Shown here: piece after piece, positions 1-64,000 of the stretch
Layout: every line of letters starts with the position of its first letter
Numbering within the stretch: position 1 is the first letter of the stretch
Made by a program: the position numbers and the translations under genes
The notes under the pieces: generated by a model
The model's input: the letters and a program-made list of their open reading frames with translations, nothing else
The model's database searches: none
What the model was told of the DNA's origin: nothing
NCBI GenBank assembly: GCA_963735095.1
Contig: CAVTJT010000014.1
Coordinates: forward strand, 268-64,267
DNA: 64,000 nucleotides
Source of the DNA: an uncultured beta proteobacterium
GTDB taxonomy: Bacteria > Pseudomonadota > Gammaproteobacteria > Burkholderiales > Burkholderiaceae_C
Direction of reading: 5' to 3'

Positions 1-671
1 AGGCCCAAATGGCCGGATTTACGGTCGTTGATTGCGCCACCGTCGTGGCGACCCACCTTTCACACTTGATGCAAGTGCATGCAGGCCGATTGCTCGGCCG
101 CGTCGAAACCCAATCGCTCGTCGAACACGTGACCAAGCTCGCGCCCAAACTGATCGAAGACGTGGTGCCCAAGATGGTGGGCATCGCCACCGTGCAGAAG
201 GTGTTGCAGCTGCTGCTCGAAGAGGGCGTGCACATCCGCGACATGCGCTCGATCACCGAGTGCCTGGCCGAACATGCCGCCACCGTGACCGACCCCGGCG
301 AACTGGCGCGCCGCATCCGCGTGCACCTGGCGCCGGCGATCGTGCACCAGATCTACGGCCCGGTGCGCGAGCTCGAAGTGATCGCGCTCGAACCCGACCT
401 GGAACGCCTGGTGACGCAGGCGCTGACGTCGCCGCACGGCGTGGCGCTCGACCCCGGCGTGGCCGACACGCTGTCGCGCGAGGCGGCCAACAGCGCCAAG
501 TACCAGGAAGACATGGGCCACCCGGCCTGCCTGCTGGTGCCCGATGCGATCCGCGCCGCGATGGCGCGCCTGCTCAAACGCTCGGCACCGCGCATGCGGG
601 TGCTGGGCCACAGCGAAATCCCTGAAACCCACTCGATCCGCATCGGTGCGGTCATCGGAGGTGCTGCATGA
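1..671 (+). CDS. flhA: Flagellar export apparatus protein FlhA, C-terminal cytoplasmic domain (5' end outside window)
   Basis: ORF 9..671 (VVPKMVGIATVQKVLQLLLEEGVHIRDMRSI...) resembles the conserved FlhA C-terminal domain. The frame is open to the window edge, and flhF/flhG/fliA follow. Confidence 0.9.
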   Translation, partial: AQMAGFTVVDCATVVATHLSHLMQVHAGRLLGRVETQSLVEHVTKLAPKLIEDVVPKMVGIATVQKVLQLLLEEGVHIRDMRSITECLAEHAATVTDPGELARRIRVHLAPAIVHQIYGPVRELEVIALEPDLERLVTQALTSPHGVALDPGVADTLSREAANSAKYQEDMGHPACLLVPDAIRAAMARLLKRSAPRMRVLGHSEIPETHSIRIGAVIGGAA

Positions 672-740
672 ACCCCCACGCTCACATTCGTTCGCTGCCC
701 CCCGAGGGGGCGCGCGCCTCCCTTGAGGCGGCTCGGCAGG
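668..740 (+). repeat. Palindromic intergenic element, copy A (short, 3' half diverged)
   Basis: Sequence is ATGAACCCCCACGCTC...GCTGCCCCCCGAGGGGGCG followed by the small stem CGCCTC/GAGGCG. Its ATGA overlaps the flhA TGA stop. It shares the core with copies at 10514, 13319, 37787, 40832 and 59376. Confidence 0.6.
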
Positions 741-746
741 AGGCGC

Positions 747-2282
747 ATGAACGTCAAACGCTTTATCGCCCGCAGTTCCCGCGAGGCCCTGAACCAGGTG
801 CGTATGGCCTTCGGCGCCGACGCCGTGGTGCTGTCCAACAAGCCGTGCGATGCCGGTGTCGAGGTGCTGGCGATGGCGCCCGAAGGCATCGCGCAGATCG
901 AGCAGGTGGCTGCGGTGGCGCCGCGCGAGATCGCGCCGGCGAACGCCGCACCGGCCAAGCAGGCCGCACAAGTGCCGGTCGAGCAGGACGTGCAACGACT
1001 GGCGATGAGCACGCTGTCGTTCCAGGACTATGTGCGCGAGCGCCTGTTGCGCCGCCGCCGGGCCGCGATGCAGCCCGAGGCGCCCGAGACCGTGATGCCC
1101 ACGTACGAAGAGCGCCACGCGCCGGTGGCCGCCGCACCGAGCATGCCGGCGCGCATCACGCCGCAACCGGTGCCGCCGGTCGCGCAGCAGCCGCACCGGT
1201 GCAACAGCCGATCGCCGCGCGCGCCCCGGCTGCGGCAACGACGTCGATGCAGCTCGCCGTGCCCGCGGCGCGCGAGCCGCTGCGCCTGCCCGAGTCGGTG
1301 CCGTCGCTGGCCGACCCCACGTCGGCGCAGCGCGAGCAAGCCGCCGTGATGAACGAACTTCGTCGAAGTCAAGGGGCTGATCGAAGACCGCTTCAGCGCG
1401 CTCGCCTTCATGGAGCAACTGCACCGCAACCCGCGCCAGTCGGCGCTGAGCCAGCGCCTGCTCGAGTCGGGCTTCTCGCCCGCGCTGGTGCGCAAGCTGG
1501 TCGAGCACCTGCCGGCCGATGCCACCGACGAGATCGCGTGGGCGCAAGGCGTGCTGTCGCGCAACCTGCAGACCGATGAAGCCTCGCTGCCGATCGAAGA
1601 CCTGGGCGGCGTGTATGCGCTGATCGGCGCCACCGGCGTCGGCAAGACCACCAGCACGGCCAAGATCGCGGCCTCGTTCGCGGCGCGCCACGGCGTGGCC
1701 AACCTCGGCCTGATCACGCTCGACGCCTACCGCCTGGGTGCGCACGAACAGCTGCGCGCCTATGGCCGCATCCTCGGCGTGCCGGTGCACACCGCGCACG
1801 ACCGCGCGTCGCTCGACGACCTGCTCGAACTGCTGGCTGGCAAGAAGCTGGTGCTGATCGACACCGCCGGCATGGCGCAGCGCGACCAGCGCACGCGCGA
1901 GCTGCTCGACATGCTGGCGCACCGCGCGATCCAGCGCCTGCTGGTGGTCAATGCCGCGTCGCAGGGCGAGACGGTCGAAGACGTGATGCAGGCCTACGGA
2001 GCCGCGCAGTGCCGCGGCGCCGTGCTGTCGAAGATCGACGAGGCGGTGAAGACCGCGCCGGCGCTCGATGCCTTGATCCGACACAAGCTGCGCGTGGTCG
2101 GCGTGGCCAACGGCCAGCGCGTGCCGGAAGACTGGCATCGCCTGTCCTCGCAGGCGCTGGTGCAGCGCGCGCTGCGTCCGGTCACCAGCCCCGCCTGGCG
2201 CGTGGAGCCGGGTGAAGTGAACCTGCTGTTCGCTGCCGCGCAACGTCCGGCGATGCCGGCCGCTGCAGCGGCGTGGCGCTGA
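747..2282 (+). pseudogene. flhF: Flagellar biosynthesis GTPase FlhF; reading frame interrupted twice as sequenced (shifts cancel)
   Basis: N-terminus MNVKRFIARSSREALNQVRMAFGADAVVLSN with GGAGG upstream. The SRP-type GTPase domain (GATGVGKTT, LIDTAGM) lies in ORF 1410..2282, in the same frame. The Pro/Ala linker and ...REQAAVMNEL read sensibly only in the frame of ORF 668..1579, between about 1150-1200 and about 1358. Confidence 0.85.
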
Positions 2283-2300
2283 GCCGCCGATCAGGAGCCG

Positions 2301-3072
2301 ATGATGCACACCCTGGGCAACGCATCGCATGCCACCGACCAGGCCGCCGGCCTGCGCCGCATGTTCGGCGCGTCGCGCAAACGTTTCCTCGCCGTCGCGC
2401 ACAACGAGCAGGTCGAGCACGGCTCGCTGGTGATCGACCGGCTGTGCGATGCCGCCGCCGCGCTCGGTCTGCACACGCTGGTGGTCGACGCCGCCGACAA
2501 CGCACCGGCGCCGCACGAGATGGCGCTGATCGATCTGCCGTCGTGCGTCGAGGCGCTGTCCGACGACGTGTCGTACCTGGCCGCGCGCGGCCTGCCGATC
2601 CGTCACGTCGACAGCCAGGGCCGCTGCGCGTCGTTTCTCGAAGCGCTCGAGCATGCCGCACCGCAGGCCGACCTGGTGCTGGTGCATGCCGGCACGATCG
2701 ACCTGGCTCGCTTGTTCGCCCACCAGCGCGATGCGACCGTTGCTGGTCGGCGCCGACACGCCGCGTGCGATGACCGAGGCCTATGCCACGCTCAAGCGCC
2801 TGGCGCAGCGTCCGGGTTGGCTGGCGCACGACCTGCTGATCGTGGCCGACCCGAATGGTCCGCGCACCGAACGGCTGGGTGAGAGCCTGGCCGAGTGCGC
2901 CGAGCGTTTTCTCGGCGCGGCGATCCACGATTGTGTGGTGATCGACCCGCGGCATGAGCCCCAAGGCGCCGACGCGCGCCTGGTGCACCTGCTGCGTGCG
3001 CAGATGGCGCAAGACCTGCTGCAAGACAGCTCGGCGATGCCGACGGCGCATCACGCACCGGCCGTGCACTGA
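2301..3072 (+). pseudogene. flhG: FlhG/MinD-ParA-like flagellar number regulator homologue lacking a Walker A motif; one frame break near 2731
   Basis: Sits between flhF and fliA, with AGGAG upstream of ATG 2301. ORF 2301..2882 carries the N-terminal part; ORF 2653..3072 carries ...LLVGADTPRAMTEAYATLKRLAQ... typical of the MinD/ParA fold. No GKGGxGK-type P-loop appears in either segment. Confidence 0.65.
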
Positions 3073-3118
3073 ACCATTGATCCAATTCACTGAACCGAAG
3101 ACTCGCGGAGAGCCTTTC

Positions 3119-3832
3119 ATGTACACCGCCAAGGGCCAGCTAACGGACTCCAACGCCCTGCTCAAGCAGTACAGCCCGCTGGTGCGCCGCCTCGCGCACC
3201 AGATGATCGCCAAGCTGCCTGCCAACGTGGAACTCGACGACCTGATCCAGGTCGGCATGATCGGGTTGAACGATGCGCTGTCGCGCTTCGATGCCAACCA
3301 GGGCGTGATGTTCGAGACCTTCGCCACCCAACGCATCCGCGGCGCGATGCTCGATGAGTTGCGCGGCGGCGACTGGATGAGCCGCGGCGACCGGCGCCAC
3401 CAGCGTTCGATCGAAGCCGCCGTGCACAAGCTCGAGCAGAAGTTGCAGCGCGCGCCCAACGAAAGCGAGATCGCCGACGAGATGGGCATGATGCTGGCCG
3501 ACTACCAGGAGTTGCTCGGCAAGGTGCGCGGCACGCAGCTGTTCTACCTGGAAGACCTGTCGGGCGACGAGGGCGACGACTTCCTCGATCGTCACGTGGC
3601 CGACGAAGGCGCCAACCCGCTCGACATGCTCGAAGACCATCGCATGCGCGAGGCACTGGTCGAGGCCATCGGCAAGCTGCCCGAGCGCGAGCAGCACGTG
3701 ATGAGCATGTACTACGAGCACGACATGAACCTCAAAGAGATTGCCGCTGTGCTCGGCGTGACCGAAAGCCGCATCTGCCAGCTGCACAGCCAGTCGATCG
3801 CACGCCTGCGCAGCAAGTTGCGCCAGTGGTGA
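3119..3832 (+). CDS. fliA: Flagellar sigma factor FliA (sigma-28)
   Basis: MYTAKGQL...LVRRLAHQM...FATQRIRGAMLDELR...MNLKEIAAVLGVTESRICQLHSQ shows sigma-70 regions 2-4. GGAGAG lies upstream of ATG 3119. Confidence 0.9.
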   Translation: MYTAKGQLTDSNALLKQYSPLVRRLAHQMIAKLPANVELDDLIQVGMIGLNDALSRFDANQGVMFETFATQRIRGAMLDELRGGDWMSRGDRRHQRSIEAAVHKLEQKLQRAPNESEIADEMGMMLADYQELLGKVRGTQLFYLEDLSGDEGDDFLDRHVADEGANPLDMLEDHRMREALVEAIGKLPEREQHVMSMYYEHDMNLKEIAAVLGVTESRICQLHSQSIARLRSKLRQW

Positions 3833-3866
3833 ACCGAAGACCCCTACACATCGAGGCAGTGCCACC

Positions 3867-5225
3867 ATGTTTGCTGTGTTTCGCAAATCCCCGCCAGTCG
3901 CCGTTGCCACGGCGGCCAACGACGGCGCCGTCACGCGCGACGGCCCCGACGTGCACACGCTGATCGTCGGCATCAACCGCGAGGCCTCCACGCTCGGCCG
4001 CGACGCCGCCGAAGTGCGCGGCGCCATCGACGACACCATCAAGGCCGCCGGCACGCAGGCGCAGCAGGTGCAGGCGTTGGCGCGCCAGCTCGGTGAAGTG
4101 AACCGCGGCCAGCACGCGATCGTCGAAGAAACGGGTCAGGGCGCGCAGGCGGTCGAGCGCGCGCGCAGCGCCATCCACGCCGTCGGCGGCGAGGTCTCGG
4201 GCATCGTCGCCACGCTGCGCGATGTGTCCAAGGCCGCGGGGCAGATCACCAAGATCGCGCTGCAGACCCGACTGGTCGCCTTCAATGCATCGGTCGAGGC
4301 CAAGCGGGCCGGCGAGGCCGGGCGCGGCTTCAGCGTGGTGGCCGATGCGGTGCGCGAACTGGCGTCGAAGGTCGACGAATCGTCGCGCAACATCATGGAG
4401 ACCGTGGGCCAGCTCGATGCACGCGTCGAGACGCTGGCGCGCGAGATCCAGCGCCAGGACCACGGCCAGGCGCAAGGTGCGGTGCACCAGGCGCTCGACG
4501 AACTGGTGCAAGGCGTGCAGCGCATCAACGCCGCCGCGGCCAAGAGCCAGGAGATGTGCGGCGGCCTGGATCGCCGCATGGGCGAGATCGAGCGCGAGAT
4601 GCACGGCACCCACGGCACGCTGTCGTCGACCTTGCAGCGCACGGAGGCCTTTTTGCGCGTGTCGGAGCGGCTGATCGAAGTGACCGCCGCGTGCGGCATC
4701 GAAACCGCGGACTCCAGATTCATCGGGGCGGCGCAGGACGCCGCCGGCCGCATCGGCGCGCTGCTGTCGCAGGCGTTGCACGAAGGCCGCACCACGCTCG
4801 ACGAGCTGTTCGACGAAAAGTACGTGCCGATCCCCGGCACCGAGCCGCAGCAGCACTCGACGCGCTTCGCCAAGCTCGCCGATCGCCTGTTCCCGGCGGT
4901 GCAGGAATCATTGCTCGGCTTGGACCCGCAGGTGGTGTTCTGCATCGCAGCGGATCGCAACGGCTACATCGCGTGCCACAACCAGAAGTACAACCACACG
5001 CAGCGTCCCGGCGACGTGGTGTGGAACACCGCCAACTGCCGCAACCGCCGCATCTTCAACGACCGCACCGGCCTGGCGTCGGCGCGCAACACCAAACCGT
5101 TCCTGCTGCAGACCTACCGCCGTGACATGGGCGGCGGCCAGTTCGTGCTGCTCAAGGAAGCCGCCGCGCCGATCACCGTGAACGGCCGCCATTGGGGCGG
5201 TCTGCGCCTGGCCTACCGGTTCTAG
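3867..5225 (+). CDS. Soluble methyl-accepting chemotaxis-like protein (N-terminal MCP signalling domain, C-terminal uncharacterised sensory-like domain)
   Basis: IALQTRLVAFNASVEAKRAGEAGRGFSVVADAVRELA is the MCP signalling hairpin. No hydrophobic TM segment is seen. The C-terminal ~150 aa (DRNGYIACHNQKY...CRNRRIFNDRTG...GRHWGGLRLAYRF) is a conserved block I cannot assign to a named family. Confidence 0.75.
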   Translation: MFAVFRKSPPVAVATAANDGAVTRDGPDVHTLIVGINREASTLGRDAAEVRGAIDDTIKAAGTQAQQVQALARQLGEVNRGQHAIVEETGQGAQAVERARSAIHAVGGEVSGIVATLRDVSKAAGQITKIALQTRLVAFNASVEAKRAGEAGRGFSVVADAVRELASKVDESSRNIMETVGQLDARVETLAREIQRQDHGQAQGAVHQALDELVQGVQRINAAAAKSQEMCGGLDRRMGEIEREMHGTHGTLSSTLQRTEAFLRVSERLIEVTAACGIETADSRFIGAAQDAAGRIGALLSQALHEGRTTLDELFDEKYVPIPGTEPQQHSTRFAKLADRLFPAVQESLLGLDPQVVFCIAADRNGYIACHNQKYNHTQRPGDVVWNTANCRNRRIFNDRTGLASARNTKPFLLQTYRRDMGGGQFVLLKEAAAPITVNGRHWGGLRLAYRF

Positions 5226-5412
5226 GCGCTGAAGAATCGCTGCGCATTCTCCGAGCTGACAGCGTGAGAAGGTCCGGAGCCGGTCTCCAGGGGCTCGCGT
5301 TGCTCGCGGGACGGCGGCGCCGCCACTACAGACTGCGCGCAGTAACACGGAGCGCAGTCTCTATTGGGGTCGGGATCCGGCTCCGCCGGGCACGGCCCCA
5401 CTGATCAAACTC

Positions 5413-5442
5413 GCGGACGAATTGCGTCAGCAATTCGTCCGC
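5413..5442 (-). terminator. Perfect 13-bp stem / 4-nt loop hairpin just downstream of the kinase stop codon
   Basis: GCGGACGAATTGC-GTCA-GCAATTCGTCCGC. It starts 5 nt past the stop at 5447. Only a short T stretch follows on the minus strand. Confidence 0.4.
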
Positions 5443-5446
5443 GCTG

Positions 5447-7528
5447 CTACGCTGCGATCTCCCGCGACGGCGCCACGGTGGAGTCGAGCGGCTGCGGCTG
5501 CGACACGTCTGGCAGCGTGCCGGCGATCGTGCTGTTGGCGGCGTCGCGCGGCCCCAGGCTGAACTCGAAGCACGCACCCTGGCCGACGTCGCCGATCGCG
5601 CGGATCGCGCCGCCGTGGCGCTGGATGATGCGCTGCACGATCGTCAGGCCGATGCCGGTGCCCTGGAACTCGTGGTCCTCGTGCAGGCGATGGAACGGCT
5701 GGAACAGCCGCGACGCGCGCTTGGTGTCGAAGCCTGCGCCGTTGTCGCGAACCTGGTAGACCAGTTGGCCGTCGCTGCCGAGCACCGCGCACAGCGCCAC
5801 CACCGCATCGGGCGTGCGGCGCGTGAACTTGGCGGCGTTGCCGAGCAGGTTGGCCAGCACGATGCGCATCTGCGACTCGCTGGCGTAGGCGGTGAGACCG
5901 GGCTCGATCTGCCAGCGCAACGGCGACACGCGCTCGACCGCCGGCAGCGTGTTGATCACTTCCTCCGCCAGGCGGCTCAGGTCGACCGGCGCACGCTCGA
6001 TGGCTTCGCTGGAGCTGCGCGCCAGCGCCAGCAGCGCCTCCAGCGTGGTCAGCATCTCCTGCGTGGCGCGCACCTGCAGATCGAGCAATTCGTTGGTTTC
6101 TGCGCGCGCCTGCTCACCGAGGCGCCGGCGCAGCAGCTCGGCCAGGCCCTGCACGTGGCCGATCGGTGTGCGCAGCTCGTGCGCGAGGTGGCGCGCGAAA
6201 GCCTCGAGGTCGCGGTTGGCGAACTCCAGTTCGCGCGTGCGCGCGGCCACCGCAGACTGCAGCTGGCGGTTGTGCTGCATCAGCATCTGCTCGGCCTTCT
6301 TGCGCAGAGTGATGTCGCGGCCGACGCCGTGGTAACCGAGGAAGCGCCCGTTCTCGTCGAAGCGCGGCGCGCCGCTCACCGACACCCAGATCGCCGTGCC
6401 GTCGCCGCGCACGATCTGGAACTCCAGCGCATGGAATGGCCGACCCCCGTCCATGTCGGCGCGGTGCGCACGCCACTGCGCTTCGGGCAGCGCCTGCGGA
6501 TAGAGCTCCCAGCGCGTGCGGCCTTCGGCCACCTCGGCCAACTGCCCGAGCCGGCGCCGCTGCTCTTCATTGGGTTGCATGAAACGGTGCTCGGCATCGG
6601 TGACCCAATACCAGTCGGCCGACAGGCCGGCCAGCACGGCATAACGCTGCTCGCTCGCCTGCAGACGGCGAAACGACTCTTTGTGCACCGTGATGTCGTG
6701 GCCCACGCCTTCGTAGCCGGAGAAGCGGCCGTCGCGGTGGTAACGCGGCCGGCCCGACAGCGACATCCAGCCGCGCGCACGTCCCGCGAGGCCATCGATC
6801 TCGAACTCGAGTTCGCGAAACGCCTCTTGCCGGTCGAGCATGGCGTTGAACGCCGCCCAGCCGCCGATCGGCGGGTGCACGAAGCCGAGCTCGTCGTGGC
6901 GGCGGCCCAGCACGTCACCGAGCGCACGGTCGGCTGGCTTGACCATCGGCGCGTCGGCCGACAGCGACGACAGGCGATGGCGTTCGTCGGACTCCCAGTA
7001 CCACTCCTGCGACAGCTCCACGCGCGCCTGCCAGCGCCGCTCCTGCTCGCCCATCACGCCCTCGACCTGGTTGGCCAGGTCGCCGAACGCCGACGGCTCG
7101 GCCGGCGGCTTCTCGCGCATGCGCTCGACCGCCGAGCGCCACGCGCCGCGCTGCAGCTCGCGCGCGGTGCGGCGCAGCGTGTCGGCCGCGAGCTTGCGCG
7201 CGCGCCGCTGCACCAGCACCAGGCCGATCAGCGCACCGAACGCCAGCGCGGCCGGAAACAACACGATGAACAGCTGCGTGCGCGCGCGGTCTTCGAGGTC
7301 GGCGCCGGCGAGCAGGGGCACCAGTGCAGCGAACGCCACCGCCACGGCCACGCCGCTCAGCACGCCGAGCGCCCAGCTCATCTGCTTGAGGCGTGCCGCG
7401 GTCGAGGTGCGCGCCGCATCGGCCGGCGCGGTGTGCGACCACGGCATGGTTTCGGCGGTGGATGGCGTGGGCCGCGACGAGCGCGGCGGACGCGTGGACG
7501 ATCGACTGGGTCTGCTTTCTGAGGCCAC
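5447..7528 (-). CDS. Membrane-associated PAS-domain sensor histidine kinase (no adjacent response regulator)
   Basis: Has a hydrophobic N-terminal segment and two PAS-like repeats. The HisKA box is HELRTPIGHV and the HATPase_c is DNGAGF...GTGIGLTIVQRII. The true start may be an internal Met. Confidence 0.85.
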   Translation of the reverse strand: MASESRPSRSSTRPPRSSRPTPSTAETMPWSHTAPADAARTSTAARLKQMSWALGVLSGVAVAVAFAALVPLLAGADLEDRARTQLFIVLFPAALAFGALIGLVLVQRRARKLAADTLRRTARELQRGAWRSAVERMREKPPAEPSAFGDLANQVEGVMGEQERRWQARVELSQEWYWESDERHRLSSLSADAPMVKPADRALGDVLGRRHDELGFVHPPIGGWAAFNAMLDRQEAFRELEFEIDGLAGRARGWMSLSGRPRYHRDGRFSGYEGVGHDITVHKESFRRLQASEQRYAVLAGLSADWYWVTDAEHRFMQPNEEQRRRLGQLAEVAEGRTRWELYPQALPEAQWRAHRADMDGGRPFHALEFQIVRGDGTAIWVSVSGAPRFDENGRFLGYHGVGRDITLRKKAEQMLMQHNRQLQSAVAARTRELEFANRDLEAFARHLAHELRTPIGHVQGLAELLRRRLGEQARAETNELLDLQVRATQEMLTTLEALLALARSSSEAIERAPVDLSRLAEEVINTLPAVERVSPLRWQIEPGLTAYASESQMRIVLANLLGNAAKFTRRTPDAVVALCAVLGSDGQLVYQVRDNGAGFDTKRASRLFQPFHRLHEDHEFQGTGIGLTIVQRIIQRHGGAIRAIGDVGQGACFEFSLGPRDAANSTIAGTLPDVSQPQPLDSTVAPSREIAA

Positions 7529-7758
7529 CAGGTGTCCTGACTCCGATGCCGGTTGCTGCAGGCAAGGCGGTCACCCCAACGACCGCTTGTTGCGATTGTC
7601 ACACGTTTGCACGTGCGCATCGCATGGGTGTGTGGCACGTGGTGACCGCGCGACTGCGGGAACGGGTTTGCGCGCATTGTGCGCGCAGCGCGGTGGCGCA
7701 TGCAGCGCCGCGCTGGCTTCGCGGGCGCGCAAGCCCCAGGGGATGGCTCACGTCCGGC

Positions 7759-8229
7759 TCAGGCTTCGAGTGCGGTCGCGTTGCGGCGCGGGCCGTGCGT
7801 GCCGGCGGCCGAGTACAGCGCGGTGCCCGACGACGGCATCAGCACGTCGATCGCACGATCGAGCGCGGCAGTGGCGCGTGCCAGCGCGTCGCGTTGTGCC
7901 GCCACTTGCGCGCCCGCCAACGCGAGGCGGCGGCGCAGTTCGAGCGGCGTGGTGCGGGCGCGGGCGGCGCGGTGAAAGCGTTCGATCGCCTGCACCAGCG
8001 CACGTTGCAGTTCGCCGGCGTGCAGCTCGATGCATGGCATGTCGCGCGCGCCCAGTGCGGTCTGCAGGTCGTCGAGGTGTTGCTCCAGGCGCTGCAGCAC
8101 GGCCTCGAGTTCGTTGTCGGACACGCCCGCGCCGGCGGCGGGCACGGGAGCTATGGAAGAAGCGGCAACGCCCGCGCTGGGCGCGGGCATGGACAGATAG
8201 GCACCCGCGCTTGGCGCGGGCATGGACAC
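7759..8229 (-). CDS. flgN: Probable flagellar chaperone FlgN
   Basis: About 150 aa, helical and Leu/Ala/Gln/Arg-rich (LEAVLQRLEQHLDDLQTAL...). It lies immediately downstream of flgM in a flgA-flgM-flgN arrangement. The call rests on position and composition; the start codon is ambiguous because it lies in a tandem repeat. Confidence 0.5.
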   Translation of the reverse strand: MSMPAPSAGAYLSMPAPSAGVAASSIAPVPAAGAGVSDNELEAVLQRLEQHLDDLQTALGARDMPCIELHAGELQRALVQAIERFHRAARARTTPLELRRRLALAGAQVAAQRDALARATAALDRAIDVLMPSSGTALYSAAGTHGPRRNATALEA

Positions 8230-8266
8230 ATGGGCAACACCCGCGCTCGGCGCGGGCGTTGTGCGG
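8164..8266. repeat. Three tandem 32-36 bp units, each containing a 7-bp-stem hairpin (CCCGCGC-N3-GCGCGGG)
   Basis: GGCAACGCCCGCGCTGGGCGCGGGCATGGACAGATA / GGCACCCGCGCTTGGCGCGGGCATGGACACAT / GGGCAACACCCGCGCTCGGCGCGGGCGTTGTGCGG. The CCCGCGC cores start at 8171, 8204 and 8240. Confidence 0.75.
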
Positions 8267-8299
8267 ACGCCGGCTGGCCCATCGGGCGGTGCGCTGGGT

Positions 8300-8592
8300 T
8301 CAGTTCGAGCCGCGCTGCAGCAGCTCGCGCGCGTTGGCGATCAGCTTGTCGGCGACCGCGTCGGCGTCGATGCGGAAGGTGCCGTCGCGGATCGCACGTT
8401 GCAGGCGCTCGACCTTCTGGCGTCGAACGAGCCATCGGAGCTCACGCTGGCCAGCACGCTTGCGGCGGCCGACAACTCGACCTTTGCACTCGGTTCGGGC
8501 GACGCGGCTTGCGCGCCGCTGGCCGGTGCCTTGCGGTCGCTGGCGGGGGTGGCCAGGTTGGCTTTGTTCTCGAGCGGACCAATCTTCATCAT
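8300..8592 (-). pseudogene. flgM: Anti-sigma-28 factor FlgM; one frame break near 8420
   Basis: N-terminus MMKIGPLENK...KVELSAAASVL comes from ORF 8341..8601. The conserved C-terminus (KVERLQRAIRDGTFRIDADAVADKLIANARELLQRGSN, stop at 8300) is in another frame. The 8300-8601 span is not a multiple of 3. GGAG lies upstream of ATG 8592. Confidence 0.8.
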
Positions 8593-8634
8593 TTGCTCCA
8601 CGGTGTCGCGGTTCGCACCGGTGTGATGGAGTGG

Positions 8635-8661
8635 GTATCGGATGGTTGGCAGCGGACTTTA
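8635..8661 (-). promoter_or_regulatory. Candidate sigma-28 (FliA) promoter for flgM-flgN
   Basis: The minus strand reads TAAAGTCC-N11-TCCGATAC, against the enteric consensus TAAAGTTT-N11-GCCGATAA. It lies about 45 nt upstream of the flgM start, between flgA and flgM. Confidence 0.55.
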
Positions 8662-8737
8662 GCGATCTCGTCGCGCAGGCAGTGTCGCCCCTGCGAATCC
8701 GGGGGCATCCGGTCGTATGTAACGGTTGCGCAGAATT

Positions 8738-9472
8738 TCACAGCCTCACCTCCACCTGTCGCGTGGCCACCGCACGGCCGGTGACCACGCGGCCACCGTC
8801 GATGCGCACCTTGGCGCTCTGGCCGTCGATGCCCGGGCCCAGGGCCTGGCCCTCGGCACTGACCGAAAAGCCGCTGCCGACGCTGACGATGCGCACAGTG
8901 TCGCCGGCGGCGAACCACTGGCGCGCCTTGAGATCGACCTCGCGCAGCGCCTGGCCGGGTTTCAGTGCGCGCGCCAGCGGACGGCCGATGGCCGCTTGCG
9001 GCTGATGGATCACCGGGCTCGGCTCGGCCGCGATGTCGACCTCGTCGAGCTGCAGGTGTTCGCTGGCGAGCACGGTGCCAAGAGCCAGCGGCTGGTTCAC
9101 CGTCCAGGCCTTGGCGTACACCTTCACCGTCACCGGCAGGAACACACTCCAGCGCGCGCCTTCGGCGCAACGCAGGCCCACCTGCGCGCGGCCCCACAGG
9201 CGCGTGCCGGCAGGCAGATAGGGCGTGATGCGCTCGCACGGCGCGAGCTTGAGGCGCGGATCGAGCGATCCCACGTCGACTTCGATCCGCGTGCCCGCGG
9301 GCATGCCGGCGCCGGCCTGGTTGGCCAGCGCGCGGATCTGCGCCTGCCAGTCCTGCACCGAGGCCGGCTGTGCCGCTGCGATCGCAGGGGCGAGCGCGCA
9401 CAGGGCCAGCACACACGCCGATGCATGCACTGACAAAGAGGGCGATCGAATTGACTCGTTCACGGGATGCAT
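8738..9472 (-). CDS. flgA: Flagellar P-ring assembly chaperone FlgA
   Basis: Has a signal peptide, and a C-terminal SAF-like region (GQALREVDLKARQWFAAGDTVRIV...GQSAKVRIDGGRVVTGRAV). It is divergent from flgB. Confidence 0.85.
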   Translation of the reverse strand: MHPVNESIRSPSLSVHASACVLALCALAPAIAAAQPASVQDWQAQIRALANQAGAGMPAGTRIEVDVGSLDPRLKLAPCERITPYLPAGTRLWGRAQVGLRCAEGARWSVFLPVTVKVYAKAWTVNQPLALGTVLASEHLQLDEVDIAAEPSPVIHQPQAAIGRPLARALKPGQALREVDLKARQWFAAGDTVRIVSVGSGFSVSAEGQALGPGIDGQSAKVRIDGGRVVTGRAVATRQVEVRL

Positions 9473-9644
9473 GGTCGGGGCACAAAGGCCCGCGTGGTGC
9501 TCGGATATGCGCCGCCAAGGGCCCTCTTTTCGCGCTTAGGTTGCGAGCCGGCCCTGCCCACAATGGTCCGAAGCTGCTCTCCTCGTGTGTGCGATCCGTC
9601 ACGGTTCGCCAGCCACGCCAAAGCAGCGTGGAAAGGACCTTCGC

Positions 9645-10055
9645 ATGCAACGGCTCACCGATGCGCTCGACTTCCAGACCCAGGCCCTGGTGCTGCGCGC
9701 CGAGCGCCAGCGCCTGATCGCCAGCAACATCGCCAACGCCGACACGCCGGGCTACGTGGCGCGCGACATGGACTTCGCGCGCGCGCTGCGCGAGGCCACC
9801 GGCCAGGCCGTCGGCCGCGGCCGTGAAGACGACGCAGGCCGGCCACATCCCGGTCGGCCGGCGGCGCCCGCGGCCGAGGCGCAGCTGCTGTACACGCGGC
9901 CGGCGCAGAACAACCTCGACGGCAACAGCGTCGACATGGACCGCGAGCGCGCGGCGTTCGCCGACAACACGGTGAAGTACGAAGCCACGCTGCGCTTCAT
10001 CAACGGCACCGTGCGCACGATGCTCGATGCGATGAAGTCGCACAACCAGGCCTGA
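9645..10055 (+). CDS. flgB: Flagellar proximal rod protein FlgB
   Basis: MQRLTDALDFQTQALVLRAERQRLIASNIANADTPGY...DGNSVDMDRERAAFADNTVKYEATLRF. The ORF is intact, but see the finding on 9816..9861. Confidence 0.9.
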   Translation: MQRLTDALDFQTQALVLRAERQRLIASNIANADTPGYVARDMDFARALREATGQAVGRGREDDAGRPHPGRPAAPAAEAQLLYTRPAQNNLDGNSVDMDRERAAFADNTVKYEATLRFINGTVRTMLDAMKSHNQA

Positions 10056-10068
10056 GGAGACTGACGCC

Positions 10069-10494
10069 ATGAGCATGTTCCAGATCTTCAACGTGTCGGG
10101 CAGCGCCACCAGCGCGCAGACGCAGCGCCTCAACGTGGTGGCCTCCAACCTGGCCAACGCCGACACCGTGGCCGGCCCCGATGGCCAGGCCTACAAGGCG
10201 CGCCAGGTGGTGTTCCAGACCCAGCTGATGGGCGAGGTGGTGAGCACCGGCGGCCAGGCCGGCGCCGCGGGCGTGCGAGTGAGCACGATCGCCGAAGACA
10301 ACACGCCGGGCCGCCGCGTGCACGACCCCAAACATCCGGGCGCCGACGCGCAGGGCTACGTGACCTACAGCAACGTCAATCCGGTCGAGGAGATGGTCAA
10401 CATGATCTCGGCCTCGCGCTCGTACCAGAACAACGTGGAAGTGATGAACACGGCCAAGAACCTGCTGCTGAAGACGCTGCAGCTCGGCCAGTGA
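10069..10494 (+). CDS. flgC: Flagellar proximal rod protein FlgC
   Basis: MSMFQIFNVSGSATSAQTQRLNVVASNLANADT...SNVNPVEEMVNMISASRSYQNNVEVM. Confidence 0.95.
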   Translation: MSMFQIFNVSGSATSAQTQRLNVVASNLANADTVAGPDGQAYKARQVVFQTQLMGEVVSTGGQAGAAGVRVSTIAEDNTPGRRVHDPKHPGADAQGYVTYSNVNPVEEMVNMISASRSYQNNVEVMNTAKNLLLKTLQLGQ

Positions 10495-10513
10495 CCGCAC
10501 GCCGCTGAGTCCA

Positions 10514-10595
10514 ATGAAACAGCCCCCACGCTCGCTCCGCTCGCTGCCCCCCGAGGGGGCGCGTCAGTGCCTTCGGGCGGCCGGGCGCCACTGAC
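10514..10595 (+). repeat. Palindromic intergenic element, copy B
   Basis: ATGAAACAGCCCCCACGCTCGC...GCTGCCCCCCGAGGGGGCG, then stem GTCAGTG/CACTGAC around loop CCTTCGGGCGGCCGGGCGC. It ends 1 nt before the flgD ATG. Confidence 0.75.
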
Positions 10596-11246
10596 ATGGC
10601 CACCAACCCGATCTCATCGAACAGCGGCACCGGCGCCGCCGCGACCACGAGCAATGCCGCGGCCAACGCCAACAGCGAGGACCGCTTCCTCAAGCTGCTG
10701 GTGGCGCAGCTGCAGAACCAGGATCCGCTCAACCCGATGGACAACGCGCAGGTCACGAGCCAGATGGCGCAGATCCAGACCGTGAGCGGCATCGAGAAGC
10801 TGAACTCGACCGTGCTCGGCCTGAATGCGCAGTTCGCGCAGCTGCAGACGCTGGGCGGCGCCGCGCTGGTCGGCCGCCACGTGCTGATCGAAGGCAACCG
10901 CATGGTGGCCGCCGACGGCGCGGGCCATGGCGGCTTCGAGCTCGCCTCGCAGGCCGATCGCGTGAAGCTCGAGGTGCTCGATGGCGCCGGCCGCGTGATC
11001 GACACCGTCGATCTCGGTGCCCATGCGAGCGGCCGCCACAGCTTCGACTGGATGCCGCCGGCCGGCGTCGATGCCGCCCAGGCAACCAAGTTCCGCATCA
11101 CCGCGACCCTGGGCACCACGGCCGTGGCGACCACCACCTACACGCGCGACCGAGTGGACGCCGTGAGCGCCGGCGCCGAAGGCCTGGTGCTGGAGCTGGC
11201 AATGCCGGCCCGGTGGGCTACGACAAGGTCAAGGTCTTCGATTGAG
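10596..11246 (+). pseudogene. flgD: Flagellar hook capping protein FlgD; one frame break near 11200
   Basis: DRFLKLLVAQLQNQDPLNPMDNAQVTSQMAQIQTVSGIEKL is the FlgD signature. After ...LVLELA the FlgD-like ending NAGPVGYDKVKVFD-stop (11244..11246) is in the next frame. Confidence 0.85.
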
Positions 11247-11295
11247 TTCGTCTTCTCGTGTTTGAACCACCTCCGATCATTGACAGGGAGTTGAT

Positions 11296-12560
11296 ATGAG
11301 TTTCCAACAAGGTTTGTCCGGCCTGAACGCCACCGCCAAGAGCCTCGAGGTGATCGGCAACAACATCGCCAACGCGGCCACGCCGGGCGCCAAGGCCGCG
11401 CGCGCCGAGTTCTCCGACGTGTACGCCGCCGCGCTCAACGGCGCCGGCGCCAACCCGATCGGCATCGGTGTCAACCTCGCGTCGGTGTCGCAGCAGTTCA
11501 CGCAGGGCAACATCCTGACCACCGAGAACCCGATGGACCTGGCCATCAACGGCAACGGGTTCTTCCAGGTGACCGACGGCAACAACCCGGTGACCTACAC
11601 GCGCAACGGCCAGTTCAAGATCGACCGCGACGGCTACATCATCAACAACCAGCTGCAACGCCTGCTCGGCTATCCCGCCGACGGCACCGGCGCGATCCAG
11701 CCCGGCGCGGCGCGCGCGCTGCAACTGCCCACCTCGGGCATCAACCCGCAGGTGTCGAGCGCGATCGACATGGAGTTCAACCTCGACTCGCGCGTCGGCA
11801 ACACGGCGCCCACCGCGGGCGCGCAGATCAACTTCGCCGATGCGAGCACCTACAACAACGCCACCTCGCTCAACGTGTACGACCAGCGCGGGCAGGACGT
11901 GGCGCTGACGTTCTACTTCCAGAAGTCGGCCACCGACACCTGGAACGTGTTCGTCACCGCCAACGGCACCACGGTGGGCGGCACGGCCTTGGCGCCGACG
12001 CCGATCACGACCATGACCTTTCCGGCCAGCGGTGCGGCGCCGACCGCGCCGAGCACGCCGATCACGCTGAACATTCCGGCATCGACCAACGCCAACGGCG
12101 CCGCGACGCTGCGCGATTCCCGGCATCCAGCTCGACCTGACCAGCGCCACGCAGTTCGGCGCCGGCTTCGGCGTGACCGACATGTCGCAGGACGGTTTCG
12201 CACCGGGCCAGCTGAACAGCATCGCGATCGAGAGCAACGGCATCGTGATGGCGCGCTATTCCAACGGCCAGAGCCGTCCGGCCGGCCAGATCGAGATCGC
12301 CTCGTTCCGCAACCCGCAGGGCCTGCAGCCGCTGGGCGGCAACGCCTGGGGCCGCAGCTTCACCTCGGGCGACGCCGTGCTCGGCACGCCGGGCACCGGC
12401 AACTTCGGGCGTGCTGCAGTCGGGCGCGCTGGAGGAGAGCAACGTCGACCTGACGGGCGAGCTGGTCAACATGATCACCGCGCAACGCATCTACCAGGCC
12501 AACGCGCAGACCATCAAGACCATCGACCAGACGATGCAGACGCTGGTCAACATGCGCTGA
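11296..12560 (+). pseudogene. flgE: Flagellar hook protein FlgE; two frame breaks (about 12113 and 12407-12409)
   Basis: N-terminus MSFQQGLSGLNATAKSLEVIGNNIANA. The middle ([49 protein letters not shown]) is in the frame of ORF 12173... The C-terminus ([49 protein letters not shown]-stop at 12558) is in the third frame. Total length is not a multiple of 3. Confidence 0.9.
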
Positions 12561-12590
12561 TGCCGCGCCGCACAGGCACTGAACCTGGAG

Positions 12591-13322
12591 ATGCGCATGG
12601 ACCGCATGATCTACCTGTCGATGACGGGCGCCAAGGCGACCATGCAACGCCAGGAGGTGCTGGCGCACAACCTGGCCAACGCCTCGACGCCTGGCTTTCG
12701 CGCCGAGCTCACCGCGTTTCGCGCCGTGCCGGTGCTTGGGCAAGGGGCAGCGACGCGCGTCTACGCGCTCGAGTCGACGCCGGGCTACAACGCCGAGCCG
12801 GGCGCGGTGCAGGCCACCGGGCGCAACCTCGACGTGGCGATGAAGGGCAACACCTGGCTCGCCGTGCAGGGGCTCGACGGCACCGAGGCCTACACGCGCA
12901 CCGGTGCGCTCGACGTCAACAACGAAGGCGTGCTGATCACCAAGACCGGCCTCACGGTGCTGGGCGATGGCGGGCCGATCACGGTGCCCGCCAATGCCCA
13001 GGTTCAGATCGCGCCCGACGGCACGATCAGCGCCGCGGTCGGCAACGCCAAACCGCAGTCGGTGGGCAAGCTCAAGCTGGTGACACCCGAGGCGCCATTG
13101 CAGCGCGGCGAGGACGGCTTGTTCCGCGCTGCCAACGGCGACCTGTCGGCCGACCCCGAGGCGCGCGTGCAGGACAGCGCGCTCGAAGGCAGCAACGTCA
13201 GCCCGGTCGAAACGATGATCGCGATGATCGCGGCCGCGCGCCAGTTCGAGCAGCAGATGAAGATGGTGCACAGCGCGCAGGAAAAAGAGCAGGCCGGCAC
13301 CAAGCTGCTGTCGAATGGTTGA
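12591..13322 (+). CDS. flgF: Flagellar proximal rod protein FlgF
   Basis: [37 protein letters not shown]...[28 protein letters not shown]. Confidence 0.9.
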
Positions 13323-13408
13323 CCCCCACGCTTGGCGCTGCGCGCCTGCGCTGCCCCCCGAGGGGGCGCAGCCCGGCTTGGGACGGCCCGGCGCCGGGCT
13401 GGGCTGAC
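13319..13408 (+). repeat. Palindromic intergenic element, copy C
   Basis: TTGACCCCCACGC...GCTGCCCCCCGAGGGGGCG, then stem CAGCCCGG/CCGGGCTG around loop CTTGGGACGGCCCGGCG. Its TGA is the flgF stop. Confidence 0.75.
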
Positions 13409-13519
13409 CCGCGCGGTTACCTTCACCCGCAAGAAGCGCTGCCTCGGCAGCGCTTTTCGCCTTATCGGCGGCCTCAAGGCCGGCGGATCATCGTTCCACA
13501 CTTCCGTGGAGCCACGGCC

Positions 13520-14302
13520 ATGATGCGTTCGCTTTGGATCAGCAAGACCGGGATGGAGGCCCAGCAAACCCAGCTGGACACCATCGCCCACAACCTCGCC
13601 AACGTGGGGACCAACGGATTCAAGCGCGGCCACGCCGTGTTCGAAGACCTGATCTACCAGAACCTGCGCCAGGCGGGCGCCAACAGCTCCGAGCAGACGC
13701 AGTTGCCGACCGGCCTGCAGGTCGGCCTCGGCGTGCGGCCGGTGTCGCTGTCACGCAATTTCTCGCAGGGCAACCTGCAGCAGACCGGCAACACGCTCGA
13801 CATCGCGGTCAAGGGCAGCGGCTTCTTCCAGATCCAGATGCCCGACGGCAGCGTGGCCTACACACGCGATGGTGCGTTCCAGGTCGATGCACAAGGTCGC
13901 CTGGTCACCAACAACGGCTTCGTGGTGCAGCCCGGCATCACGATCCCGGCCAACGCGCAGAGCGTGACGATCGCCGCCGACGGCACCGTGGGCGCATTGC
14001 TGCCTGCGCAGTCGGCACCCACCACGGTGGGGCAATTGCAGCTGGTGTCGTTCACCAATCCGGCGGGCCTGGAGCCGCGCGGTCAGAACCTGTTCACCGA
14101 GACCGCCGCATCGGGCACGCCGAACGCGGCCGCACCGGGCAGCGACGGCCTCGGCACGCTGGCGCAAGGCTACGTGGAGACCAGCAACGTCAACGTCGTC
14201 GAAGAGCTGGTGGCGATGATCCAGACGCAGCGTGCCTACGAGATCAACTCCAAGGCGATCCAGACCTCCGACCAGATGCTGCAGCGTCTGGGCCAGCTGT
14301 GA
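13520..14302 (+). CDS. flgG: Flagellar distal rod protein FlgG
   Basis: [36 protein letters not shown]...[38 protein letters not shown], with GGAG upstream. Confidence 0.95.
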
Positions 14303-14316
14303 TCGATGCGAGGTCG

Positions 14317-15012
14317 ATGATGAAGAGCGGGTCGTTCGCGCTGGTCGCGCTGCTGCTGTTGCCCGGCTGCGCGGCACTCGATGCGGTGCAGCGTGTGCCC
14401 AAGGTCGACGTGATCGACGCCAAGGGCGTCGAGCCGGCCGCGGAGCCCGCGCCGGGGGCCGCACCGCTGCGCAGCAACGGCGCCATCTTCCAGGCGGACC
14501 GATATCGGCCGCTGTTCGAGGACCATCGCGCGCGACTGGTCGGTGACACGCTCACGGTTCACATCATCGAGAAGGTCAGCGCGACGCAGAAGTCCACCAG
14601 CACGGTCGACCGCGAAGGCTCGCTGGAAGCGGGCATCACGGCCATGCCGTTGGCGAGCGCCAATTCGTTCAATCGCGCACGCGCCGAGGCCACGCACAAC
14701 AACACGTTCAGCGGCAAGGGCACCACCGAGAACAGCAATGACTTCTCGGGCACCATCACCGCCACCGTGGTGCGCGTGCTGGCCAACGGCCACCTGATCG
14801 TGGCCGGCGAAAAGCAGATCGGCGTCAACGCCAACGTCGACGTGCTGCGCTTCTCGGGCCAGGTCGACCCGCGCGCGATCGCGCCGGGCAACTCCGTGCC
14901 GAGCACCGCGATCGCCAACGTGCGCATCGAGCAGCGCGGCCGCGGCCAACAAGCCGAGGCGCAGTCGATGGGCTGGCTGTCGCGCTTTTTCCTGAGCCTG
15001 TGGCCGGTTTGA
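14317..15012 (+). CDS. flgH: Flagellar L-ring lipoprotein FlgH
   Basis: Lipobox LLLPGC. The body has LVGDTLTVHIIEKVSATQKS...ITATVVRVLANGHLIVAGEKQIGVN...GWLSRFF. Confidence 0.9.
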   Translation: MMKSGSFALVALLLLPGCAALDAVQRVPKVDVIDAKGVEPAAEPAPGAAPLRSNGAIFQADRYRPLFEDHRARLVGDTLTVHIIEKVSATQKSTSTVDREGSLEAGITAMPLASANSFNRARAEATHNNTFSGKGTTENSNDFSGTITATVVRVLANGHLIVAGEKQIGVNANVDVLRFSGQVDPRAIAPGNSVPSTAIANVRIEQRGRGQQAEAQSMGWLSRFFLSLWPV

Positions 15013-15019
15013 GGATCGC

Positions 15020-16195
15020 TTGCACATGAACACCACCCAGTACGACACTCAGTTCGAGCTGCCGACACCGCAACCGAGCGAGCGCGCGCTGACGCGGCTG
15101 GTGTGGTTGGTGGTGGCACTCGCCGGCCTGCTGCTGTGCTGGCCCACGCACGCTGCGCGCATCAAGGAAGTGGCCAGCGTGCAAGGCGTGCGCTCCAACC
15201 AGCTCACCGGCTATGGCCTGGTGGTCGGCCTCGACGGCACCGGCGACCAGAGCTCGCAGGCGCCGTTCACCGCGCAAAGCATCATCGCCATGCTGCAGCA
15301 GATGGGCGTGAGCCTGCCCAGCGGCACGCAGATGCAGCTGCGCAACGTGGCCGCGGTGGTGGTCACCGCCGAGCTGCCGGCATTTGCGCAGCCCGGCCAG
15401 CGCATCGACACCACGGTGTCGTCGATCGCCAATGCCAAGAGCTTGCGCGGCGGCACCTTGATCGCCACGCCGCTGAAAGGCGCGGACGGCCAGATCTACG
15501 CATTCGCGCAGGGCAACCTGGTGGTCGGCGGCGCCGGCGCGGCGGCCGGCGGGTCCAGCGTGCAGATCAACCACCTGCTGGCCGGGCGCGTGCCGCAGGG
15601 CGCGACCGTGGAGCGCTCGGTACCCACGCCGCTGCAGCAGGGTGACTGGCTGCAGCTCGACTTGAATGCGGCCGACTTCGCCACTGCGCGCGAAGTGGCG
15701 CGCACGATCAACGCCGCCAAGGGCAACGGCACCGCACAGGCGCTCGACGGCCGTGTGGTGCGCGTGCGCATGCCCGGCGAGCCCGACGAACGCGTGGCCT
15801 TCCTGGCCGATATCGAGAACCTGGCGGTGGCATTGCCGCGGCCAGCCGCCAAGATCGTGCTCAACGCGCGCACTGGCTCGGTGGTAATGAACGAGGCGGT
15901 GACCTTGGGCGCCTGCGCGGTGGCGCATGGCGCGCTGTCGGTGACGATCAGCTCCACGCCGGTGGTCAGCCAGCCGGCGCCGTTCAGCAACAGCGGCCGC
16001 ACCGTGCACACCGAGCAGGCCGACATCTCGATCACCACACAAAGCGGCTCGCTGATGCAGATGAAGGCCGGCGCCGACCTCGGCGAGGTGGTGAAGGCGC
16101 TCAACACCATGGGCGCCACGCCGCAAGCACTGTTGGCGATCCTGCAGGCGATGAAGAGCGCCGGCGCGTTGAACGCCGAGATCGAGGTGATATGA
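15020..16195 (+). CDS. flgI: Flagellar P-ring protein FlgI
   Basis: RIKEVASVQGVRSNQLTGYGLVVGLDGTGDQ...LGEVVKALNTMGATPQALLAILQAMKSAGALNAEIEVI. Confidence 0.95.
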   Translation: MHMNTTQYDTQFELPTPQPSERALTRLVWLVVALAGLLLCWPTHAARIKEVASVQGVRSNQLTGYGLVVGLDGTGDQSSQAPFTAQSIIAMLQQMGVSLPSGTQMQLRNVAAVVVTAELPAFAQPGQRIDTTVSSIANAKSLRGGTLIATPLKGADGQIYAFAQGNLVVGGAGAAAGGSSVQINHLLAGRVPQGATVERSVPTPLQQGDWLQLDLNAADFATAREVARTINAAKGNGTAQALDGRVVRVRMPGEPDERVAFLADIENLAVALPRPAAKIVLNARTGSVVMNEAVTLGACAVAHGALSVTISSTPVVSQPAPFSNSGRTVHTEQADISITTQSGSLMQMKAGADLGEVVKALNTMGATPQALLAILQAMKSAGALNAEIEVI

Positions 16196-16318
16196 ACCCA
16201 CCCCCGATGCGGCCTGGCGGCCGCCTCCCCCTCAAGGGGGCGCCGCCAGCGGACCGGCAAAGCCGGATCCGCGGCGTCCGCTTGGCTTCGAGCGTGCAAC
16301 GCCTGGTGGGGCGCGCCT
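16192..16318 (+). repeat. Palindromic intergenic element, copy D (long variant)
   Basis: ATGAACCCACCCCCGATGCGGCCTGGCGGCCGCCTCCCCCTCAAGGGGGCGCCGCCAGCGGACCGGC...GCCGGATCCGCGGCGTCCGCTTGG. It is nearly identical over about 95 nt to the copy at 26020. Its ATGA overlaps the flgI stop. Confidence 0.75.
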
Positions 16319-16340
16319 TCAAGCCACGGAGTGCCTGATC

Positions 16341-17210
16341 ATGGTTGCTTCTTTCAATGCCATCGCCGGCGATGCGCGCAGCCTGCAGGCGCTGCGCAGC
16401 GATGCGGCGCGCGATCCGAAGGTCGCGGCCAAGGAAGCGGCGCGCCAGTTCGAAGCGCTGTTCATGCAGGAGCTGATGAAGAGCATGCGCGCGGCGCAGC
16501 TGTCGAGCGGCCTGTTCGACAACGATGCCAGCCGCATGGGCACCGAGATGCTCGACGCGCAGATGGCGCAGTCGTTCGCCGGCCGCCCGGGCGGGTTGTC
16601 GGAGGTGATCGCCAAGCAGCTCGAGCGGCAGATGGGCTTGAACCCGGGCCCGATCCCGAAGCCCGACAGCAAGCCGTTGGTGCTGCAGACACCAGAGCAG
16701 GCGGCGCGCGCAGCCCGTGCGCCGCGGATTCCGGAGAGGGCCGCGGCATCGTTCGTGCAGCGACACGAGCAGGCGGCGGCGGCCGCCGAGCGAACCAGCG
16801 GCATCCCGGCGTCGTTCATGCTGGCGCAGGCCGGCCACGAGTCGGGCTGGGGCCGCCACGAGATCAAGCACGCCGACGGCACGTCCACCCACAACCTGTT
16901 CGGCATCAAGGCCGGTGCCAGCTGGAAGGGTGCCGTGGCCGAGGTGACGACCACCGAATACGTCAACGGCGAGCCGAAGCGTTTGGTGCAGCGCTTTCGC
17001 GCCTACGCGAGCCCCGCCGAATCGTTTGCCGACTACGCCGCCTTGATGAAGAGCCAGCCGCGCTACAAGGCGGTGGTGGCGGCCGGCAACGACGCGCGCG
17101 CATTCGCCGAAGGCCTGCAGCGCGCCGGGTATGCCACCGACCCGCGCTACGCCGACAAGTTGAGCGGCGCCATTGCCACCACGCAGCGTCTGCGCGGCGG
17201 CGTGACCTGA
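16341..17210 (+). CDS. flgJ: Flagellar rod assembly protein / peptidoglycan hydrolase FlgJ
   Basis: The N-terminal rod-binding region is AAKEAARQFEALFMQELMKSMR. The C-terminal glucosaminidase domain is AGHESGWGRHEI...NLFGIK...YATDPRYADKL. Confidence 0.9.
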   Translation: MVASFNAIAGDARSLQALRSDAARDPKVAAKEAARQFEALFMQELMKSMRAAQLSSGLFDNDASRMGTEMLDAQMAQSFAGRPGGLSEVIAKQLERQMGLNPGPIPKPDSKPLVLQTPEQAARAARAPRIPERAAASFVQRHEQAAAAAERTSGIPASFMLAQAGHESGWGRHEIKHADGTSTHNLFGIKAGASWKGAVAEVTTTEYVNGEPKRLVQRFRAYASPAESFADYAALMKSQPRYKAVVAAGNDARAFAEGLQRAGYATDPRYADKLSGAIATTQRLRGGVT

Positions 17211-17226
17211 TCACGAGAGGAAAGAC

Positions 17227-19188
17227 ATGAGTGCATCCGGCCTGATGTCGATCGGCGTTCGCGCGATGAATGCCAACTACGTGGGCTTGCAGACCAGCGG
17301 CCACAACATCGCCAACGCCGGCGTCGAGGGCTACTCGCGCCAGCAGGTCGATCTGCAGACCGCGCTCGGCCAGTTTACCGGCGCCGGCTTCTTCGGCAAG
17401 GGCGTCGACGTCAAGACCGTGGCGCGCGTGTACGACCAGTTCCTGACGCGCGAGGCGATGACGTCGCGCGCGCAGTCGTCGTTCGACACGGCACGGCTGG
17501 ATCGGCTGCAGCAACTGGAATCGCTGTTCGCCGGCGGCGACGACGGCATCGGCCAGTCGGCCGGCGCCTTGCTCAACGCGATGGTCGATCTCGCCAGCCA
17601 CCCGCAGGACCTGGCGTCACGCAACGTCGTGCTCGGCCGCGCCGGTGAACTGGCCGCGCGCTTCTCCACCGCCGCGGCACAGCTCGACGACATCCAATCC
17701 GGCGTCACGCAGGAACTCGGCGCGATGGTGGCGCAGGTCAACGAGATCGCACGGCAGATCGCCAGCGTGAACGACCGCATCGCGATTGCGCAGGGGACCG
17801 GTCATACGCCGAACGACCTGCTCGATCAGCGCGACCGCTTGCTGTCCGATCTGTCGTCGCACGTGCAGATCACCACCGTGGCCGCTGACGATGGCTCGGT
17901 GTCGGTGTTCGTCGGCGGCGGCCAGCGCCTGGTGTTGGGTGGCCAGGCGTCGCAGCTGCAAGTGGCGGCCGATCCATACGACGCATCGCGCGTCGCACTC
18001 GGCATCCAGGACGGCGCCAGCGTGCGTCCGCTGTCGGCTGCATTGGTGGGCGGTGGGTCGATCGGCGGCCTGCTGCGCTTCCAGGACGAAGACCTGGTGC
18101 GCGCCCGCACGATGCTTGGACAGCTCGGCGCGGCGATCACCGGCAGCCTCAACATGCAGCAGTCGCTCGGCCTCGACCTCGGCGTGCCGCCGGGTGCGGG
18201 CGCGCCGATGTTCTCGATCGGCGCACCGCAGGCCTTGCCTGCCCAGACCAATGCGCGCACCGCGGGCGGTGCGTTCGTATCAGCCGTGACGCTGACCACC
18301 GTCGATGCATCACAGCTGCTGGCCAGCGAGTACGACCTGGTCAACAACGGGTCGGGCTGGCAACTGACGCGACGGCTCGATGGCTTCACGCAGACCGTGG
18401 TCGACGACCAGGTGGTCGACGGGTTTCGAATCGACCTTGGCACGCCGCCACCGGCCGCGACCGATCGTTTCCTGCTGCAGCCGGTGACACGCGCGGCCAA
18501 CGCGTTGGCACGCGTGCTGGCCGATCCGCGCGGCATCGCGGCGGCCTCACCGGTCACCGCCACGGTCGGAGGCAGCAACACCGGCAGTGCGACCGTGGCC
18601 AGTCTCAATGTGGTGAGCCCGACGGTGAATCCGGACCAGACCGCGACCGTCACGTTCACCTCGGGCAGCGGCGCCTACAACTGGGAGCTGCGTGACCGCA
18701 CGACCAACGCGCTGGTGTCCAGCGGCACCGGCACGTGGGTCGCCGGACAGCCGATCGCATTGAATGGATTCGAGCTCAACCTGGCCGGCGTGCCGGCCAA
18801 CGGCGACGTGTTCACCGTGGCCCAGACGCCATTCCCGGCATCGAACAACGGCAATGCGCTGGCACTGGCCGGCCTGCGCGACGCGATGCTGGTGGGTCGC
18901 GTCGGCAACGGCGCGGGCGGACTCACCGGCGGCATGAACGTCACCGATGCGTGGGCCGCGGCGATGGCCGACATCGGCGTGCGGGCCCAAGGCGCCATGA
19001 CAGCGTCGTCGATCTCGACGCAGGTCGCAGCGGCGGCCAAGGAAGCCTGGTCGTCGCGCTCCGGCGTCAACCTCGACGAAGAGGCCGCCAAGCTGATGTT
19101 CTACCAACAGGGCTACCAGGCTGCAGCCAAGGTGCTGCAGGTGGCGCAAACCTTGTTCGACACGCTGCTCGACGCGACGGCGTCATGA
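17227..19188 (+). CDS. flgK: Flagellar hook-associated protein 1 FlgK
   Basis: MSASGLMSIGVRAMNANYVGLQTSGHNIANAGVEGYSRQ...VNLDEEAAKLMFYQQGYQAAAKVLQVAQTLFDTLL. Confidence 0.9.
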   Translation: MSASGLMSIGVRAMNANYVGLQTSGHNIANAGVEGYSRQQVDLQTALGQFTGAGFFGKGVDVKTVARVYDQFLTREAMTSRAQSSFDTARLDRLQQLESLFAGGDDGIGQSAGALLNAMVDLASHPQDLASRNVVLGRAGELAARFSTAAAQLDDIQSGVTQELGAMVAQVNEIARQIASVNDRIAIAQGTGHTPNDLLDQRDRLLSDLSSHVQITTVAADDGSVSVFVGGGQRLVLGGQASQLQVAADPYDASRVALGIQDGASVRPLSAALVGGGSIGGLLRFQDEDLVRARTMLGQLGAAITGSLNMQQSLGLDLGVPPGAGAPMFSIGAPQALPAQTNARTAGGAFVSAVTLTTVDASQLLASEYDLVNNGSGWQLTRRLDGFTQTVVDDQVVDGFRIDLGTPPPAATDRFLLQPVTRAANALARVLADPRGIAAASPVTATVGGSNTGSATVASLNVVSPTVNPDQTATVTFTSGSGAYNWELRDRTTNALVSSGTGTWVAGQPIALNGFELNLAGVPANGDVFTVAQTPFPASNNGNALALAGLRDAMLVGRVGNGAGGLTGGMNVTDAWAAAMADIGVRAQGAMTASSISTQVAAAAKEAWSSRSGVNLDEEAAKLMFYQQGYQAAAKVLQVAQTLFDTLLDATAS

Positions 19189-19207
19189 CCCTGAAGGCTT
19201 GAGACCG

Positions 19208-20407
19208 ATGAACCGCATCTCCACCGCGAACCAGTTCGAAACCGGCGTCAACACGCTGCAGCAGCGTCAGAGCGAGCTCAACAAGTCGCAGCAGCAGCTG
19301 ACCAGCGGCAAGCGCATCAACAAGCTGTCGGACGATCCGGCGGCGTCGGCGCGCGCCGAGCGTGCGCGCGCCGCCGAAGCGCGGGCCACCGTCGACCAAC
19401 GCGCCATCGATGCGAGCCGCGCCGCGGTGTCGCAGGTGGAGGCGGCGTTCGGCGATGCGACCGAGTTGCTGCAGCAGGCGCGTGAACTGATGGTCGCGGC
19501 CGGCAACACCAGCTACGGCCCCAACGAGCGCCGCGCCATCGCGCAGCAGATCAGCGGCATTCGCGCGCAGTTGCTCAAGGTGGCCAACCGCGGCGACGGA
19601 GCGGGCGGCTTTCTGCTGCGCGGCCAGGGTGCCGGCGGTCCGCCGTTCGTCGATGCGCCGGGCGGCGTGACGTACGCCGCAACCGGCGGCAGCGCACAGA
19701 CGGCATCGAGCGAGCCGCTGCCGCTGGCCGCCGACGGGCGCGCCGCATACCTGGCGGCGCGCAGCGGCAACGGCGTGTTCGAGACCGCCGCCAGCCACAT
19801 CGACCGGCAGCGGGTGGATCGATGCCGGCCGCGTCACCGACCCGAGCCAACTCACCGGCGATCCGTACAGCGTGCAGTTCAGCGTGTCGGGGTTCGACCA
19901 CCACCTACAGCGTGCTGCGCAACGGCGCGGCCACCGCGCTGACCAACGTGCCCTACGTCGTCGGGCCAGGCGATCCAGATCGACGGCATGGCGTTCAGCG
20001 TCAGCGGCACACCCGCAAACGGTGACAACTTCACGGTCACGCCATCGACCGAGGACCTGTCGATCTTCGTCACGCTCGATGCCGCCGTGTCCGTGCTGAA
20101 CAACACGAATGCGAACGTCGGACAGCTGAATCAGGCGGTTGCCAACGGCTTGCGTGACATCGACGCAGGGGCTGCGCAACTCGACAGCGCGCGCGCCGAT
20201 GCCGGCGCGTGGCTGCAGCGGCTCGACAACGTGGAAACGCGCGTCGCTGGACAGAAGTTGCTGGCTCAGGAAGAGCGATCGAATGCCGAAGACCTTGACA
20301 TGGTGCACGCCATTTCAGATTTCCAGCTGAAACAAACGGGCTACGATGCCGCGCTAAGGGCTTACTCGCAAATGCAGCGCCTGTCGCTGTTCAACTATCT
20401 TGGCTGA
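19208..20407 (+). pseudogene. flgL: Flagellar hook-associated protein 3 FlgL; three single-base frame shifts within about 170 nt that sum to zero
   Basis: N-terminus MNRISTANQFETGVNTLQQRQSELNKSQQQLTSGKRINKLSDDPAA. The segments GWIDAGRVTDPSQLTGDPYSVQFSVSG, TTTYSVLRNGAATALTNVPYVVG and QAIQIDGMAFSVSG... lie in successive frames. The C-terminus ...DMVHAISDFQLKQTGYDAALRAYSQMQRLSLFNYL is back in the starting frame. Confidence 0.85.
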
Positions 20408-20424
20408 CAACGTATCATAACCGC

Positions 20425-21615
20425 ATGAACGATCACCCGGTATTCGGCCAAGTGGCTCTGGGCTACTCGCCGATGGTCGATCGCCATCGGGCGATCACGG
20501 CCTCGCGGCTCACGGTGTTTCCGAGCCGCCCCGACACCACGCCCAACGTGGCCGATCTTCTGGCCGCGGTGGCCGAGGTGTGGCCTGCCGATGGTGGCCG
20601 CGTGTCGCTCAATGTCGTGAGCGAAACCGCCTTGCACGAGCTCGTGCAGTTTCAGCCCGCACCCAACGTGATGGTGGAGATCCCGGCCTTCATGGCCTGC
20701 GACCCCGCCAACAGTGCGGCGTTGCAGGCGATGCATGCGGCCGGCAGCACGCTCATCATCAAGGGCCGTCCGCTGTCGCCATTGCCGCGCGAAGTGCTGC
20801 CCTGCTTCGCTTACTCGATCATCGATCTGGCCGACGAGCGTCGCGACGGCGCGCCGCCACCCGGCGGATCGGTGCGCACGATCCCTCACATCCAGTCCGG
20901 CGTGCGCACGCTGGCCGACCTCGAGATGGCGTTCCAACGCGGCGCCATCGCGGTGCTCGGCTGGCCGATCGACGACGTGATGGCCAGCAGCGGCAAGGGC
21001 GGCTCGCGGCCCGAGCTGCAGTTCATCGTCGAGCTGATCAACCGTGTCGATCGCGAGGAGCCCGCCGACCGTCTGGAGCAGGTGCTGAAGACCGACCCCA
21101 CGCTGGCGTTCCGGTTGATGCGCTACATCAACTCGCCGGCCTTCGGCTTGAGCGTGGAGATCAATTCGTTCCGCCACGCCATCATGGTGCTCGGCTACAA
21201 CCGCCTGAAGCGCTGGCTCGCTTTGCTGCTCGCTTCAGCCAGCAAGGATCCCAACGTCAAGCCGGTCATGTATGCCGCCGTGCGTCGCGGCCTGCTGATG
21301 GAAGAGCTCGGCCGCGCCACCGCTGATGCCGACCAGCGCAGCGAGATGTTCATCTGCGGCGTGTTCTCGCTGCTCGATCGCCTGATGGGCCAACCGATGG
21401 GCGACCTGATGCGCTCGATCCCGGTGCCCGACGCGGTGCGTGCGGCGCTGGTCGAGGAGGCCGGTCCGTATCACAGCCAGCTCGAGCTGGTGCGCGCGGT
21501 CGAGGCCGAGTCGGTGTACGACATCCGTGCCGCGGCCGAAGCCACGATGCTCGGCTTGCCCGATGTCAACCGGGCGGTGTTGCGTGCGCTGGCCGGCGCC
21601 AAACAACTCGATTGA
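20425..21615 (+). CDS. Signal-transduction protein with N-terminal degenerate EAL-like region and C-terminal HDOD domain (COG3434-like)
   Basis: The HDOD-type region is LEQVLKTDPTLAFRLMRYINSPAFGLSVEINSFRHAIMVLGYNRLKRWLALLL. The N-terminal half has EAL-fold-like spacing, but I see no canonical EAL/EVL motif. Confidence 0.7.
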   Translation: MNDHPVFGQVALGYSPMVDRHRAITASRLTVFPSRPDTTPNVADLLAAVAEVWPADGGRVSLNVVSETALHELVQFQPAPNVMVEIPAFMACDPANSAALQAMHAAGSTLIIKGRPLSPLPREVLPCFAYSIIDLADERRDGAPPPGGSVRTIPHIQSGVRTLADLEMAFQRGAIAVLGWPIDDVMASSGKGGSRPELQFIVELINRVDREEPADRLEQVLKTDPTLAFRLMRYINSPAFGLSVEINSFRHAIMVLGYNRLKRWLALLLASASKDPNVKPVMYAAVRRGLLMEELGRATADADQRSEMFICGVFSLLDRLMGQPMGDLMRSIPVPDAVRAALVEEAGPYHSQLELVRAVEAESVYDIRAAAEATMLGLPDVNRAVLRALAGAKQLD

Positions 21616-21654
21616 GCAGACTCCAGTTCCGATACCTTCCGAGAGCCTCGTGCC

Positions 21655-22041
21655 ATGACCTTCAGTGCCACGGACCACGCCACCGATCCCCACACCGTGC
21701 TCGATGCCGGCGCGCTGGCGCGCCTGTCCGAATTGGACCCCACCGGCAACGGCACCCTGGTGCAGCGCGTGCTGAAGACCTATGCCGCCTCGCTGGAGCG
21801 CACGCGCCAAGAGCTGATGCTGGCGCGCTCGCCGATGCAGCCCGACACGCTGCGTCATCTGGCGCACACGCTGAAGTCGTCGTCGGCCAGCGTCGGTGCG
21901 CTGGCGCTGTCGGCGCTGTGCGCCCAGGTCGAGCAGCACCTGCGGACGGCGCAGCCCGGTGACATCGGCCCGCTGCTCGACGCGATGCTCGGCGAAATGC
22001 AGCGCGTGTCCGGCGCCGTGCAGGCTATGCTGCGCACCTGA
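21655..22041 (+). CDS. Stand-alone histidine phosphotransfer (Hpt) protein
   Basis: LRHLAHTLKSSSASVGALALSALCAQVE matches the Hpt HxLKxSxxxxGA phospho-accepting helix. Length is 128 aa. Confidence 0.75.
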   Translation: MTFSATDHATDPHTVLDAGALARLSELDPTGNGTLVQRVLKTYAASLERTRQELMLARSPMQPDTLRHLAHTLKSSSASVGALALSALCAQVEQHLRTAQPGDIGPLLDAMLGEMQRVSGAVQAMLRT

Positions 22042-22084
22042 GCGTATTCGGCTGCTTCCCCAGAAGCGCCGACCGTCTCGTCCC

Positions 22085-24328
22085 ATGCTGTCCATCGAAT
22101 CCGGCGTCCACGACCCGTTACACCGGCCCAAGCTGCTGCTGGTGGACGACGACGAAGTGAGCTTGATGCTCATCGCGGTGGCTTTGCGCGAGCGCGGCTT
22201 CGACGTGGTCGAAGCCAGCAGTGGAGACCGCGCGCTGCAACTGTTGACCGAACGGCCCACCGATGCGGTGGTGCTCGACGCGATGATGCCCGGCCGCGAC
22301 GGCTTCGAGACCTGCCGCTCGCTTCGTGCCACGCCGGGCCACGAGCACCTGCCGGTGCTGATGCTGACCGGGTTGGACGATAACGCGTCGATCACGCGGG
22401 CCTTCGAAGCGGGCGCCACCGACTTCTTCGTCAAGTCGCACCAGTGGAGCCTGCTGGCCGGGCGCCTGCACTACCTGCTGCGCGCATCGCAAACGCGGCA
22501 GGAACTGGAGCGCAGCAAGGCCAAGCTGGCGCGCGCGCAAGACCTGGCGCGCATGGGCAGCTTCGACTGGCGGCGGTCGGTCGACGACGGTGTGAGCACC
22601 TTCGTGCTGTCGCCCGAGGGCTTGCGCGTGTTCGGCGTCGCGCCGCACGGGTCGATGTCGATGCGCCAGGTGCTGCGCATGGTGCCCCTGGCCGAGCGGA
22701 ACGGCCTGATGCGCGTGCTGCGCGACGTGTTGAGCGCCAGTTCGGTGCTGGCGACCGACGTGCCGGTCACGGTGATCGACGGCCGTCCACGCATCCTGCA
22801 CGTCGAGGCCGAGCCGGAGTTCGACGATGCCGGTCACTGTGTCGGCTACACCGGCATCGTGCAGGACGTGACCGATCGCCGTGCCGCCGAAGACCGCATC
22901 CGCCACCTCGCGAATTTCGATGCGCTGTCGGGCCTGCCGAACCGCCGCCAGCTGATGTGGCGTGCCGAACGTGCACTGGAGGCCGCGCGCCGCAACGGCC
23001 ACCAGGTGGCCTTGCTGATGATCGACATCGATCGCTTCAAGGTGATCAACGACACCTTGGGTCACGCTGCGGGCGATGACCTGCTGGTCGAGGTGGCGCG
23101 GCGGCTGCGCGCCTGCGTGCGCCACAGCGACCAGGTGATGGAAGGCACGCTCGAATCGCAGGGCGCGCGGTCGCACCGCTCGCTCGAGGCGGTGGGTCGC
23201 CTCGGCGGCGACGAGTTCGTGGCCCTGCTGCCCGAGGTGGGCGCCGAGATCGACGCCGAACGGGTTGCGCAGCGCATGCTCGATGCCACGCGCGAGCCGA
23301 TCTTCGTCGGCGGCCAGGAGTGTTTCGTCACCGCCAGTGTCGGCATCGCGCTGTTCCCGCGCGACGGCGCCAGCGTGGCCGATCTGATGCGCAACTCCGA
23401 CGTGGCGATGTACTCGGTCAAGTCGGCGGGCCGCAATGCGCAGGCCTTGTACACGCCGCATCTGTCGGGCCGCGGCCGCGAGAAGCTCGAGCTCGAAAGC
23501 GCGCTGCACAAGGCGATCGAACGTGACGAGCTGGTGCTGCACTATCAGCCGAAGATCGACGTGCGTGCCGCACGCATGGTCGGCGTGGAAGCGCTGATGC
23601 GCTGGAACCGCAACGGCACGCTGGTGCCGCCGGGCGACTTCATTCCGCTGGCCGAAGAAACCGGCCTGATCGTGCCGCTGTCGGAGTGGGCGGTGCGCGA
23701 GGCGGCGCGCCAGGCCAAGGCCTGGCTGGTCAGCTTCGGCTTCTCGGACTCGGTGGCGGTCAACCTGCCCAACCGCTTGTTCGAGCGGTCGGACCTGGTC
23801 GAGCACATCCACCAGGCGGTGTCGTTGTACGGCGTGCCGCACCGCGCGATCCAGCTCGAGATCACCGAGACCGGGCTGATGCGCGACCTGCAGAACGTGA
23901 TCCCGTCGCTGCATCGCCTCAACGAGATCGGCGTCGAGATCTCGATCGACGATTTCGGCACCGGTTACTCGTCGCTGGCCTATCTGACGACGCTGCCGAT
24001 CTCCGAAGTGAAGATCGATCGCTCGTTCGTGCGCGACCTCGGCATCACGCCGCAGAGCTCGGCCGTGGTCACCGCGATCATCGCGCTGGCGCGCTCGCTG
24101 GGCTTGCGGGTGGTGGCCGAAGGCGTGGAGAACCTGCGCCAGATGGAAGTGCTGCACCGCCTGGGCTGCGGCGTGATGCAGGGCTTCCTGTTCAGCCGTC
24201 CGATTCCGCCTCACGACCTGGAGGCGTGGCTGAAGAACACCATCTTGCCGCGACGCGCGCCGTGGATCGGCCAGGCCGGTGCGCTCGACGCGGCGGAAGC
24301 CGCACGCGCGCAGACGCTTGGCGGCTGA
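22085..24328 (+). CDS. Response regulator with REC-PAS-GGDEF-EAL architecture
   Basis: REC is KLLLVDDDEVSLML...DAVVLDAMMPGRDGFE...LMLTG. The GGDEF motif is RLGGDEF. The EAL domain has EALMRW, QLEITE and DDFGTGYSSLAYL. Confidence 0.9.
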   Translation: MLSIESGVHDPLHRPKLLLVDDDEVSLMLIAVALRERGFDVVEASSGDRALQLLTERPTDAVVLDAMMPGRDGFETCRSLRATPGHEHLPVLMLTGLDDNASITRAFEAGATDFFVKSHQWSLLAGRLHYLLRASQTRQELERSKAKLARAQDLARMGSFDWRRSVDDGVSTFVLSPEGLRVFGVAPHGSMSMRQVLRMVPLAERNGLMRVLRDVLSASSVLATDVPVTVIDGRPRILHVEAEPEFDDAGHCVGYTGIVQDVTDRRAAEDRIRHLANFDALSGLPNRRQLMWRAERALEAARRNGHQVALLMIDIDRFKVINDTLGHAAGDDLLVEVARRLRACVRHSDQVMEGTLESQGARSHRSLEAVGRLGGDEFVALLPEVGAEIDAERVAQRMLDATREPIFVGGQECFVTASVGIALFPRDGASVADLMRNSDVAMYSVKSAGRNAQALYTPHLSGRGREKLELESALHKAIERDELVLHYQPKIDVRAARMVGVEALMRWNRNGTLVPPGDFIPLAEETGLIVPLSEWAVREAARQAKAWLVSFGFSDSVAVNLPNRLFERSDLVEHIHQAVSLYGVPHRAIQLEITETGLMRDLQNVIPSLHRLNEIGVEISIDDFGTGYSSLAYLTTLPISEVKIDRSFVRDLGITPQSSAVVTAIIALARSLGLRVVAEGVENLRQMEVLHRLGCGVMQGFLFSRPIPPHDLEAWLKNTILPRRAPWIGQAGALDAAEAARAQTLGG

Positions 24329-24346
24329 GGCCTCGCACCGTCGACC

Positions 24347-26023
24347 ATGAGTGCCACTGCACCGACGAGCGCGGCGACACCCGCACAGATCGCCAAAGGG
24401 GCTTTGCGGCGCCTGGCGATGCAGCAACTCGAGCCGACACCGGAGCATTTCGCGAAGGCGTATGCGCAGGAGGCCGGCACCGCGCAGGCCGCACCGCCCG
24501 CACCCAGCTCCGAGTCGGGCCGCGCCTGGGCGGCGTTGATCGAACGGCTGGCCCGGGGACTGGAGCGCGGCGGCAAGCACTGGACCGGCGCACGCAAGAA
24601 GCAGAGCCTGCAGCGTGTGCTCGACGGCAGCCGTGCCGATGCCGGCAAGCTGCAGCAGCGCCTCGGCCAGTTGATGGGCGCATGGGACGACGACAGCCCG
24701 GCCCACGAGGTCGAGCCGAGCGGCCTCGCGCCGCTCGACGAGGCGCCCGAAGTGGCGGTCGCGTCGGCGCCCGCTGAATCGATCGAACCGCTGACGCTGA
24801 ACACCGCAGCGCCCGCCACCGCAAACAACGAGGCGGCATGGACGCCGCTGCTGCACGAACTGCGCAGCACGCTGCAGGTGGCGTTGCCGCCGCAGCGCGC
24901 CGACGCGGCCGCATTGGCCGACGCGCTCGGCGATGCGGCGGCACGGCTGGCGCGCGAGGGCGCGCACGGCGAACTGGTGGCCGAGGTGTCGAGCCTGTGC
25001 GAACGCGCGCGCGCCCACCTGTCGCACCGCCATCAACTGCTCGACGAACTGACGCTGTTGTGCCGCTCGTTGACCGAAGGCCTGGGCGAGCTGGCCGAGG
25101 ACGAAAGCTGGGCGCGCGGCCAGTGCGATGCGTTGCGCGAGCGCCTGGGCGAGGGCCTGAGCGTGCGCGGCATCCACGCCGCGGCCGAGATGCTGGCCGC
25201 CACGCGCGCCAAGCAGAACGAGTTGCGCAACGATCGCGAGGCGGCGCGCAACGCACTCAAGGCGATGATCCAGCGCATGCTGGCCGAGATCGGCGAGCTG
25301 GGCCAGCACACTGGCCGCTTCACCGACAACGTGCAGCGCTACGCGCAGACCATCGAGCAGGCCGATTCGCTGCAGAGCCTCGCCGGCGTGGTGCAGGAGA
25401 TGGTGGCCGAGACGCGGGCAGTGCATGCCGTCGTCGACGGCACGCGCGAGCGCCTGAGCGAAGAGCACGCCCGCGCCAGCGAACTCGAGCGCCGCGTGCT
25501 GGAGCTCGAAGGCGAGCTGCGCCGCCTGTCCGACGAGGTCTCGACCGACGCGCTGACGCAGGTGGCCAACCGGCGTGGGCTGCTGCAGGCGTTCGAGGCC
25601 GAACGTGCGCGCGCGCAGCGCGAAGGCGCGGGTTTGTCGGTGGGCCTGATCGACATCGACAACTTCAAGAAGCTCAACGACTCGCTCGGCCATGCCGCCG
25701 GCGACGAGGCGTTGAAGGCGCTGGCGGCGCGCACCAAGCAAGGCCTGCGGCCGGTGGACCATGTGGCCCGCTTCGGCGGCGAGGAGTTCGTGGTGCTGCT
25801 GCCGGGCGCGTCGGTCGACGAAGGCCAGCAGTTGCTCACGCGCCTGCAGCGCTTGTTGAGCGCCAGCCTGTTCATGCACGAAGGCCGCGAGGTGTTCGTC
25901 ACCTTCTCGGCCGGCGTGACGGCGTTCCGCGAAGGCGAGGCGCTCGATGCCGCACTCGAGCGCGCCGACCGCGCGCTTTACGAAGCGAAACGCACGGGCA
26001 AGAACCGCACGTGCGTTTCTTGA
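24347..26023 (+). CDS. Diguanylate cyclase with long coiled-coil N-terminal region
   Basis: The C-terminal GGDEF domain has DALTQVANRRGL, IDIDNFKKLNDSLGHAAGDEAL and RFGGEEF, with an RPVD I-site-like motif 5 residues upstream. Confidence 0.85.
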   Translation: MSATAPTSAATPAQIAKGALRRLAMQQLEPTPEHFAKAYAQEAGTAQAAPPAPSSESGRAWAALIERLARGLERGGKHWTGARKKQSLQRVLDGSRADAGKLQQRLGQLMGAWDDDSPAHEVEPSGLAPLDEAPEVAVASAPAESIEPLTLNTAAPATANNEAAWTPLLHELRSTLQVALPPQRADAAALADALGDAAARLAREGAHGELVAEVSSLCERARAHLSHRHQLLDELTLLCRSLTEGLGELAEDESWARGQCDALRERLGEGLSVRGIHAAAEMLAATRAKQNELRNDREAARNALKAMIQRMLAEIGELGQHTGRFTDNVQRYAQTIEQADSLQSLAGVVQEMVAETRAVHAVVDGTRERLSEEHARASELERRVLELEGELRRLSDEVSTDALTQVANRRGLLQAFEAERARAQREGAGLSVGLIDIDNFKKLNDSLGHAAGDEALKALAARTKQGLRPVDHVARFGGEEFVVLLPGASVDEGQQLLTRLQRLLSASLFMHEGREVFVTFSAGVTAFREGEALDAALERADRALYEAKRTGKNRTCVS

Positions 26024-26137
26024 CCACCCCCGAAGCGGCCTAGCGGCCGCTCCCCCCTCGAAGGGGGCGACGCCAGCGGACCGGCGGAGGAGCCGGATCC
26101 GCGGCGTCCGCTTGGGGGCGCGCCACTGGAGTGGCGC
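26020..26137 (+). repeat. Palindromic intergenic element, copy E (long variant)
   Basis: TTGACCACCCCCGAAGCGGCCTAGCGGCCGCTCCCCCCTCGAAGGGGGCGACGCCAGCGGACCGGC...GCCGGATCCGCGGCGTCCGCTTGGGGGCGCGCCACTGG. Its TGA is the cyclase stop. Confidence 0.75.
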
Positions 26138-26211
26138 GAACGGGGCTGCGTACGGTGGTGGCATAGTCGCGCACCGGCGCCTAAGCGTCGCCCGCGAACT
26201 CGCACACGCCA

Positions 26212-27960
26212 ATGCGATTCCCCAACCTGCTTGCCACTCCACGCGGCCGCTTGGCGGCGTTCTTCTTTCTCTACATCACCGAAGGCATCCCGCTCGGCTT
26301 CGCGGCCACTGCGGTGGCCACCCAGTTGCGACGGCAGGACGTGGGTCCGGCCGAGATCGGCGCGTTCGTCGGCTCGTTCTATCTGCCGTGGGCCTTCAAG
26401 TGGGCGTTCGGGCCGTTCATCGACGTGTTCGCGTCCGAACGGCTGGGGCGCCGCCGCGGCTGGATCATCGTCACGCAGGTGCTGATGGCGCTGACGCTGA
26501 TGTCCACGGTGCTGCTCAAGCTGCCCGAGCAGCTGGCGCTGTTCACGATCATCCTGCTGGTGCACAACACCTTCGGCGCGATGCAGGACGTGGCGATCGA
26601 TGCCCTGGCGGTCAACTCGCTGGGCGAGCAGGAGCGTGGCCTGGCCAACGGCTTGATGTTCGCCGGCGCGGCGATCGGGCAGGCGATCGGCGGTGCGGGC
26701 GTGCTGTTCCTGTCGACCTACACGGGCTTTCAGCCGACGTTCTTCTTCGTCGCCGCCTGCATCCTGGCCGTGACGCTGTTCGTTGCGCTGCCGATGCGCG
26801 AGGCGCCTTCGGCCGCACGCGCGATCGCCGCCGGCGTGTCGCGCTGGTCGCACGCGGCCGGGCAGATGCGCGACTTCGCCGTCGAATCGTTCCGCTCATT
26901 CCTCGGCACGCGCGGCGCCTATCTCGGGTTGGCGTTCGCGCTGCTGCCATCGGGGGCGATGTGCCTCGGGCTGGCGCTGCAGTCGAACCTGGCGGTCGAA
27001 CTCGGCCTCGACGACGGCCAGGTCGCCAAGCTCAACTTCTACTCCGGCATCGTGCAGGCCACGTTCATGGTGATCGGCGGCTACCTGTCGGACCGCTTCG
27101 GCCGCCGCCGCATGCTGGCGCTGTACATCGCGCTGATGAGCGTGCCGGTGCTGTACCTGATGTCGGTGCTGGAGCAACACGGCTGGGTGATGCCGCAAAG
27201 CGCCAGCAACCGCACGGTCGCACCCGCATTGCTGATCACCGCGTTGTGGGTCGCCACGCTGACCTATGGCGTGGCGCTCGGGCTGATGTACGGCACGCGC
27301 TCGGCGATCTTCATGGACGTGACCAATCCACGCGTCGCGGCCACGCAGTTCACCGCCTACATGGCGCTGCTGAACCTGAACATCGCGTATTCGGCCACCT
27401 GGCAGGGCATCGCGATCGAGGCGATCGGCTATCCGAAGACGATGCTGATCGATGCGATCTTCGGTGTTGCGTGTTTGCTGCTGCTGCCGTGGATTCGCAC
27501 CGTGCGCGGCAACGAACCCGATGGCGGCGCGCCCTGGCGCGCACGGCTGAGCGCCGCGGTGCTCGGGTTGGCCTGCCTGGCGTGGGTGCCGTACCGCCTC
27601 GGGCCGGGTGCGCTCGGCGCGGCGGCGCCGATCTTCGAGACGGTGTTCACGGTGGTGTTCGTCGCATCGGCGCTGTTCCTGCTGGCCGGCTCGGCGGTGC
27701 TCAAGCAGGCGCCGCGCGCGCTGCTGCGCGGCGGTGCGTGGATGGCGCTGCTGCTGCTGCTGATGTATGCGCGGCGCTGGGCAGGGCAGTTGGGCGCGCC
27801 GCTTGCCGATGGCGCCGGCTTTGTGATCCTGGCCGTGCCGGTCATCGCGGGCCTGTTGCTGCTGGCGCTCGCCGCGCAGGCGTGGCGCGAGCTGAGCGCG
27901 GCCACGCCGTCAGCAGGGGGTGGCCCCGCGCTGCCTCAGACCAGCGCTTCGATCAAGTAA
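26212..27960 (+). CDS. MFS-type transporter (AmpG/PAT-like N-terminal motifs), 582 aa with extra C-terminal TM helices
   Basis: Many hydrophobic segments. The N-terminus is FFFLYITEGIPLGFAATAVATQLRRQ...FYLPWAFKWAFGPFIDV. Substrate is unknown. Confidence 0.7.
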   Translation: MRFPNLLATPRGRLAAFFFLYITEGIPLGFAATAVATQLRRQDVGPAEIGAFVGSFYLPWAFKWAFGPFIDVFASERLGRRRGWIIVTQVLMALTLMSTVLLKLPEQLALFTIILLVHNTFGAMQDVAIDALAVNSLGEQERGLANGLMFAGAAIGQAIGGAGVLFLSTYTGFQPTFFFVAACILAVTLFVALPMREAPSAARAIAAGVSRWSHAAGQMRDFAVESFRSFLGTRGAYLGLAFALLPSGAMCLGLALQSNLAVELGLDDGQVAKLNFYSGIVQATFMVIGGYLSDRFGRRRMLALYIALMSVPVLYLMSVLEQHGWVMPQSASNRTVAPALLITALWVATLTYGVALGLMYGTRSAIFMDVTNPRVAATQFTAYMALLNLNIAYSATWQGIAIEAIGYPKTMLIDAIFGVACLLLLPWIRTVRGNEPDGGAPWRARLSAAVLGLACLAWVPYRLGPGALGAAAPIFETVFTVVFVASALFLLAGSAVLKQAPRALLRGGAWMALLLLLMYARRWAGQLGAPLADGAGFVILAVPVIAGLLLLALAAQAWRELSAATPSAGGGPALPQTSASIK

Positions 27961-29492
27961 GGCCCTTTGCTCGCGAACGCGCGCTGCGCCTCGCGCACGA
28001 ACGCCTCGGGGGTCTGCACGCTCGCCGCCGGCACGCCGTGGCCCTTGGCGAGGGCCACCCAGTCGAGCGCGGGCTTGTCGAGCGTGAGCATGTGCGTGGC
28101 CTTCGGGCCGCTGATCGTCGCGCCCACGCCTTTGAGCTCACCCTGCAGGATGCGGTAAGCGCGGTTCGCAAACACGATCACCACCACCGGCAGCGATTCG
28201 CGCGCGATGCTCCACAGCGCCTGCACCGTGTACATCGCACTGCCATCGCCCTCCAGCGCGAGCACCGGCCGACCCGGCGCGCCGATGGCAGCGCCGAGCG
28301 CCGCCGGCAGGCCGAAGCCGATCGCTCCGCCCATCACGGTGAGCCAGTCGTGCGGCGCCGCGGCGGCGAACCGGTTGCCGAACGCACGCCCCGAGGTGAC
28401 TGCTTCGTCGACCACGATGGTTTGTTCGGGCAGCAATGCGACCAGCGCGTGGCCGATCAGGTCGGCGTCGAGCGTCGGTGCGCGGCGCAGCGCATCGAGC
28501 TCGACCGGTGTCGGTGCGCTCGGCGCCGCGACCTTCGCATCCAGCTCGTCGCTGAGGGTTTGCAGCGCGGCCTGCACGTCGTCGCGCGCATCGGCGAGCG
28601 TCAACAGTGCGCAGCCCGCGGGTTTGAGCTGGTTCGGCTTGCCCGGATAGGCGAAGAACCCGATCGGGTCGGTGGCGCCGGCCAGCACGAGGCAGTCGGC
28701 GCCCTTGAGCTTGTCGACGGCGGCGTCGATCGCGTACGGCAGGCGCTCGATGCGCGTGCGGCCGCGGCCGCCGGGTGTGCGCGGGCTGTAGAACTCGGCC
28801 AGCACGCGGCAGCCGGTCTTGCGCGCGATCGCGGCGGCGAGCGGCGCGGCGCGTTCGCCCACACCGGCAGCGCCCACCAGCAGCACCGCGCGCTCGCGCA
28901 GCGACGCCAGCGTCTTCGCGCATGCGCGCACCGCCTCGGCATCGGGCGCACGCAGCGGTGCGCGCTCGGCGCTGCGTGCGATCTCGCCGCCCGGCCCCCA
29001 TGCCGTGTCGGCCGGCAAGGCCAGCGTGGCGATGCGGCCGAGCGCGCCGTCGCGGGTGGCGGCGATCGCCTGCGCACCGTCGGCTGCGACCTCGAGCGAA
29101 CTCTTGCACGTGCGCACCCAGTGCGACACCGGCGCGGCGATGCCCTCGAGATCACTCTTCAGCGGCGACTCGAAGCGCACGTGTTCGGTGGCATGGTCGC
29201 CGACGATGTTGACGATGCCCGAGCACGCCTTGTTTGCGTTGTGCAGATTGGCCAGCCCGTTGCCGAGTCCGGGCCCGAGGTGCAGCAAGGTCGCCGCGGG
29301 CTTGCCGGCCATGCGGTAGTAGCCGTCCGCGGCGCCGGTGACCACGCCTTCGAACAAGCCGAGCACGCAGCGCGGCCCGTCGATGCGATCGAGTGCGGCG
29401 ACGAAGTGCATCTCCGACGTGCCGGGATTGGTGAAACACACTTCGACGCCATTGGCGGCGAGGGTGGCGACCAAGGATTCCGCGCCGTTCAT
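27936..29492 (-). CDS. Thiamine-diphosphate-dependent enzyme (acetolactate synthase large-subunit-like family)
   Basis: MNGAESLVATLAANGVEVCFTNPGTSEMHFVAALD...GLGNGLANLHNA...GGAIGFGLPAALGAAIG...EGDGSAMYT shows TPP-binding motifs. Specific function is unknown. Confidence 0.8.
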   Translation of the reverse strand: MNGAESLVATLAANGVEVCFTNPGTSEMHFVAALDRIDGPRCVLGLFEGVVTGAADGYYRMAGKPAATLLHLGPGLGNGLANLHNANKACSGIVNIVGDHATEHVRFESPLKSDLEGIAAPVSHWVRTCKSSLEVAADGAQAIAATRDGALGRIATLALPADTAWGPGGEIARSAERAPLRAPDAEAVRACAKTLASLRERAVLLVGAAGVGERAAPLAAAIARKTGCRVLAEFYSPRTPGGRGRTRIERLPYAIDAAVDKLKGADCLVLAGATDPIGFFAYPGKPNQLKPAGCALLTLADARDDVQAALQTLSDELDAKVAAPSAPTPVELDALRRAPTLDADLIGHALVALLPEQTIVVDEAVTSGRAFGNRFAAAAPHDWLTVMGGAIGFGLPAALGAAIGAPGRPVLALEGDGSAMYTVQALWSIARESLPVVVIVFANRAYRILQGELKGVGATISGPKATHMLTLDKPALDWVALAKGHGVPAASVQTPEAFVREAQRAFASKGPYLIEALV

Positions 29493-29562
29493 CCACGACC
29501 CTTTCGCATCAGCAACGCAGGCGATGCTACGGCGAGCGCGGCCCGTCCCGCCGAGGCGCCAA

Positions 29563-29594
29563 CAAAAAGGCCCACCGGCATCGCCGGCGGGCCT
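29563..29594 (-). terminator. Rho-independent terminator downstream of acnB
   Basis: The plus strand reads AAAAAGGCCCACCGGC-ATC-GCCGGCGGGCCT: a 12-bp stem with one mismatch. The A-run becomes a T-run after the stem on the minus strand. It lies 33 nt past the acnB stop. Confidence 0.6.
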
Positions 29595-29626
29595 TCAGGC
29601 ATGTCGCGCGGGTGTCAGCGCAGCGC

Positions 29627-32219
29627 TCAGACCGTCACCGCCTTGGCCGCGTCGACGTACTCCTCGATCTGATCGAAGTTCATGTAGCGGTAGACCGTCG
29701 ACGCGTCCTTGTTGATGACGCCCATGTCGGCGTGGTACTCGGCCACGCTCGGCAGGCGGCCGAGCTTGGAGGCGATCGCGGCGAGTTCGGCCGAGGCGAG
29801 GTACACGTTGGTGTTCTTGCCCAGGCGATTCGGGAAGTTGCGCGTGCTGGTGGACACCACCGTCGCGCCTTCGCGCACCTGCGCCTGGTTGCCCATGCAC
29901 AGGCTGCAGCCGGGCATCTCGGTGCGCGCACCGGCAGCGCCGAACACGCCGTAGTGGCCTTCCTTGGTCAGCTCGGCCTGGTCCATCTTCGTGGGTGGCG
30001 CAACCCACAGCTTGACCGGAATGTCGCGCTTGCCTTCGAGCAGCTTGCTGGCGGCGCGGAAGTGGCCGATGTTGGTCATGCACGAGCCGATGAACACCTC
30101 GTCGATCTTGGCGCCCGCCACGTCGCTCAGCAGCCTGGCGTCGTCGGGATCGTTGGGGCAGCACAGCACCGGCTCCTTCAGCGCATCGAGATCGATCTCG
30201 ATCACCGCGGCGTACTCGGCATCCTTGTCCGCCTCGAGCAGTTGCGGATTGGCCAGCCAGGCTTGCACCGACTGGATGCGGCGCTCGAGCGTGCGCGAGT
30301 CCTGGTAGCCCTGCGCGATCATGTTCTTCATCAGCACCACGTTGCTCTGCAGGTACTCGATGACCGGCGCCTTGTTCAGCTTGACGGTGCAACCAGCGGC
30401 CGAACGTTCGGCGCTGGCGTCGCTCAGCTCGAACGCCTGCTCGACCTTCAGATCGGGCAAGCCTTCGATCTCGAGGATGCGGCCGGAGAACACGTTCTTC
30501 TTGCCCTGCTTGGCGACGGTGAGAAGACCTTGCCGGATCGCGTAGTAGGGGATCGCGTGCACCAGGTCGCGCAGTGTGATGCCGGGCTGCATCGTGCCCT
30601 TGAAGCGCACCAGCACGCTCTCGGGCATGTCGAGCGGCATGACACCGGTGGCGGCGGCGAACGCCACCAGGCCTGAACCCGCCGGGAACGAAATGCCGAT
30701 CGGGAACCGCGTGTGCGAGTCGGCGCCGGTGCCGCAGGTGTCGGGCAGCAGCAGGCGGTTGAGCCACGAGTGGATCACGCCATCGCCCACGCGCAGCGAC
30801 ACGCCGCCGCGGTTGCTCATGAACGCCGGCAGTTCGCGATGGGTCTTGATGTCCACCGGCTTCGGGTACGGCGCGGTGTGGCAGAAGCTCTGCATCACCA
30901 GGTCGGACGAGAAGCCCAGGCAAGCCAGGTCTTTGAGCTCGTCGCGTGTCATCGGGCCGGTGGTGTCCTGCGAGCCCACCGTGGTCATCTTGGGTTCGCA
31001 GTAGGTGCCGGGGCGCACGCCCTGGCCTTCGGGCAGACCGCAGGCGCGGCCCACCATCTTCTGCGCCACCGTGAAGCCCTTGCCGCTGTCCTTCGGGGCC
31101 TGCGGCAGGCGGAACACGGTCGACGCCTGCAGGCCAAGGAACTCGCGCGCCTTGGCGGTGAGCGAGCGGCCGATGATCAGGTTGATGCGGCCGCCGGCGC
31201 GCACTTCGTCGAACAGCACGTCGCTCTTGATCTTGAATTCGGCGACGACCGCGCCGTCTTTCATCAGCTTGCCGTCGTAGGGCAGGATGTCGACCACGTC
31301 GCCCATCTCGAGCTTGGAGATGTCGACCTCGATCGGCAAGGCCCCCGAGTCTTCTTGCGTGTTGAAGAAGATCGGCGCGATCTTGCCGCCCAGCGTCACG
31401 CCACCGAAACGTTTGTTCGGCACGAACGGAATGTCCTGCCCGGTGGCCCAGATCGCGCTGTTGGTCGCGCTCTTGCGCGAACTGCCGGTGCCCACCACGT
31501 CGCCGACGTAGGCCACGGTGTGGCCCTTTTTCTTCAGGTCTTCGATGAACTGGATCGGACCGCGCTTGCCGTCTTCCTCGGGCTTGAACGCCGCGCCGGC
31601 GCGCGTGTTCTTCAGCATCGCGAGGTAGTGCAGCGGGATGTCGGGCCGGCTCCACGCATCGGGCGCGGGCGACAGGTCGTCGGTGTTGGTTTCGCCCGGC
31701 ACCTTAAAAACCACAACGGTGACCTTCTTGGCCACCTCGGGTCGCGAGGTGAACCACTCGGCATCGGCCCAGCTCTGGATCACCTGTTGCGCCCACGTGT
31801 TGCCGGCCTTGGCCTTGGCCGCCACGTCGTGGAAGTAGTCGAACATCAGCAGCGTCTTCTTCAACCCCGCGGCCGCGACCGCGGCGACGCCGGTGTCGTC
31901 GAGCAGGTCGATCAGCGGCTTGACGTTGTAGCCGCCCACCATCGTGCCGAGCCACTCGCGTCGCCTTGGCCTTCGAGATCAGCGCCACCGCGATGTCGCC
32001 GTGGGCCACCGCGGCCAGGAACGAGGCCTTCACCTTCGCGGCGTCGTCCACGCCCGGCGGCACACGATGCACCAGCAGGTCGAGCAGGAAGGCGCCTTCG
32101 CCGGCCGGCGGATTCTTGATCAGCTCGATCAGTTCGGCGGTCTGCTTGGCGTCGAGAGGCAGCGGGGGGATGCCGAGCGCAGCGCGTTCGGCGGCGTGTT
32201 GGCGATAGACAGTGAGCAT
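29627..32219 (-). pseudogene. acnB: Aconitate hydratase B / 2-methylisocitrate dehydratase AcnB; one frame break near 31958
   Basis: ORF 29627..31942 carries the swivel and catalytic domains (...[10 protein letters not shown]...CHTAPYP...DSHTRFP...[11 protein letters not shown]...LCMGNQA...NFPNRLG). The N-terminal HEAT-like domain MLTVYRQHAAERAALGIPPLPLDAKQTAELIELIKNPPAG... is in ORF 31704..32219. The span is not a multiple of 3. Confidence 0.9.
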
Positions 32220-32265
32220 CGTGCGGAACTCCGGTGCGTCAGGGGATGTCGGGTGCCGTGATTCT

Positions 32266-32283
32266 AAGTCTTATATAAGACTT
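32266..32283. promoter_or_regulatory. Perfect 18-bp palindrome AAGTCTTATATAAGACTT upstream of acnB (candidate operator overlapping an AT-rich promoter element)
   Basis: Self-complementary over all 18 positions. It lies 47-64 nt upstream of the acnB start, in a locally AT-rich patch. The GTCT...AGAC arms resemble GntR/HutC-type operators. Confidence 0.4.
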
Positions 32284-32352
32284 GCGGCGCACCGGCGGTG
32301 ACCGCTGTCGAGTTGCATCTGTCATGCGTGCACGCTGGCACGTGTGGCAGGC

Positions 32353-32379
32353 AACAAAAAACCCGCCAGGCGGCGGGTT
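32353..32379 (-). terminator. Rho-independent terminator (minus strand)
   Basis: The minus strand reads AACCCGCC-GCCT-GGCGGGTT followed by TTTTTTGTTGCC. It lies about 55 nt downstream of the small ORF ending at 32434. Confidence 0.65.
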
Positions 32380-32433
32380 CGCGGGTGCGGTCGTTCGCCA
32401 TGCAGCGCGCGACAAGACGGACTGAGACCGTGC

Positions 32434-32568
32434 TCAGGTGTTGTCACGCATCCACTTGGCGGCCCATTCGTCGGAGCGACGCTGTTCGCGTGCACCGGAG
32501 GCCATGGTCCAGACGAGGGCGCCGGTGGCAAAGCCGAGCGGAATGATGGCGAGGAAGACGTTGATCAT
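32434..32568 (-). CDS. Small (44 aa) predicted membrane protein, unknown function
   Basis: MINVFLAIIPLGFATGALVWTMASGAREQRRSDEWAAKWMRDNT has one hydrophobic helix and a charged tail. A canonical terminator follows. No clear Shine-Dalgarno is seen. Confidence 0.4.
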   Translation of the reverse strand: MINVFLAIIPLGFATGALVWTMASGAREQRRSDEWAAKWMRDNT

Positions 32569-32726
32569 TTGGCTTGGGGAAGGGGTTGAGAAAGGGGCGC
32601 ACCGACTCGATGCTGCAGTGCAGCATAACAGAGTGCGGGGCGCGTTTGCCCAGAGCGATGCGCTCGTTTGCGTGATGGCGCCCACGGAGTGGGACGAAAC
32701 ATGCGTGCGGTCCAAGCCGCCGCGCT

Positions 32727-32984
32727 TCAGGCGCAGACGGGCTCGAGCAGATCCGCGGTCTGGCTGTGTTCGAAGCCCAAGACGTTCTTCGCGCGCCAGG
32801 CGCTCAGCGACTTGCCTTCGTCGACGGCAGCGTCCCAGGCGACGAGTTCGGTGCTTTGCTTGCGCCCCGGCCGATCGGCCGAATGACGCTTCGACGACAG
32901 TGTCTTCAGGGAAGGGGACTGCTCGCATCGGGCGAGCACGGCGCTGGGATCGACCAGCGAAGAGAAGAAGTTTGCTGCGGACAT
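32727..32984 (-). CDS. Hypothetical protein (85 aa)
   Basis: ATG 32984 to TGA 32727. Third-position G/C is high, like neighbouring genes. It sits between two terminators. I recognise no family and see no clear RBS. Confidence 0.3.
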   Translation of the reverse strand: MSAANFFSSLVDPSAVLARCEQSPSLKTLSSKRHSADRPGRKQSTELVAWDAAVDEGKSLSAWRAKNVLGFEHSQTADLLEPVCA

Positions 32985-33128
32985 GGTGGTTGGATCGACT
33001 GCGACGAAAAGCGCGCACTCTACGGTTACAAACGCCTCCCGCTTGGTATAGCCGACTCTAGCGTCCGGATATGGGCGCGACATATGTCGCACCTTCGCCG
33101 CAGTTTTTGCGTCCGGCGACGCGTGGCC

Positions 33129-33155
33129 AAGAAAAAGCCCCGCCGCAGCGGGGCT
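33129..33155 (-). terminator. Rho-independent terminator downstream of secreted paralogue 1
   Basis: The plus strand reads GAAAAAGCCCCGC-CGCA-GCGGGGCT. On the minus strand the stem is followed by TTTTTC. It lies 20 nt past the stop at 33175. Confidence 0.6.
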
Positions 33156-33174
33156 CGATGGGCGTCGCGTGGGC

Positions 33175-33630
33175 TCAGGCCTTCTGGCTCGGGTGCACGC
33201 AGTTGTCGACCATGCGCTGGCCGATCTTGCTGTTCATCAGCATCGACTTGTTGGCGATCTGCAGCCACATCATGCCGTTCTTCTTGTCCTCCAGGCGCAC
33301 GGCGCCGGTGGTGGTGGTCTCAGGCGCCATCAGATACGACTTGCCCTTGTATTCGACGTTGAACCAGCCCTTCCGATTCGGCACCGCGGCGACGTTGACC
33401 GCTTGGTCGAACTCGCAACGCGATTGGCCGGTCAGCACGCGATCGGCGGTGTTGATTTGATCGGCCGACAGCGCGGCCGGTTGCTGGGCGGCCGGCTTCG
33501 CGGCCGGTTGCTGGGCAGCCGGCTTCGCGGCTTGCTTGGTCGGCTGCTTGGCTTTTTCGGTGGCCACTGCGCTCAGCGGCGCAGCGATCGACAACGCGGC
33601 AGCGATCGCGACGAAGGTCAGGCGTTTCAT
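33175..33630 (-). CDS. Secreted protein of unknown function, paralogue 1
   Basis: Signal peptide MKRLTFVAIAAALSIAAPLSAVA, then a Lys/Ala/Pro/Gln-rich linker. The C-terminal ~95 aa is shared with 33808..34332 (ADRVxTGQxxCEF...PEETTTGAxRLEDKK...WLQIxxKSMLMNSKIGQRMVDNCxHP). A strong AAGGAGAG RBS is present. Confidence 0.7.
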   Translation of the reverse strand: MKRLTFVAIAAALSIAAPLSAVATEKAKQPTKQAAKPAAQQPAAKPAAQQPAALSADQINTADRVLTGQSRCEFDQAVNVAAVPNRKGWFNVEYKGKSYLMAPETTTTGAVRLEDKKNGMMWLQIANKSMLMNSKIGQRMVDNCVHPSQKA

Positions 33631-33807
33631 TCGATCTCTCCTTGAGGAAAATCTCAGTGCAGGAGGATTCTTTCCAGAGCCCTTCGCCCAAGGCGTTGCC
33701 AATTGATTCGGCGCGCGAATTCGCCCGTGTCACTTCTCACGGAAGTGGCATCCGACCCATCGCGCACAACAAGTGCGCATGCCGAGGCGTCATGCATGCG
33801 CTGCACG

Positions 33808-34332
33808 TTACGGTTTGCGTTCGGGCGCTGCTGCTGCGCCTTCGACCGCTCGCACGGCCGCGCGCTGCTCGGGGTGCAGGCAGTTGTCGACCATGCGCTG
33901 GCCGATCTTGCTGTTCATCAGCATCGACTTCGACGGGATCTGCAGCCACACGATGCCGGCCTTCTTGTCTTCGAGCCGCAGCGCACCGGTGGTGGTTTCC
34001 TCCGGCACCACGGTGTAGTTGACGTTCTTGAACTTCAACCGGAAGTGGCCCGGGCGATCGGCGATGCGATCGAGGTCCACCACTTGGTTGAACTCGCACG
34101 CCGCCTGCCCGGTGTGCACACGATCGGCGATCTGCAACTGCGCTTCGCTGACTCGCTGCACGGTCTCGGTGGCCAACGCCATGCCTTTGGCCTTGTCGGC
34201 CCGTTGCTGGGCGGCCGACGGCTTGGCCGGCTTAGAGGCCTTGGGCTTCTCATCGGCCGCATGCGCGATCGGCGCCGCGAGTCCCGCGCACAGGATGCTG
34301 AAGACGACGAGGTGTGCCGATGCGAGTTTCAT
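33808..34332 (-). CDS. Secreted protein of unknown function, paralogue 2
   Basis: Signal peptide MKLASAHLVVFSILCAGLAAPIAHA with a GGAGGAG RBS. It has the same conserved C-terminal domain as 33175..33630, including a run of about 50 identical nucleotides. Confidence 0.7.
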   Translation of the reverse strand: MKLASAHLVVFSILCAGLAAPIAHAADEKPKASKPAKPSAAQQRADKAKGMALATETVQRVSEAQLQIADRVHTGQAACEFNQVVDLDRIADRPGHFRLKFKNVNYTVVPEETTTGALRLEDKKAGIVWLQIPSKSMLMNSKIGQRMVDNCLHPEQRAAVRAVEGAAAAPERKP

Positions 34333-34365
34333 GAATGTCTCCTCCACCAAGAATCAGGCCGCTGC

Positions 34366-35361
34366 CTAGCCGAACCAGGCCTGTTCGGCCTCGGCGGGCA
34401 GCGGCTGGCCGGTGCGGCGCGCGCGCTCGATCACCTGCCAGTAGTAGCGGTAGCTCGCGCGGTCGTGCAGCAGATCGCGGTGCCGGATCGGCGCCCACTG
34501 CGCGGCGATGCCGGCGTTGATGATCTCGATGGCTTCGTCGAGCTCGGCCACGGTGGGCGCGAACGTCTCGACGATCGGCTGCACTTGTGAAGGGTGGATG
34601 CTCCACATGCGCATGTAGCCGAACTCGTGCGCCGCGCGCTCCGCCGCCTGTTGGATCGCCTTGACATGCCTGAACTCGGTGACCACGCTGTGCGAAGGCA
34701 CCTTGGCGGCGGCATGGCAGGCCGCGCTGATCTCGAGTTTTGCGCGCCGCACCAGCGGATGCTCGAACTGGCCGTGCAGCGTCATCGCGCTGGCCGGCAC
34801 CGCGCCCTGGTGGGCCGACACAAAGTCCATCAAGCCGAACGACAGCGACTGCACGCGCGACAGCGCGGCGATCGCGAACACGTCGCGCAGCGCACCGTGC
34901 GTCTCGATCAGAAAGTGGATGGGCGGCCCCTGCGGCTGCTTGTGTTGCTTGGCAGCCGCGTCGATCGCCGCGATCGCGCGCTTCGCATCGGCGAGGTCCC
35001 GCGGCTTCGGCACCATCAGATACGGCAGCCGCGGGCCGGCGCGCGACACCAGCGTGTCGACGTCGTCGGCGAAAGCCGGATGGTCGGCCGGGTGCACGCG
35101 CGCGCCGACGCGGCCGAAGCGGTTCTCGCTCGACAGCAAAAGGTCGACCGCCATGCGCACGTGCTGCTTCTCGCCGCCCACCGGTGCGCCGTCTTCGCAG
35201 TCGAAGGTGACGTCGAACACCGGGCCCAGCTCGGCCTGCAGTTGCAGGCTCTTGACCATGCGCTCCTCGATCCCGCAATAGTGGTCGCACACCGGGATCT
35301 GCGGCGCGAGGTCGCCGTCGGCGAACAACACGTCGCGCGGATGGATAGCGGCCGCGCTCAT
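34366..35361 (-). CDS. HpcH/HpaI aldolase / citrate lyase beta (CitE)-like protein
   Basis: DVTFDCEDGAPVG...PYLMVPKPRD...FLIETHGAL...LSFGLMDF is typical of the CitE/malyl-CoA lyase-like family. It starts 20 nt downstream of mdh. Confidence 0.85.
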   Translation of the reverse strand: MSAAAIHPRDVLFADGDLAPQIPVCDHYCGIEERMVKSLQLQAELGPVFDVTFDCEDGAPVGGEKQHVRMAVDLLLSSENRFGRVGARVHPADHPAFADDVDTLVSRAGPRLPYLMVPKPRDLADAKRAIAAIDAAAKQHKQPQGPPIHFLIETHGALRDVFAIAALSRVQSLSFGLMDFVSAHQGAVPASAMTLHGQFEHPLVRRAKLEISAACHAAAKVPSHSVVTEFRHVKAIQQAAERAAHEFGYMRMWSIHPSQVQPIVETFAPTVAELDEAIEIINAGIAAQWAPIRHRDLLHDRASYRYYWQVIERARRTGQPLPAEAEQAWFG

Positions 35362-35381
35362 CGTGATGCCTTCGAGGTTGT

Positions 35382-36368
35382 TCAGAGCAGGTGCTTCACG
35401 CCTTCCTGCTCTTCGAGCAGTTCCTTCAGCGTGAGGTTGATGCGCTCCCGGCTGAAATCGTCGATCGGCAGACCGTCGACGATCTTGTATTCGCCGCCCG
35501 CGGTGGTGACTGGGTAGCCGAACATCACCTCCTTGGGAATGCCGTACTCGCCGTTGGACGCCAGGCCCATCGTCACCCACTTGCCGTTGGTGCCGAGCGC
35601 CCAGTCGCGCATGTGGTCGATCGCTGCATTGGCCGCCGACGCCGCGGACGACAGGCCACGGGCCTCGATGATGGCGGCGCCGCGCTTGCCGACGGTGGGC
35701 AGGAACGTGTCCTTGTTCCACGCGGCGTCGTTGATCATGTCCTTCACCGATTGGCCATCGATGGTCGCGAAGCGGTAGTCGGCGTACATCGTCGGCGAGT
35801 GGTTGCCCCAGACGCACAGCTTCTCGATGGCCGACACCGGCTTGCCGGTCTTGGCGGCGATCTGCGACAGCGCGCGGTTGTGGTCCAGGCGCAGCATCGC
35901 GGTGAAGTTCTTCTTCGGCAGACTGGGCGCCGACTTCATCGCGATGTAGGCGTTGGTGTTGGCCGGGTTGCCGACCACCAGCACGCGCACGTCGCGGCTG
36001 GCCGCCTTGTCGAGCGCCTTGCCCTGCGCGGTGAAGATCTGCGCGTTGGCCGCCAGCAGATCCTTGCGTTCCATGCCCGGCCCACGCGGACGCGCGCCCA
36101 CAAGCAGCGCGTAGTCGGTGTCCTTGAAGGCCTGGTTCGGGTCGCTGTGGGCCTGCATGCCGGCCAGCAGCGGGAATGCGCAGTCCTCGAGTTCCATCAT
36201 GACGCCCTTGAGCGCCTTCTGCGCCTTCTCGTCCGGGATCTCCAGCAACTGCAGGATCACGGGTTGGTCCTTGCCCAGCATCTCGCCGGCGGCGATGCGG
36301 AACAACAGGGCATAGCCGATCTGACCGGCGGCGCCGGTGACGGCCACGCGAACGGGCTTCTTGCTCAT
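35382..36368 (-). CDS. mdh: Malate dehydrogenase
   Basis: [45 protein letters not shown]...[15 protein letters not shown]...VGNPANTNA. Confidence 0.95.
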
Positions 36369-36471
36369 GAGCGGGCTCCAGGGAAGGGGATGTCAGCTTG
36401 TGCGAGCGGCCGCGCGAGGCACGGCGCATCGCCGTCAAGTGTAGGTCACGTGGCTCGACGCCTGTGCTGCA

Positions 36472-37245
36472 ATGGAGGGCATGAGCCCATCTCCAACGCG
36501 CACCAGCCGGGTGAGCCGCCAACGCGGCGACGCGGCGTTCAGCCCGTTGTACCGCCAGATCAAGGTGCTGATCACGCAGGACATGCAGTCCGGCGTGTGG
36601 AAGCCGGGCGAAGTGATCCCGAGCGAGTTCGAACTGGCCGAGCGCTTCAAGGTCAGCCAGGGCACCGTGCGCAAGGCGATCGACGAGCTGGCGGCGGACA
36701 ACCTGGTCGTGCGCCGGCAGGGCAAGGGCACGTTCGTCGCTACGCACACCGAGCAGACCACGCGCTACCGCTTCCTGCGCCTGGCGGCCGACGATGGCAG
36801 CGGACGCAGCTTGGAGCGGCGTCTGCTCGAGTGCAGGCGCATGCGTGCCAGCGCCGAGGTCGCACGCCCGCTGGAGTTGAAGAGCGGCGACCCGGTGGTG
36901 TTCGTGCGGCGGCTGCTGCTCGACCAAGCGCGGCCGGTGGTGCTCGACGAGATCTGGCTGCCGGGCCGCCTGTTCAAGGACCTGAGCGCACAAAGCCTGG
37001 CCGACTACAAGGGTCCCATGTACGCCCTGTTCGAGGCCGCGTTCGGCGTGCAGATGCTGCGCGCCGAGGAGAAGATCCGCGCCGTCGCCGCCACGGCGGC
37101 GGCCGCGCAATGGCTCGCGGTGGATACCGGCGCGCCACTGCTGAGCGTGGAGCGACGCTCGCTCACCTATGGCGAGCGCCCGGTCGAGCTGCGGCGCGGC
37201 CTGTACCGCACCGACGCCCACCACTACCGCAACGAACTGAGCTGA
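36472..37245 (+). CDS. GntR-family transcriptional regulator, HutC subfamily (UTRA effector domain)
   Basis: The wHTH is PLYRQIKVLITQDMQSGVWKPGEVIPSEFELAERFKVSQGTVRKAIDELAADNLVVRRQGKGTFV. It is divergent from mdh and upstream of sdhC. Confidence 0.85.
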   Translation: MEGMSPSPTRTSRVSRQRGDAAFSPLYRQIKVLITQDMQSGVWKPGEVIPSEFELAERFKVSQGTVRKAIDELAADNLVVRRQGKGTFVATHTEQTTRYRFLRLAADDGSGRSLERRLLECRRMRASAEVARPLELKSGDPVVFVRRLLLDQARPVVLDEIWLPGRLFKDLSAQSLADYKGPMYALFEAAFGVQMLRAEEKIRAVAATAAAAQWLAVDTGAPLLSVERRSLTYGERPVELRRGLYRTDAHHYRNELS

Positions 37246-37343
37246 GTGCCCGGTCGGCACGTTGTGTCACGTGTGTGGCGGCCGGTTTCTGCCGTTGAAA
37301 TAAAATCAGCCGGCTTCAGTCGCCGAAGACACCAACAACACGC

Positions 37344-37769
37344 ATGGCAGAACACCCCAAACCCCGTCCCGGTGAGAACATGCGGCTCGTCGACGCGCTG
37401 CAGTACAAGCTGCCGCCGGCGGGTTGGGTGTCGATCCTGCACCGCGTGAGCGGCGGCCTGATGTTCGTGCTGCTGCCGCTGATCGTGTGGCTGCTCGACG
37501 TCAGCCTGGGCAGCGAAGTCTCCTACGAGCGCTTCAGCAACGCCTTCATCGCCGGCATTGGCTTCGTGCCGGCGTTTTTGTTGAAGCTCATCGTGCTGGC
37601 GCTGATCTGGGCCTATCTGCATCACTTCATTGCCGGCGTGCGCCACCTGTGGATGGACGCCACGCACAGCGTCAGCAAGCAGCAGGGCCGCATCTCTGCC
37701 ATCGTCACGCTGGCAGCAAGCGGCGTTTTGACCGTGCTGCTCGGCGCCAAGCTGTTCGGCCTGTACTGA
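37344..37769 (+). CDS. sdhC: Succinate dehydrogenase cytochrome b556 subunit
   Basis: WVSILHRVSGGLMFVLLPLIVW...LHHFIAGVRHLWMD. Confidence 0.9.
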   Translation: MAEHPKPRPGENMRLVDALQYKLPPAGWVSILHRVSGGLMFVLLPLIVWLLDVSLGSEVSYERFSNAFIAGIGFVPAFLLKLIVLALIWAYLHHFIAGVRHLWMDATHSVSKQQGRISAIVTLAASGVLTVLLGAKLFGLY

Positions 37770-37790
37770 TATGAGCCTGTACTGATATGA
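37759..37790 (+). repeat. Perfect 16-bp tandem duplication GCCTGTACTGATATGA x2 spanning the sdhC stop codon
   Basis: 37759..37774 and 37775..37790 are identical. The first unit holds the last sdhC codons plus the stop. The second unit runs into element copy F. Confidence 0.85.
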
Positions 37791-37868
37791 AACTGCCCCC
37801 ACGCTCGCTGCCGCTCGCTTCCGCCCAAGGGGCCGGTCAGTGGCTTCGGACGGCCGGGCGCCACTGAC
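37787..37868 (+). repeat. Palindromic intergenic element, copy F
   Basis: ATGAAACTGCCCCCACGCTCGC..., then stem GTCAGTGG/CCACTGAC around loop CTTCGGACGGCCGGGCG. It ends 6 nt before the sdhD ATG. Confidence 0.75.
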
Positions 37869-37874
37869 ACCGCC

Positions 37875-38237
37875 ATGGCCCAAAACTTCGGATCCAAACG
37901 TTTGGTGGTTGGCGCGCACTATGGCCTGCGTGACTGGCTGAGCCAGCGCGTCACGGCCGCGCTCATGGCGGTGTACACGCTGCTGCTGCTGGCGCAGCTG
38001 ATCTTCGGCCCCAAGCTCGGCTACGAGCGCTGGTCGGCGATCTTCTCGCAGCAGTGGATGCGCTTTGCGACCTTCGTGGTCATCGTCTCGCTGGCCGTGC
38101 ATGCCTGGGTCGGCATGCGCGACATCTGGATGGACTACATCAAGCCGGTCTGGCTGCGCCTGGCGCTGCAAGTGGCCACCCTCGTCTGGCTCGTCGGTTG
38201 CACCGGCTGGGCGCTGCAGGTCCTGTGGAGGCTTTGA
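37875..38237 (+). CDS. sdhD: Succinate dehydrogenase hydrophobic membrane anchor subunit
   Basis: GAHYGLRDWLSQRVTAALMAVYTLLLL...HAWVGMRDIWMDYIKP, positioned between sdhC and sdhA. Confidence 0.9.
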   Translation: MAQNFGSKRLVVGAHYGLRDWLSQRVTAALMAVYTLLLLAQLIFGPKLGYERWSAIFSQQWMRFATFVVIVSLAVHAWVGMRDIWMDYIKPVWLRLALQVATLVWLVGCTGWALQVLWRL

Positions 38238-38243
38238 CGGCTT

Positions 38244-40043
38244 ATGGCATCGATTCCCAGGCGCAAGTTTGACGTCGTCATCGTCGGGGCCGGTGGCTCC
38301 GGCATGCGCGCGTCGCTGCAGCTCGCGCGCGCGGGGCTCAACGTGGCGGTGTTGTCCAAGGTGTTCCCGACGCGCTCGCACACGGTGGCGGCGCAGGGCG
38401 GCATCGGGGCCAGCCTCGGCAACATGAGCGAGGACAACTGGCACTACCACTTCTACGACACTGTCAAGGGCAGCGACTGGCTGGGTGACCAGGACGCCAT
38501 CGAGTTCATGTGCCGCGAAGCGCCGAAGGTGGTGTACGAGCTCGAGCACTTCGGCATGCCGTTCGACCGCAATGCCGACGGCACGATCTACCAGCGTCCG
38601 TTCGGCGGCCACACCGCCAACTACGGCGAGAAGCCGGTGCAGCGCGCCTGCGCCGCGGCCGACCGCACCGGCCACGCGATGCTGCACACGCTGTACCAGC
38701 AGAACGTGAAGGCGCGCACGCAGTTCTTCGTCGAGTGGATGGCGCTCGATCTGATCCGCGACGCCGAGGGCGACGTGCTCGGCGTGGTGGCGCTCGAAAT
38801 GGAGACCGGCGAGGTGCACATCCTCGAAGGGCGCAGCACGCTGCTGGCCACCGGCGGTGCCGGCCGCATCTACGCCGCGTCGACCAACGCCTTCATCAAC
38901 ACCGGCGACGGCATGGGCATGGCGGTGCGCGCCGGGCTGCCGCTGGAGGACATGGAGTTCTGGCAGTTCCATCCCACCGCGGTGGCCGGCGTCGGCGTGC
39001 TGCTCACCGAGGGCTGCCGCGGCGAGGGCGCGATCCTGCGCAACGTCGACGGCGAGCGCTTCATGGAGCGTTATGCGCCGACGCTCAAAGACCTGGCGCC
39101 GCGCGACTTCGTGTCGCGCTGCATGGATCAGGAGATCAAGGAAGGGCGCGGCTGCGGTCCGAACAAGGACTACATCCACCTCGACATGACGCACATCGGC
39201 GTGAAAGACATCCTGAAGCGCCTGCCGTCGGTGTACGAGATCGGCCACAACTTCGCCAACGTCGACATCACCAAGGAGCCGATCCCGGTGGTGCCGACGA
39301 TCCACTACCAGATGGGTGGCATCCCCACCAACATCCACGGCCAGGTGGTGGCGCCGAAGGGCGGCAACCCCAACAGCATCGTCAACGGCCTGTATGCGGT
39401 GGGCGAGTGCGCCTGCGTCAGCGTGCACGGCGCCAACCGCCTCGGCACCAATTCGCTGCTCGACCTGCTGGTGTTCGGCCGTGCCGCCGGCAACCACATC
39501 GTCGAGGCGCTGGCCAAGTCGCCCAAGGCGCACAAGGATCTGCCGGCCGACGCGACCGAGCAGCCGCTGGCGCGCCTGGCGCGCCTGGACGGCGCCACCG
39601 ATGGCGAATATTCGCAGGACGTGGCCAACGACATCCGCGCCACGATGCAGCACCACGCCAGCGTGTTCCGCACCGAGGCGCTGCTCGACGAAGGCGTGAG
39701 CAAGATGGTGGAGTTGCGCCGGCGCGCGGAGGCGATCGGGCTGAAGGACAAGAGCCAGGTGTTCAACACCGCGCGCATCGAGGCGCTCGAGGTCGAGAAC
39801 CTGATCGAGTGCGCCCAGGCCACCATCGTCTCCGCGGCGGCGCGCAAGGAGTGCCGTGGCGCGCACACCGTCAAGGAGTACGAGCGCCCGGCCGACGATC
39901 CGCAGCACCCGCTGGGGCGCAACGACACCGAGTGGATGAAGCACAGCCTGTGGTACAGCAAGGGCAGCCGGCTCGACTACAAGCCGGTGCAGCTCAAACC
40001 CCTGAGCGTGGACTCGATCCCGCCCAAGGTGAGGACCTTCTAG
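38244..40043 (+). CDS. sdhA: Succinate dehydrogenase flavoprotein subunit
   Basis: [20 protein letters not shown]...[10 protein letters not shown]...[21 protein letters not shown]...[12 protein letters not shown]. Confidence 0.97.
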
Positions 40044-40835
40044 ATGACAGCCGCCGCCCCTGAAGCCGTCGCCGCACCCCCGGCATCGGAAAGCACCTAC
40101 CTGAACTCGCGCTTCGAGCGCGTGCCCAAGCTCAACAAGCGCACCTTTCAGATCTACCGCTACGACCCCGACCGCGACGAGCGGCCGCGCATGCAGACGA
40201 TCGAGCTCGACCTCGACGGCTCCGAGCGCATGCTGCTCGACGCGCTGATCAGGTTGAAGTCGGTCGACCCGAGCTTCAGCTTCCGGCGCTCGTGCCGCGA
40301 AGGCGTGTGCGGGTCGGACGCGATGAACATCAACGGCAAGAACGGGCTGGCCTGTTTGACCAACCTGCGGCGGCTGCCAGACCCGATCGTGCTCAAGCCA
40401 CTGCCCGGGCTGCCGGTGGTGCGCGACCTGATCGTCGACATGACGCTGTTCTTCAAGCAGTATCACTCGATCAAGCCGTACCTCGTCAACGACGAGGTGC
40501 CGCCCGAGAAAGAGCGACTGCAGTCGCCCGAGCAGCGCGACGAGCTCAACGGCTTGTATGAATGCATCCTGTGCGCGAGCTGCTCCACCAGCTGCCCGAG
40601 CTTCTGGTGGAACCCCGACAAGTTCGTCGGCCCGGCCGGCCTGCTGCAGGCCTACCGCTTCATCGCCGACAGTCGCGACCAGGCCACCGGCGAGCGGCTC
40701 GACAACCTCGAGGATCCGTACCGGCTGTTCCGCTGCCACAGCATCATGAATTGCGTCGATGTCTGCCCCAAGGGCCTCAACCCCACGGCGGCCATCGGCA
40801 AGATCAAAGAGCTGATGGTGCGCCGGGCGGTATGA
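40044..40835 (+). CDS. sdhB: Succinate dehydrogenase iron-sulfur subunit
   Basis: SCREGVCGSDAMNINGKNGLAC...CILCASCSTSCPSFWWN...CHSIMNCVDVCPKGLNP. Confidence 0.95.
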   Translation: MTAAAPEAVAAPPASESTYLNSRFERVPKLNKRTFQIYRYDPDRDERPRMQTIELDLDGSERMLLDALIRLKSVDPSFSFRRSCREGVCGSDAMNINGKNGLACLTNLRRLPDPIVLKPLPGLPVVRDLIVDMTLFFKQYHSIKPYLVNDEVPPEKERLQSPEQRDELNGLYECILCASCSTSCPSFWWNPDKFVGPAGLLQAYRFIADSRDQATGERLDNLEDPYRLFRCHSIMNCVDVCPKGLNPTAAIGKIKELMVRRAV

Positions 40836-40912
40836 ACGAGCCCCCACGCTCACTGCGTTCGCTGCCCCCGGGGGCGTGCAGTCGGCTTGGGAGCGGCCCG
40901 GCGCCGACTGAC
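40832..40912 (+). repeat. Palindromic intergenic element, copy G
   Basis: ATGAACGAGCCCCCACGCTCAC...GCTGCCCCCGGGGGCG, then stem CAGTCGG/CCGACTG around loop CTTGGGAGCGGCCCGGCG. Its ATGA overlaps the sdhB stop. Confidence 0.75.
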
Positions 40913-40926
40913 CGCGCACGCCGCCC

Positions 40927-41217
40927 ATGCTGCCCACGGAGCCCGCGCTAGACCCCGTCGCCTTCAACCGGCTCAAGTGGCGCTGCCGCCGCGGCCTGCT
41001 GGAGAACGACATCCTGATCGAACGCTTCTTCAACCGGCACGGCACTTGCATCACGCAGCGGCAGGCCGATGGCCTGCAAGCGTTGATGGACCTGCCCGAC
41101 AACGATTTGCTCGACTTGCTGCTGGCGCGCAGCGAGCCGGCCGGCGATCTCGATCGCCCCGCCGTGCACGAGGTGCTGAAGCAGATGCGGCAGCCGGCGC
41201 CGCGCTTGGGACAGTAG
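40927..41217 (+). CDS. sdhE: Succinate dehydrogenase FAD assembly factor SdhE (DUF339)
   Basis: [21 protein letters not shown]...DLLDLLL resembles the SdhE/YgfY RGxxE motif region. It sits between sdhB and gltA. Confidence 0.8.
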
Positions 41218-41245
41218 AGTACGAACACGCCAACCAGGAACCGCC

Positions 41246-42562
41246 ATGATGACCCCGTCCAACGTCAAAGCCACCCTGTCGTTCTCCGACGGCAGCCCCG
41301 CGATGGAGCTGCCGCTCTACAAAGGGACGATCGGCCCGGACGTGATCGACATCCGCAAGCTGTATGCGCAGACGGGCAAGTTCACCTACGACCCCGGCTT
41401 CTTGTCCACGGCGTCGTGCAACTCCGCCATCACCTACATCGACGGCGACAAGGGCGAGCTGCTCTACCGCGGCTACCCGATCGAGCAGCTGGCGGTGAAG
41501 TGCGATTTCCTCGACACCTGCTACCTGCTGCTGTACGGCGACCTGCCGAACCAGAATCAGCAACGGGAGTTCCACAAGCTCGTGACCAACCACACCATGG
41601 TCAACGAGCAGATGCAGTTCTTCCTGCGCGGCTTCCGCCGCGACGCACACCCGATGGCGGTGATGACCGGCCTGGTCGGCGCGCTGTCGGCCTTCTATCA
41701 CGACAGCACCGACATCAACAACCCGCAGCACCGCGACATCTCGGCGATCCGGCTGATCGCCAAGATGCCCACGCTGGTGTCGATGGCCTACAAGTACGGC
41801 ATCGGCCAGCCGTTCATCTACCCGAAGAATTCGCTGTCGTATTCGGCGAACTTCATGCGCATGATGTTCGCCACGCCGTGCGAGGAGTACGAGACCAACG
41901 ACGTGCTGGTGCGCGCGATCGACCGCATCTTCATCCTGCACGCCGACCACGAGCAGAACGCGTCCACGTCCACCGTGAGGTTGTGCGGCAGTTCGGGCAC
42001 CAATCCGTTCGCGGCGATCGCCGCCGGCGTGGCCTGCCTGTGGGGGCCGGCGCATGGCGGCGCCAATGAGGCGGCGCTCAACATGCTGGAGGACATCCAG
42101 CGCCAGGGCGGCGTCGAGAAGATCGGCGAGTTCATCCGCCAGGTCAAGGACAAGAATTCCAACGTCAAGCTGATGGGCTTCGGCCACCGCGTCTACAAGA
42201 ACTACGACCCGCGCGCCAAGCTGATGCGCGAGACCTGCCACGAGGTGCTGGGTGCGCTCGGCCTGGGCAACGACCCGCTGTTCAAGCTGGCCATGGCGCT
42301 GGAGAAGATCGCGCTCGAAGACGAATACTTCGTGGCCCGCAAGCTGTACCCGAACGTCGACTTCTATTCCGGCATCGTGCAGCGCGCGATCGGCATCCCG
42401 GTGGGCCTGTTCACGGCCATCTTCGCCCTGGCACGCACGGTGGGCTGGATCGCACAGCTCAACGAGATGATCGGCGACCCGGAGTACAAGATCGGCCGCC
42501 CGCGCCAGCTCTACGCGGGCGCCGCGCGCCGCGACGTCAAGTCGATCGATCAGCGCCCCTGA
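41246..42562 (+). CDS. gltA: Citrate synthase (type II)
   Basis: [10 protein letters not shown]...[16 protein letters not shown]...GPAHGGANE...[14 protein letters not shown]. Confidence 0.95.
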
Positions 42563-42851
42563 TCGCGTCAAGGGCAGGGCATCCGGCCTGTCGCCGGATG
42601 TCGCGGCTGACGCGGTGCGGCCACGCCGCGCGTAACTTTTTCGCTACGCAACCGACTCAAGCGCGGATGCGCGGGCGATCCCGCTTGGGGCCACTCGACG
42701 TTGGCCGCTATCCTGCGCACCGGTTTGCCTTGGGGCCTGGCCCGGAAAGGATGCGTCGCAGCGTGACAGGGGGCACATCACAGGGCGATTGGTCGGCAGC
42801 CAGCGAATCCACTCACCGCCAGGTGCGTATACAACCGCCGTGCTCCGCTCG

Positions 42852-43659
42852 ATGCCACTGAATCGCCGTCAATTGCTGCTGTCGCTGCTGCCCGCGCCGT
42901 GGGTGGTGGATGCGTCGGCGCAAGCGTTCGACCATGGCTATGCGGCCTGGGATGGGCTGCTGAAGAAGCACGTGCGCTGGCTGCGCCGACCAAAAGCAAA
43001 GTCGTGTCGCCTATGCGGGCATGGCCGGCGACCGGACCGCGTTGAAGGCCGTCCTGTCCAATCTGTCGGCTGTGACGCCGTCTGCGTTCGGTGCCTTCAC
43101 GCGGCCGCAGCAGATGGTGTTCCTGATCAACGCCTACAACGCGTTCACCATCGAGTTGGTGCTCACCGAGTACCCCAAGTTGAAGTCGATCAAGGACGTC
43201 AGCCTGTTCGGCTCGCCGTGGAAGAAGCCGTTCTTCACCCTGCTCGGCGAACAGCGCCACCTCGACTGGATCGAGCACGAGCAGTTGCGCCCCAAGTACA
43301 ACGAGCCGCGCATCCACACCGCGATCGTCTGCGCCAGCATCGGCTGCCCGGCGCTGCGATCCGAGGCGTTCACCAGCGACAAGCTCGAAGAGCAACTCGA
43401 GGACGGCATGCGCCGCTTCCTCGGCGATGCCACGCGCAACCGCGCCAGTCCCGACAAGCTCGAAGTCAGCTCGATCTTCAAGTGGTTTCGCGAGGACTTC
43501 GAGAAGGGCCACCAAGGTTTCCAGAAGGTCGAAGACGTGTTTGCGCGTTATGCCCCGCTGCTGAGCAGCGATCCGGCGGTGCAGGCGCAGCTGAAGGCCC
43601 GCAAGCTCAAGCCGCAGTTCCTCGATTACGACTGGTCGCTCAACGACGCCGACCGCTGA
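42852..43659 (+). pseudogene. DUF547 domain protein with N-terminal export signal; one frame break near 42983
   Basis: The N-terminus MPLNRRQLLLSLLPAPWVVDASAQAFDHGYAAWDGLLKKHVRWL is in the frame of ORF 42789... The DUF547 core (FLINAYNAFTIELVL...IHTAIVCASIGCPALRSEAF...WSLND) is in ORF 43021..43659. Confidence 0.75.
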
Positions 43660-43690
43660 GCCCCGCAGCCGACCACGACATAGGCCCACC

Positions 43691-45043
43691 GTGACCACCG
43701 ATGCCCGCACGCTGATCCTGTTTGGCTACGACTGGGACGCCACCGCGTTCGCTCGACTGAAGCACGATTGGCCGGTCGACCACGCCGGCTTCGATCTGTT
43801 CACCTTTCCGAGCTACCTGCGCCTGGCCACGTTCGATCTGCAGCGTTTCGTCGACGACCTCGCCGTGCGCGCGCAACACCGCGGATGGCGCGCGGTGGTG
43901 TCGCACCACGAGCAGTTCGGCGCGCTCGGTGCCGCGTTGCTGGCCGAGCGCATGGGCTGGCCCGGCACGCCGGTGGCCGCCGTGCTCGCGTGCCAGCACA
44001 AGCTGTATGCGCGGCAGGTGTTGCAGCGCGTCGCACCCGAAGCCAACGTGCCGTTCGCGCCGCTCGACGCACGCTACGGCGACCCGATCCCGCACGGGCT
44101 GTGTTATCCGTCGTTCGCCAAGCCGGTGAAGGCGGCGTTCTCGGTGCTGGCGCGGCGTGTCGCGAACCGTCCGCAGTTGACCGCGCTCACGCGTTTCGGG
44201 CTGCTCGAACAGTGGATCATCCATCGGCTGGTCGAGCCGTTCGATGCGATCGCGCGCGCCCGCCTTGGCGACGTGCCGAGCGCGCACGGCATGCTGCTGG
44301 AGGAGCCGATCGACGCGCCGCAGTACAACCTCGATGGTTATGTCTTCAACGGTGAGGTGAGTGCGCTCGGCGTTTGCGATGCGGTGATGTACCCCGGCAC
44401 CGGCGCATTCCAGCGCTTCGAGCGCCCGAGCCGGCTTGCCGATCGGGTGCAGGAACGCGCGCTCGACGTGGCCTCGCGTTTCCTCAAGGCCGTGGGCTTC
44501 AGCCACGGTTTCTTCAACATGGAGTTTTTCTACGACGCGGCGACCGATGCACTGAAGGTGATCGAGTTCAACCCACGCCTGGCTTCGCAGTTGGCCGATC
44601 TGTACCGGCGCGTCGACGGCATCGATGCCCACGCCGGTTCGATCGCGATGGCGCACGGCGAGCACCCGCAGCGCGCGATGCACTGCCGCCCGAGCGCTGG
44701 CGCGGCGGCCAGCTTCGTGTTCCGCAGCTTTGACACCACCACCGTGCCGAGCATGCCGGCGCGCAGCCGCCTGCGCTCGTTCTTCGATCGTTTTCCCGAC
44801 GCCTGGCTGCAGGCCATGCCCAAGCAGGGGCGCGGCCTCGCGCGCGACTTCAAGTGGCTGGGCAGCCACCGTTATGGAGTGATGCACCTGGGCGGCGACG
44901 ATGTGTTCGATCTGCACGATCGCTATCGCCGCGCCTGCATGATGCTCGGCTGGCCGGTGGCCGAGCCGCGCGAGGCGCACGCGCATTCGCCCACCATGCC
45001 GGTGGCACGGCGCCTGCGCAACATCGAGGGTGTGCCCGGCTGA
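43691..45043 (+). CDS. ATP-grasp domain protein, unknown substrate (GTG start)
   Basis: ACQHKLYARQVL...YPSFAKPVKAAFSV...GFFNMEFFYD...KVIEFNPRLASQ has ATP-grasp fold motifs. It lies 31 nt after the DUF547 gene. Confidence 0.7.
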   Translation: MTTDARTLILFGYDWDATAFARLKHDWPVDHAGFDLFTFPSYLRLATFDLQRFVDDLAVRAQHRGWRAVVSHHEQFGALGAALLAERMGWPGTPVAAVLACQHKLYARQVLQRVAPEANVPFAPLDARYGDPIPHGLCYPSFAKPVKAAFSVLARRVANRPQLTALTRFGLLEQWIIHRLVEPFDAIARARLGDVPSAHGMLLEEPIDAPQYNLDGYVFNGEVSALGVCDAVMYPGTGAFQRFERPSRLADRVQERALDVASRFLKAVGFSHGFFNMEFFYDAATDALKVIEFNPRLASQLADLYRRVDGIDAHAGSIAMAHGEHPQRAMHCRPSAGAAASFVFRSFDTTTVPSMPARSRLRSFFDRFPDAWLQAMPKQGRGLARDFKWLGSHRYGVMHLGGDDVFDLHDRYRRACMMLGWPVAEPREAHAHSPTMPVARRLRNIEGVPG

Positions 45044-45086
45044 TCCGCGCCCCGGCGCCCCGCGCGCGCCGATAATCGAAGCCACC

Positions 45087-45968
45087 ATGCGCCGCCGCCG
45101 CGCCATCATCTGCGCCGCGGCGGCCACCGTCGCCGGCTGCACCTTGTCGCCCGACGCCGACCACGATGGCGCCGATGCGCCGCGTGCGGCTCCGCTCGGA
45201 CGCACGCCGCAGATCGCGTGGGTGTTCAGTTCCGGCGGCCCGCGCGGCTTCGTGCACGTGGGCGTGTTGAAGGCGCTCGACGAACTGGACCTGAAGCCCG
45301 ATCTGATCGTCGGTGCATCGGTCGGTGCACTGGTGGGTTGCCTGCGCGCGTCGGGCATGCCGGGCGCCGAGATCGAAACGCTGGCACTCGACCTGCAGCC
45401 CACCCACATGGCGCGCCTGGCGATCTGGTCCGACCAGCGCTTCAGTGGGGCACCCGTGGCCGATCTCGTGCACCGCCATGCGCGCAAGCGACTGCTCGAG
45501 GACATGCCGGTGCCGATGGCCTGCGTGGCCACACGGCAGCGTGACCACTCGGTGGTGGCGTTCACCGCCGGCGACGCCGGCGTGGCGGTGCAGGCGTCGG
45601 CCGCGATCGAGGGCCAGTTCACGCCGGTGCGCATCCGGGGCGAGTCGCATGTCGACGCCGATTGGTTCGCGCCGCTGCCGGTGCGGCTGGCGCGCGCGCT
45701 GGGCGCGAAGCGGGTGCTGGCGGTGGACGCGTCGGCACACATCGAGCGCGCGCCGTCCGGCGCCGAACGGTACCGCGATGGCGATCTGCGCAAGCGCGCG
45801 CTGGTGCAACCCGACGCGCGGCTGGCCGACGTGCTGCTGCACCCGGACTTCGGATATTGGGTCAGCTTCTCGCGCGACTTCCGAGAGCGCGCGATCGGTG
45901 CCGGCTACCGCGCGACGATGGAGCAGGCCGCGCGCTTGCAGAAGCTGCACGCGCCGGCTGCCGCCTAG
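45087..45968 (+). CDS. Patatin-like phospholipase, predicted lipoprotein
   Basis: Lipobox TVAGC. It has the oxyanion motif SSGGPRG, the nucleophile elbow GASVG, and a D-containing motif (VDADW) near the C-terminal part. Confidence 0.8.
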   Translation: MRRRRAIICAAAATVAGCTLSPDADHDGADAPRAAPLGRTPQIAWVFSSGGPRGFVHVGVLKALDELDLKPDLIVGASVGALVGCLRASGMPGAEIETLALDLQPTHMARLAIWSDQRFSGAPVADLVHRHARKRLLEDMPVPMACVATRQRDHSVVAFTAGDAGVAVQASAAIEGQFTPVRIRGESHVDADWFAPLPVRLARALGAKRVLAVDASAHIERAPSGAERYRDGDLRKRALVQPDARLADVLLHPDFGYWVSFSRDFRERAIGAGYRATMEQAARLQKLHAPAAA

Positions 45969-45982
45969 CGCGGCCGCGTCGG

Positions 45983-46621
45983 CTACTGCGCCGGCACGAC
46001 CTGGGGCGCGCCGGGCATCACCGGCAAGGACTTGGCCGCCAGCTTGGCCTCCCACTCCTGCTGCAAGGCCTTGTCGCTCTTGTAGTGCGGCACGCGAAGG
46101 ATCAGCCGCTTGTAGCGCGTGACGACCGCGTTGGAGCCCGACACCTCTTCGTTCCACAGCTGGTGCGCGAGCTGCAGGTTGCGCTCGGTGTCCATCTCGA
46201 AGTGGTCGCGCGACGACTGGCCGCCGAACACGTAGAGCTTGCCGCGGTAGATGCGCCAGGTGTTGGGGCCGCCGCCGGCACCCCACGGCACCGCATAGTT
46301 GATGCCGTTGGAGCAGAAGCCGCCGAACTGCGGCATGTACTTGTCGGGGTTCTTCTGGAACTCCGCCTTGTTGGCTTCGCTCGAGAAACGATAGGTCACG
46401 CCGAGATGATCGAGCTTGATGTTGGGGTCGCCCTTGACCGCGGCGTTCTGCGTGAAGTACGCGACCGCGTCGTAGCCCATCAGCATCAGCTTGTCGTCGG
46501 CGCCGTCACTGGTGGTACGGAACGGCCCGTTGTTGGGCGATGAATACCCTTGCGCATGGGCCCAGCCAGCGGACGCCAACAGACCCAGCAAGCACAACAC
46601 GCGCAACAGCAGGACTCGCAT
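45983..46621 (-). CDS. Exported YHS-domain-like protein
   Basis: Signal peptide MRVLLLRVLCLLGLLASAGWAHA, then LMGYDAVAYF...YRFSSEANKAEFQKNPDKYMPQFGGFCSNG. It lies 29 nt downstream of egtB. Confidence 0.7.
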   Translation of the reverse strand: MRVLLLRVLCLLGLLASAGWAHAQGYSSPNNGPFRTTSDGADDKLMLMGYDAVAYFTQNAAVKGDPNIKLDHLGVTYRFSSEANKAEFQKNPDKYMPQFGGFCSNGINYAVPWGAGGGPNTWRIYRGKLYVFGGQSSRDHFEMDTERNLQLAHQLWNEEVSGSNAVVTRYKRLILRVPHYKSDKALQQEWEAKLAAKSLPVMPGAPQVVPAQ

Positions 46622-46650
46622 CGCGGACCCCATCGGTTCCAAGACCCCGA

Positions 46651-47962
46651 TCATTCCACGTCGCGCGCCAATCGCACGCCGCTGAACTGCCAGCGGGCAT
46701 CAGTGGGAAAGAAGTTGCGGTAGCTGGCGCGGACGTGCGAACGCGGCGTGGCGCACGAGCCGCCGCGCAGCACGTATTGGTTGACCATGAACTTGCCGTT
46801 GTACTCGCCGACCGCGCCGTCCCAGGCCTTGAAGCCGGGGTAAGGCGCGTAGCTGCTCGAGGTCCATTCCCACACGTCGCCGAACATCTGCACCGGCGCA
46901 GCCGTGCCCACGCGTGCCACCGGCATCGGGTGCAGGGCCTGCGACTCGACGAAATTGCCGCCGGCGCAGGCCGTGGAAGGCAGGCCCTGCGCCGCGTGTT
47001 CCCACTCGAATTCGGTGGGCAGCCGCGCGCCGCGCCACGCGCTGCGCTGCGCTGCGGCCCAGCGTGCGAACGCATCGGCCTCGAAGTAGCTCACGTGGGT
47101 GATCGGCGTGTGCGGATCGATCGGCGCCAGCCCGTGCAACGTGAAGCTGAGCCACTGGCCGCGTTCGTCGCGCCGCCAGTACATCGGCGCGCGCACCTGT
47201 TGGCTGCGCACCCAATCCCAGCCCGCCGACAGCCACCAGCGCGGCTCGGTGTAGCCGCCGTCGGCGACGAACTCGGCCCATTCGCCATGCGTGACCAGCC
47301 GGTTGCCGAGCGCGTAGGGCCGCAGGTGCTGCCGGTGGCGCGGGCGTCTCGTTGTCGAACGCAAAGCCGGCGCCGTCGTGGCCGATCTCGACCAGCCCGC
47401 CGGACTGTTCGATCCAGGTCATCGGCAGCGGCGCCACCGGCGCGAGCGGCCACGATCCGCGGTACACCGGCGCCAGCGGGTTGCACGACAGCACGTGCTT
47501 GATGTCGGTGAGCAGCAGCTCCTGGTGCTGTTGCTCGTGTTGCAGGCCGAGTTCGACCAGCATGTCGATGGCCGGATCGTGCGCGTCGGCCAGCAGGCCG
47601 GCCACACGCTGGTCGACCTGGGCGCGATAGGCCTTGACCTCGGCCAGGCTGGGGCGCGACACCAGGCCCCGTTGCGCCCGCGGATGCTGCTCGCCGACCT
47701 GGTTGTAGTAGCTGTTGAACAGCACGCGAAACCGCGGATGGAAGGGCCTGAAGCCGCGCTCGTGGCGCTCGAGGATGAAGGTCTCGAAGAACCACGTCAC
47801 GTGCGCGAGGTGCCACTTGGTCGGGCTCACGTCGGGCATCGACTGCACCTGTGCATCGGCCTCGCTCAGCGGCTCGGCCAGCGCAAGCGACTGTGCGCGC
47901 ACCTGCGCATAGCGCTGGGCGAGCGCGCTCGGCTCGATCTGGGGATTGGGCAGTCGTTTCAT
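46651..47962 (-). pseudogene. egtB: Ergothioneine biosynthesis sulfoxide synthase EgtB (DinB_2 + FGE-sulfatase domains); one frame break at 47342-47344
   Basis: The N-terminal part has SPTKWHLAHVTWFFETF...LGLQHEQQHQELLLTDIKH...GFAFDNETP. The C-terminal part ([25 protein letters not shown]...GDVWEWTSS...[10 protein letters not shown]) is in ORF 46651..47364. The join falls in a GGG/CCC run. Confidence 0.85.
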
Positions 47963-47978
47963 GGTGGGTCCTGTCGCT

Positions 47979-48603
47979 TCAGCGGTCGCGCTTGACGCCA
48001 CAGGCGATGTAGCCCATGCCGAATTGCGTCGTCCAGCGCTGCAACGATTGGCAATACGTTTCGATCCGGTCCCATGGATGCCAGAGATCACCGGGTTTGG
48101 CGTTGTAGGGCCGGTTCTTGAGCCACGTGTAGATGTTGAGCGGCCCGGTCCACCACGGGAAGTACTTGATGCCCGCAACGGCAATGCGCGCGCCCGGCTT
48201 CACCTGGCGCATCAGATTGGTCAGCGCCTCGTGCGAGCGCAGGATGTCGTGGGTGTAATTGAACAGCACCGCGTCGGCCGGCTCGGGCAGTCGCACGGTC
48301 TCTGCCGAGCGCACAAACGTGCCACACGTTGCGCCAGCGCTCACGGTCCACCCGAAGGGCCGCTTGCGCGAACATGTCGGGACTTTGCTCGAACGCGACC
48401 ACACGGCCCGCCTCGCCGACGCCATCGCGCAGCAACGGATAACTCAAGCCCGTGCCCGCACCGACGTCGAGCACGACCTGCCCCGGTTGCAGCCGCAGCA
48501 GCGCGATGGTGCGCCGGCGCAGCGGCATCGTGTACTGCGCCGACTCGTCGTAGCTGGCGGCGCGCCGCTTGTAGCGCTCGATCGACAGCTCGTTGGGCGT
48601 CAT
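47979..48603 (-). pseudogene. Class I SAM-dependent methyltransferase; one frame break at 48315-48317
   Basis: The SAM-binding motif VLDVGAGTGLS is in ORF 48088..48603. The C-terminal half (...ADAVLFNYTHDIL...GARIAVAGIKYFPWW...) is in ORF 47979..48425. The join falls in an AAA/TTT run. Confidence 0.7.
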
Positions 48604-48639
48604 GTCCGTGGCGCGCGGGGCATCATTTCAGCAAAAGAT

Positions 48640-48987
48640 TCAAACCGGCGTGCGCGAGGCGGTGTGCAACCCGATCACGCCGATCACGATCAACCCGGCC
48701 GAGGCCAATTTCAGGGCGGTGGCCGGCTCCTTGAAATACAGGTAGCCGATGGCCGCCGTGAGCACCGTGCCCACGCCCGACCACACCGCATAAACCACAC
48801 TCAATCCCAGGGTACGCGTCACCAGCGTGTTGAGCACGAATGAGATCGCGTAGAAAACGAATATGAGGATCGATGGGGTGAGGCGCGTGAAACTCTCGCT
48901 CAGGCGCATGCACGTCGTGCCTGCGACCTCGAACAGAATCGCCACGCTCAACACGCCCCAGGCCTGGCTGACTGTCAAGGTCTGCAT
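48640..48987 (-). CDS. SMR-family (EmrE/QacE-like) small multidrug efflux protein
   Basis: Four TM helices. Has the conserved membrane Glu (ILFEVAGTTCMRLSESFTRL) and the AVWSGVGTVL motif. Confidence 0.85.
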   Translation of the reverse strand: MQTLTVSQAWGVLSVAILFEVAGTTCMRLSESFTRLTPSILIFVFYAISFVLNTLVTRTLGLSVVYAVWSGVGTVLTAAIGYLYFKEPATALKLASAGLIVIGVIGLHTASRTPV

Positions 48988-49150
48988 CGTCGACGATCGG
49001 GCAGAGCGGCTGCCGTTTCATTTGTTTGCAGTGGGTGCGCATCCACCCGGCCACGAACGGCCGTACCAGTGGCTGTCGCGCGGCGCCCATTAAACCTTAC
49101 CTATGGATTTCCCGCGCAAGGATCCGAGCACCCGATCGACATACTGACCC

Positions 49151-50101
49151 ATGGCCTCGCCGCGATTCATCCAGCTCCATCATGAGGACAGCGCCGCGCT
49201 GCGCCACGAACTCGCGCAAGGCCTGCTGGCGCGCCCGGCCACCGTGTCGCCGAAGTTCCTCTACGACCCCCTCGGCTCGCGCTTGTTCGATGCCATCACC
49301 GAGCTGCCGGAGTACTACCCCACACGTACCGAGCGGGCGATTCTCGACGCGCATGCGGGTGCGATGGCGGCTCGCGTTGGCTGCGGCCGCACGCTGATCG
49401 ACCTCGGCGCCGGCAGTTGCGAGAAGGCCGCGCGCCTGTTCTCTGTGATGCAGCCGGCGCGCTACGTGGCCGTGGACATTTCGGTCGACTACCTGCGGCA
49501 AGCCCTCGACAGCTTGCAGCGGCAACATCCGCGCATCGAGATGCTGGGCGTCGGCGCGGACTTCTCGGCCTCACTGCAGTTGCCGCCCGAAGCGGGCACT
49601 GGCGAACGTCTGGTGTTCTACCCCGGATCCAGCATCGGCAACTTCACGCCCGAGCAGGCGCTGCGCTTGCTGCGCCAGGTGCGTGCCGTGGCCGGGGCCG
49701 GCGGCGCGCTGCTGATCGGCGTGGACCTGGTGAAGGACAAGGCGGTGCTCGAGCTCGCCTACGACGACCCATTGCAGGTGACTGCGGCCTTCAACCTCAA
49801 CCTGTTGCGCCGCCTCGACTCGCTGCTCGGCTGCGATGCGCGCATTGAAGACTTCGCGCACGTGGCATTGTTCAACGAAGGCGACAGCCGCATCGAGATG
49901 CACTTGCAGGCGCGCCGCGACGTGACGCTGCGCTGGCACGGCGGGGAGCGCCGCTTGGCCGAGGGTGAACGCATCCACACCGAGAACTCCTACAAGTACA
50001 GCGTCGAAGGATTCGACCGACTGCTGCACGAGGCTGGCTTCACGCGCACCACCTGTTGGACCGACCCGCAGCGCTGGTTCGCGGTGTTCCTCGCATCCTG
50101 A
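49151..50101 (+). CDS. egtD: L-histidine N-alpha-methyltransferase EgtD
   Basis: PKFLYDPLGSRLFDAITELPEYYPTRTERAIL...LIDLGAGSCEK...FYPGSSIGNFTP...AYDDPLQVTAAFNLNLL...IEMHL...ENSYKYS closely follows the EgtD pattern. Confidence 0.85.
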   Translation: MASPRFIQLHHEDSAALRHELAQGLLARPATVSPKFLYDPLGSRLFDAITELPEYYPTRTERAILDAHAGAMAARVGCGRTLIDLGAGSCEKAARLFSVMQPARYVAVDISVDYLRQALDSLQRQHPRIEMLGVGADFSASLQLPPEAGTGERLVFYPGSSIGNFTPEQALRLLRQVRAVAGAGGALLIGVDLVKDKAVLELAYDDPLQVTAAFNLNLLRRLDSLLGCDARIEDFAHVALFNEGDSRIEMHLQARRDVTLRWHGGERRLAEGERIHTENSYKYSVEGFDRLLHEAGFTRTTCWTDPQRWFAVFLAS

Positions 50102-50171
50102 AGCCGTCGGCGCCGAAAGAACCGAGCGGCTATGCTCGCGCGGTTCGCTTGTGCATCGCAGGAGTCTTGCC

Positions 50172-51275
50172 ATGGACACCACCACGCTGTTGACGTCGCG
50201 ACGCGACCCGGCCGACGGCCGGCTCCACACGTCGAGCGCGCCGCCGTTGCAGCCGGGCTGGGCCCGGTTCGCCGTGCGTCGGGTGTCGATCACCACCAAC
50301 AACGTGACCTACGCGTTGTTCGGCGAGCGCATGAGCTATTGGCAGTTCTTTCCCAGCTCGCAGGAAGGTTGGGGCGTGGTGCCGGTGTGGGGCTTTGCCG
50401 AGGTGGTCGAGAGCGCACAGCCGGACATTGCCATCGGCGCGCGCTACTTCGGCTATTGGCCGCTCGCCGAGACGGTGGACCTGCTGCCGACCAAGGTGTC
50501 GCCGAGCGGGTTCATCGATGGCGCCGCGCACCGCGCGCAATTGCCGTCGACCTACAACCGCTACGGCGCCGCGCCATCCAGCCAGGCGGCCCAGGATGAA
50601 GCGGCGTTGGCCATCATGCGGCCGCTGTTCGGTACCGCATTCCTGCTGACGGATTTCTTGCAGGAGAACGATTGGTTCGGCGCGCGCCAGCTGGTGCTGT
50701 CGAGTGCGTCGAGCAAGACGGCGTATGCCACTGCGTGGTGCGCGCGCGAGCTGCTGGTGAGCGGACAGGGGCCAACCGTGCGGCTGATCGGTTTGACCTC
50801 GCGTTCCAACGCCGATTTCGTGCGGCGGCTCGGTTTCTACGACCACGTGCTGGCCTATGACGAAATCGCGTCGATCGACGCCGCGTCGCCGACCGTGTTC
50901 GCCGATTTCTCTGGCAGCGCCGAGCAGCGCACCGCTTTGCACCACCACCTGGGAGACGCCTTGCGCCACAGCGCGGTGATCGGCGCCACGCAGTTCAGTG
51001 CCGGTGGGCGCGAGGCGCCGTTGCCGGGCGCCAAGCCGACGTTTTTCTTCGCGCCCGATCGGCGGCGCAAGCGGCTGGAGGACTGGGGTCCCGCGGTGCT
51101 GATGCAGCGCGTCGAAGACAGCCAGAGTCGCTTCCTCCAGCAAATGCAATCGGGAGCCACGCCGGGTCTGCGCATCGTGACGCACGGCGGCCTGGAGGCC
51201 GCCCGCACCGTGATGGCCGAGCTGGCGAGCGGCCGCATCGACCCCGCGGTGGGCCATGTGATCGACGTGTCGTGA
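50172..51275 (+). CDS. DUF2855 family protein
   Basis: FAVRRVSITTNNVTYALFGERMSYWQFFPSSQEGWGVVPVWGFAEVVES...ARYFGYWP resembles the DUF2855 N-terminal signature. Confidence 0.65.
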   Translation: MDTTTLLTSRRDPADGRLHTSSAPPLQPGWARFAVRRVSITTNNVTYALFGERMSYWQFFPSSQEGWGVVPVWGFAEVVESAQPDIAIGARYFGYWPLAETVDLLPTKVSPSGFIDGAAHRAQLPSTYNRYGAAPSSQAAQDEAALAIMRPLFGTAFLLTDFLQENDWFGARQLVLSSASSKTAYATAWCARELLVSGQGPTVRLIGLTSRSNADFVRRLGFYDHVLAYDEIASIDAASPTVFADFSGSAEQRTALHHHLGDALRHSAVIGATQFSAGGREAPLPGAKPTFFFAPDRRRKRLEDWGPAVLMQRVEDSQSRFLQQMQSGATPGLRIVTHGGLEAARTVMAELASGRIDPAVGHVIDVS

Positions 51276-51679
51276 TCGCTGCCCGCACCGCACCGCGCGT
51301 GGCCATCGCCACTTGTCTGGTGCTGGCGCCGTTCTTGGTGCAGTGTGCGGCTGCGTCGGACGCGCAGGGGCAGAACGTGGCAGCAACCGGAGCATTCCAA
51401 GCCCAGGTCGAACAGGCGCTGCGCGACGCCGCGCAGCGCACGCAACTCGACGCGGCCCGATTGCGCGTGACGCTGGCCGAAGCCGTCACCTGGCCCGACG
51501 GTGCACTGGGCTGTCCCGAGCCGGGTCGGCAATACAGCCAGGCGCTGGTCTCGGGCTATCGCATCCGCATCGAAGCCGGCGCCAAGACGCTGGAGTACCA
51601 CGGCAGCCTCAAGAGCCAGCCGTTTCTGTGCCCGGCCGAACGGATCCAGCCCCCTTCGGCATTGGGCCCACGCACCTGA
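51272..51679 (+). CDS. Exported hypothetical protein
   Basis: The start overlaps the previous stop. It has a signal-like N-terminus (VAIATCLVLAPFLVQCAAA). I recognise no family. Confidence 0.45.
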   Translation: MIAARTAPRVAIATCLVLAPFLVQCAAASDAQGQNVAATGAFQAQVEQALRDAAQRTQLDAARLRVTLAEAVTWPDGALGCPEPGRQYSQALVSGYRIRIEAGAKTLEYHGSLKSQPFLCPAERIQPPSALGPRT

Positions 51680-51698
51680 CGGTATTTGAAAAGAAGAA

Positions 51699-51724
51699 CG
51701 GGTCCGGGCGTGTGCCCGGACCCG
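51699..51724. terminator. Hairpin CGGGTCCGGGC-GTGT-GCCCGGACCCG between convergent transcription units
   Basis: An 11-bp perfect stem. It lies 20 nt after the plus-strand stop (51679) and 28 nt after a minus-strand stop (51752). It is flanked by A/T-containing stretches but has no long T-run. Confidence 0.5.
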
Positions 51725-52152
51725 TGTGATGGAGCTCTGTTCAGCGCGTGTTCAAGGGTTCACGCGCACCAGGTTCGGCGCCGGCAGTGCCGGGTCGCCA
51801 CCGTAGACCACCGAGCCCAAGCACTTGACACCCGCTACCAGGCCGTTGAACGCGAGGGCGATCGTGCCCGAGCCGCCGGTGGTGGCGCTGGCGGGCGTCG
51901 TCACCGTCATGTTGCCGCGGCCATGGCGCTCAGAACCCAGTTGAACAACGTGAAGCTGACTGGTGCGTTTGCTTTGGCGTCGCGAAGCCAACCATGATTC
52001 AGCAGAGCCCGAATCCATTTTGAAAGGCGCCGACTGCCATATGGGAGAAACGCCAAATGCTTGTTACAAGCGGGCGCCCCGGCGCGTCGTGCCGGTGACA
52101 TCGCGCCCCAACACGCGACCCGCCGCACAGGCGTTGGGCACAGCGGCGCGGC

Positions 52153-52779
52153 TCACCCCATGGCCGCCTGCAACCCGCCCTGGAAGTGCGCGCGCATCAG
52201 CCGCGTGGCGAGCTTGCCGTCGTGCGCCTCGATGGCTTGCATGATCGCGCGGTGTTCGGCCAGCGACTCGGCGATCCGCCCTTGTTTGAACAGCGAGTGG
52301 TGCCGGTTCAGCTTCATCACCTTGCGCAGGTCGGCCACGATCTGCGTGCGCCAGCGGTTGCCGGCCACCTCGAGCAACTGGAAGTGAAACGCCTCGTTGG
52401 TGGCGAAGAAGGCGTCGCGCTGCCGCACCTGCTTCTCGAGTCGATCGTGCAGTGCGCGCAGCGAGGCGATCTCGGCATCGTCCGCGTGATCGGCCACCTC
52501 GCCGGCGGCATCACTTTCGAGCAGGGCGAGCAGACGATATACCTGCGACACGTCGTCGCGCGACATCTCGGTCACATAGGCGCCGCGCCGCACCTTCATC
52601 GTGACCAGGCCTTCGACGGCGAGCACCTTGAGCGCTTCGCGCAGCGGGGTGCGGCTGATACCCCATTCGGCCGCGAGCTTCAACTCGTCGATCCATGCGC
52701 CCGGCTCGAGCTCGCGCGCGAAGATCTTTTCGCGCAGGCGGTCGGCGACCTCCTGGTACAGCGCGCGCGGCGACAGCAT
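52153..52779 (-). CDS. GntR-family transcriptional regulator, FadR subfamily (FCD effector domain)
   Basis: LYQEVADRLREKIFARELEPGAWIDELKLAAEWGISRTPLREALKVLAVEGLVTMKVRRGAYV plus a helical FCD-like C-terminus. It is divergent from the mutase operon. A longer N-terminus from an upstream non-ATG start is possible. Confidence 0.85.
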   Translation of the reverse strand: MLSPRALYQEVADRLREKIFARELEPGAWIDELKLAAEWGISRTPLREALKVLAVEGLVTMKVRRGAYVTEMSRDDVSQVYRLLALLESDAAGEVADHADDAEIASLRALHDRLEKQVRQRDAFFATNEAFHFQLLEVAGNRWRTQIVADLRKVMKLNRHHSLFKQGRIAESLAEHRAIMQAIEAHDGKLATRLMRAHFQGGLQAAMG

Positions 52780-52951
52780 GGCGGGCGCTCGCGGTGGGGT
52801 CGCGGCCGCGCCTTGCGACGCGGCACGCGCAGCAGGCACCGAAGCAGCGGTCGCGCTGCGCGCAGGGCGGGGGCGGGAGTCGGTCACACGCGGCTCGAGG
52901 TCGGGTTTGGTTCTGAATTCATAATTATGGATAATGGCGAATCTTAGGCTG

Positions 52952-52963
52952 CCGGTCGACCGG
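52952..52963. promoter_or_regulatory. Perfect 12-bp palindrome CCGGTCGACCGG in the mutase leader (candidate FadR-type GntR operator)
   Basis: Contains a GGT-N2-ACC core like FadR-subfamily operators. It lies between the divergent regulator and the mutase gene. An AT-rich patch with the palindrome CATAATTATG (52920..52929) and a GATAAT -10-like hexamer lies about 25 nt upstream. Confidence 0.35.
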
Positions 52964-53008
52964 TGGCAAGCACCGCGCGATGATGCGCGGGCATTTGCGG
53001 GAGTCTTG

Positions 53009-55167
53009 ATGTCGCAGTCCAGCGAGTTCCGTGCCGCCACGATCGAGCAGTGGCGACAAGCCGCGGCCAAGTCGTCGCCGGGCGGTCGCCTCGAGGGCCT
53101 GAACTGGGTCACGCCCGAAGGCATCACCGTCAAGCCGCTGTACACCGCAGCCGACGTGGCGGAGCTGCCGCACACCGATACGCTGCCCGGCTTCGAGCCT
53201 TTCATGCGCGGGCCGCAACCCACGATGTACGCGGTGCGGCCGTGGACGATCCGCCAGTACGCGGGCTTCTCCACCGCTGAAGAAAGCAACGCGTTCTACC
53301 GGCAGGCGCTGGCCGGCGGCGGACAGGGCGTGAGCGTGGCCTTCGATCTGGCCACGCACCGAGGCTACGACAGCGACCACCCGCGAGTGACCGGCGACGT
53401 CGGCAAGGCCGGCGTGGCGATCGACTCGGTCGAGGACATGAAGATCCTGTTCGACGGCATCCCGCTCGACCGGGTCAGCGTGTCGATGACGATGAACGGT
53501 GCGGTGCTGCCGGTGCTGGCGGGCTATGTGGTCGCGGCCGAAGAGCAAGGGGTGACGCAGGAGCAACTGAGCGGGACCATCCAGAACGACATCCTCAAGG
53601 AGTTCATGGTCCGCAACACCTACATCTATCCGCCCGAGCCGAGCATGCGCATCGTGGCCGACATCATCGAGTACACGGCGCGCCGGATGCCGAAGTTCAA
53701 CTCGATCTCGATCTCGGGCTACCACATGCAGGAGGCCGGCGCGAACCAGGCGCTGGAGCTCGCGTTCACGCTGGCCGATGGCATGGAGTACGTGAAGGCT
53801 GGCGATCGGCCCGCGGGCTGGATGTCGACGAGTTCGCCGGGCGCCTGAGCTTCTTCTGGGCGATCGGCATGAACTTCTATCTCGAGATCGCCAAGATGCG
53901 CGCGGCGCGGCTGCTGTGGTGCCGCATCATGAAGGAGTTCGGCGCCAAGAACCCCAAGAGCCTGATGCTGCGCACGCACTGCCAGACCTCGGGATGGAGC
54001 CTGACCGAGCAGGATCCGTACAACAACGTCGTGCGCACCACCGTCGAGGCGATGGCGGCGGTGTTCGGCGGCACGCAGAGCCTGCACACCAACAGCTTCG
54101 ACGAGGCGATCGCGCTGCCGAGCGAATTCAGCTCGCGCATCGCGCGCAATACCCAGGTGATCCTGCAGGAAGAGACGCACATCACGCAGGTGGTCGACCC
54201 GTGGGCCGGCTCGTACATGATGGAGTCGCTGACGCAGGCGATGGCCGACACCGCGTGGTCCATCATCGAAGAAGTGCAGGCGCAAGGCGGCATGACCAAG
54301 GCCGTGGGCTCCGGATGGGCCAAGCTCAAGATCGAGGCCAGCGCGGCCGAGAAGCAGGCGCGCATCGACTCGGGCCGCGACGTGATCGTGGGCGTCAACA
54401 AGTTCAAGCTCCACGAGCACGATGCGGTCGACATCCTGGAGGTCGACAACCACCGGGTGCGCGAACAGCAAGTCGCGCGATTGAAGACCATTCGCGCCAC
54501 GCGCGACGCCACGACAGTGCGATCGGCGCTCGGCGCGCTCGCCGAATGCGCGCGCTCGGGCCAGGGCAACCTGCTGGCGCTGAGCATCGAGGCGATTCGC
54601 GCGCGCGCCACGGTGGGCGAGGTGAGCGATGCGCTCGAACAGGTGTTCGGGCGCCACCGCGCCGACATTCAGAAGGTGACTGGCGTGTACGCAAAAGCCT
54701 ATGACTCGGCCGAGGGATGGGAGCAGCTCAAGGGCGAGATCGCCGCCTTCGCCAGGGAGCAGGGCCGGCGTCCGCGCGTGATGATCTCCAAGCTCGGCCA
54801 GGACGGCCACGACCGCGGCTCCAAGGTGGTGGCCACCGCATTCGCCGATCTCGGCTTCGACGTGGACATCGGCCCGCTGTTCCAGACGCCCGAAGAGTGC
54901 GCGCGCCAGGCGATCGAAAACGACGTGCACGCGGTGGGTGTGAGCACGCTCGCGGCGGGCCACAAGACCCTGGTTCCCGCGATCATCGCGGAGCTGAAGA
55001 AGCAGGGCGCCGACGACATCATCGTGTTCGTCGGCGGCGTGATCCCGCAGCAGGACTACGACTTCCTCTACGCGGCCGGTGTCAAGGGCATCTATGGCCC
55101 CGGCACGCCGATCCCGGTGAGCGCGAAAGACGTGCTCGAGCAGATCCGCGCGTCGCTGAAAAACTAG
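53009..55167 (+). pseudogene. scpA: Methylmalonyl-CoA mutase (single-chain, catalytic + B12-binding domains); one frame break near 53808
   Basis: The N-terminal part has [21 protein letters not shown]...[17 protein letters not shown]...TMNGAVLP...[11 protein letters not shown]...[12 protein letters not shown]. The rest ([23 protein letters not shown] ... B12 domain [23 protein letters not shown]) is in ORF 53869..55167. Confidence 0.9.
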
Positions 55168-55182
55168 ACCGTTCGGCACGCC

Positions 55183-56190
55183 ATGCTCAGCCCGGAGGAC
55201 CAGGCCCTGCTCGACGGTGTGCTGCACGCGAAGGGCGAGGCACAGCGACGCGCGATCGCCAAGACGATCACCTTGCTGGAGAGCACGCGCATCGATCACC
55301 GCACAAGGGCCGAAGCACTGCTCAATGCGTTGCTGCCGCACAGCGGCAAGTCATTCCGTCTCGGCATCTCGGGTGTGCCCGGCGTCGGCAAAAGCACCTT
55401 CATCGAAGCCTTGGGTTTGCACCTGATCCAGCAAAAGCATCGTGTGGCGGTGCTGACAGTGGACCCGTCGTCGAGCGTGTCGGGCGGTTCGATTCTCGGC
55501 GACAAGACGCGCATGGAGCGCCTGTCGGTCGAAGCGAACGCGTTCATCCGCCCCAGCCCGACCAGCGGCACGCTCGGTGGCGTGACCGCGCACACGCGCG
55601 AGGCGATGCTCGTGCTCGAAGCGGCCGGGCACGACGTGGTGATCGTCGAGACGGTCGGCGTCGGGCAAAGCGAGACCGCGGTGGCCGGCATGACCGACTG
55701 TTTTGCGTTGCTGCAGTTGCCCAACGCCGGCGACGACCTGCAGGCGATCAAGCGCGGCGTGATGGAGCTCGCCGACCTGGTGGCGATCAACAAGGCCGAC
55801 CTCGATGAGGCGGCCGCGACTCGCGCACAGGCTCAGATCACGTCGTCGCTGCGCCTGATGCAGCAGCGCATGTTGACGCCCGCGCAGCAGGCGCTGCACT
55901 GGATGCCGCGCGTGCTGAAGCTGAGCGCCGTGACCGGCGCCGGCGTGGCGGAGTTCTGGCGGGCGGTGCACGAACTGCGCGTGCTGCGACAGACCAGTGG
56001 CCGCCTCGCCGAACGGCGCCGCGAACAGGACGAAGCCTGGATGTGGGAGCGCATCGATGCGCTGCTGCACCAGCGCTTTCGCGACCATGCCGGCGTGGCC
56101 GCTGCGCTGCCCGCGCTCACCATCGACGTGCGCGCCGGCCGGGTGGCCGCCTCGGTGGCGGCGCGCCGGCTGATCGATCTGCTGAACTGA
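55183..56190 (+). CDS. meaB: Methylmalonyl-CoA mutase-associated GTPase MeaB (ArgK family)
   Basis: [18 protein letters not shown]...[18 protein letters not shown]...[11 protein letters not shown]...INKAD. Confidence 0.9.
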
Positions 56191-56222
56191 CGGTATTCGA
56201 GAATCCCGAGGAGACCGAGCGC

Positions 56223-57755
<1,533 letters not shown>

Positions 57756-57763
57756 GTGCACGC

Positions 57764-59888
57764 ATGTTCACGAAGATCCTGATCGCCAACCGCGGCGAGA
57801 TTGCCTGCCGGGTCATCAAGACCGCGAAGAAGATGGGCATCGCCACGGTCGCGGTGTATTCCGAGGCCGACCGCGACGCGATGCACGTGGATCTGGCCGA
57901 TGAAGCGATCCTGATCGGTCCGGCGCCGTCGCGCGAGAGTTACCTGGTGGCCGACAAGATCATCGACGCCGCCAAGAAGACGGGCGCGCAGGCCATTCAC
58001 CCCGGCTACGGTTTCCTCAGCGAGAACGAAGACTTCGCGCGCCGCGTCGAGGAGCAGGGCCTGGTGTTCATCGGCCCCAAGCACCACAGCATCGCGGCGA
58101 TGGGCGACAAGATCGCGTCCAAGAAGCTGGCGCAGCAGGCCAAGGTCAACACCATCCCGGGCTACAACGACGTGATCGAGTCGCCCGAAGCGGCGGTGAA
58201 GATCGCCAGGGACATCGGCTATCCGGTGATGATCAAGGCCAGCGCGGGCGGCGGCGGCAAGGGCCTGCGCGTGGCGCACAACGACGCCGAGGCGTTCGAC
58301 GGCTTCAGCTCCTGCCGCAACGAGGCGAAGGCGAGCTTCGGCGACGACCGCGTGTTCATCGAGAAGTTCGTCGAGAGCCCGCGCCACATCGAGATCCAGG
58401 TGATGGGTGACGCGCACGGCAACGTCATCTACCTCAACGAGCGCGAGTGCTCGATCCAGCGCCGCCACCAGAAGGTGATCGAGGAGGCGCCGTCGCCGTT
58501 CATCAGCGAGGCCACGCGCAAGGCGATGGGCGAGCAGGCGGTCGCGCTGGCCAAGGCGGTGAACTACCAAAGCGCCGGCACCGTGGAGTTCGTGGTCGGC
58601 AAGGACCAGAGCTTCTACTTTCTCGAGATGAACACGCGGCTGCAGGTCGAGCACCCGGTCACCGAGTGCATCACCGGGCTCGACCTCGTCGAGTTGATGA
58701 TCCGCGTCGCGGCGGGCGAGAAACTGCCGCTGAAGCAAGCCGACGTGCAGCGCAACGGCTGGGCCATCGAGTGCCGAATCAACGCCGAGGATCCGCAGCG
58801 CAACTTCCTGCCCTCGACCGGCCGGCTGTCGCGTTACCTGCCGCCGCGCACCACGATGCAGGCGGCAGCGGCCATGCCCAAGGAGGGCGGCGTGCGGGTG
58901 GACACCGGGGTCTACGAAGGCGGCGAGATCCCGATGTACTACGACTCGATGATCGCCAAGCTGATCGTGCACGGCAGCGACCGCGCCCAGGCGATCGCGC
59001 GCATGCGCGAAGCGCTCAACGGCTTCGTGATCCGCGGCATCTCCAGCAACATCGCATTCCAGTCGGCGCTGCTGGCGCACCCGAAGTTCGCGGCCGGCGA
59101 CTTCAACACCGGCTTCATCGCCGAGCACTTCGCGCATGGCTTTCGCATGTCCGACGTGCCGCACAGCGACCCGCTGTTCCTGGTGGCGATGGCGGCGTTC
59201 GTGCGGCGCAAGGCGCGCGAGCGCTCGGCCGGCATCAGCGGCCAGCTCGCGGGTCACGGCGTGAAGAACCGCCCGACCTGGTGGTGGTGGTGATCAAGCC
59301 CGACGGTGCACACGAGCACCACGCGGTGCGCGTCGAAGACTTCGATCCGGTCGCAGCCAAGGCGGACGTGGTGATCGAGGAATCCGCCCCCGTCGCTCGG
59401 CAAGCCGAGCCGTCCCCCAAGGGGGAACTCCGGCCTTGGGGCGGCCCGGCGGCCGGCGCCATTTCGCGATCCAGAGCCCGACGCAGCTTGGCGACATCCT
59501 GGTCAATGGCACCTGCAACGGCAAGCCATTCACCGCGCAGATCGAACGCGGCAGCGCCAAGCACCCGTTGGGCATCCGCGTCACCCACAACGGTCTGCAG
59601 ATCGAAGCGTTGGTGCTGTTGCCGCGCGCGGCGGAGCTGCTGAAGCTGATGCCGCACAAGGCAGCGCCCGACCTCAGCAAGTTCCTGCTGTCGCCGATGC
59701 CGGGTTTGCTGGTCGACGTGGCGGTGCAGCCGGGCCAGAAGGTGATGGCCGGAGAGCGGCTCGCGGTGATCGAAGCGATGAAGATGGAGAACATCCTCAC
59801 GGCCACGCAAGACGGCGAGGTGCGCGAGGTGCTGGCCAAACGCGGCGAGAGCCTGACGGTCGACCAACCGATCCTGGCATTCGTCTGA
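57764..59888 (+). pseudogene. pccA: Propionyl-CoA carboxylase alpha (biotin carboxylase + biotinyl carrier) subunit; frame changes near 59265 and again within or after an inserted repeat at 59376..59460
   Basis: The BC domain [25 protein letters not shown]...[14 protein letters not shown] is in ORF 57725..59293. The linker [27 protein letters not shown]... is in the frame of ORF 58447... The biotinyl domain with EAMKMEN is in ORF 59436..59888. So three frames are used. Confidence 0.9.
59376..59460 (+). repeat. Palindromic element, copy H, located inside the pccA reading frame
   Basis: GGAATCCGCCCCCGTCGCTCGGCAAGCCGAGCCGTCCCCCAAGGGGGAACTCCGGCCTTGGGGCGGCCCGGCGGCCGGCGCC aligns along its length with intergenic copies B, C, F and G. 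It keeps the CCCCC-AA-GGGGG hairpin and the CCGGCC/GGCCGG stem around TTGGGGCGGCCCGGC. Confidence 0.65.
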
Positions 59889-59900
59889 TTGCTCTCGACC

Positions 59901-60374
59901 ATGGACAAGCCGTTTCGCATCCTCGGTCTGCAGCAGGTCGCCATCGGAGGCCTGGACAAGCAGCGCCTGCGGGCGCTGTGGGTCGACATGCTGGGCCTCA
60001 GCGTGAAGGGCAACTTCGTCAGCGAGCGCGAGAACGTCGACGAAGACATCTGCGCGATCGGGTCCGGTGTGAACGAGGTCGAGGTCGATCTGATGCAGCC
60101 GCTCGACCCGGACAAGAAGCCCGCCGTGCACGCCACGCCGCTGAACCATGTGGGTCTGTGGGTCGATGATTTGCCGAAGGCCGTGGCGTGGATGACGGCG
60201 CACGGCGTGCGCTTTGCGCCCGGTGGCATCCGCAAGGGAGCGGCGGGACACGACATCTGCTTCATCCACCCGAAGGGCAACGACGAGTTCCCGATCGGCG
60301 GCGAAGGGGTGCTGATCGAGTTGGTGCAGGCGCCGCCCGATGTCGTGCAGGCGCTGAGTCGCAACCACTTGTAG
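59901..60374 (+). CDS. mce: VOC/glyoxalase-family protein, probable methylmalonyl-CoA epimerase
   Basis: [13 protein letters not shown]...[11 protein letters not shown]...ICFIHPKG...LIELVQ shows VOC fold motifs. It immediately follows pccA in the methylmalonyl pathway operon. The functional call is by context. Confidence 0.7.
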
Positions 60375-60432
60375 CGAAGCGCGCGTTTGCGCACGTTGTT
60401 TGCCGGCAAGGCGGGTCGCCCGTGGATCGGGC

Positions 60433-61255
60433 ATGCCATCGATCGCCATGCCATCTCCTGTCTCACTCCATCGAACATTGCGTTGCTGGCTGGCGTCGGC
60501 CTGCCTGCCGCTGATCTCGAGCCTCGCGTGGGCCGACCTCGCGCCGCCGCCCAAGGACGGCTTGTGGCGCGGCATCGCAGGCGCCGCGCTGTCGGCCACC
60601 TCGGGCAACAGCGAGACCTCGTCGGCCCTGCTCAACGCCGATGGCGCGCGCGCGAGCGATCACGACAAGATCTCGCTCGGCGCCAACTTCAACCAGGCAC
60701 GCGGCACCAACGATGCGGGCGAGCGCACGACCACGGCCGACAAGGCGAGCGCCTTCGGACAGTACGACCGTGACTTCGCGCCGCGCTGGTTCGGCTTCGG
60801 GCGGCTGTCGTTCGATCGCGACGCGTTGATCGACCTGTCGTCGCGCACCACGCTGTCGGGCGGCGTGGGCTTTCGCGTGATCGACGACGCCCACCAACTC
60901 CTTCACGCTGCTGGGCGGCATCGGCCACACCACCGAGCGCTACAGCAGCACCCAGACGATCACCAACGAAACCGACACGCGCTTTCACCGCCTGAGTGCG
61001 TTTCTGGCGGAGGAATCGGCGCACAAACTGACGGAGAGCACGTCGTTCAAGCAACGTTTGGAGTCCAACCCCGCGCTCGACGGCAGTGGCGCGGTGCTGT
61101 GGAAGTTCAACGCCAACCTCGACGTGGCGATCAACTCGTCGCTGAGCCTGAGTGTGGGCGTGATCGACACCTACAACACCGAACCCCCGGAAGGCGCGGT
61201 CAAGAACGACGTCACCTTGTTCACCGGCATCAACGTCAAGTTCGGCGGGCCGTGA
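60433..61255 (+). pseudogene. DUF481 (YdiY-like) outer-membrane beta-barrel protein; one frame break at 60890-60892
   Basis: Signal peptide ...CLPLISSLAWA, with alternating beta-strand pattern. The C-terminal part (NSFTLLGGIGHTTERYS...SLSLSVGVIDTYNTEPPEGAVKNDVTLFTGINVKF) continues in the next frame (ORF 61058..61255). The join falls in a CCC run. Confidence 0.7.
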
Positions 61256-61271
61256 GGGCTACTGGATCCGG

Positions 61272-61296
61272 GAGCCTTCGCGCATCGCGAAGGCTC
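61272..61296 (+). terminator. Perfect 11-bp stem / 3-nt loop hairpin after the DUF481 gene
   Basis: GAGCCTTCGCG-CAT-CGCGAAGGCTC lies 17 nt after the stop. Only GGTT follows, so it lacks a classic U-tract. Confidence 0.45.
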
Positions 61297-61364
61297 GGTT
61301 CACAATTGCCGCATCGACACTCCGTGCCCGCGAGCGAAGATGAAGCCCGCGCGCACCTGCCACG

Positions 61365-62294
61365 ATGCGCTTCGACCTCGTCACGCTCAACCTCGTGCTT
61401 GCCATTGCCGACACCCGCAGCATCACCCGCGGCGCCGAACGCGAGAGCCTGGCGTTGGCCGCTGCCAGCAAGCGGCTGTCCGATCTGGAGTCGCGCCTCG
61501 GCGTGAGCCTGTTTCGAGCGCCGCGCGCGCGGCGTCGAGCCCACCGAGGCCGGGCGCGCGCTGCTGCGCCACATCCGCACGCTGCATGCCTCGCTGCATG
61601 CGTTGGAGAGCGAGGTGGCCGAGTTCTCCCGCGGCATCAAGGGCCACCTGCGCGTGGCGGCGAACGCCAGCGCGATCGCCGAACACCTGCCGGCCGACCT
61701 GGCGGCGTTCGCCAAGGCCAACCCCGGCATCCGCATCAGCCTGGAGGAGATGACCAGCGTCGACGTGCAAAGCGCCGTGGTCGAAGGGCGCGCCGACGCC
61801 GGCATTTTCGTCGCACCGGTCCGCGAGACCGGGCTCGATTGCCGGGCTTATCGCGAGGGCACGCTGGCGATCCTGGTGCCGCGCGGGCATGCGCTGGCGC
61901 GCCGCAGCGGCCACGGCTTCGATGCGCTGCTGGATCACGACATCGTCGGCCTGCACGCCGGCGCCGCGGCCCAGGAGCAGATGCGCGAACGGGCCCAGGC
62001 GCTCGGCCGCACGCTGAACGCGCGCATGCAGGTGCACGGCTTCGACGCCATCGCGCAGCTGGTCGAGGCCGGCTTGGGCGTGGCGGTGTTGCCCGCTGCG
62101 GTGGCGCATCGCTTTGCGAAGGTGTTTCGCGTGTTGCCGCTGAAGCTCAATGAAGACTGGGCGCAGCGCCACTACCTGCTGGCGGTGCGCCGCCAGGAGG
62201 TGATGCCGCCGTCGCTGCAGCGTTTCGTCGTGGCGCTGGCTGCTGCGCCGAGCCCAGGTCCGAAAGCCGCCGTCGCGCGCACGCTCAGCCGCCT
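61365..62294 (+). pseudogene. LysR-family transcriptional regulator; frame break at 61512-61514 and undefined 3' end
   Basis: The HTH is MRFDLVTLNLVLAIADTRSITRGAERESLALAAASKRLSDLESRLGVSLF. The continuation ERRARGVEPTEAGRALL...substrate-binding domain... is in the frame of ORF 61603... That frame has no stop before leuC, so the end coordinate is only the first stop in an alternative frame. Confidence 0.7.
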
Positions 62295-62353
62295 GAGCGC
62301 GACGGGCGCGTTTCGGTTCACACTTCCACATCACGCATCCGAGGCCGACAACC

Positions 62354-63778
62354 ATGACCGCCCGCACGCTGTACGACAAAGTCTGGGACGACCACGTCGT
62401 TCACACCGAGGAAGACGGCACCACCGTCCTCTACATCGACCGACACCTGGTGCACGAGGTGACCAGCCCGCAGGCCTACGAGGGCTTGCGCCTGGCCGGT
62501 CGCAAGGTGTGGCGCGTGAGTTCGGTGGTGGCCACGGCCGACCACAACACGCCCACCACCGGCTGGGAGCGCGGCTACGACGGCATCGCCGACCCCACCA
62601 GCAAGCTGCAGGTCGTGACGCTCGACGCCAACATCAAGGCGCACGGCGCAGCGGCGTACTTTCCGTTCCTCGACAAGCGCCAGGGCATCGTGCACGTGAT
62701 CGGGCCGGAGAACGGCGCCACGCTGCCCGGCATGACGGTGGTGTGCGGCGACTCGCACACCAGCACGCACGGCGCATTCGGCGCGCTGGCCTTCGGCATC
62801 GGCACCAGCGAGGTCGAGCACGTGCTGGCCACGCAGACGCTGCTGGCCAAGAAGATGAAGAACCTGCTGATCAAGGTCGATGGCACGTTGCCCAAGGGCT
62901 GCAGCGCCAAGGACATCGTGCTGGCCATCATCGGCCGCATCGGCACCGCCGGCGGCACCGGCTCGACCATCGAGTTCGGCGGCGCGGCGATCCGCGCGCT
63001 GTCGATGGAAGGGCGCATGACGGTGTGCAACATGGCCATCGAGGCCGGCGCGCGCGCCGGCATGGTCGGTGTCGACGACACGACGATCAATTACGTGAAG
63101 GGGCGTCTGCTGGCGCCGCGTGCTGTCGAGTGGGAGCAGGCGGTGGCGCACTGGCGCACGCTGCACAGCGACCCGGACGCGCGCTTCGACAAGGTGGTCG
63201 AGCTCGATGCGTCGCAGATCCGGCCGCAGGTCACCTGGGGCACGTCGCCCGAGATGGTGCTGTCGATCGAGGACCGCGTGCCCGATCCCGATCGGGAGAA
63301 AGACGCGACCAAGCGCGATGCGATCGAGCGCGCGCTGGTTTACATGGGCCTCACGCCGAACAAGCCGCTGGCCGACATCGGCATCGACAAGGTGTTCATC
63401 GGCTCGTGCACCAACAGCCGCATCGAAGACCTGCGCGAAGCCGCGGCCATCGTGCGCCGCATCGGCCAGCGCGTGGCGCCGAGCGTGAAGCTGGCGATGG
63501 TGGTGCCGGGCTCGGGCCTGGTGAAGGCGCAAGCCGAGAAGGAAGGCCTGCACGAGATCTTTCTGGCGGCCGGATTCGAATGGCGTGAGCCGGGCTGCTC
63601 GATGTGCCTGGCGATGAACGCCGACCGCCTCGAGCCCGGCGAGCGCTGCGCCTCCACCAGCAACCGCAACTTCGAAGGGCGGCAGGGTGCCGGCGGCCGC
63701 ACCCACCTGGTGAGCCCGGCGATGGCCGCCGCCGCGGCGCTGAACGGCCACTTCGTCGACGTGCGGCGTTTCGCCTGA
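62354..63778 (+). CDS. leuC: 3-isopropylmalate dehydratase large subunit
   Basis: [16 protein letters not shown]...[15 protein letters not shown]...DHNTPT...[14 protein letters not shown]...[11 protein letters not shown]...CSMCLAMN...NRNFEGRQG. Confidence 0.95.
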
Positions 63779-63793
63779 ACCAAGGAGCACACG

Positions 63794-64000
63794 ATGCAAG
63801 CCTTCACCGTGCACAAGGGAATCGTGGCGCCGATGGACCGCGCCAACGTCGACACCGACGCCATCATCCCGAAGCAGTTCTTGAAGTCGATCGCGCGTTC
63901 GGGCTTCGGCCAGAACCTGTTCGATGCCTGGCGCTTTCTCGATGCGGGTGAGCCGGGACAGGATCCGGCCACCCGCAGGCCCAACCCGGATTTCGTGTTG
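63794..64000 (+). CDS. leuD: 3-isopropylmalate dehydratase small subunit (3' end outside window)
   Basis: My own translation from ATG 63794, with AAGGAG upstream, gives [48 protein letters not shown]... The frame is open to the window end. Confidence 0.9.

Follow-up and report, generated by a model that had tools for sequence, protein, structure and literature searches.

Within the window, by which is meant the whole 64,000-nt stretch of DNA that was analysed, pccA lies in the order mutase-MeaB-pccB-pccA-epimerase and has an operon context with pccB. As sequenced its coding sequence falls into three forward-strand segments. The first (57764..59271, +) carries the biotin carboxylase domains (Pfam Biotin_carb_N, CPSase_L_D2 and Biotin_carb_C) with the start of the BT domain and ends at a first missing base, and tblastn with the intact PccA of the relative L082 places residues 1-516 at 57764-59281 in frame 2. 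The second (59272..59380, +) carries BT-domain strands as far as ...ADVVIE, its frame-B translation aligning with orthologues, and the third (59457..59888, +; tblastn frame 3, residues 533-717) the remaining BT domain and the biotinyl or BCCP domain through to the stop codon. A first -1 frameshift sits at 59271..59272 (+), outside the element described below, where one base is absent from AACCG^CCCGAC that is an A in L081 and L088; it creates a premature TGA at 59291-59293. The 1-nt gap after 59271 is a single gap against each of these two relatives and recurs against five more distant ones. The second -1 frameshift falls within the element, in the C-run 59414-59418 (+), which has five C against six in relatives and gives a gap against L081. 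Over the comparison with the L081 contig the window is 98.2% identical with exactly two 1-nt gaps, namely the A after 59271 and one C of 59414..59418. Restoring both bases yields a 708-aa ORF that is 99.0% identical to P0001, the PccA of that contig, and to which 3N6R_A matches with an E value of 2.8e-236. The restored protein reads, by Pfam, Biotin_carb_N, CPSase_L_D2, Biotin_carb_C, PCC_BT (473-633) and Biotin_lipoyl (644-705), and this BC-BT-BCCP domain order is that of a propionyl-CoA carboxylase alpha subunit.

Alignment of the DNA with empty-site orthologues opens a gap of 74 columns at 59381..59454 (+), with boundaries good to about 2 nt either way and junctions between ATCGAGG and GGCGCCATTTC. 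The initial annotation had proposed a copy of a palindromic repeat embedded here, at 59376..59460; the copy is borne out as an insertion in sense orientation, and its limits have to be drawn in to those just given. The insert is 74 nt long in the window, 75 nt (25 codons) in intact relatives and 78 nt in L087. The filled site reads ATCGAGG-insert-GGCGCC against ATCGAGG-GCCGCC for the empty one, and at this filled/empty junction neither a target-site duplication beyond 2 nt (a trivial GG) nor convincing terminal inverted repeats, the hallmarks of a MITE, were seen. An empty site in orthologues, which had been suggested as the check on the proposal, was found throughout the genome set, with VVI-x-x-RHFAIQS in 18 of the 18 genome orthologues compared, and the 25-residue insert is also absent from 109 of the 121 closest database proteins, making more than 100 empty-site orthologues. 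The modal PccA length of 683 aa is 708 minus 25, and the segment is missing from all outgroups and from the solved structure 3N6R. Three of the 109 proteins without the insert (P0031, P0072 and P0109) have 4-6 residues at the site in place of the usual two. P0031 was considered as a deletion footprint, its VVIDNGTPDGRRHF keeping the carrier-type CGG CGC CAC junction, and was rejected as such, the remaining 12 nt being too loosely element-like.

Three hairpins can be drawn in the insert. The left one, read from the sequence, is GCTCGGC-AA-GCCGAGC at 59395..59410 (+); L086 keeps this stem with one compensated pair, and other copies of the repeat family carry different hairpins in its place. The central one, CCCCC-AA-GGGGG at 59414..59425 (+), is helix 1 of the family and is 89% paired over 14 copies. 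The 3' hairpin at 59430..59456 (+) has an outer stem CCGGCC/GGCCGG, an inner stem TTGGG/CCCGG, a GCGG loop and a bulged C at 59450, and encodes ...PALGRPGGR. It corresponds to family helices 2 and 3, which are 85% and 98% paired and in which 10 of 12 pairs change on both sides; in relatives its outer stem is CCGGTC/GACCGG (L083) or GGTGCGCC/GGCGCACC (L086). The C-run that is one base short forms the 5' arm of the central hairpin. The peptide read for the element by the initial annotation, SAPVARQAEPSPKGELRPWGGPAAGA, is wrong after ...PSP because the frame slips inside the element, at this C-run, and not at the element end, the peptide of the intact frame being ESAPVARQAEPSPQGGTPALGRPGG. That the sequenced reading frame is shifted by one base downstream of the element had been correctly noticed.

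Five further copies of the family lie outside pccA, all on the forward strand, and from these five alone both a sequence profile and a covariance model were built. They are at 664..757 (99.4 bits by the covariance model), at 10514..10606 between flgC-like and flgD-like genes (106.1 bits), at 13314..13409 directly after the stop codon of a flgF-like gene (59.4 bits), at 37787..37879 (86.4 bits) and at 40832..40918, where an ATGA overlaps the upstream stop codon (75.9 bits). Counting all copies in the window, five to six are intergenic, at or just after stop codons, and one is inside pccA. The nhmmer profile returns the pccA segment as its best non-member match, with strand and register preserved (13.0 bits, E 0.0046), followed by a match of only 4.1 bits and an E value of 2.8. 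The covariance model matches the window pccA at 59378-59470 with its full length (37 bits, E 4e-5) and scores 30-42 bits at the seven loci (L081-L087) of the six carrier lineages, with no match to empty pccA genes; it is specific, since a further 1.26 Mb of related DNA contained only 3 matches at E<0.1. Within the family 91% of cells are paired, against 77% in shuffles and 42-52% with the partners slid, and in 12 of 21 pairs both partners have changed. A scan of the whole window at the Rfam gathering thresholds gave no match, so that no curated RNA family accounts for the element. Copies also follow the stop codon of pccA immediately in two other genomes, and relatives that are 98% identical differ in whether the spacer between pccB and pccA contains a second, BRE-like element.

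The window family matches BRE, the Beta-proteobacterial repeat element of Hot et al. 2011 (BMC Genomics 12:207; PMC3110155), which in that study was defined by similarity to a B. pertussis reference with a YASS score >50 and >70% identity. Once reverse-complemented, the published B. pertussis BRE has in common with the window copies CCCCCACGCT, a small hairpin, GCTGCCCCCCGAGGGGGC and GCCTTGGGCGGCCCG, with the order kept. Local identity to this reference, obtained otherwise than by YASS, is 0.73-0.74 over 78-84 nt for the copies at 10514 and 13324, 0.66-0.68 for the three other window copies and 0.76 for the pccA copy, the last over only 46 nt. A profile made from Bordetella BRE only has as its top five matches in the window four of the window copies and then the pccA site, all in register; the E values are 0.0021 (10517, the copy between the flgC-like and flgD-like genes), 0.13, 0.21 and 0.34, with 0.72 for pccA, which is weak alone. 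Assignment of the pccA insert to BRE is hence by a chain, from insert to window family (the 37-bit match) and from window family to BRE. Among the matches listed, the closest pccA loci are from Rubrivivax-named MAGs and Comamonadaceae, with the best genome-contig matches 75% identical, and the database names of related PccA proteins are Burkholderiaceae and Ideonella. A repeat of a Rubrivivax-like genome can now be linked to an element described in 2011. The expectation that a translated insertion of this kind would be unusual for the lineage does not hold, since BRE has been known from Bordetella and Comamonadaceae since that year, with some copies wholly inside coding sequences (PMC3110155; PMC3184786).

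The hairpins of the element are retained at synonymous codon positions in the coding context. Bulk folding energy says little here: for single copies against shuffles z runs from -1.7 to +0.2, uninformative at such GC content, and against a synonymous-codon null the MFE of the insert is not significantly different and not lower (z -1.5 to +1.1), and so a helix-specific test was used instead. In a model-fitted alignment of carriers, which are not independent of one another, synonymous sites give 105 canonical pairs against 78.0 +/- 3.5 for a null of fixed register and 90.0 +/- 3.1 when register shifts are allowed, and the observed value is reached by 0 of 2000 nulls. In L083 the stem is compensated even at the cost of amino-acid changes (A->V with G->D). 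Either a constraint at the level of the nucleic acid persists within the coding sequence, or the allele has been refreshed from intact copies.

What the two frameshifts mean for the gene is best judged from the rest of the window. There are at least five further frameshifts in four unrelated genes: flgE is split over three frames (two shifts, near 12100 and 12380), and the DUF481 gene, the EgtB-like gene and the methylmalonyl-CoA mutase gene are each split over two, the mutase shift being near 53800 and other window shifts at 47350-47400 and near 60886. The GC3 coding signal is undiminished beyond every one of them. Because similar frameshifts occur in unrelated genes across the window, the two bases missing from pccA are most likely assembly or base-call errors rather than steps of gene decay, to go by these sequence comparisons, and the many frameshifts of the window become a data-quality issue. 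Of the rival explanations, the one that survives best, and is still unlikely, takes the deletions as genuine, with pccA and the methylmalonyl-CoA pathway truly inactivated and the element contributing through slippage in its C-run. The gene as sequenced does have a premature TGA and two -1 shifts, the methylmalonyl-CoA mutase, from the same pathway, has a frameshift too, which would fit pathway decay, a C-run within a hairpin is a plausible slippage site, and the first deletion lies outside any homopolymer. Set against this, flgE (twice), the EgtB-like gene and the DUF481 gene are unrelated to propionate metabolism, coding signal continues past every shift, pccB, MeaB and epimerase are intact, and pccA has no lesions beyond the two gaps when compared with an intact environmental copy otherwise 98.2% identical; the 3811 nt of mutase-MeaB-pccB moreover align to L088 gaplessly. 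The view that the element itself disrupted pccA is likewise the less likely of the two first put forward, as relatives hold 75 nt in frame and the frameshifts are spread over unrelated genes. The other, a translated in-frame insert with one base-call error, is upheld as to the frame by 11 intact database PccA proteins (708-742 aa) with a 25-26 aa insert at the same codon as the window, and has to be amended as to the errors, two bases being missing and not one. For annotation this means that pccA is to be treated, pending read-level confirmation, as an intact gene with a translated repeat insert rather than as one that an element has killed.

How the insert came to be so distributed is a separate question. 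On a neighbour-joining tree of PccA, with carriers called by motif, the carriers are scattered, and parsimony asks for 10 gains with an empty root or 36 losses or replacements for a single gain. The inserts nevertheless form one sequence cluster, scoring 37-70 among themselves and 17-33 against copies outside pccA, even those of their own genome, and so despite the scatter of carriers a single origin of the pccA insert, reshuffled by recombination or loss, is favoured on the sequence evidence. The flanking states E...RR are common to the carriers, whereas even their empty sisters read G-x...R, and insert and flank are on average equally diverged (0.78 vs 0.79). An allele that arose once would by now be a presence/absence polymorphism in related Burkholderiales, and its reshuffling would be due mainly to homologous recombination with empty alleles, to deletion, or to a combination of the two. 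Step changes in identity between the window and L088 at two element sites were entertained and dropped, the sliding profile being a mosaic that shows no clean step where the insert lies, and a comparison of flanks for recombination tracts gave a signal that was weak (+0.02 to +0.05) and pointed neither way.

Less probable again is repeated site-specific insertion, in which BRE would be mobile now or recently and would have entered the same pccA codon about ten times independently, each time sense and in frame. The 10 against 36 of the parsimony count speaks for this, as do the inserts of the window and L082, 93% identical between flanks of only 79%, the turnover of the second element in the pccB-pccA spacer, and the copies that come straight after the stop codon of pccA in two other genomes. 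A metagenome scan for the pccA-type pattern, in a collection with few such organisms, adds a single match, L089, which is not pccA and has the same left hairpin. Yet the pccA inserts group together and not with the intergenic copies of their own genomes, their average divergence equals that of the flanks, and the flanking codon states of carriers differ from those of empty sisters, which simple insertion would not alter; to this is added the want of a longer target-site duplication and of terminal inverted repeats at the pccA site, and no mobilising enzyme is known for BRE (PMC3110155). A broader form of the idea, that BRE is no passive relic and is instead a structured element, under nucleic-acid-level selection even within coding sequence, which moves repeatedly into and out of the same pccA codon by a site-specific or hairpin-dependent mechanism, is similarly doubtful. 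If true it would make pccA a natural in-frame 'landing pad' for BRE, and the roughly 10 scattered carrier lineages, the amino-acid-changing stem compensation and the turnover of the second element would be signs of ongoing activity. Effectively refuted, with a negligible residual probability, is the reading of the 25 residues as a lineage-specific native BT loop whose likeness to the repeat is chance between GC-rich sequences, for although BT-domain sequences are poorly conserved and length-variable (PMC4673880) and the site is occupied by 4-6 residues in a few proteins, the covariance model matches exactly here in all carriers and at so few places elsewhere, the insert keeps all the family helices with compensatory changes, and outgroups and 3N6R lack the segment altogether.

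In the explanation preferred here, a BRE copy (GC-rich, about 75-90 nt, two to three hairpins) has entered the BT-coding part of pccA in sense orientation, and the intact 75-nt insert is translated as the 25 extra residues. The site had been taken for a naturally variable linker, and the host region is instead the PCC_BT domain (PF18140), whose architecture and 'hook' have been described (PMC4673880). AlphaFold2 predicts the insert as coil (residues 510-534, pLDDT <50 over 512-533) between strands 503-509 and 535-541, and in this model a 2-residue turn between strands three and four of the BT beta-barrel would become a disordered surface loop. The loop would lie clear of the hook, the part in contact with the beta subunit, and so an enzyme with it is expected to stay functional, as the conservation of the reading frame also leads one to suppose. 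The tryptic peptide that would mark the insert in PccA is QAEPSPQGGTPALGR. Overall the best explanation of the locus, and one which we hold to be probable with good though not complete confidence, is a tolerated in-frame BRE insert in pccA, its frame broken by errors and its allele of single origin. The system amounts to a natural experiment, the same 25-codon element being present or absent at one codon of a core enzyme in close and distant relatives, and it could be used to ask about selection on RNA or DNA structure, the gain and loss of repeats, and the tolerance of a conserved beta-barrel turn to insertion.

Of known repeat systems BRE is the nearest. The conserved blocks are the same and identically ordered (CCCCCACGCT, then a variable small hairpin, GCTGCCCCCCGAGGGGGC and GCCTTGGG(G)CGGCCCG), and the length class of 75-91 bp and GC of about 69-79% agree, BRE being given as about 75-91 bp and about 64-79% GC and the copies here as 74-78 nt, with model matches of GC 0.69-0.79. 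The hosts are Burkholderiales including Comamonadaceae, the copies here being chromosomal in Betaproteobacteria as for BRE, and the location is mainly intergenic, often with an overlap of a few bases with ORF ends and sometimes, as for the one copy in pccA, entirely within coding sequence. Unlike Bordetella copies, which have A/T-run spacers and tandem arrays (VNTR), the window copies have GC-rich copy-specific stems instead of A/T runs and are all single; tandem arrays are frequent in Bordetella BRE and not universal, and at one locus of L031, a relative, a partial copy comes after a full one. In the literature searched, with the gene list in Table S4 of Hot et al. outside its scope, no account was found of the pccA insertion, its in-frame conservation across lineages or its presence/absence polymorphism. 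REP/BIME sequences with their RAYT transposases, and MITEs, are also short GC-rich hairpin repeats mainly between co-directional genes near stop codons, whereas the element runs to 75-90 nt, has two or three separate hairpins and keeps long single-stranded blocks conserved, as against a palindrome of 20-40 nt for REP, and by eye it has no GTAG or CGTC tag, REP being marked by a conserved 5' tetranucleotide. With the Rickettsia palindromic elements (RPE; Ogata et al. 2000) it shares being a palindromic repeat in frame in housekeeping or metabolic genes and translated as a fold-compatible extra peptide. By the descriptions in reviews RPE are set apart, being 100-150 bp long, restricted to Rickettsia (PMC10969869; PMC3184786) and unrelated in sequence, and the resemblance is functional only: RPE are described from many sites per genome, where the pccA insert occupies one site and is polymorphic across many lineages.

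Alignment of the pccA DNA with orthologues places an insertion of 74 nt at 59381..59454, flanked by ATCGAGG and GGCGCCATTTC. The initial annotation had taken the segment for a copy of an intergenic-type element embedded in the gene, and this is borne out by a sequence profile of five non-pccA copies in the window, by R1 (a covariance model from the same five copies, the pccA segment left out) and by orthologues with an empty site. The segment is the top non-member match of the profile (13.0 bits, E 0.0046, same strand and in register; the runner-up scores 4.1 bits), and R1 matches it over its full length at 37 bits (E 4e-5), with only three matches at E<0.1 across 1.26 Mb of Burkholderiales DNA outside the window. 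No Rfam family corresponds to the element. The alignment of pccA orthologues proposed earlier finds the segment absent from 18 orthologous loci of reference genomes, which read VVI-x-x-RHFAIQS with nothing inserted, and a database search with the frame-restored protein gives a modal PccA length of 683 aa, the empty state. Eleven intact proteins of 708-742 aa, including P0001 (ESAPVARQAEPSPQGGTPALGRPGG), P0024, P0034 and P0081, have 25 extra residues (26 once) at exactly this codon.

The insert is carried by 12 of 121 sequences, which fall at ten or more separate positions in a NJ tree, each beside 683-aa sisters, for which parsimony requires 10 gains, or a single gain and 36 losses. Repeated insertion of the element into the same codon would give such gains, but is argued against by the pccA inserts scoring 37-70 among themselves and 17-33 to non-pccA copies, those of their own genomes included, by inserts and flanks being equally diverged (mean 0.78 vs 0.79), and by the flanking codon states E...RR common to carriers where empty sisters have G-x...R, a difference that neither plain insertion nor plain deletion yields. 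Allelic replacement by homologous recombination best accounts for the clustering of the inserts, their equal divergence and the flanking states. The window and its close relative L088 form a mosaic of long 100% stretches beside 95% windows, and in the near flanks the window is closer to other carriers than L088 is by +0.02 to +0.05, a weak signal. The element may also have some mobility, given that the window and the relative L082 share an insert much more similar than its flanks (0.93 vs 0.79) and that a non-pccA copy in L089 has the pccA-type left hairpin. At the insertion site P0031 (locus L090, pccA codons around VVIDNGTPDGRRHF) has 6 residues compared with the usual 2 and keeps the carrier-type RR junction; this segment may be the remnant of a partly deleted insert, and intermediate lengths are also seen in P0072 (RAAGG) and P0109 (GTDG).

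Within the window pccA starts at 57764 and its reading frame is broken twice, each time by a -1 shift. The first frame ends in TGA at 59291, the second carries ...ADVVIEE and then enters the candidate element, and the third continues through ...RRHFAIQSPTQLG... and the biotinyl motif to a stop at 59888. In DNA alignment the first shift shows as a gap of one nucleotide relative to all relatives (AACCG^CCCGAC) outside the element, and the second is accounted for by the insert length of 74, which is 3n+2; the P0001 insert follows the second frame of the window as far as ...PSP and its third frame from PQGG... on, and so the slip lies inside the element. To L081, the contig of P0001, the window has 98.2% identity across 2237 nt and lacks exactly two bases, an A after 59271 and one C of the run 59414-59418, and putting both bases back gives a 708-aa ORF with 99.0% gap-free identity to P0001. 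The downstream part of pccA had been described as one base out of register, as is indeed found with the second shift in the C-run of the element, and the proposed in-frame, translated insertion with a base-call error gains support from the 11 intact carriers, from L081 and from the restored ORF.

Base-call or assembly error is much the more likely origin of the frame breaks, since shifts run across unrelated genes with continuing coding signal and mutase-MeaB-pccB aligns with L088 over 3811 nt with zero gaps. Decay of pccA, for which the breaks would be real, is much less likely against at least seven shifts, insertions and deletions both, in five unrelated window genes with coding signal persisting after each. 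The gene flgE (11296-12560) is spread over three frames, with the FlgE_D2 profile split 1-98 / 118-142 and Flg_bbr_C in the third; in an EgtB-like gene (46650-48200, minus strand) the frame of DinB_2 is not that of FGE-sulfatase; methylmalonyl-CoA mutase is split at about 53800 into 304-aa and 432-aa ORFs; and near 60886 DUF481 has profile positions 2-104 and 99-210 in different frames, with one extra window base relative to L088. Frameshifts in unrelated genes point to an indel problem across the whole window. Three stop-to-stop open frames in a row at 672-1349, 1353-2282 and 2283-2882, in one reading frame with strong coding signal and single stops between, may be adjacent genes or reflect in-frame nonsense errors.

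The pccA inserts retain three hairpins: a left one (GCTCGGC-AA-GCCGAGC), a central one (CCCCCC-RA-GGGGG) and a 3' one in which the inner part, TTGGG-GCGG-CCCGG with a bulged C, is conserved and the outer stem varies. This outer stem is CCGGTC/GACCGG in place of CCGGCC/GGCCGG in L083, a compensated change altering two amino acids, and GGTGCGCC/GGCGCACC in L086. Across 14 copies on the model, standard pairs fill 91% of cells (77% when shuffled, 42-52% with slid partners) and 12 of 21 pairs have changes on both sides, counts that lean towards structure as the alignment is model-fitted. Bulk folding energy was uninformative on hairpin constraint. Each carrier forms 17-18 of 19-20 model pair positions, compared with 11.6-13.9 under synonymous codon resampling; summed over six carriers this is 105 pairs vs 78.0 +/- 3.5, reached by 0 of 2000 nulls, or vs 90.0 +/- 3.1 (z 4.8; individual p 0.02-0.12) when register shifts are permitted. 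The carriers being non-independent, this is supportive rather than decisive for retention of the hairpins at synonymous sites inside coding sequence.

The site had been thought a linker between domains, which does not hold, as the insert lies inside PCC_BT (PF18140, residues 473-633). The insert region is left out of the HMMER alignment with 3N6R chain A. The AlphaFold2 model of P0001 (mean pLDDT 70.6) has a helix at 441-462 followed by eight strands, with the insert as coil (510-534, pLDDT <50 at 512-533) between strands 503-509 and 535-541. The BT domain is a long helix within an eight-stranded barrel, its helix-to-first-strand 'hook' touching the beta subunit (PMC4673880), and so from this architecture and the modelled strand order the insert is predicted to lengthen the turn between beta3 and beta4, away from the hook. 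Conservation of frame in eleven independent sequences suggests that the insert-bearing enzyme still works. Within the literature searched, the in-frame conservation, the hairpins kept at synonymous sites and the patchy distribution at one codon are new, and give the case its moderate interest.

Other insertions are seen in the operon. A second element subtype fills the ~130-nt pccB-pccA spacer in three relatives, L082 and L083 (about 9865-9990 in each) and L088 (about 3808-3940), whose pccB has 98% identity to that of the window, and is absent from the 8-nt gap of the window (57756-57763), a second presence/absence polymorphism of the operon. MazE/PIN toxin-antitoxin pairs occupy the mutase/MeaB and pccB/pccA junctions in L087 (6083-6740, 9320-9987), and a PhoD gene lies between pccA and epimerase in L085 (12133-13206) and L086 (12169-13299); the operon's gene junctions seem prone to insertions.

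The window's five non-pccA copies lie on the plus strand at 664-757, 10514-10606, 13314-13409, 37787-37879 and 40832-40918, with a second-subtype copy, ATGA(A)CCCACCCCCGATGCG...CCGCCAGCGGACCGGCAAAGCCGGATCCGCGGCGT, at 16192-16284 on the gene-sense strand. These copies (~668, 10514, 13315, 16192, 37787, 40832) are gene-sense, at or <=20 nt past the upstream stop codon, which three overlap, and most start with ATGA. Each opens a short ORF, such as MKQPPRSLRSLPPEGARQCLRAAGRH, whose end lies 1 nt ahead of the ATG of the next gene at 10596. This may represent either a translationally coupled mini-ORF or no more than the element consensus; their LGRPG frame is the one used in pccA. Elsewhere, a 139-nt direct repeat (33191-33329 / 33872-34010, 85% identity, 681 nt apart) and nearby 27-nt tandem units (CGGCCGGTTGCTGGGCGGCCGGCTTCG; 33447-33553 and 34197-34249) are probably repeats within the coding sequences of two adjacent genes.

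The Beta-proteobacterial repeat element (BRE) of Hot et al. 2011 is about 90 bp (75-91) with about 69% GC, and is found in Bordetella and Comamonadaceae, mainly between genes, with some copies running a few bases into ORF ends and others wholly inside coding sequences (PMC3110155; review PMC3184786); no later work on it was found in the literature searched. BRE copies also lie directly past the pccA stop codon in L031 (Serpentinimonas; 10536-10623, plus strand), where a partial second copy reaches into the epimerase start, and in L049 (6260-6356, minus strand), antisense to pccA, and so sense orientation is not absolute. Published Bordetella BRE, reverse-complemented, and the window family have a common block order of CCCCCACGCT, a small variable hairpin, GCTGCCCCCCGAGGGGGC and GCCTTGGGCGGCCCG, with local identity to the BRE reference of 0.66-0.81. 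With a profile from 16 Bordetella copies only, the top five window matches are all in register: the first four are copies of the window family and the fifth is the pccA site, with pccA inserts from other loci ranking next. Taken singly, the E-values of this profile are weak (0.002 to about 9), since the A/T-run spacers of Bordetella copies are lacking in those of the window. The pccA element probably belongs to a known family, BRE, previously reported inside genes.
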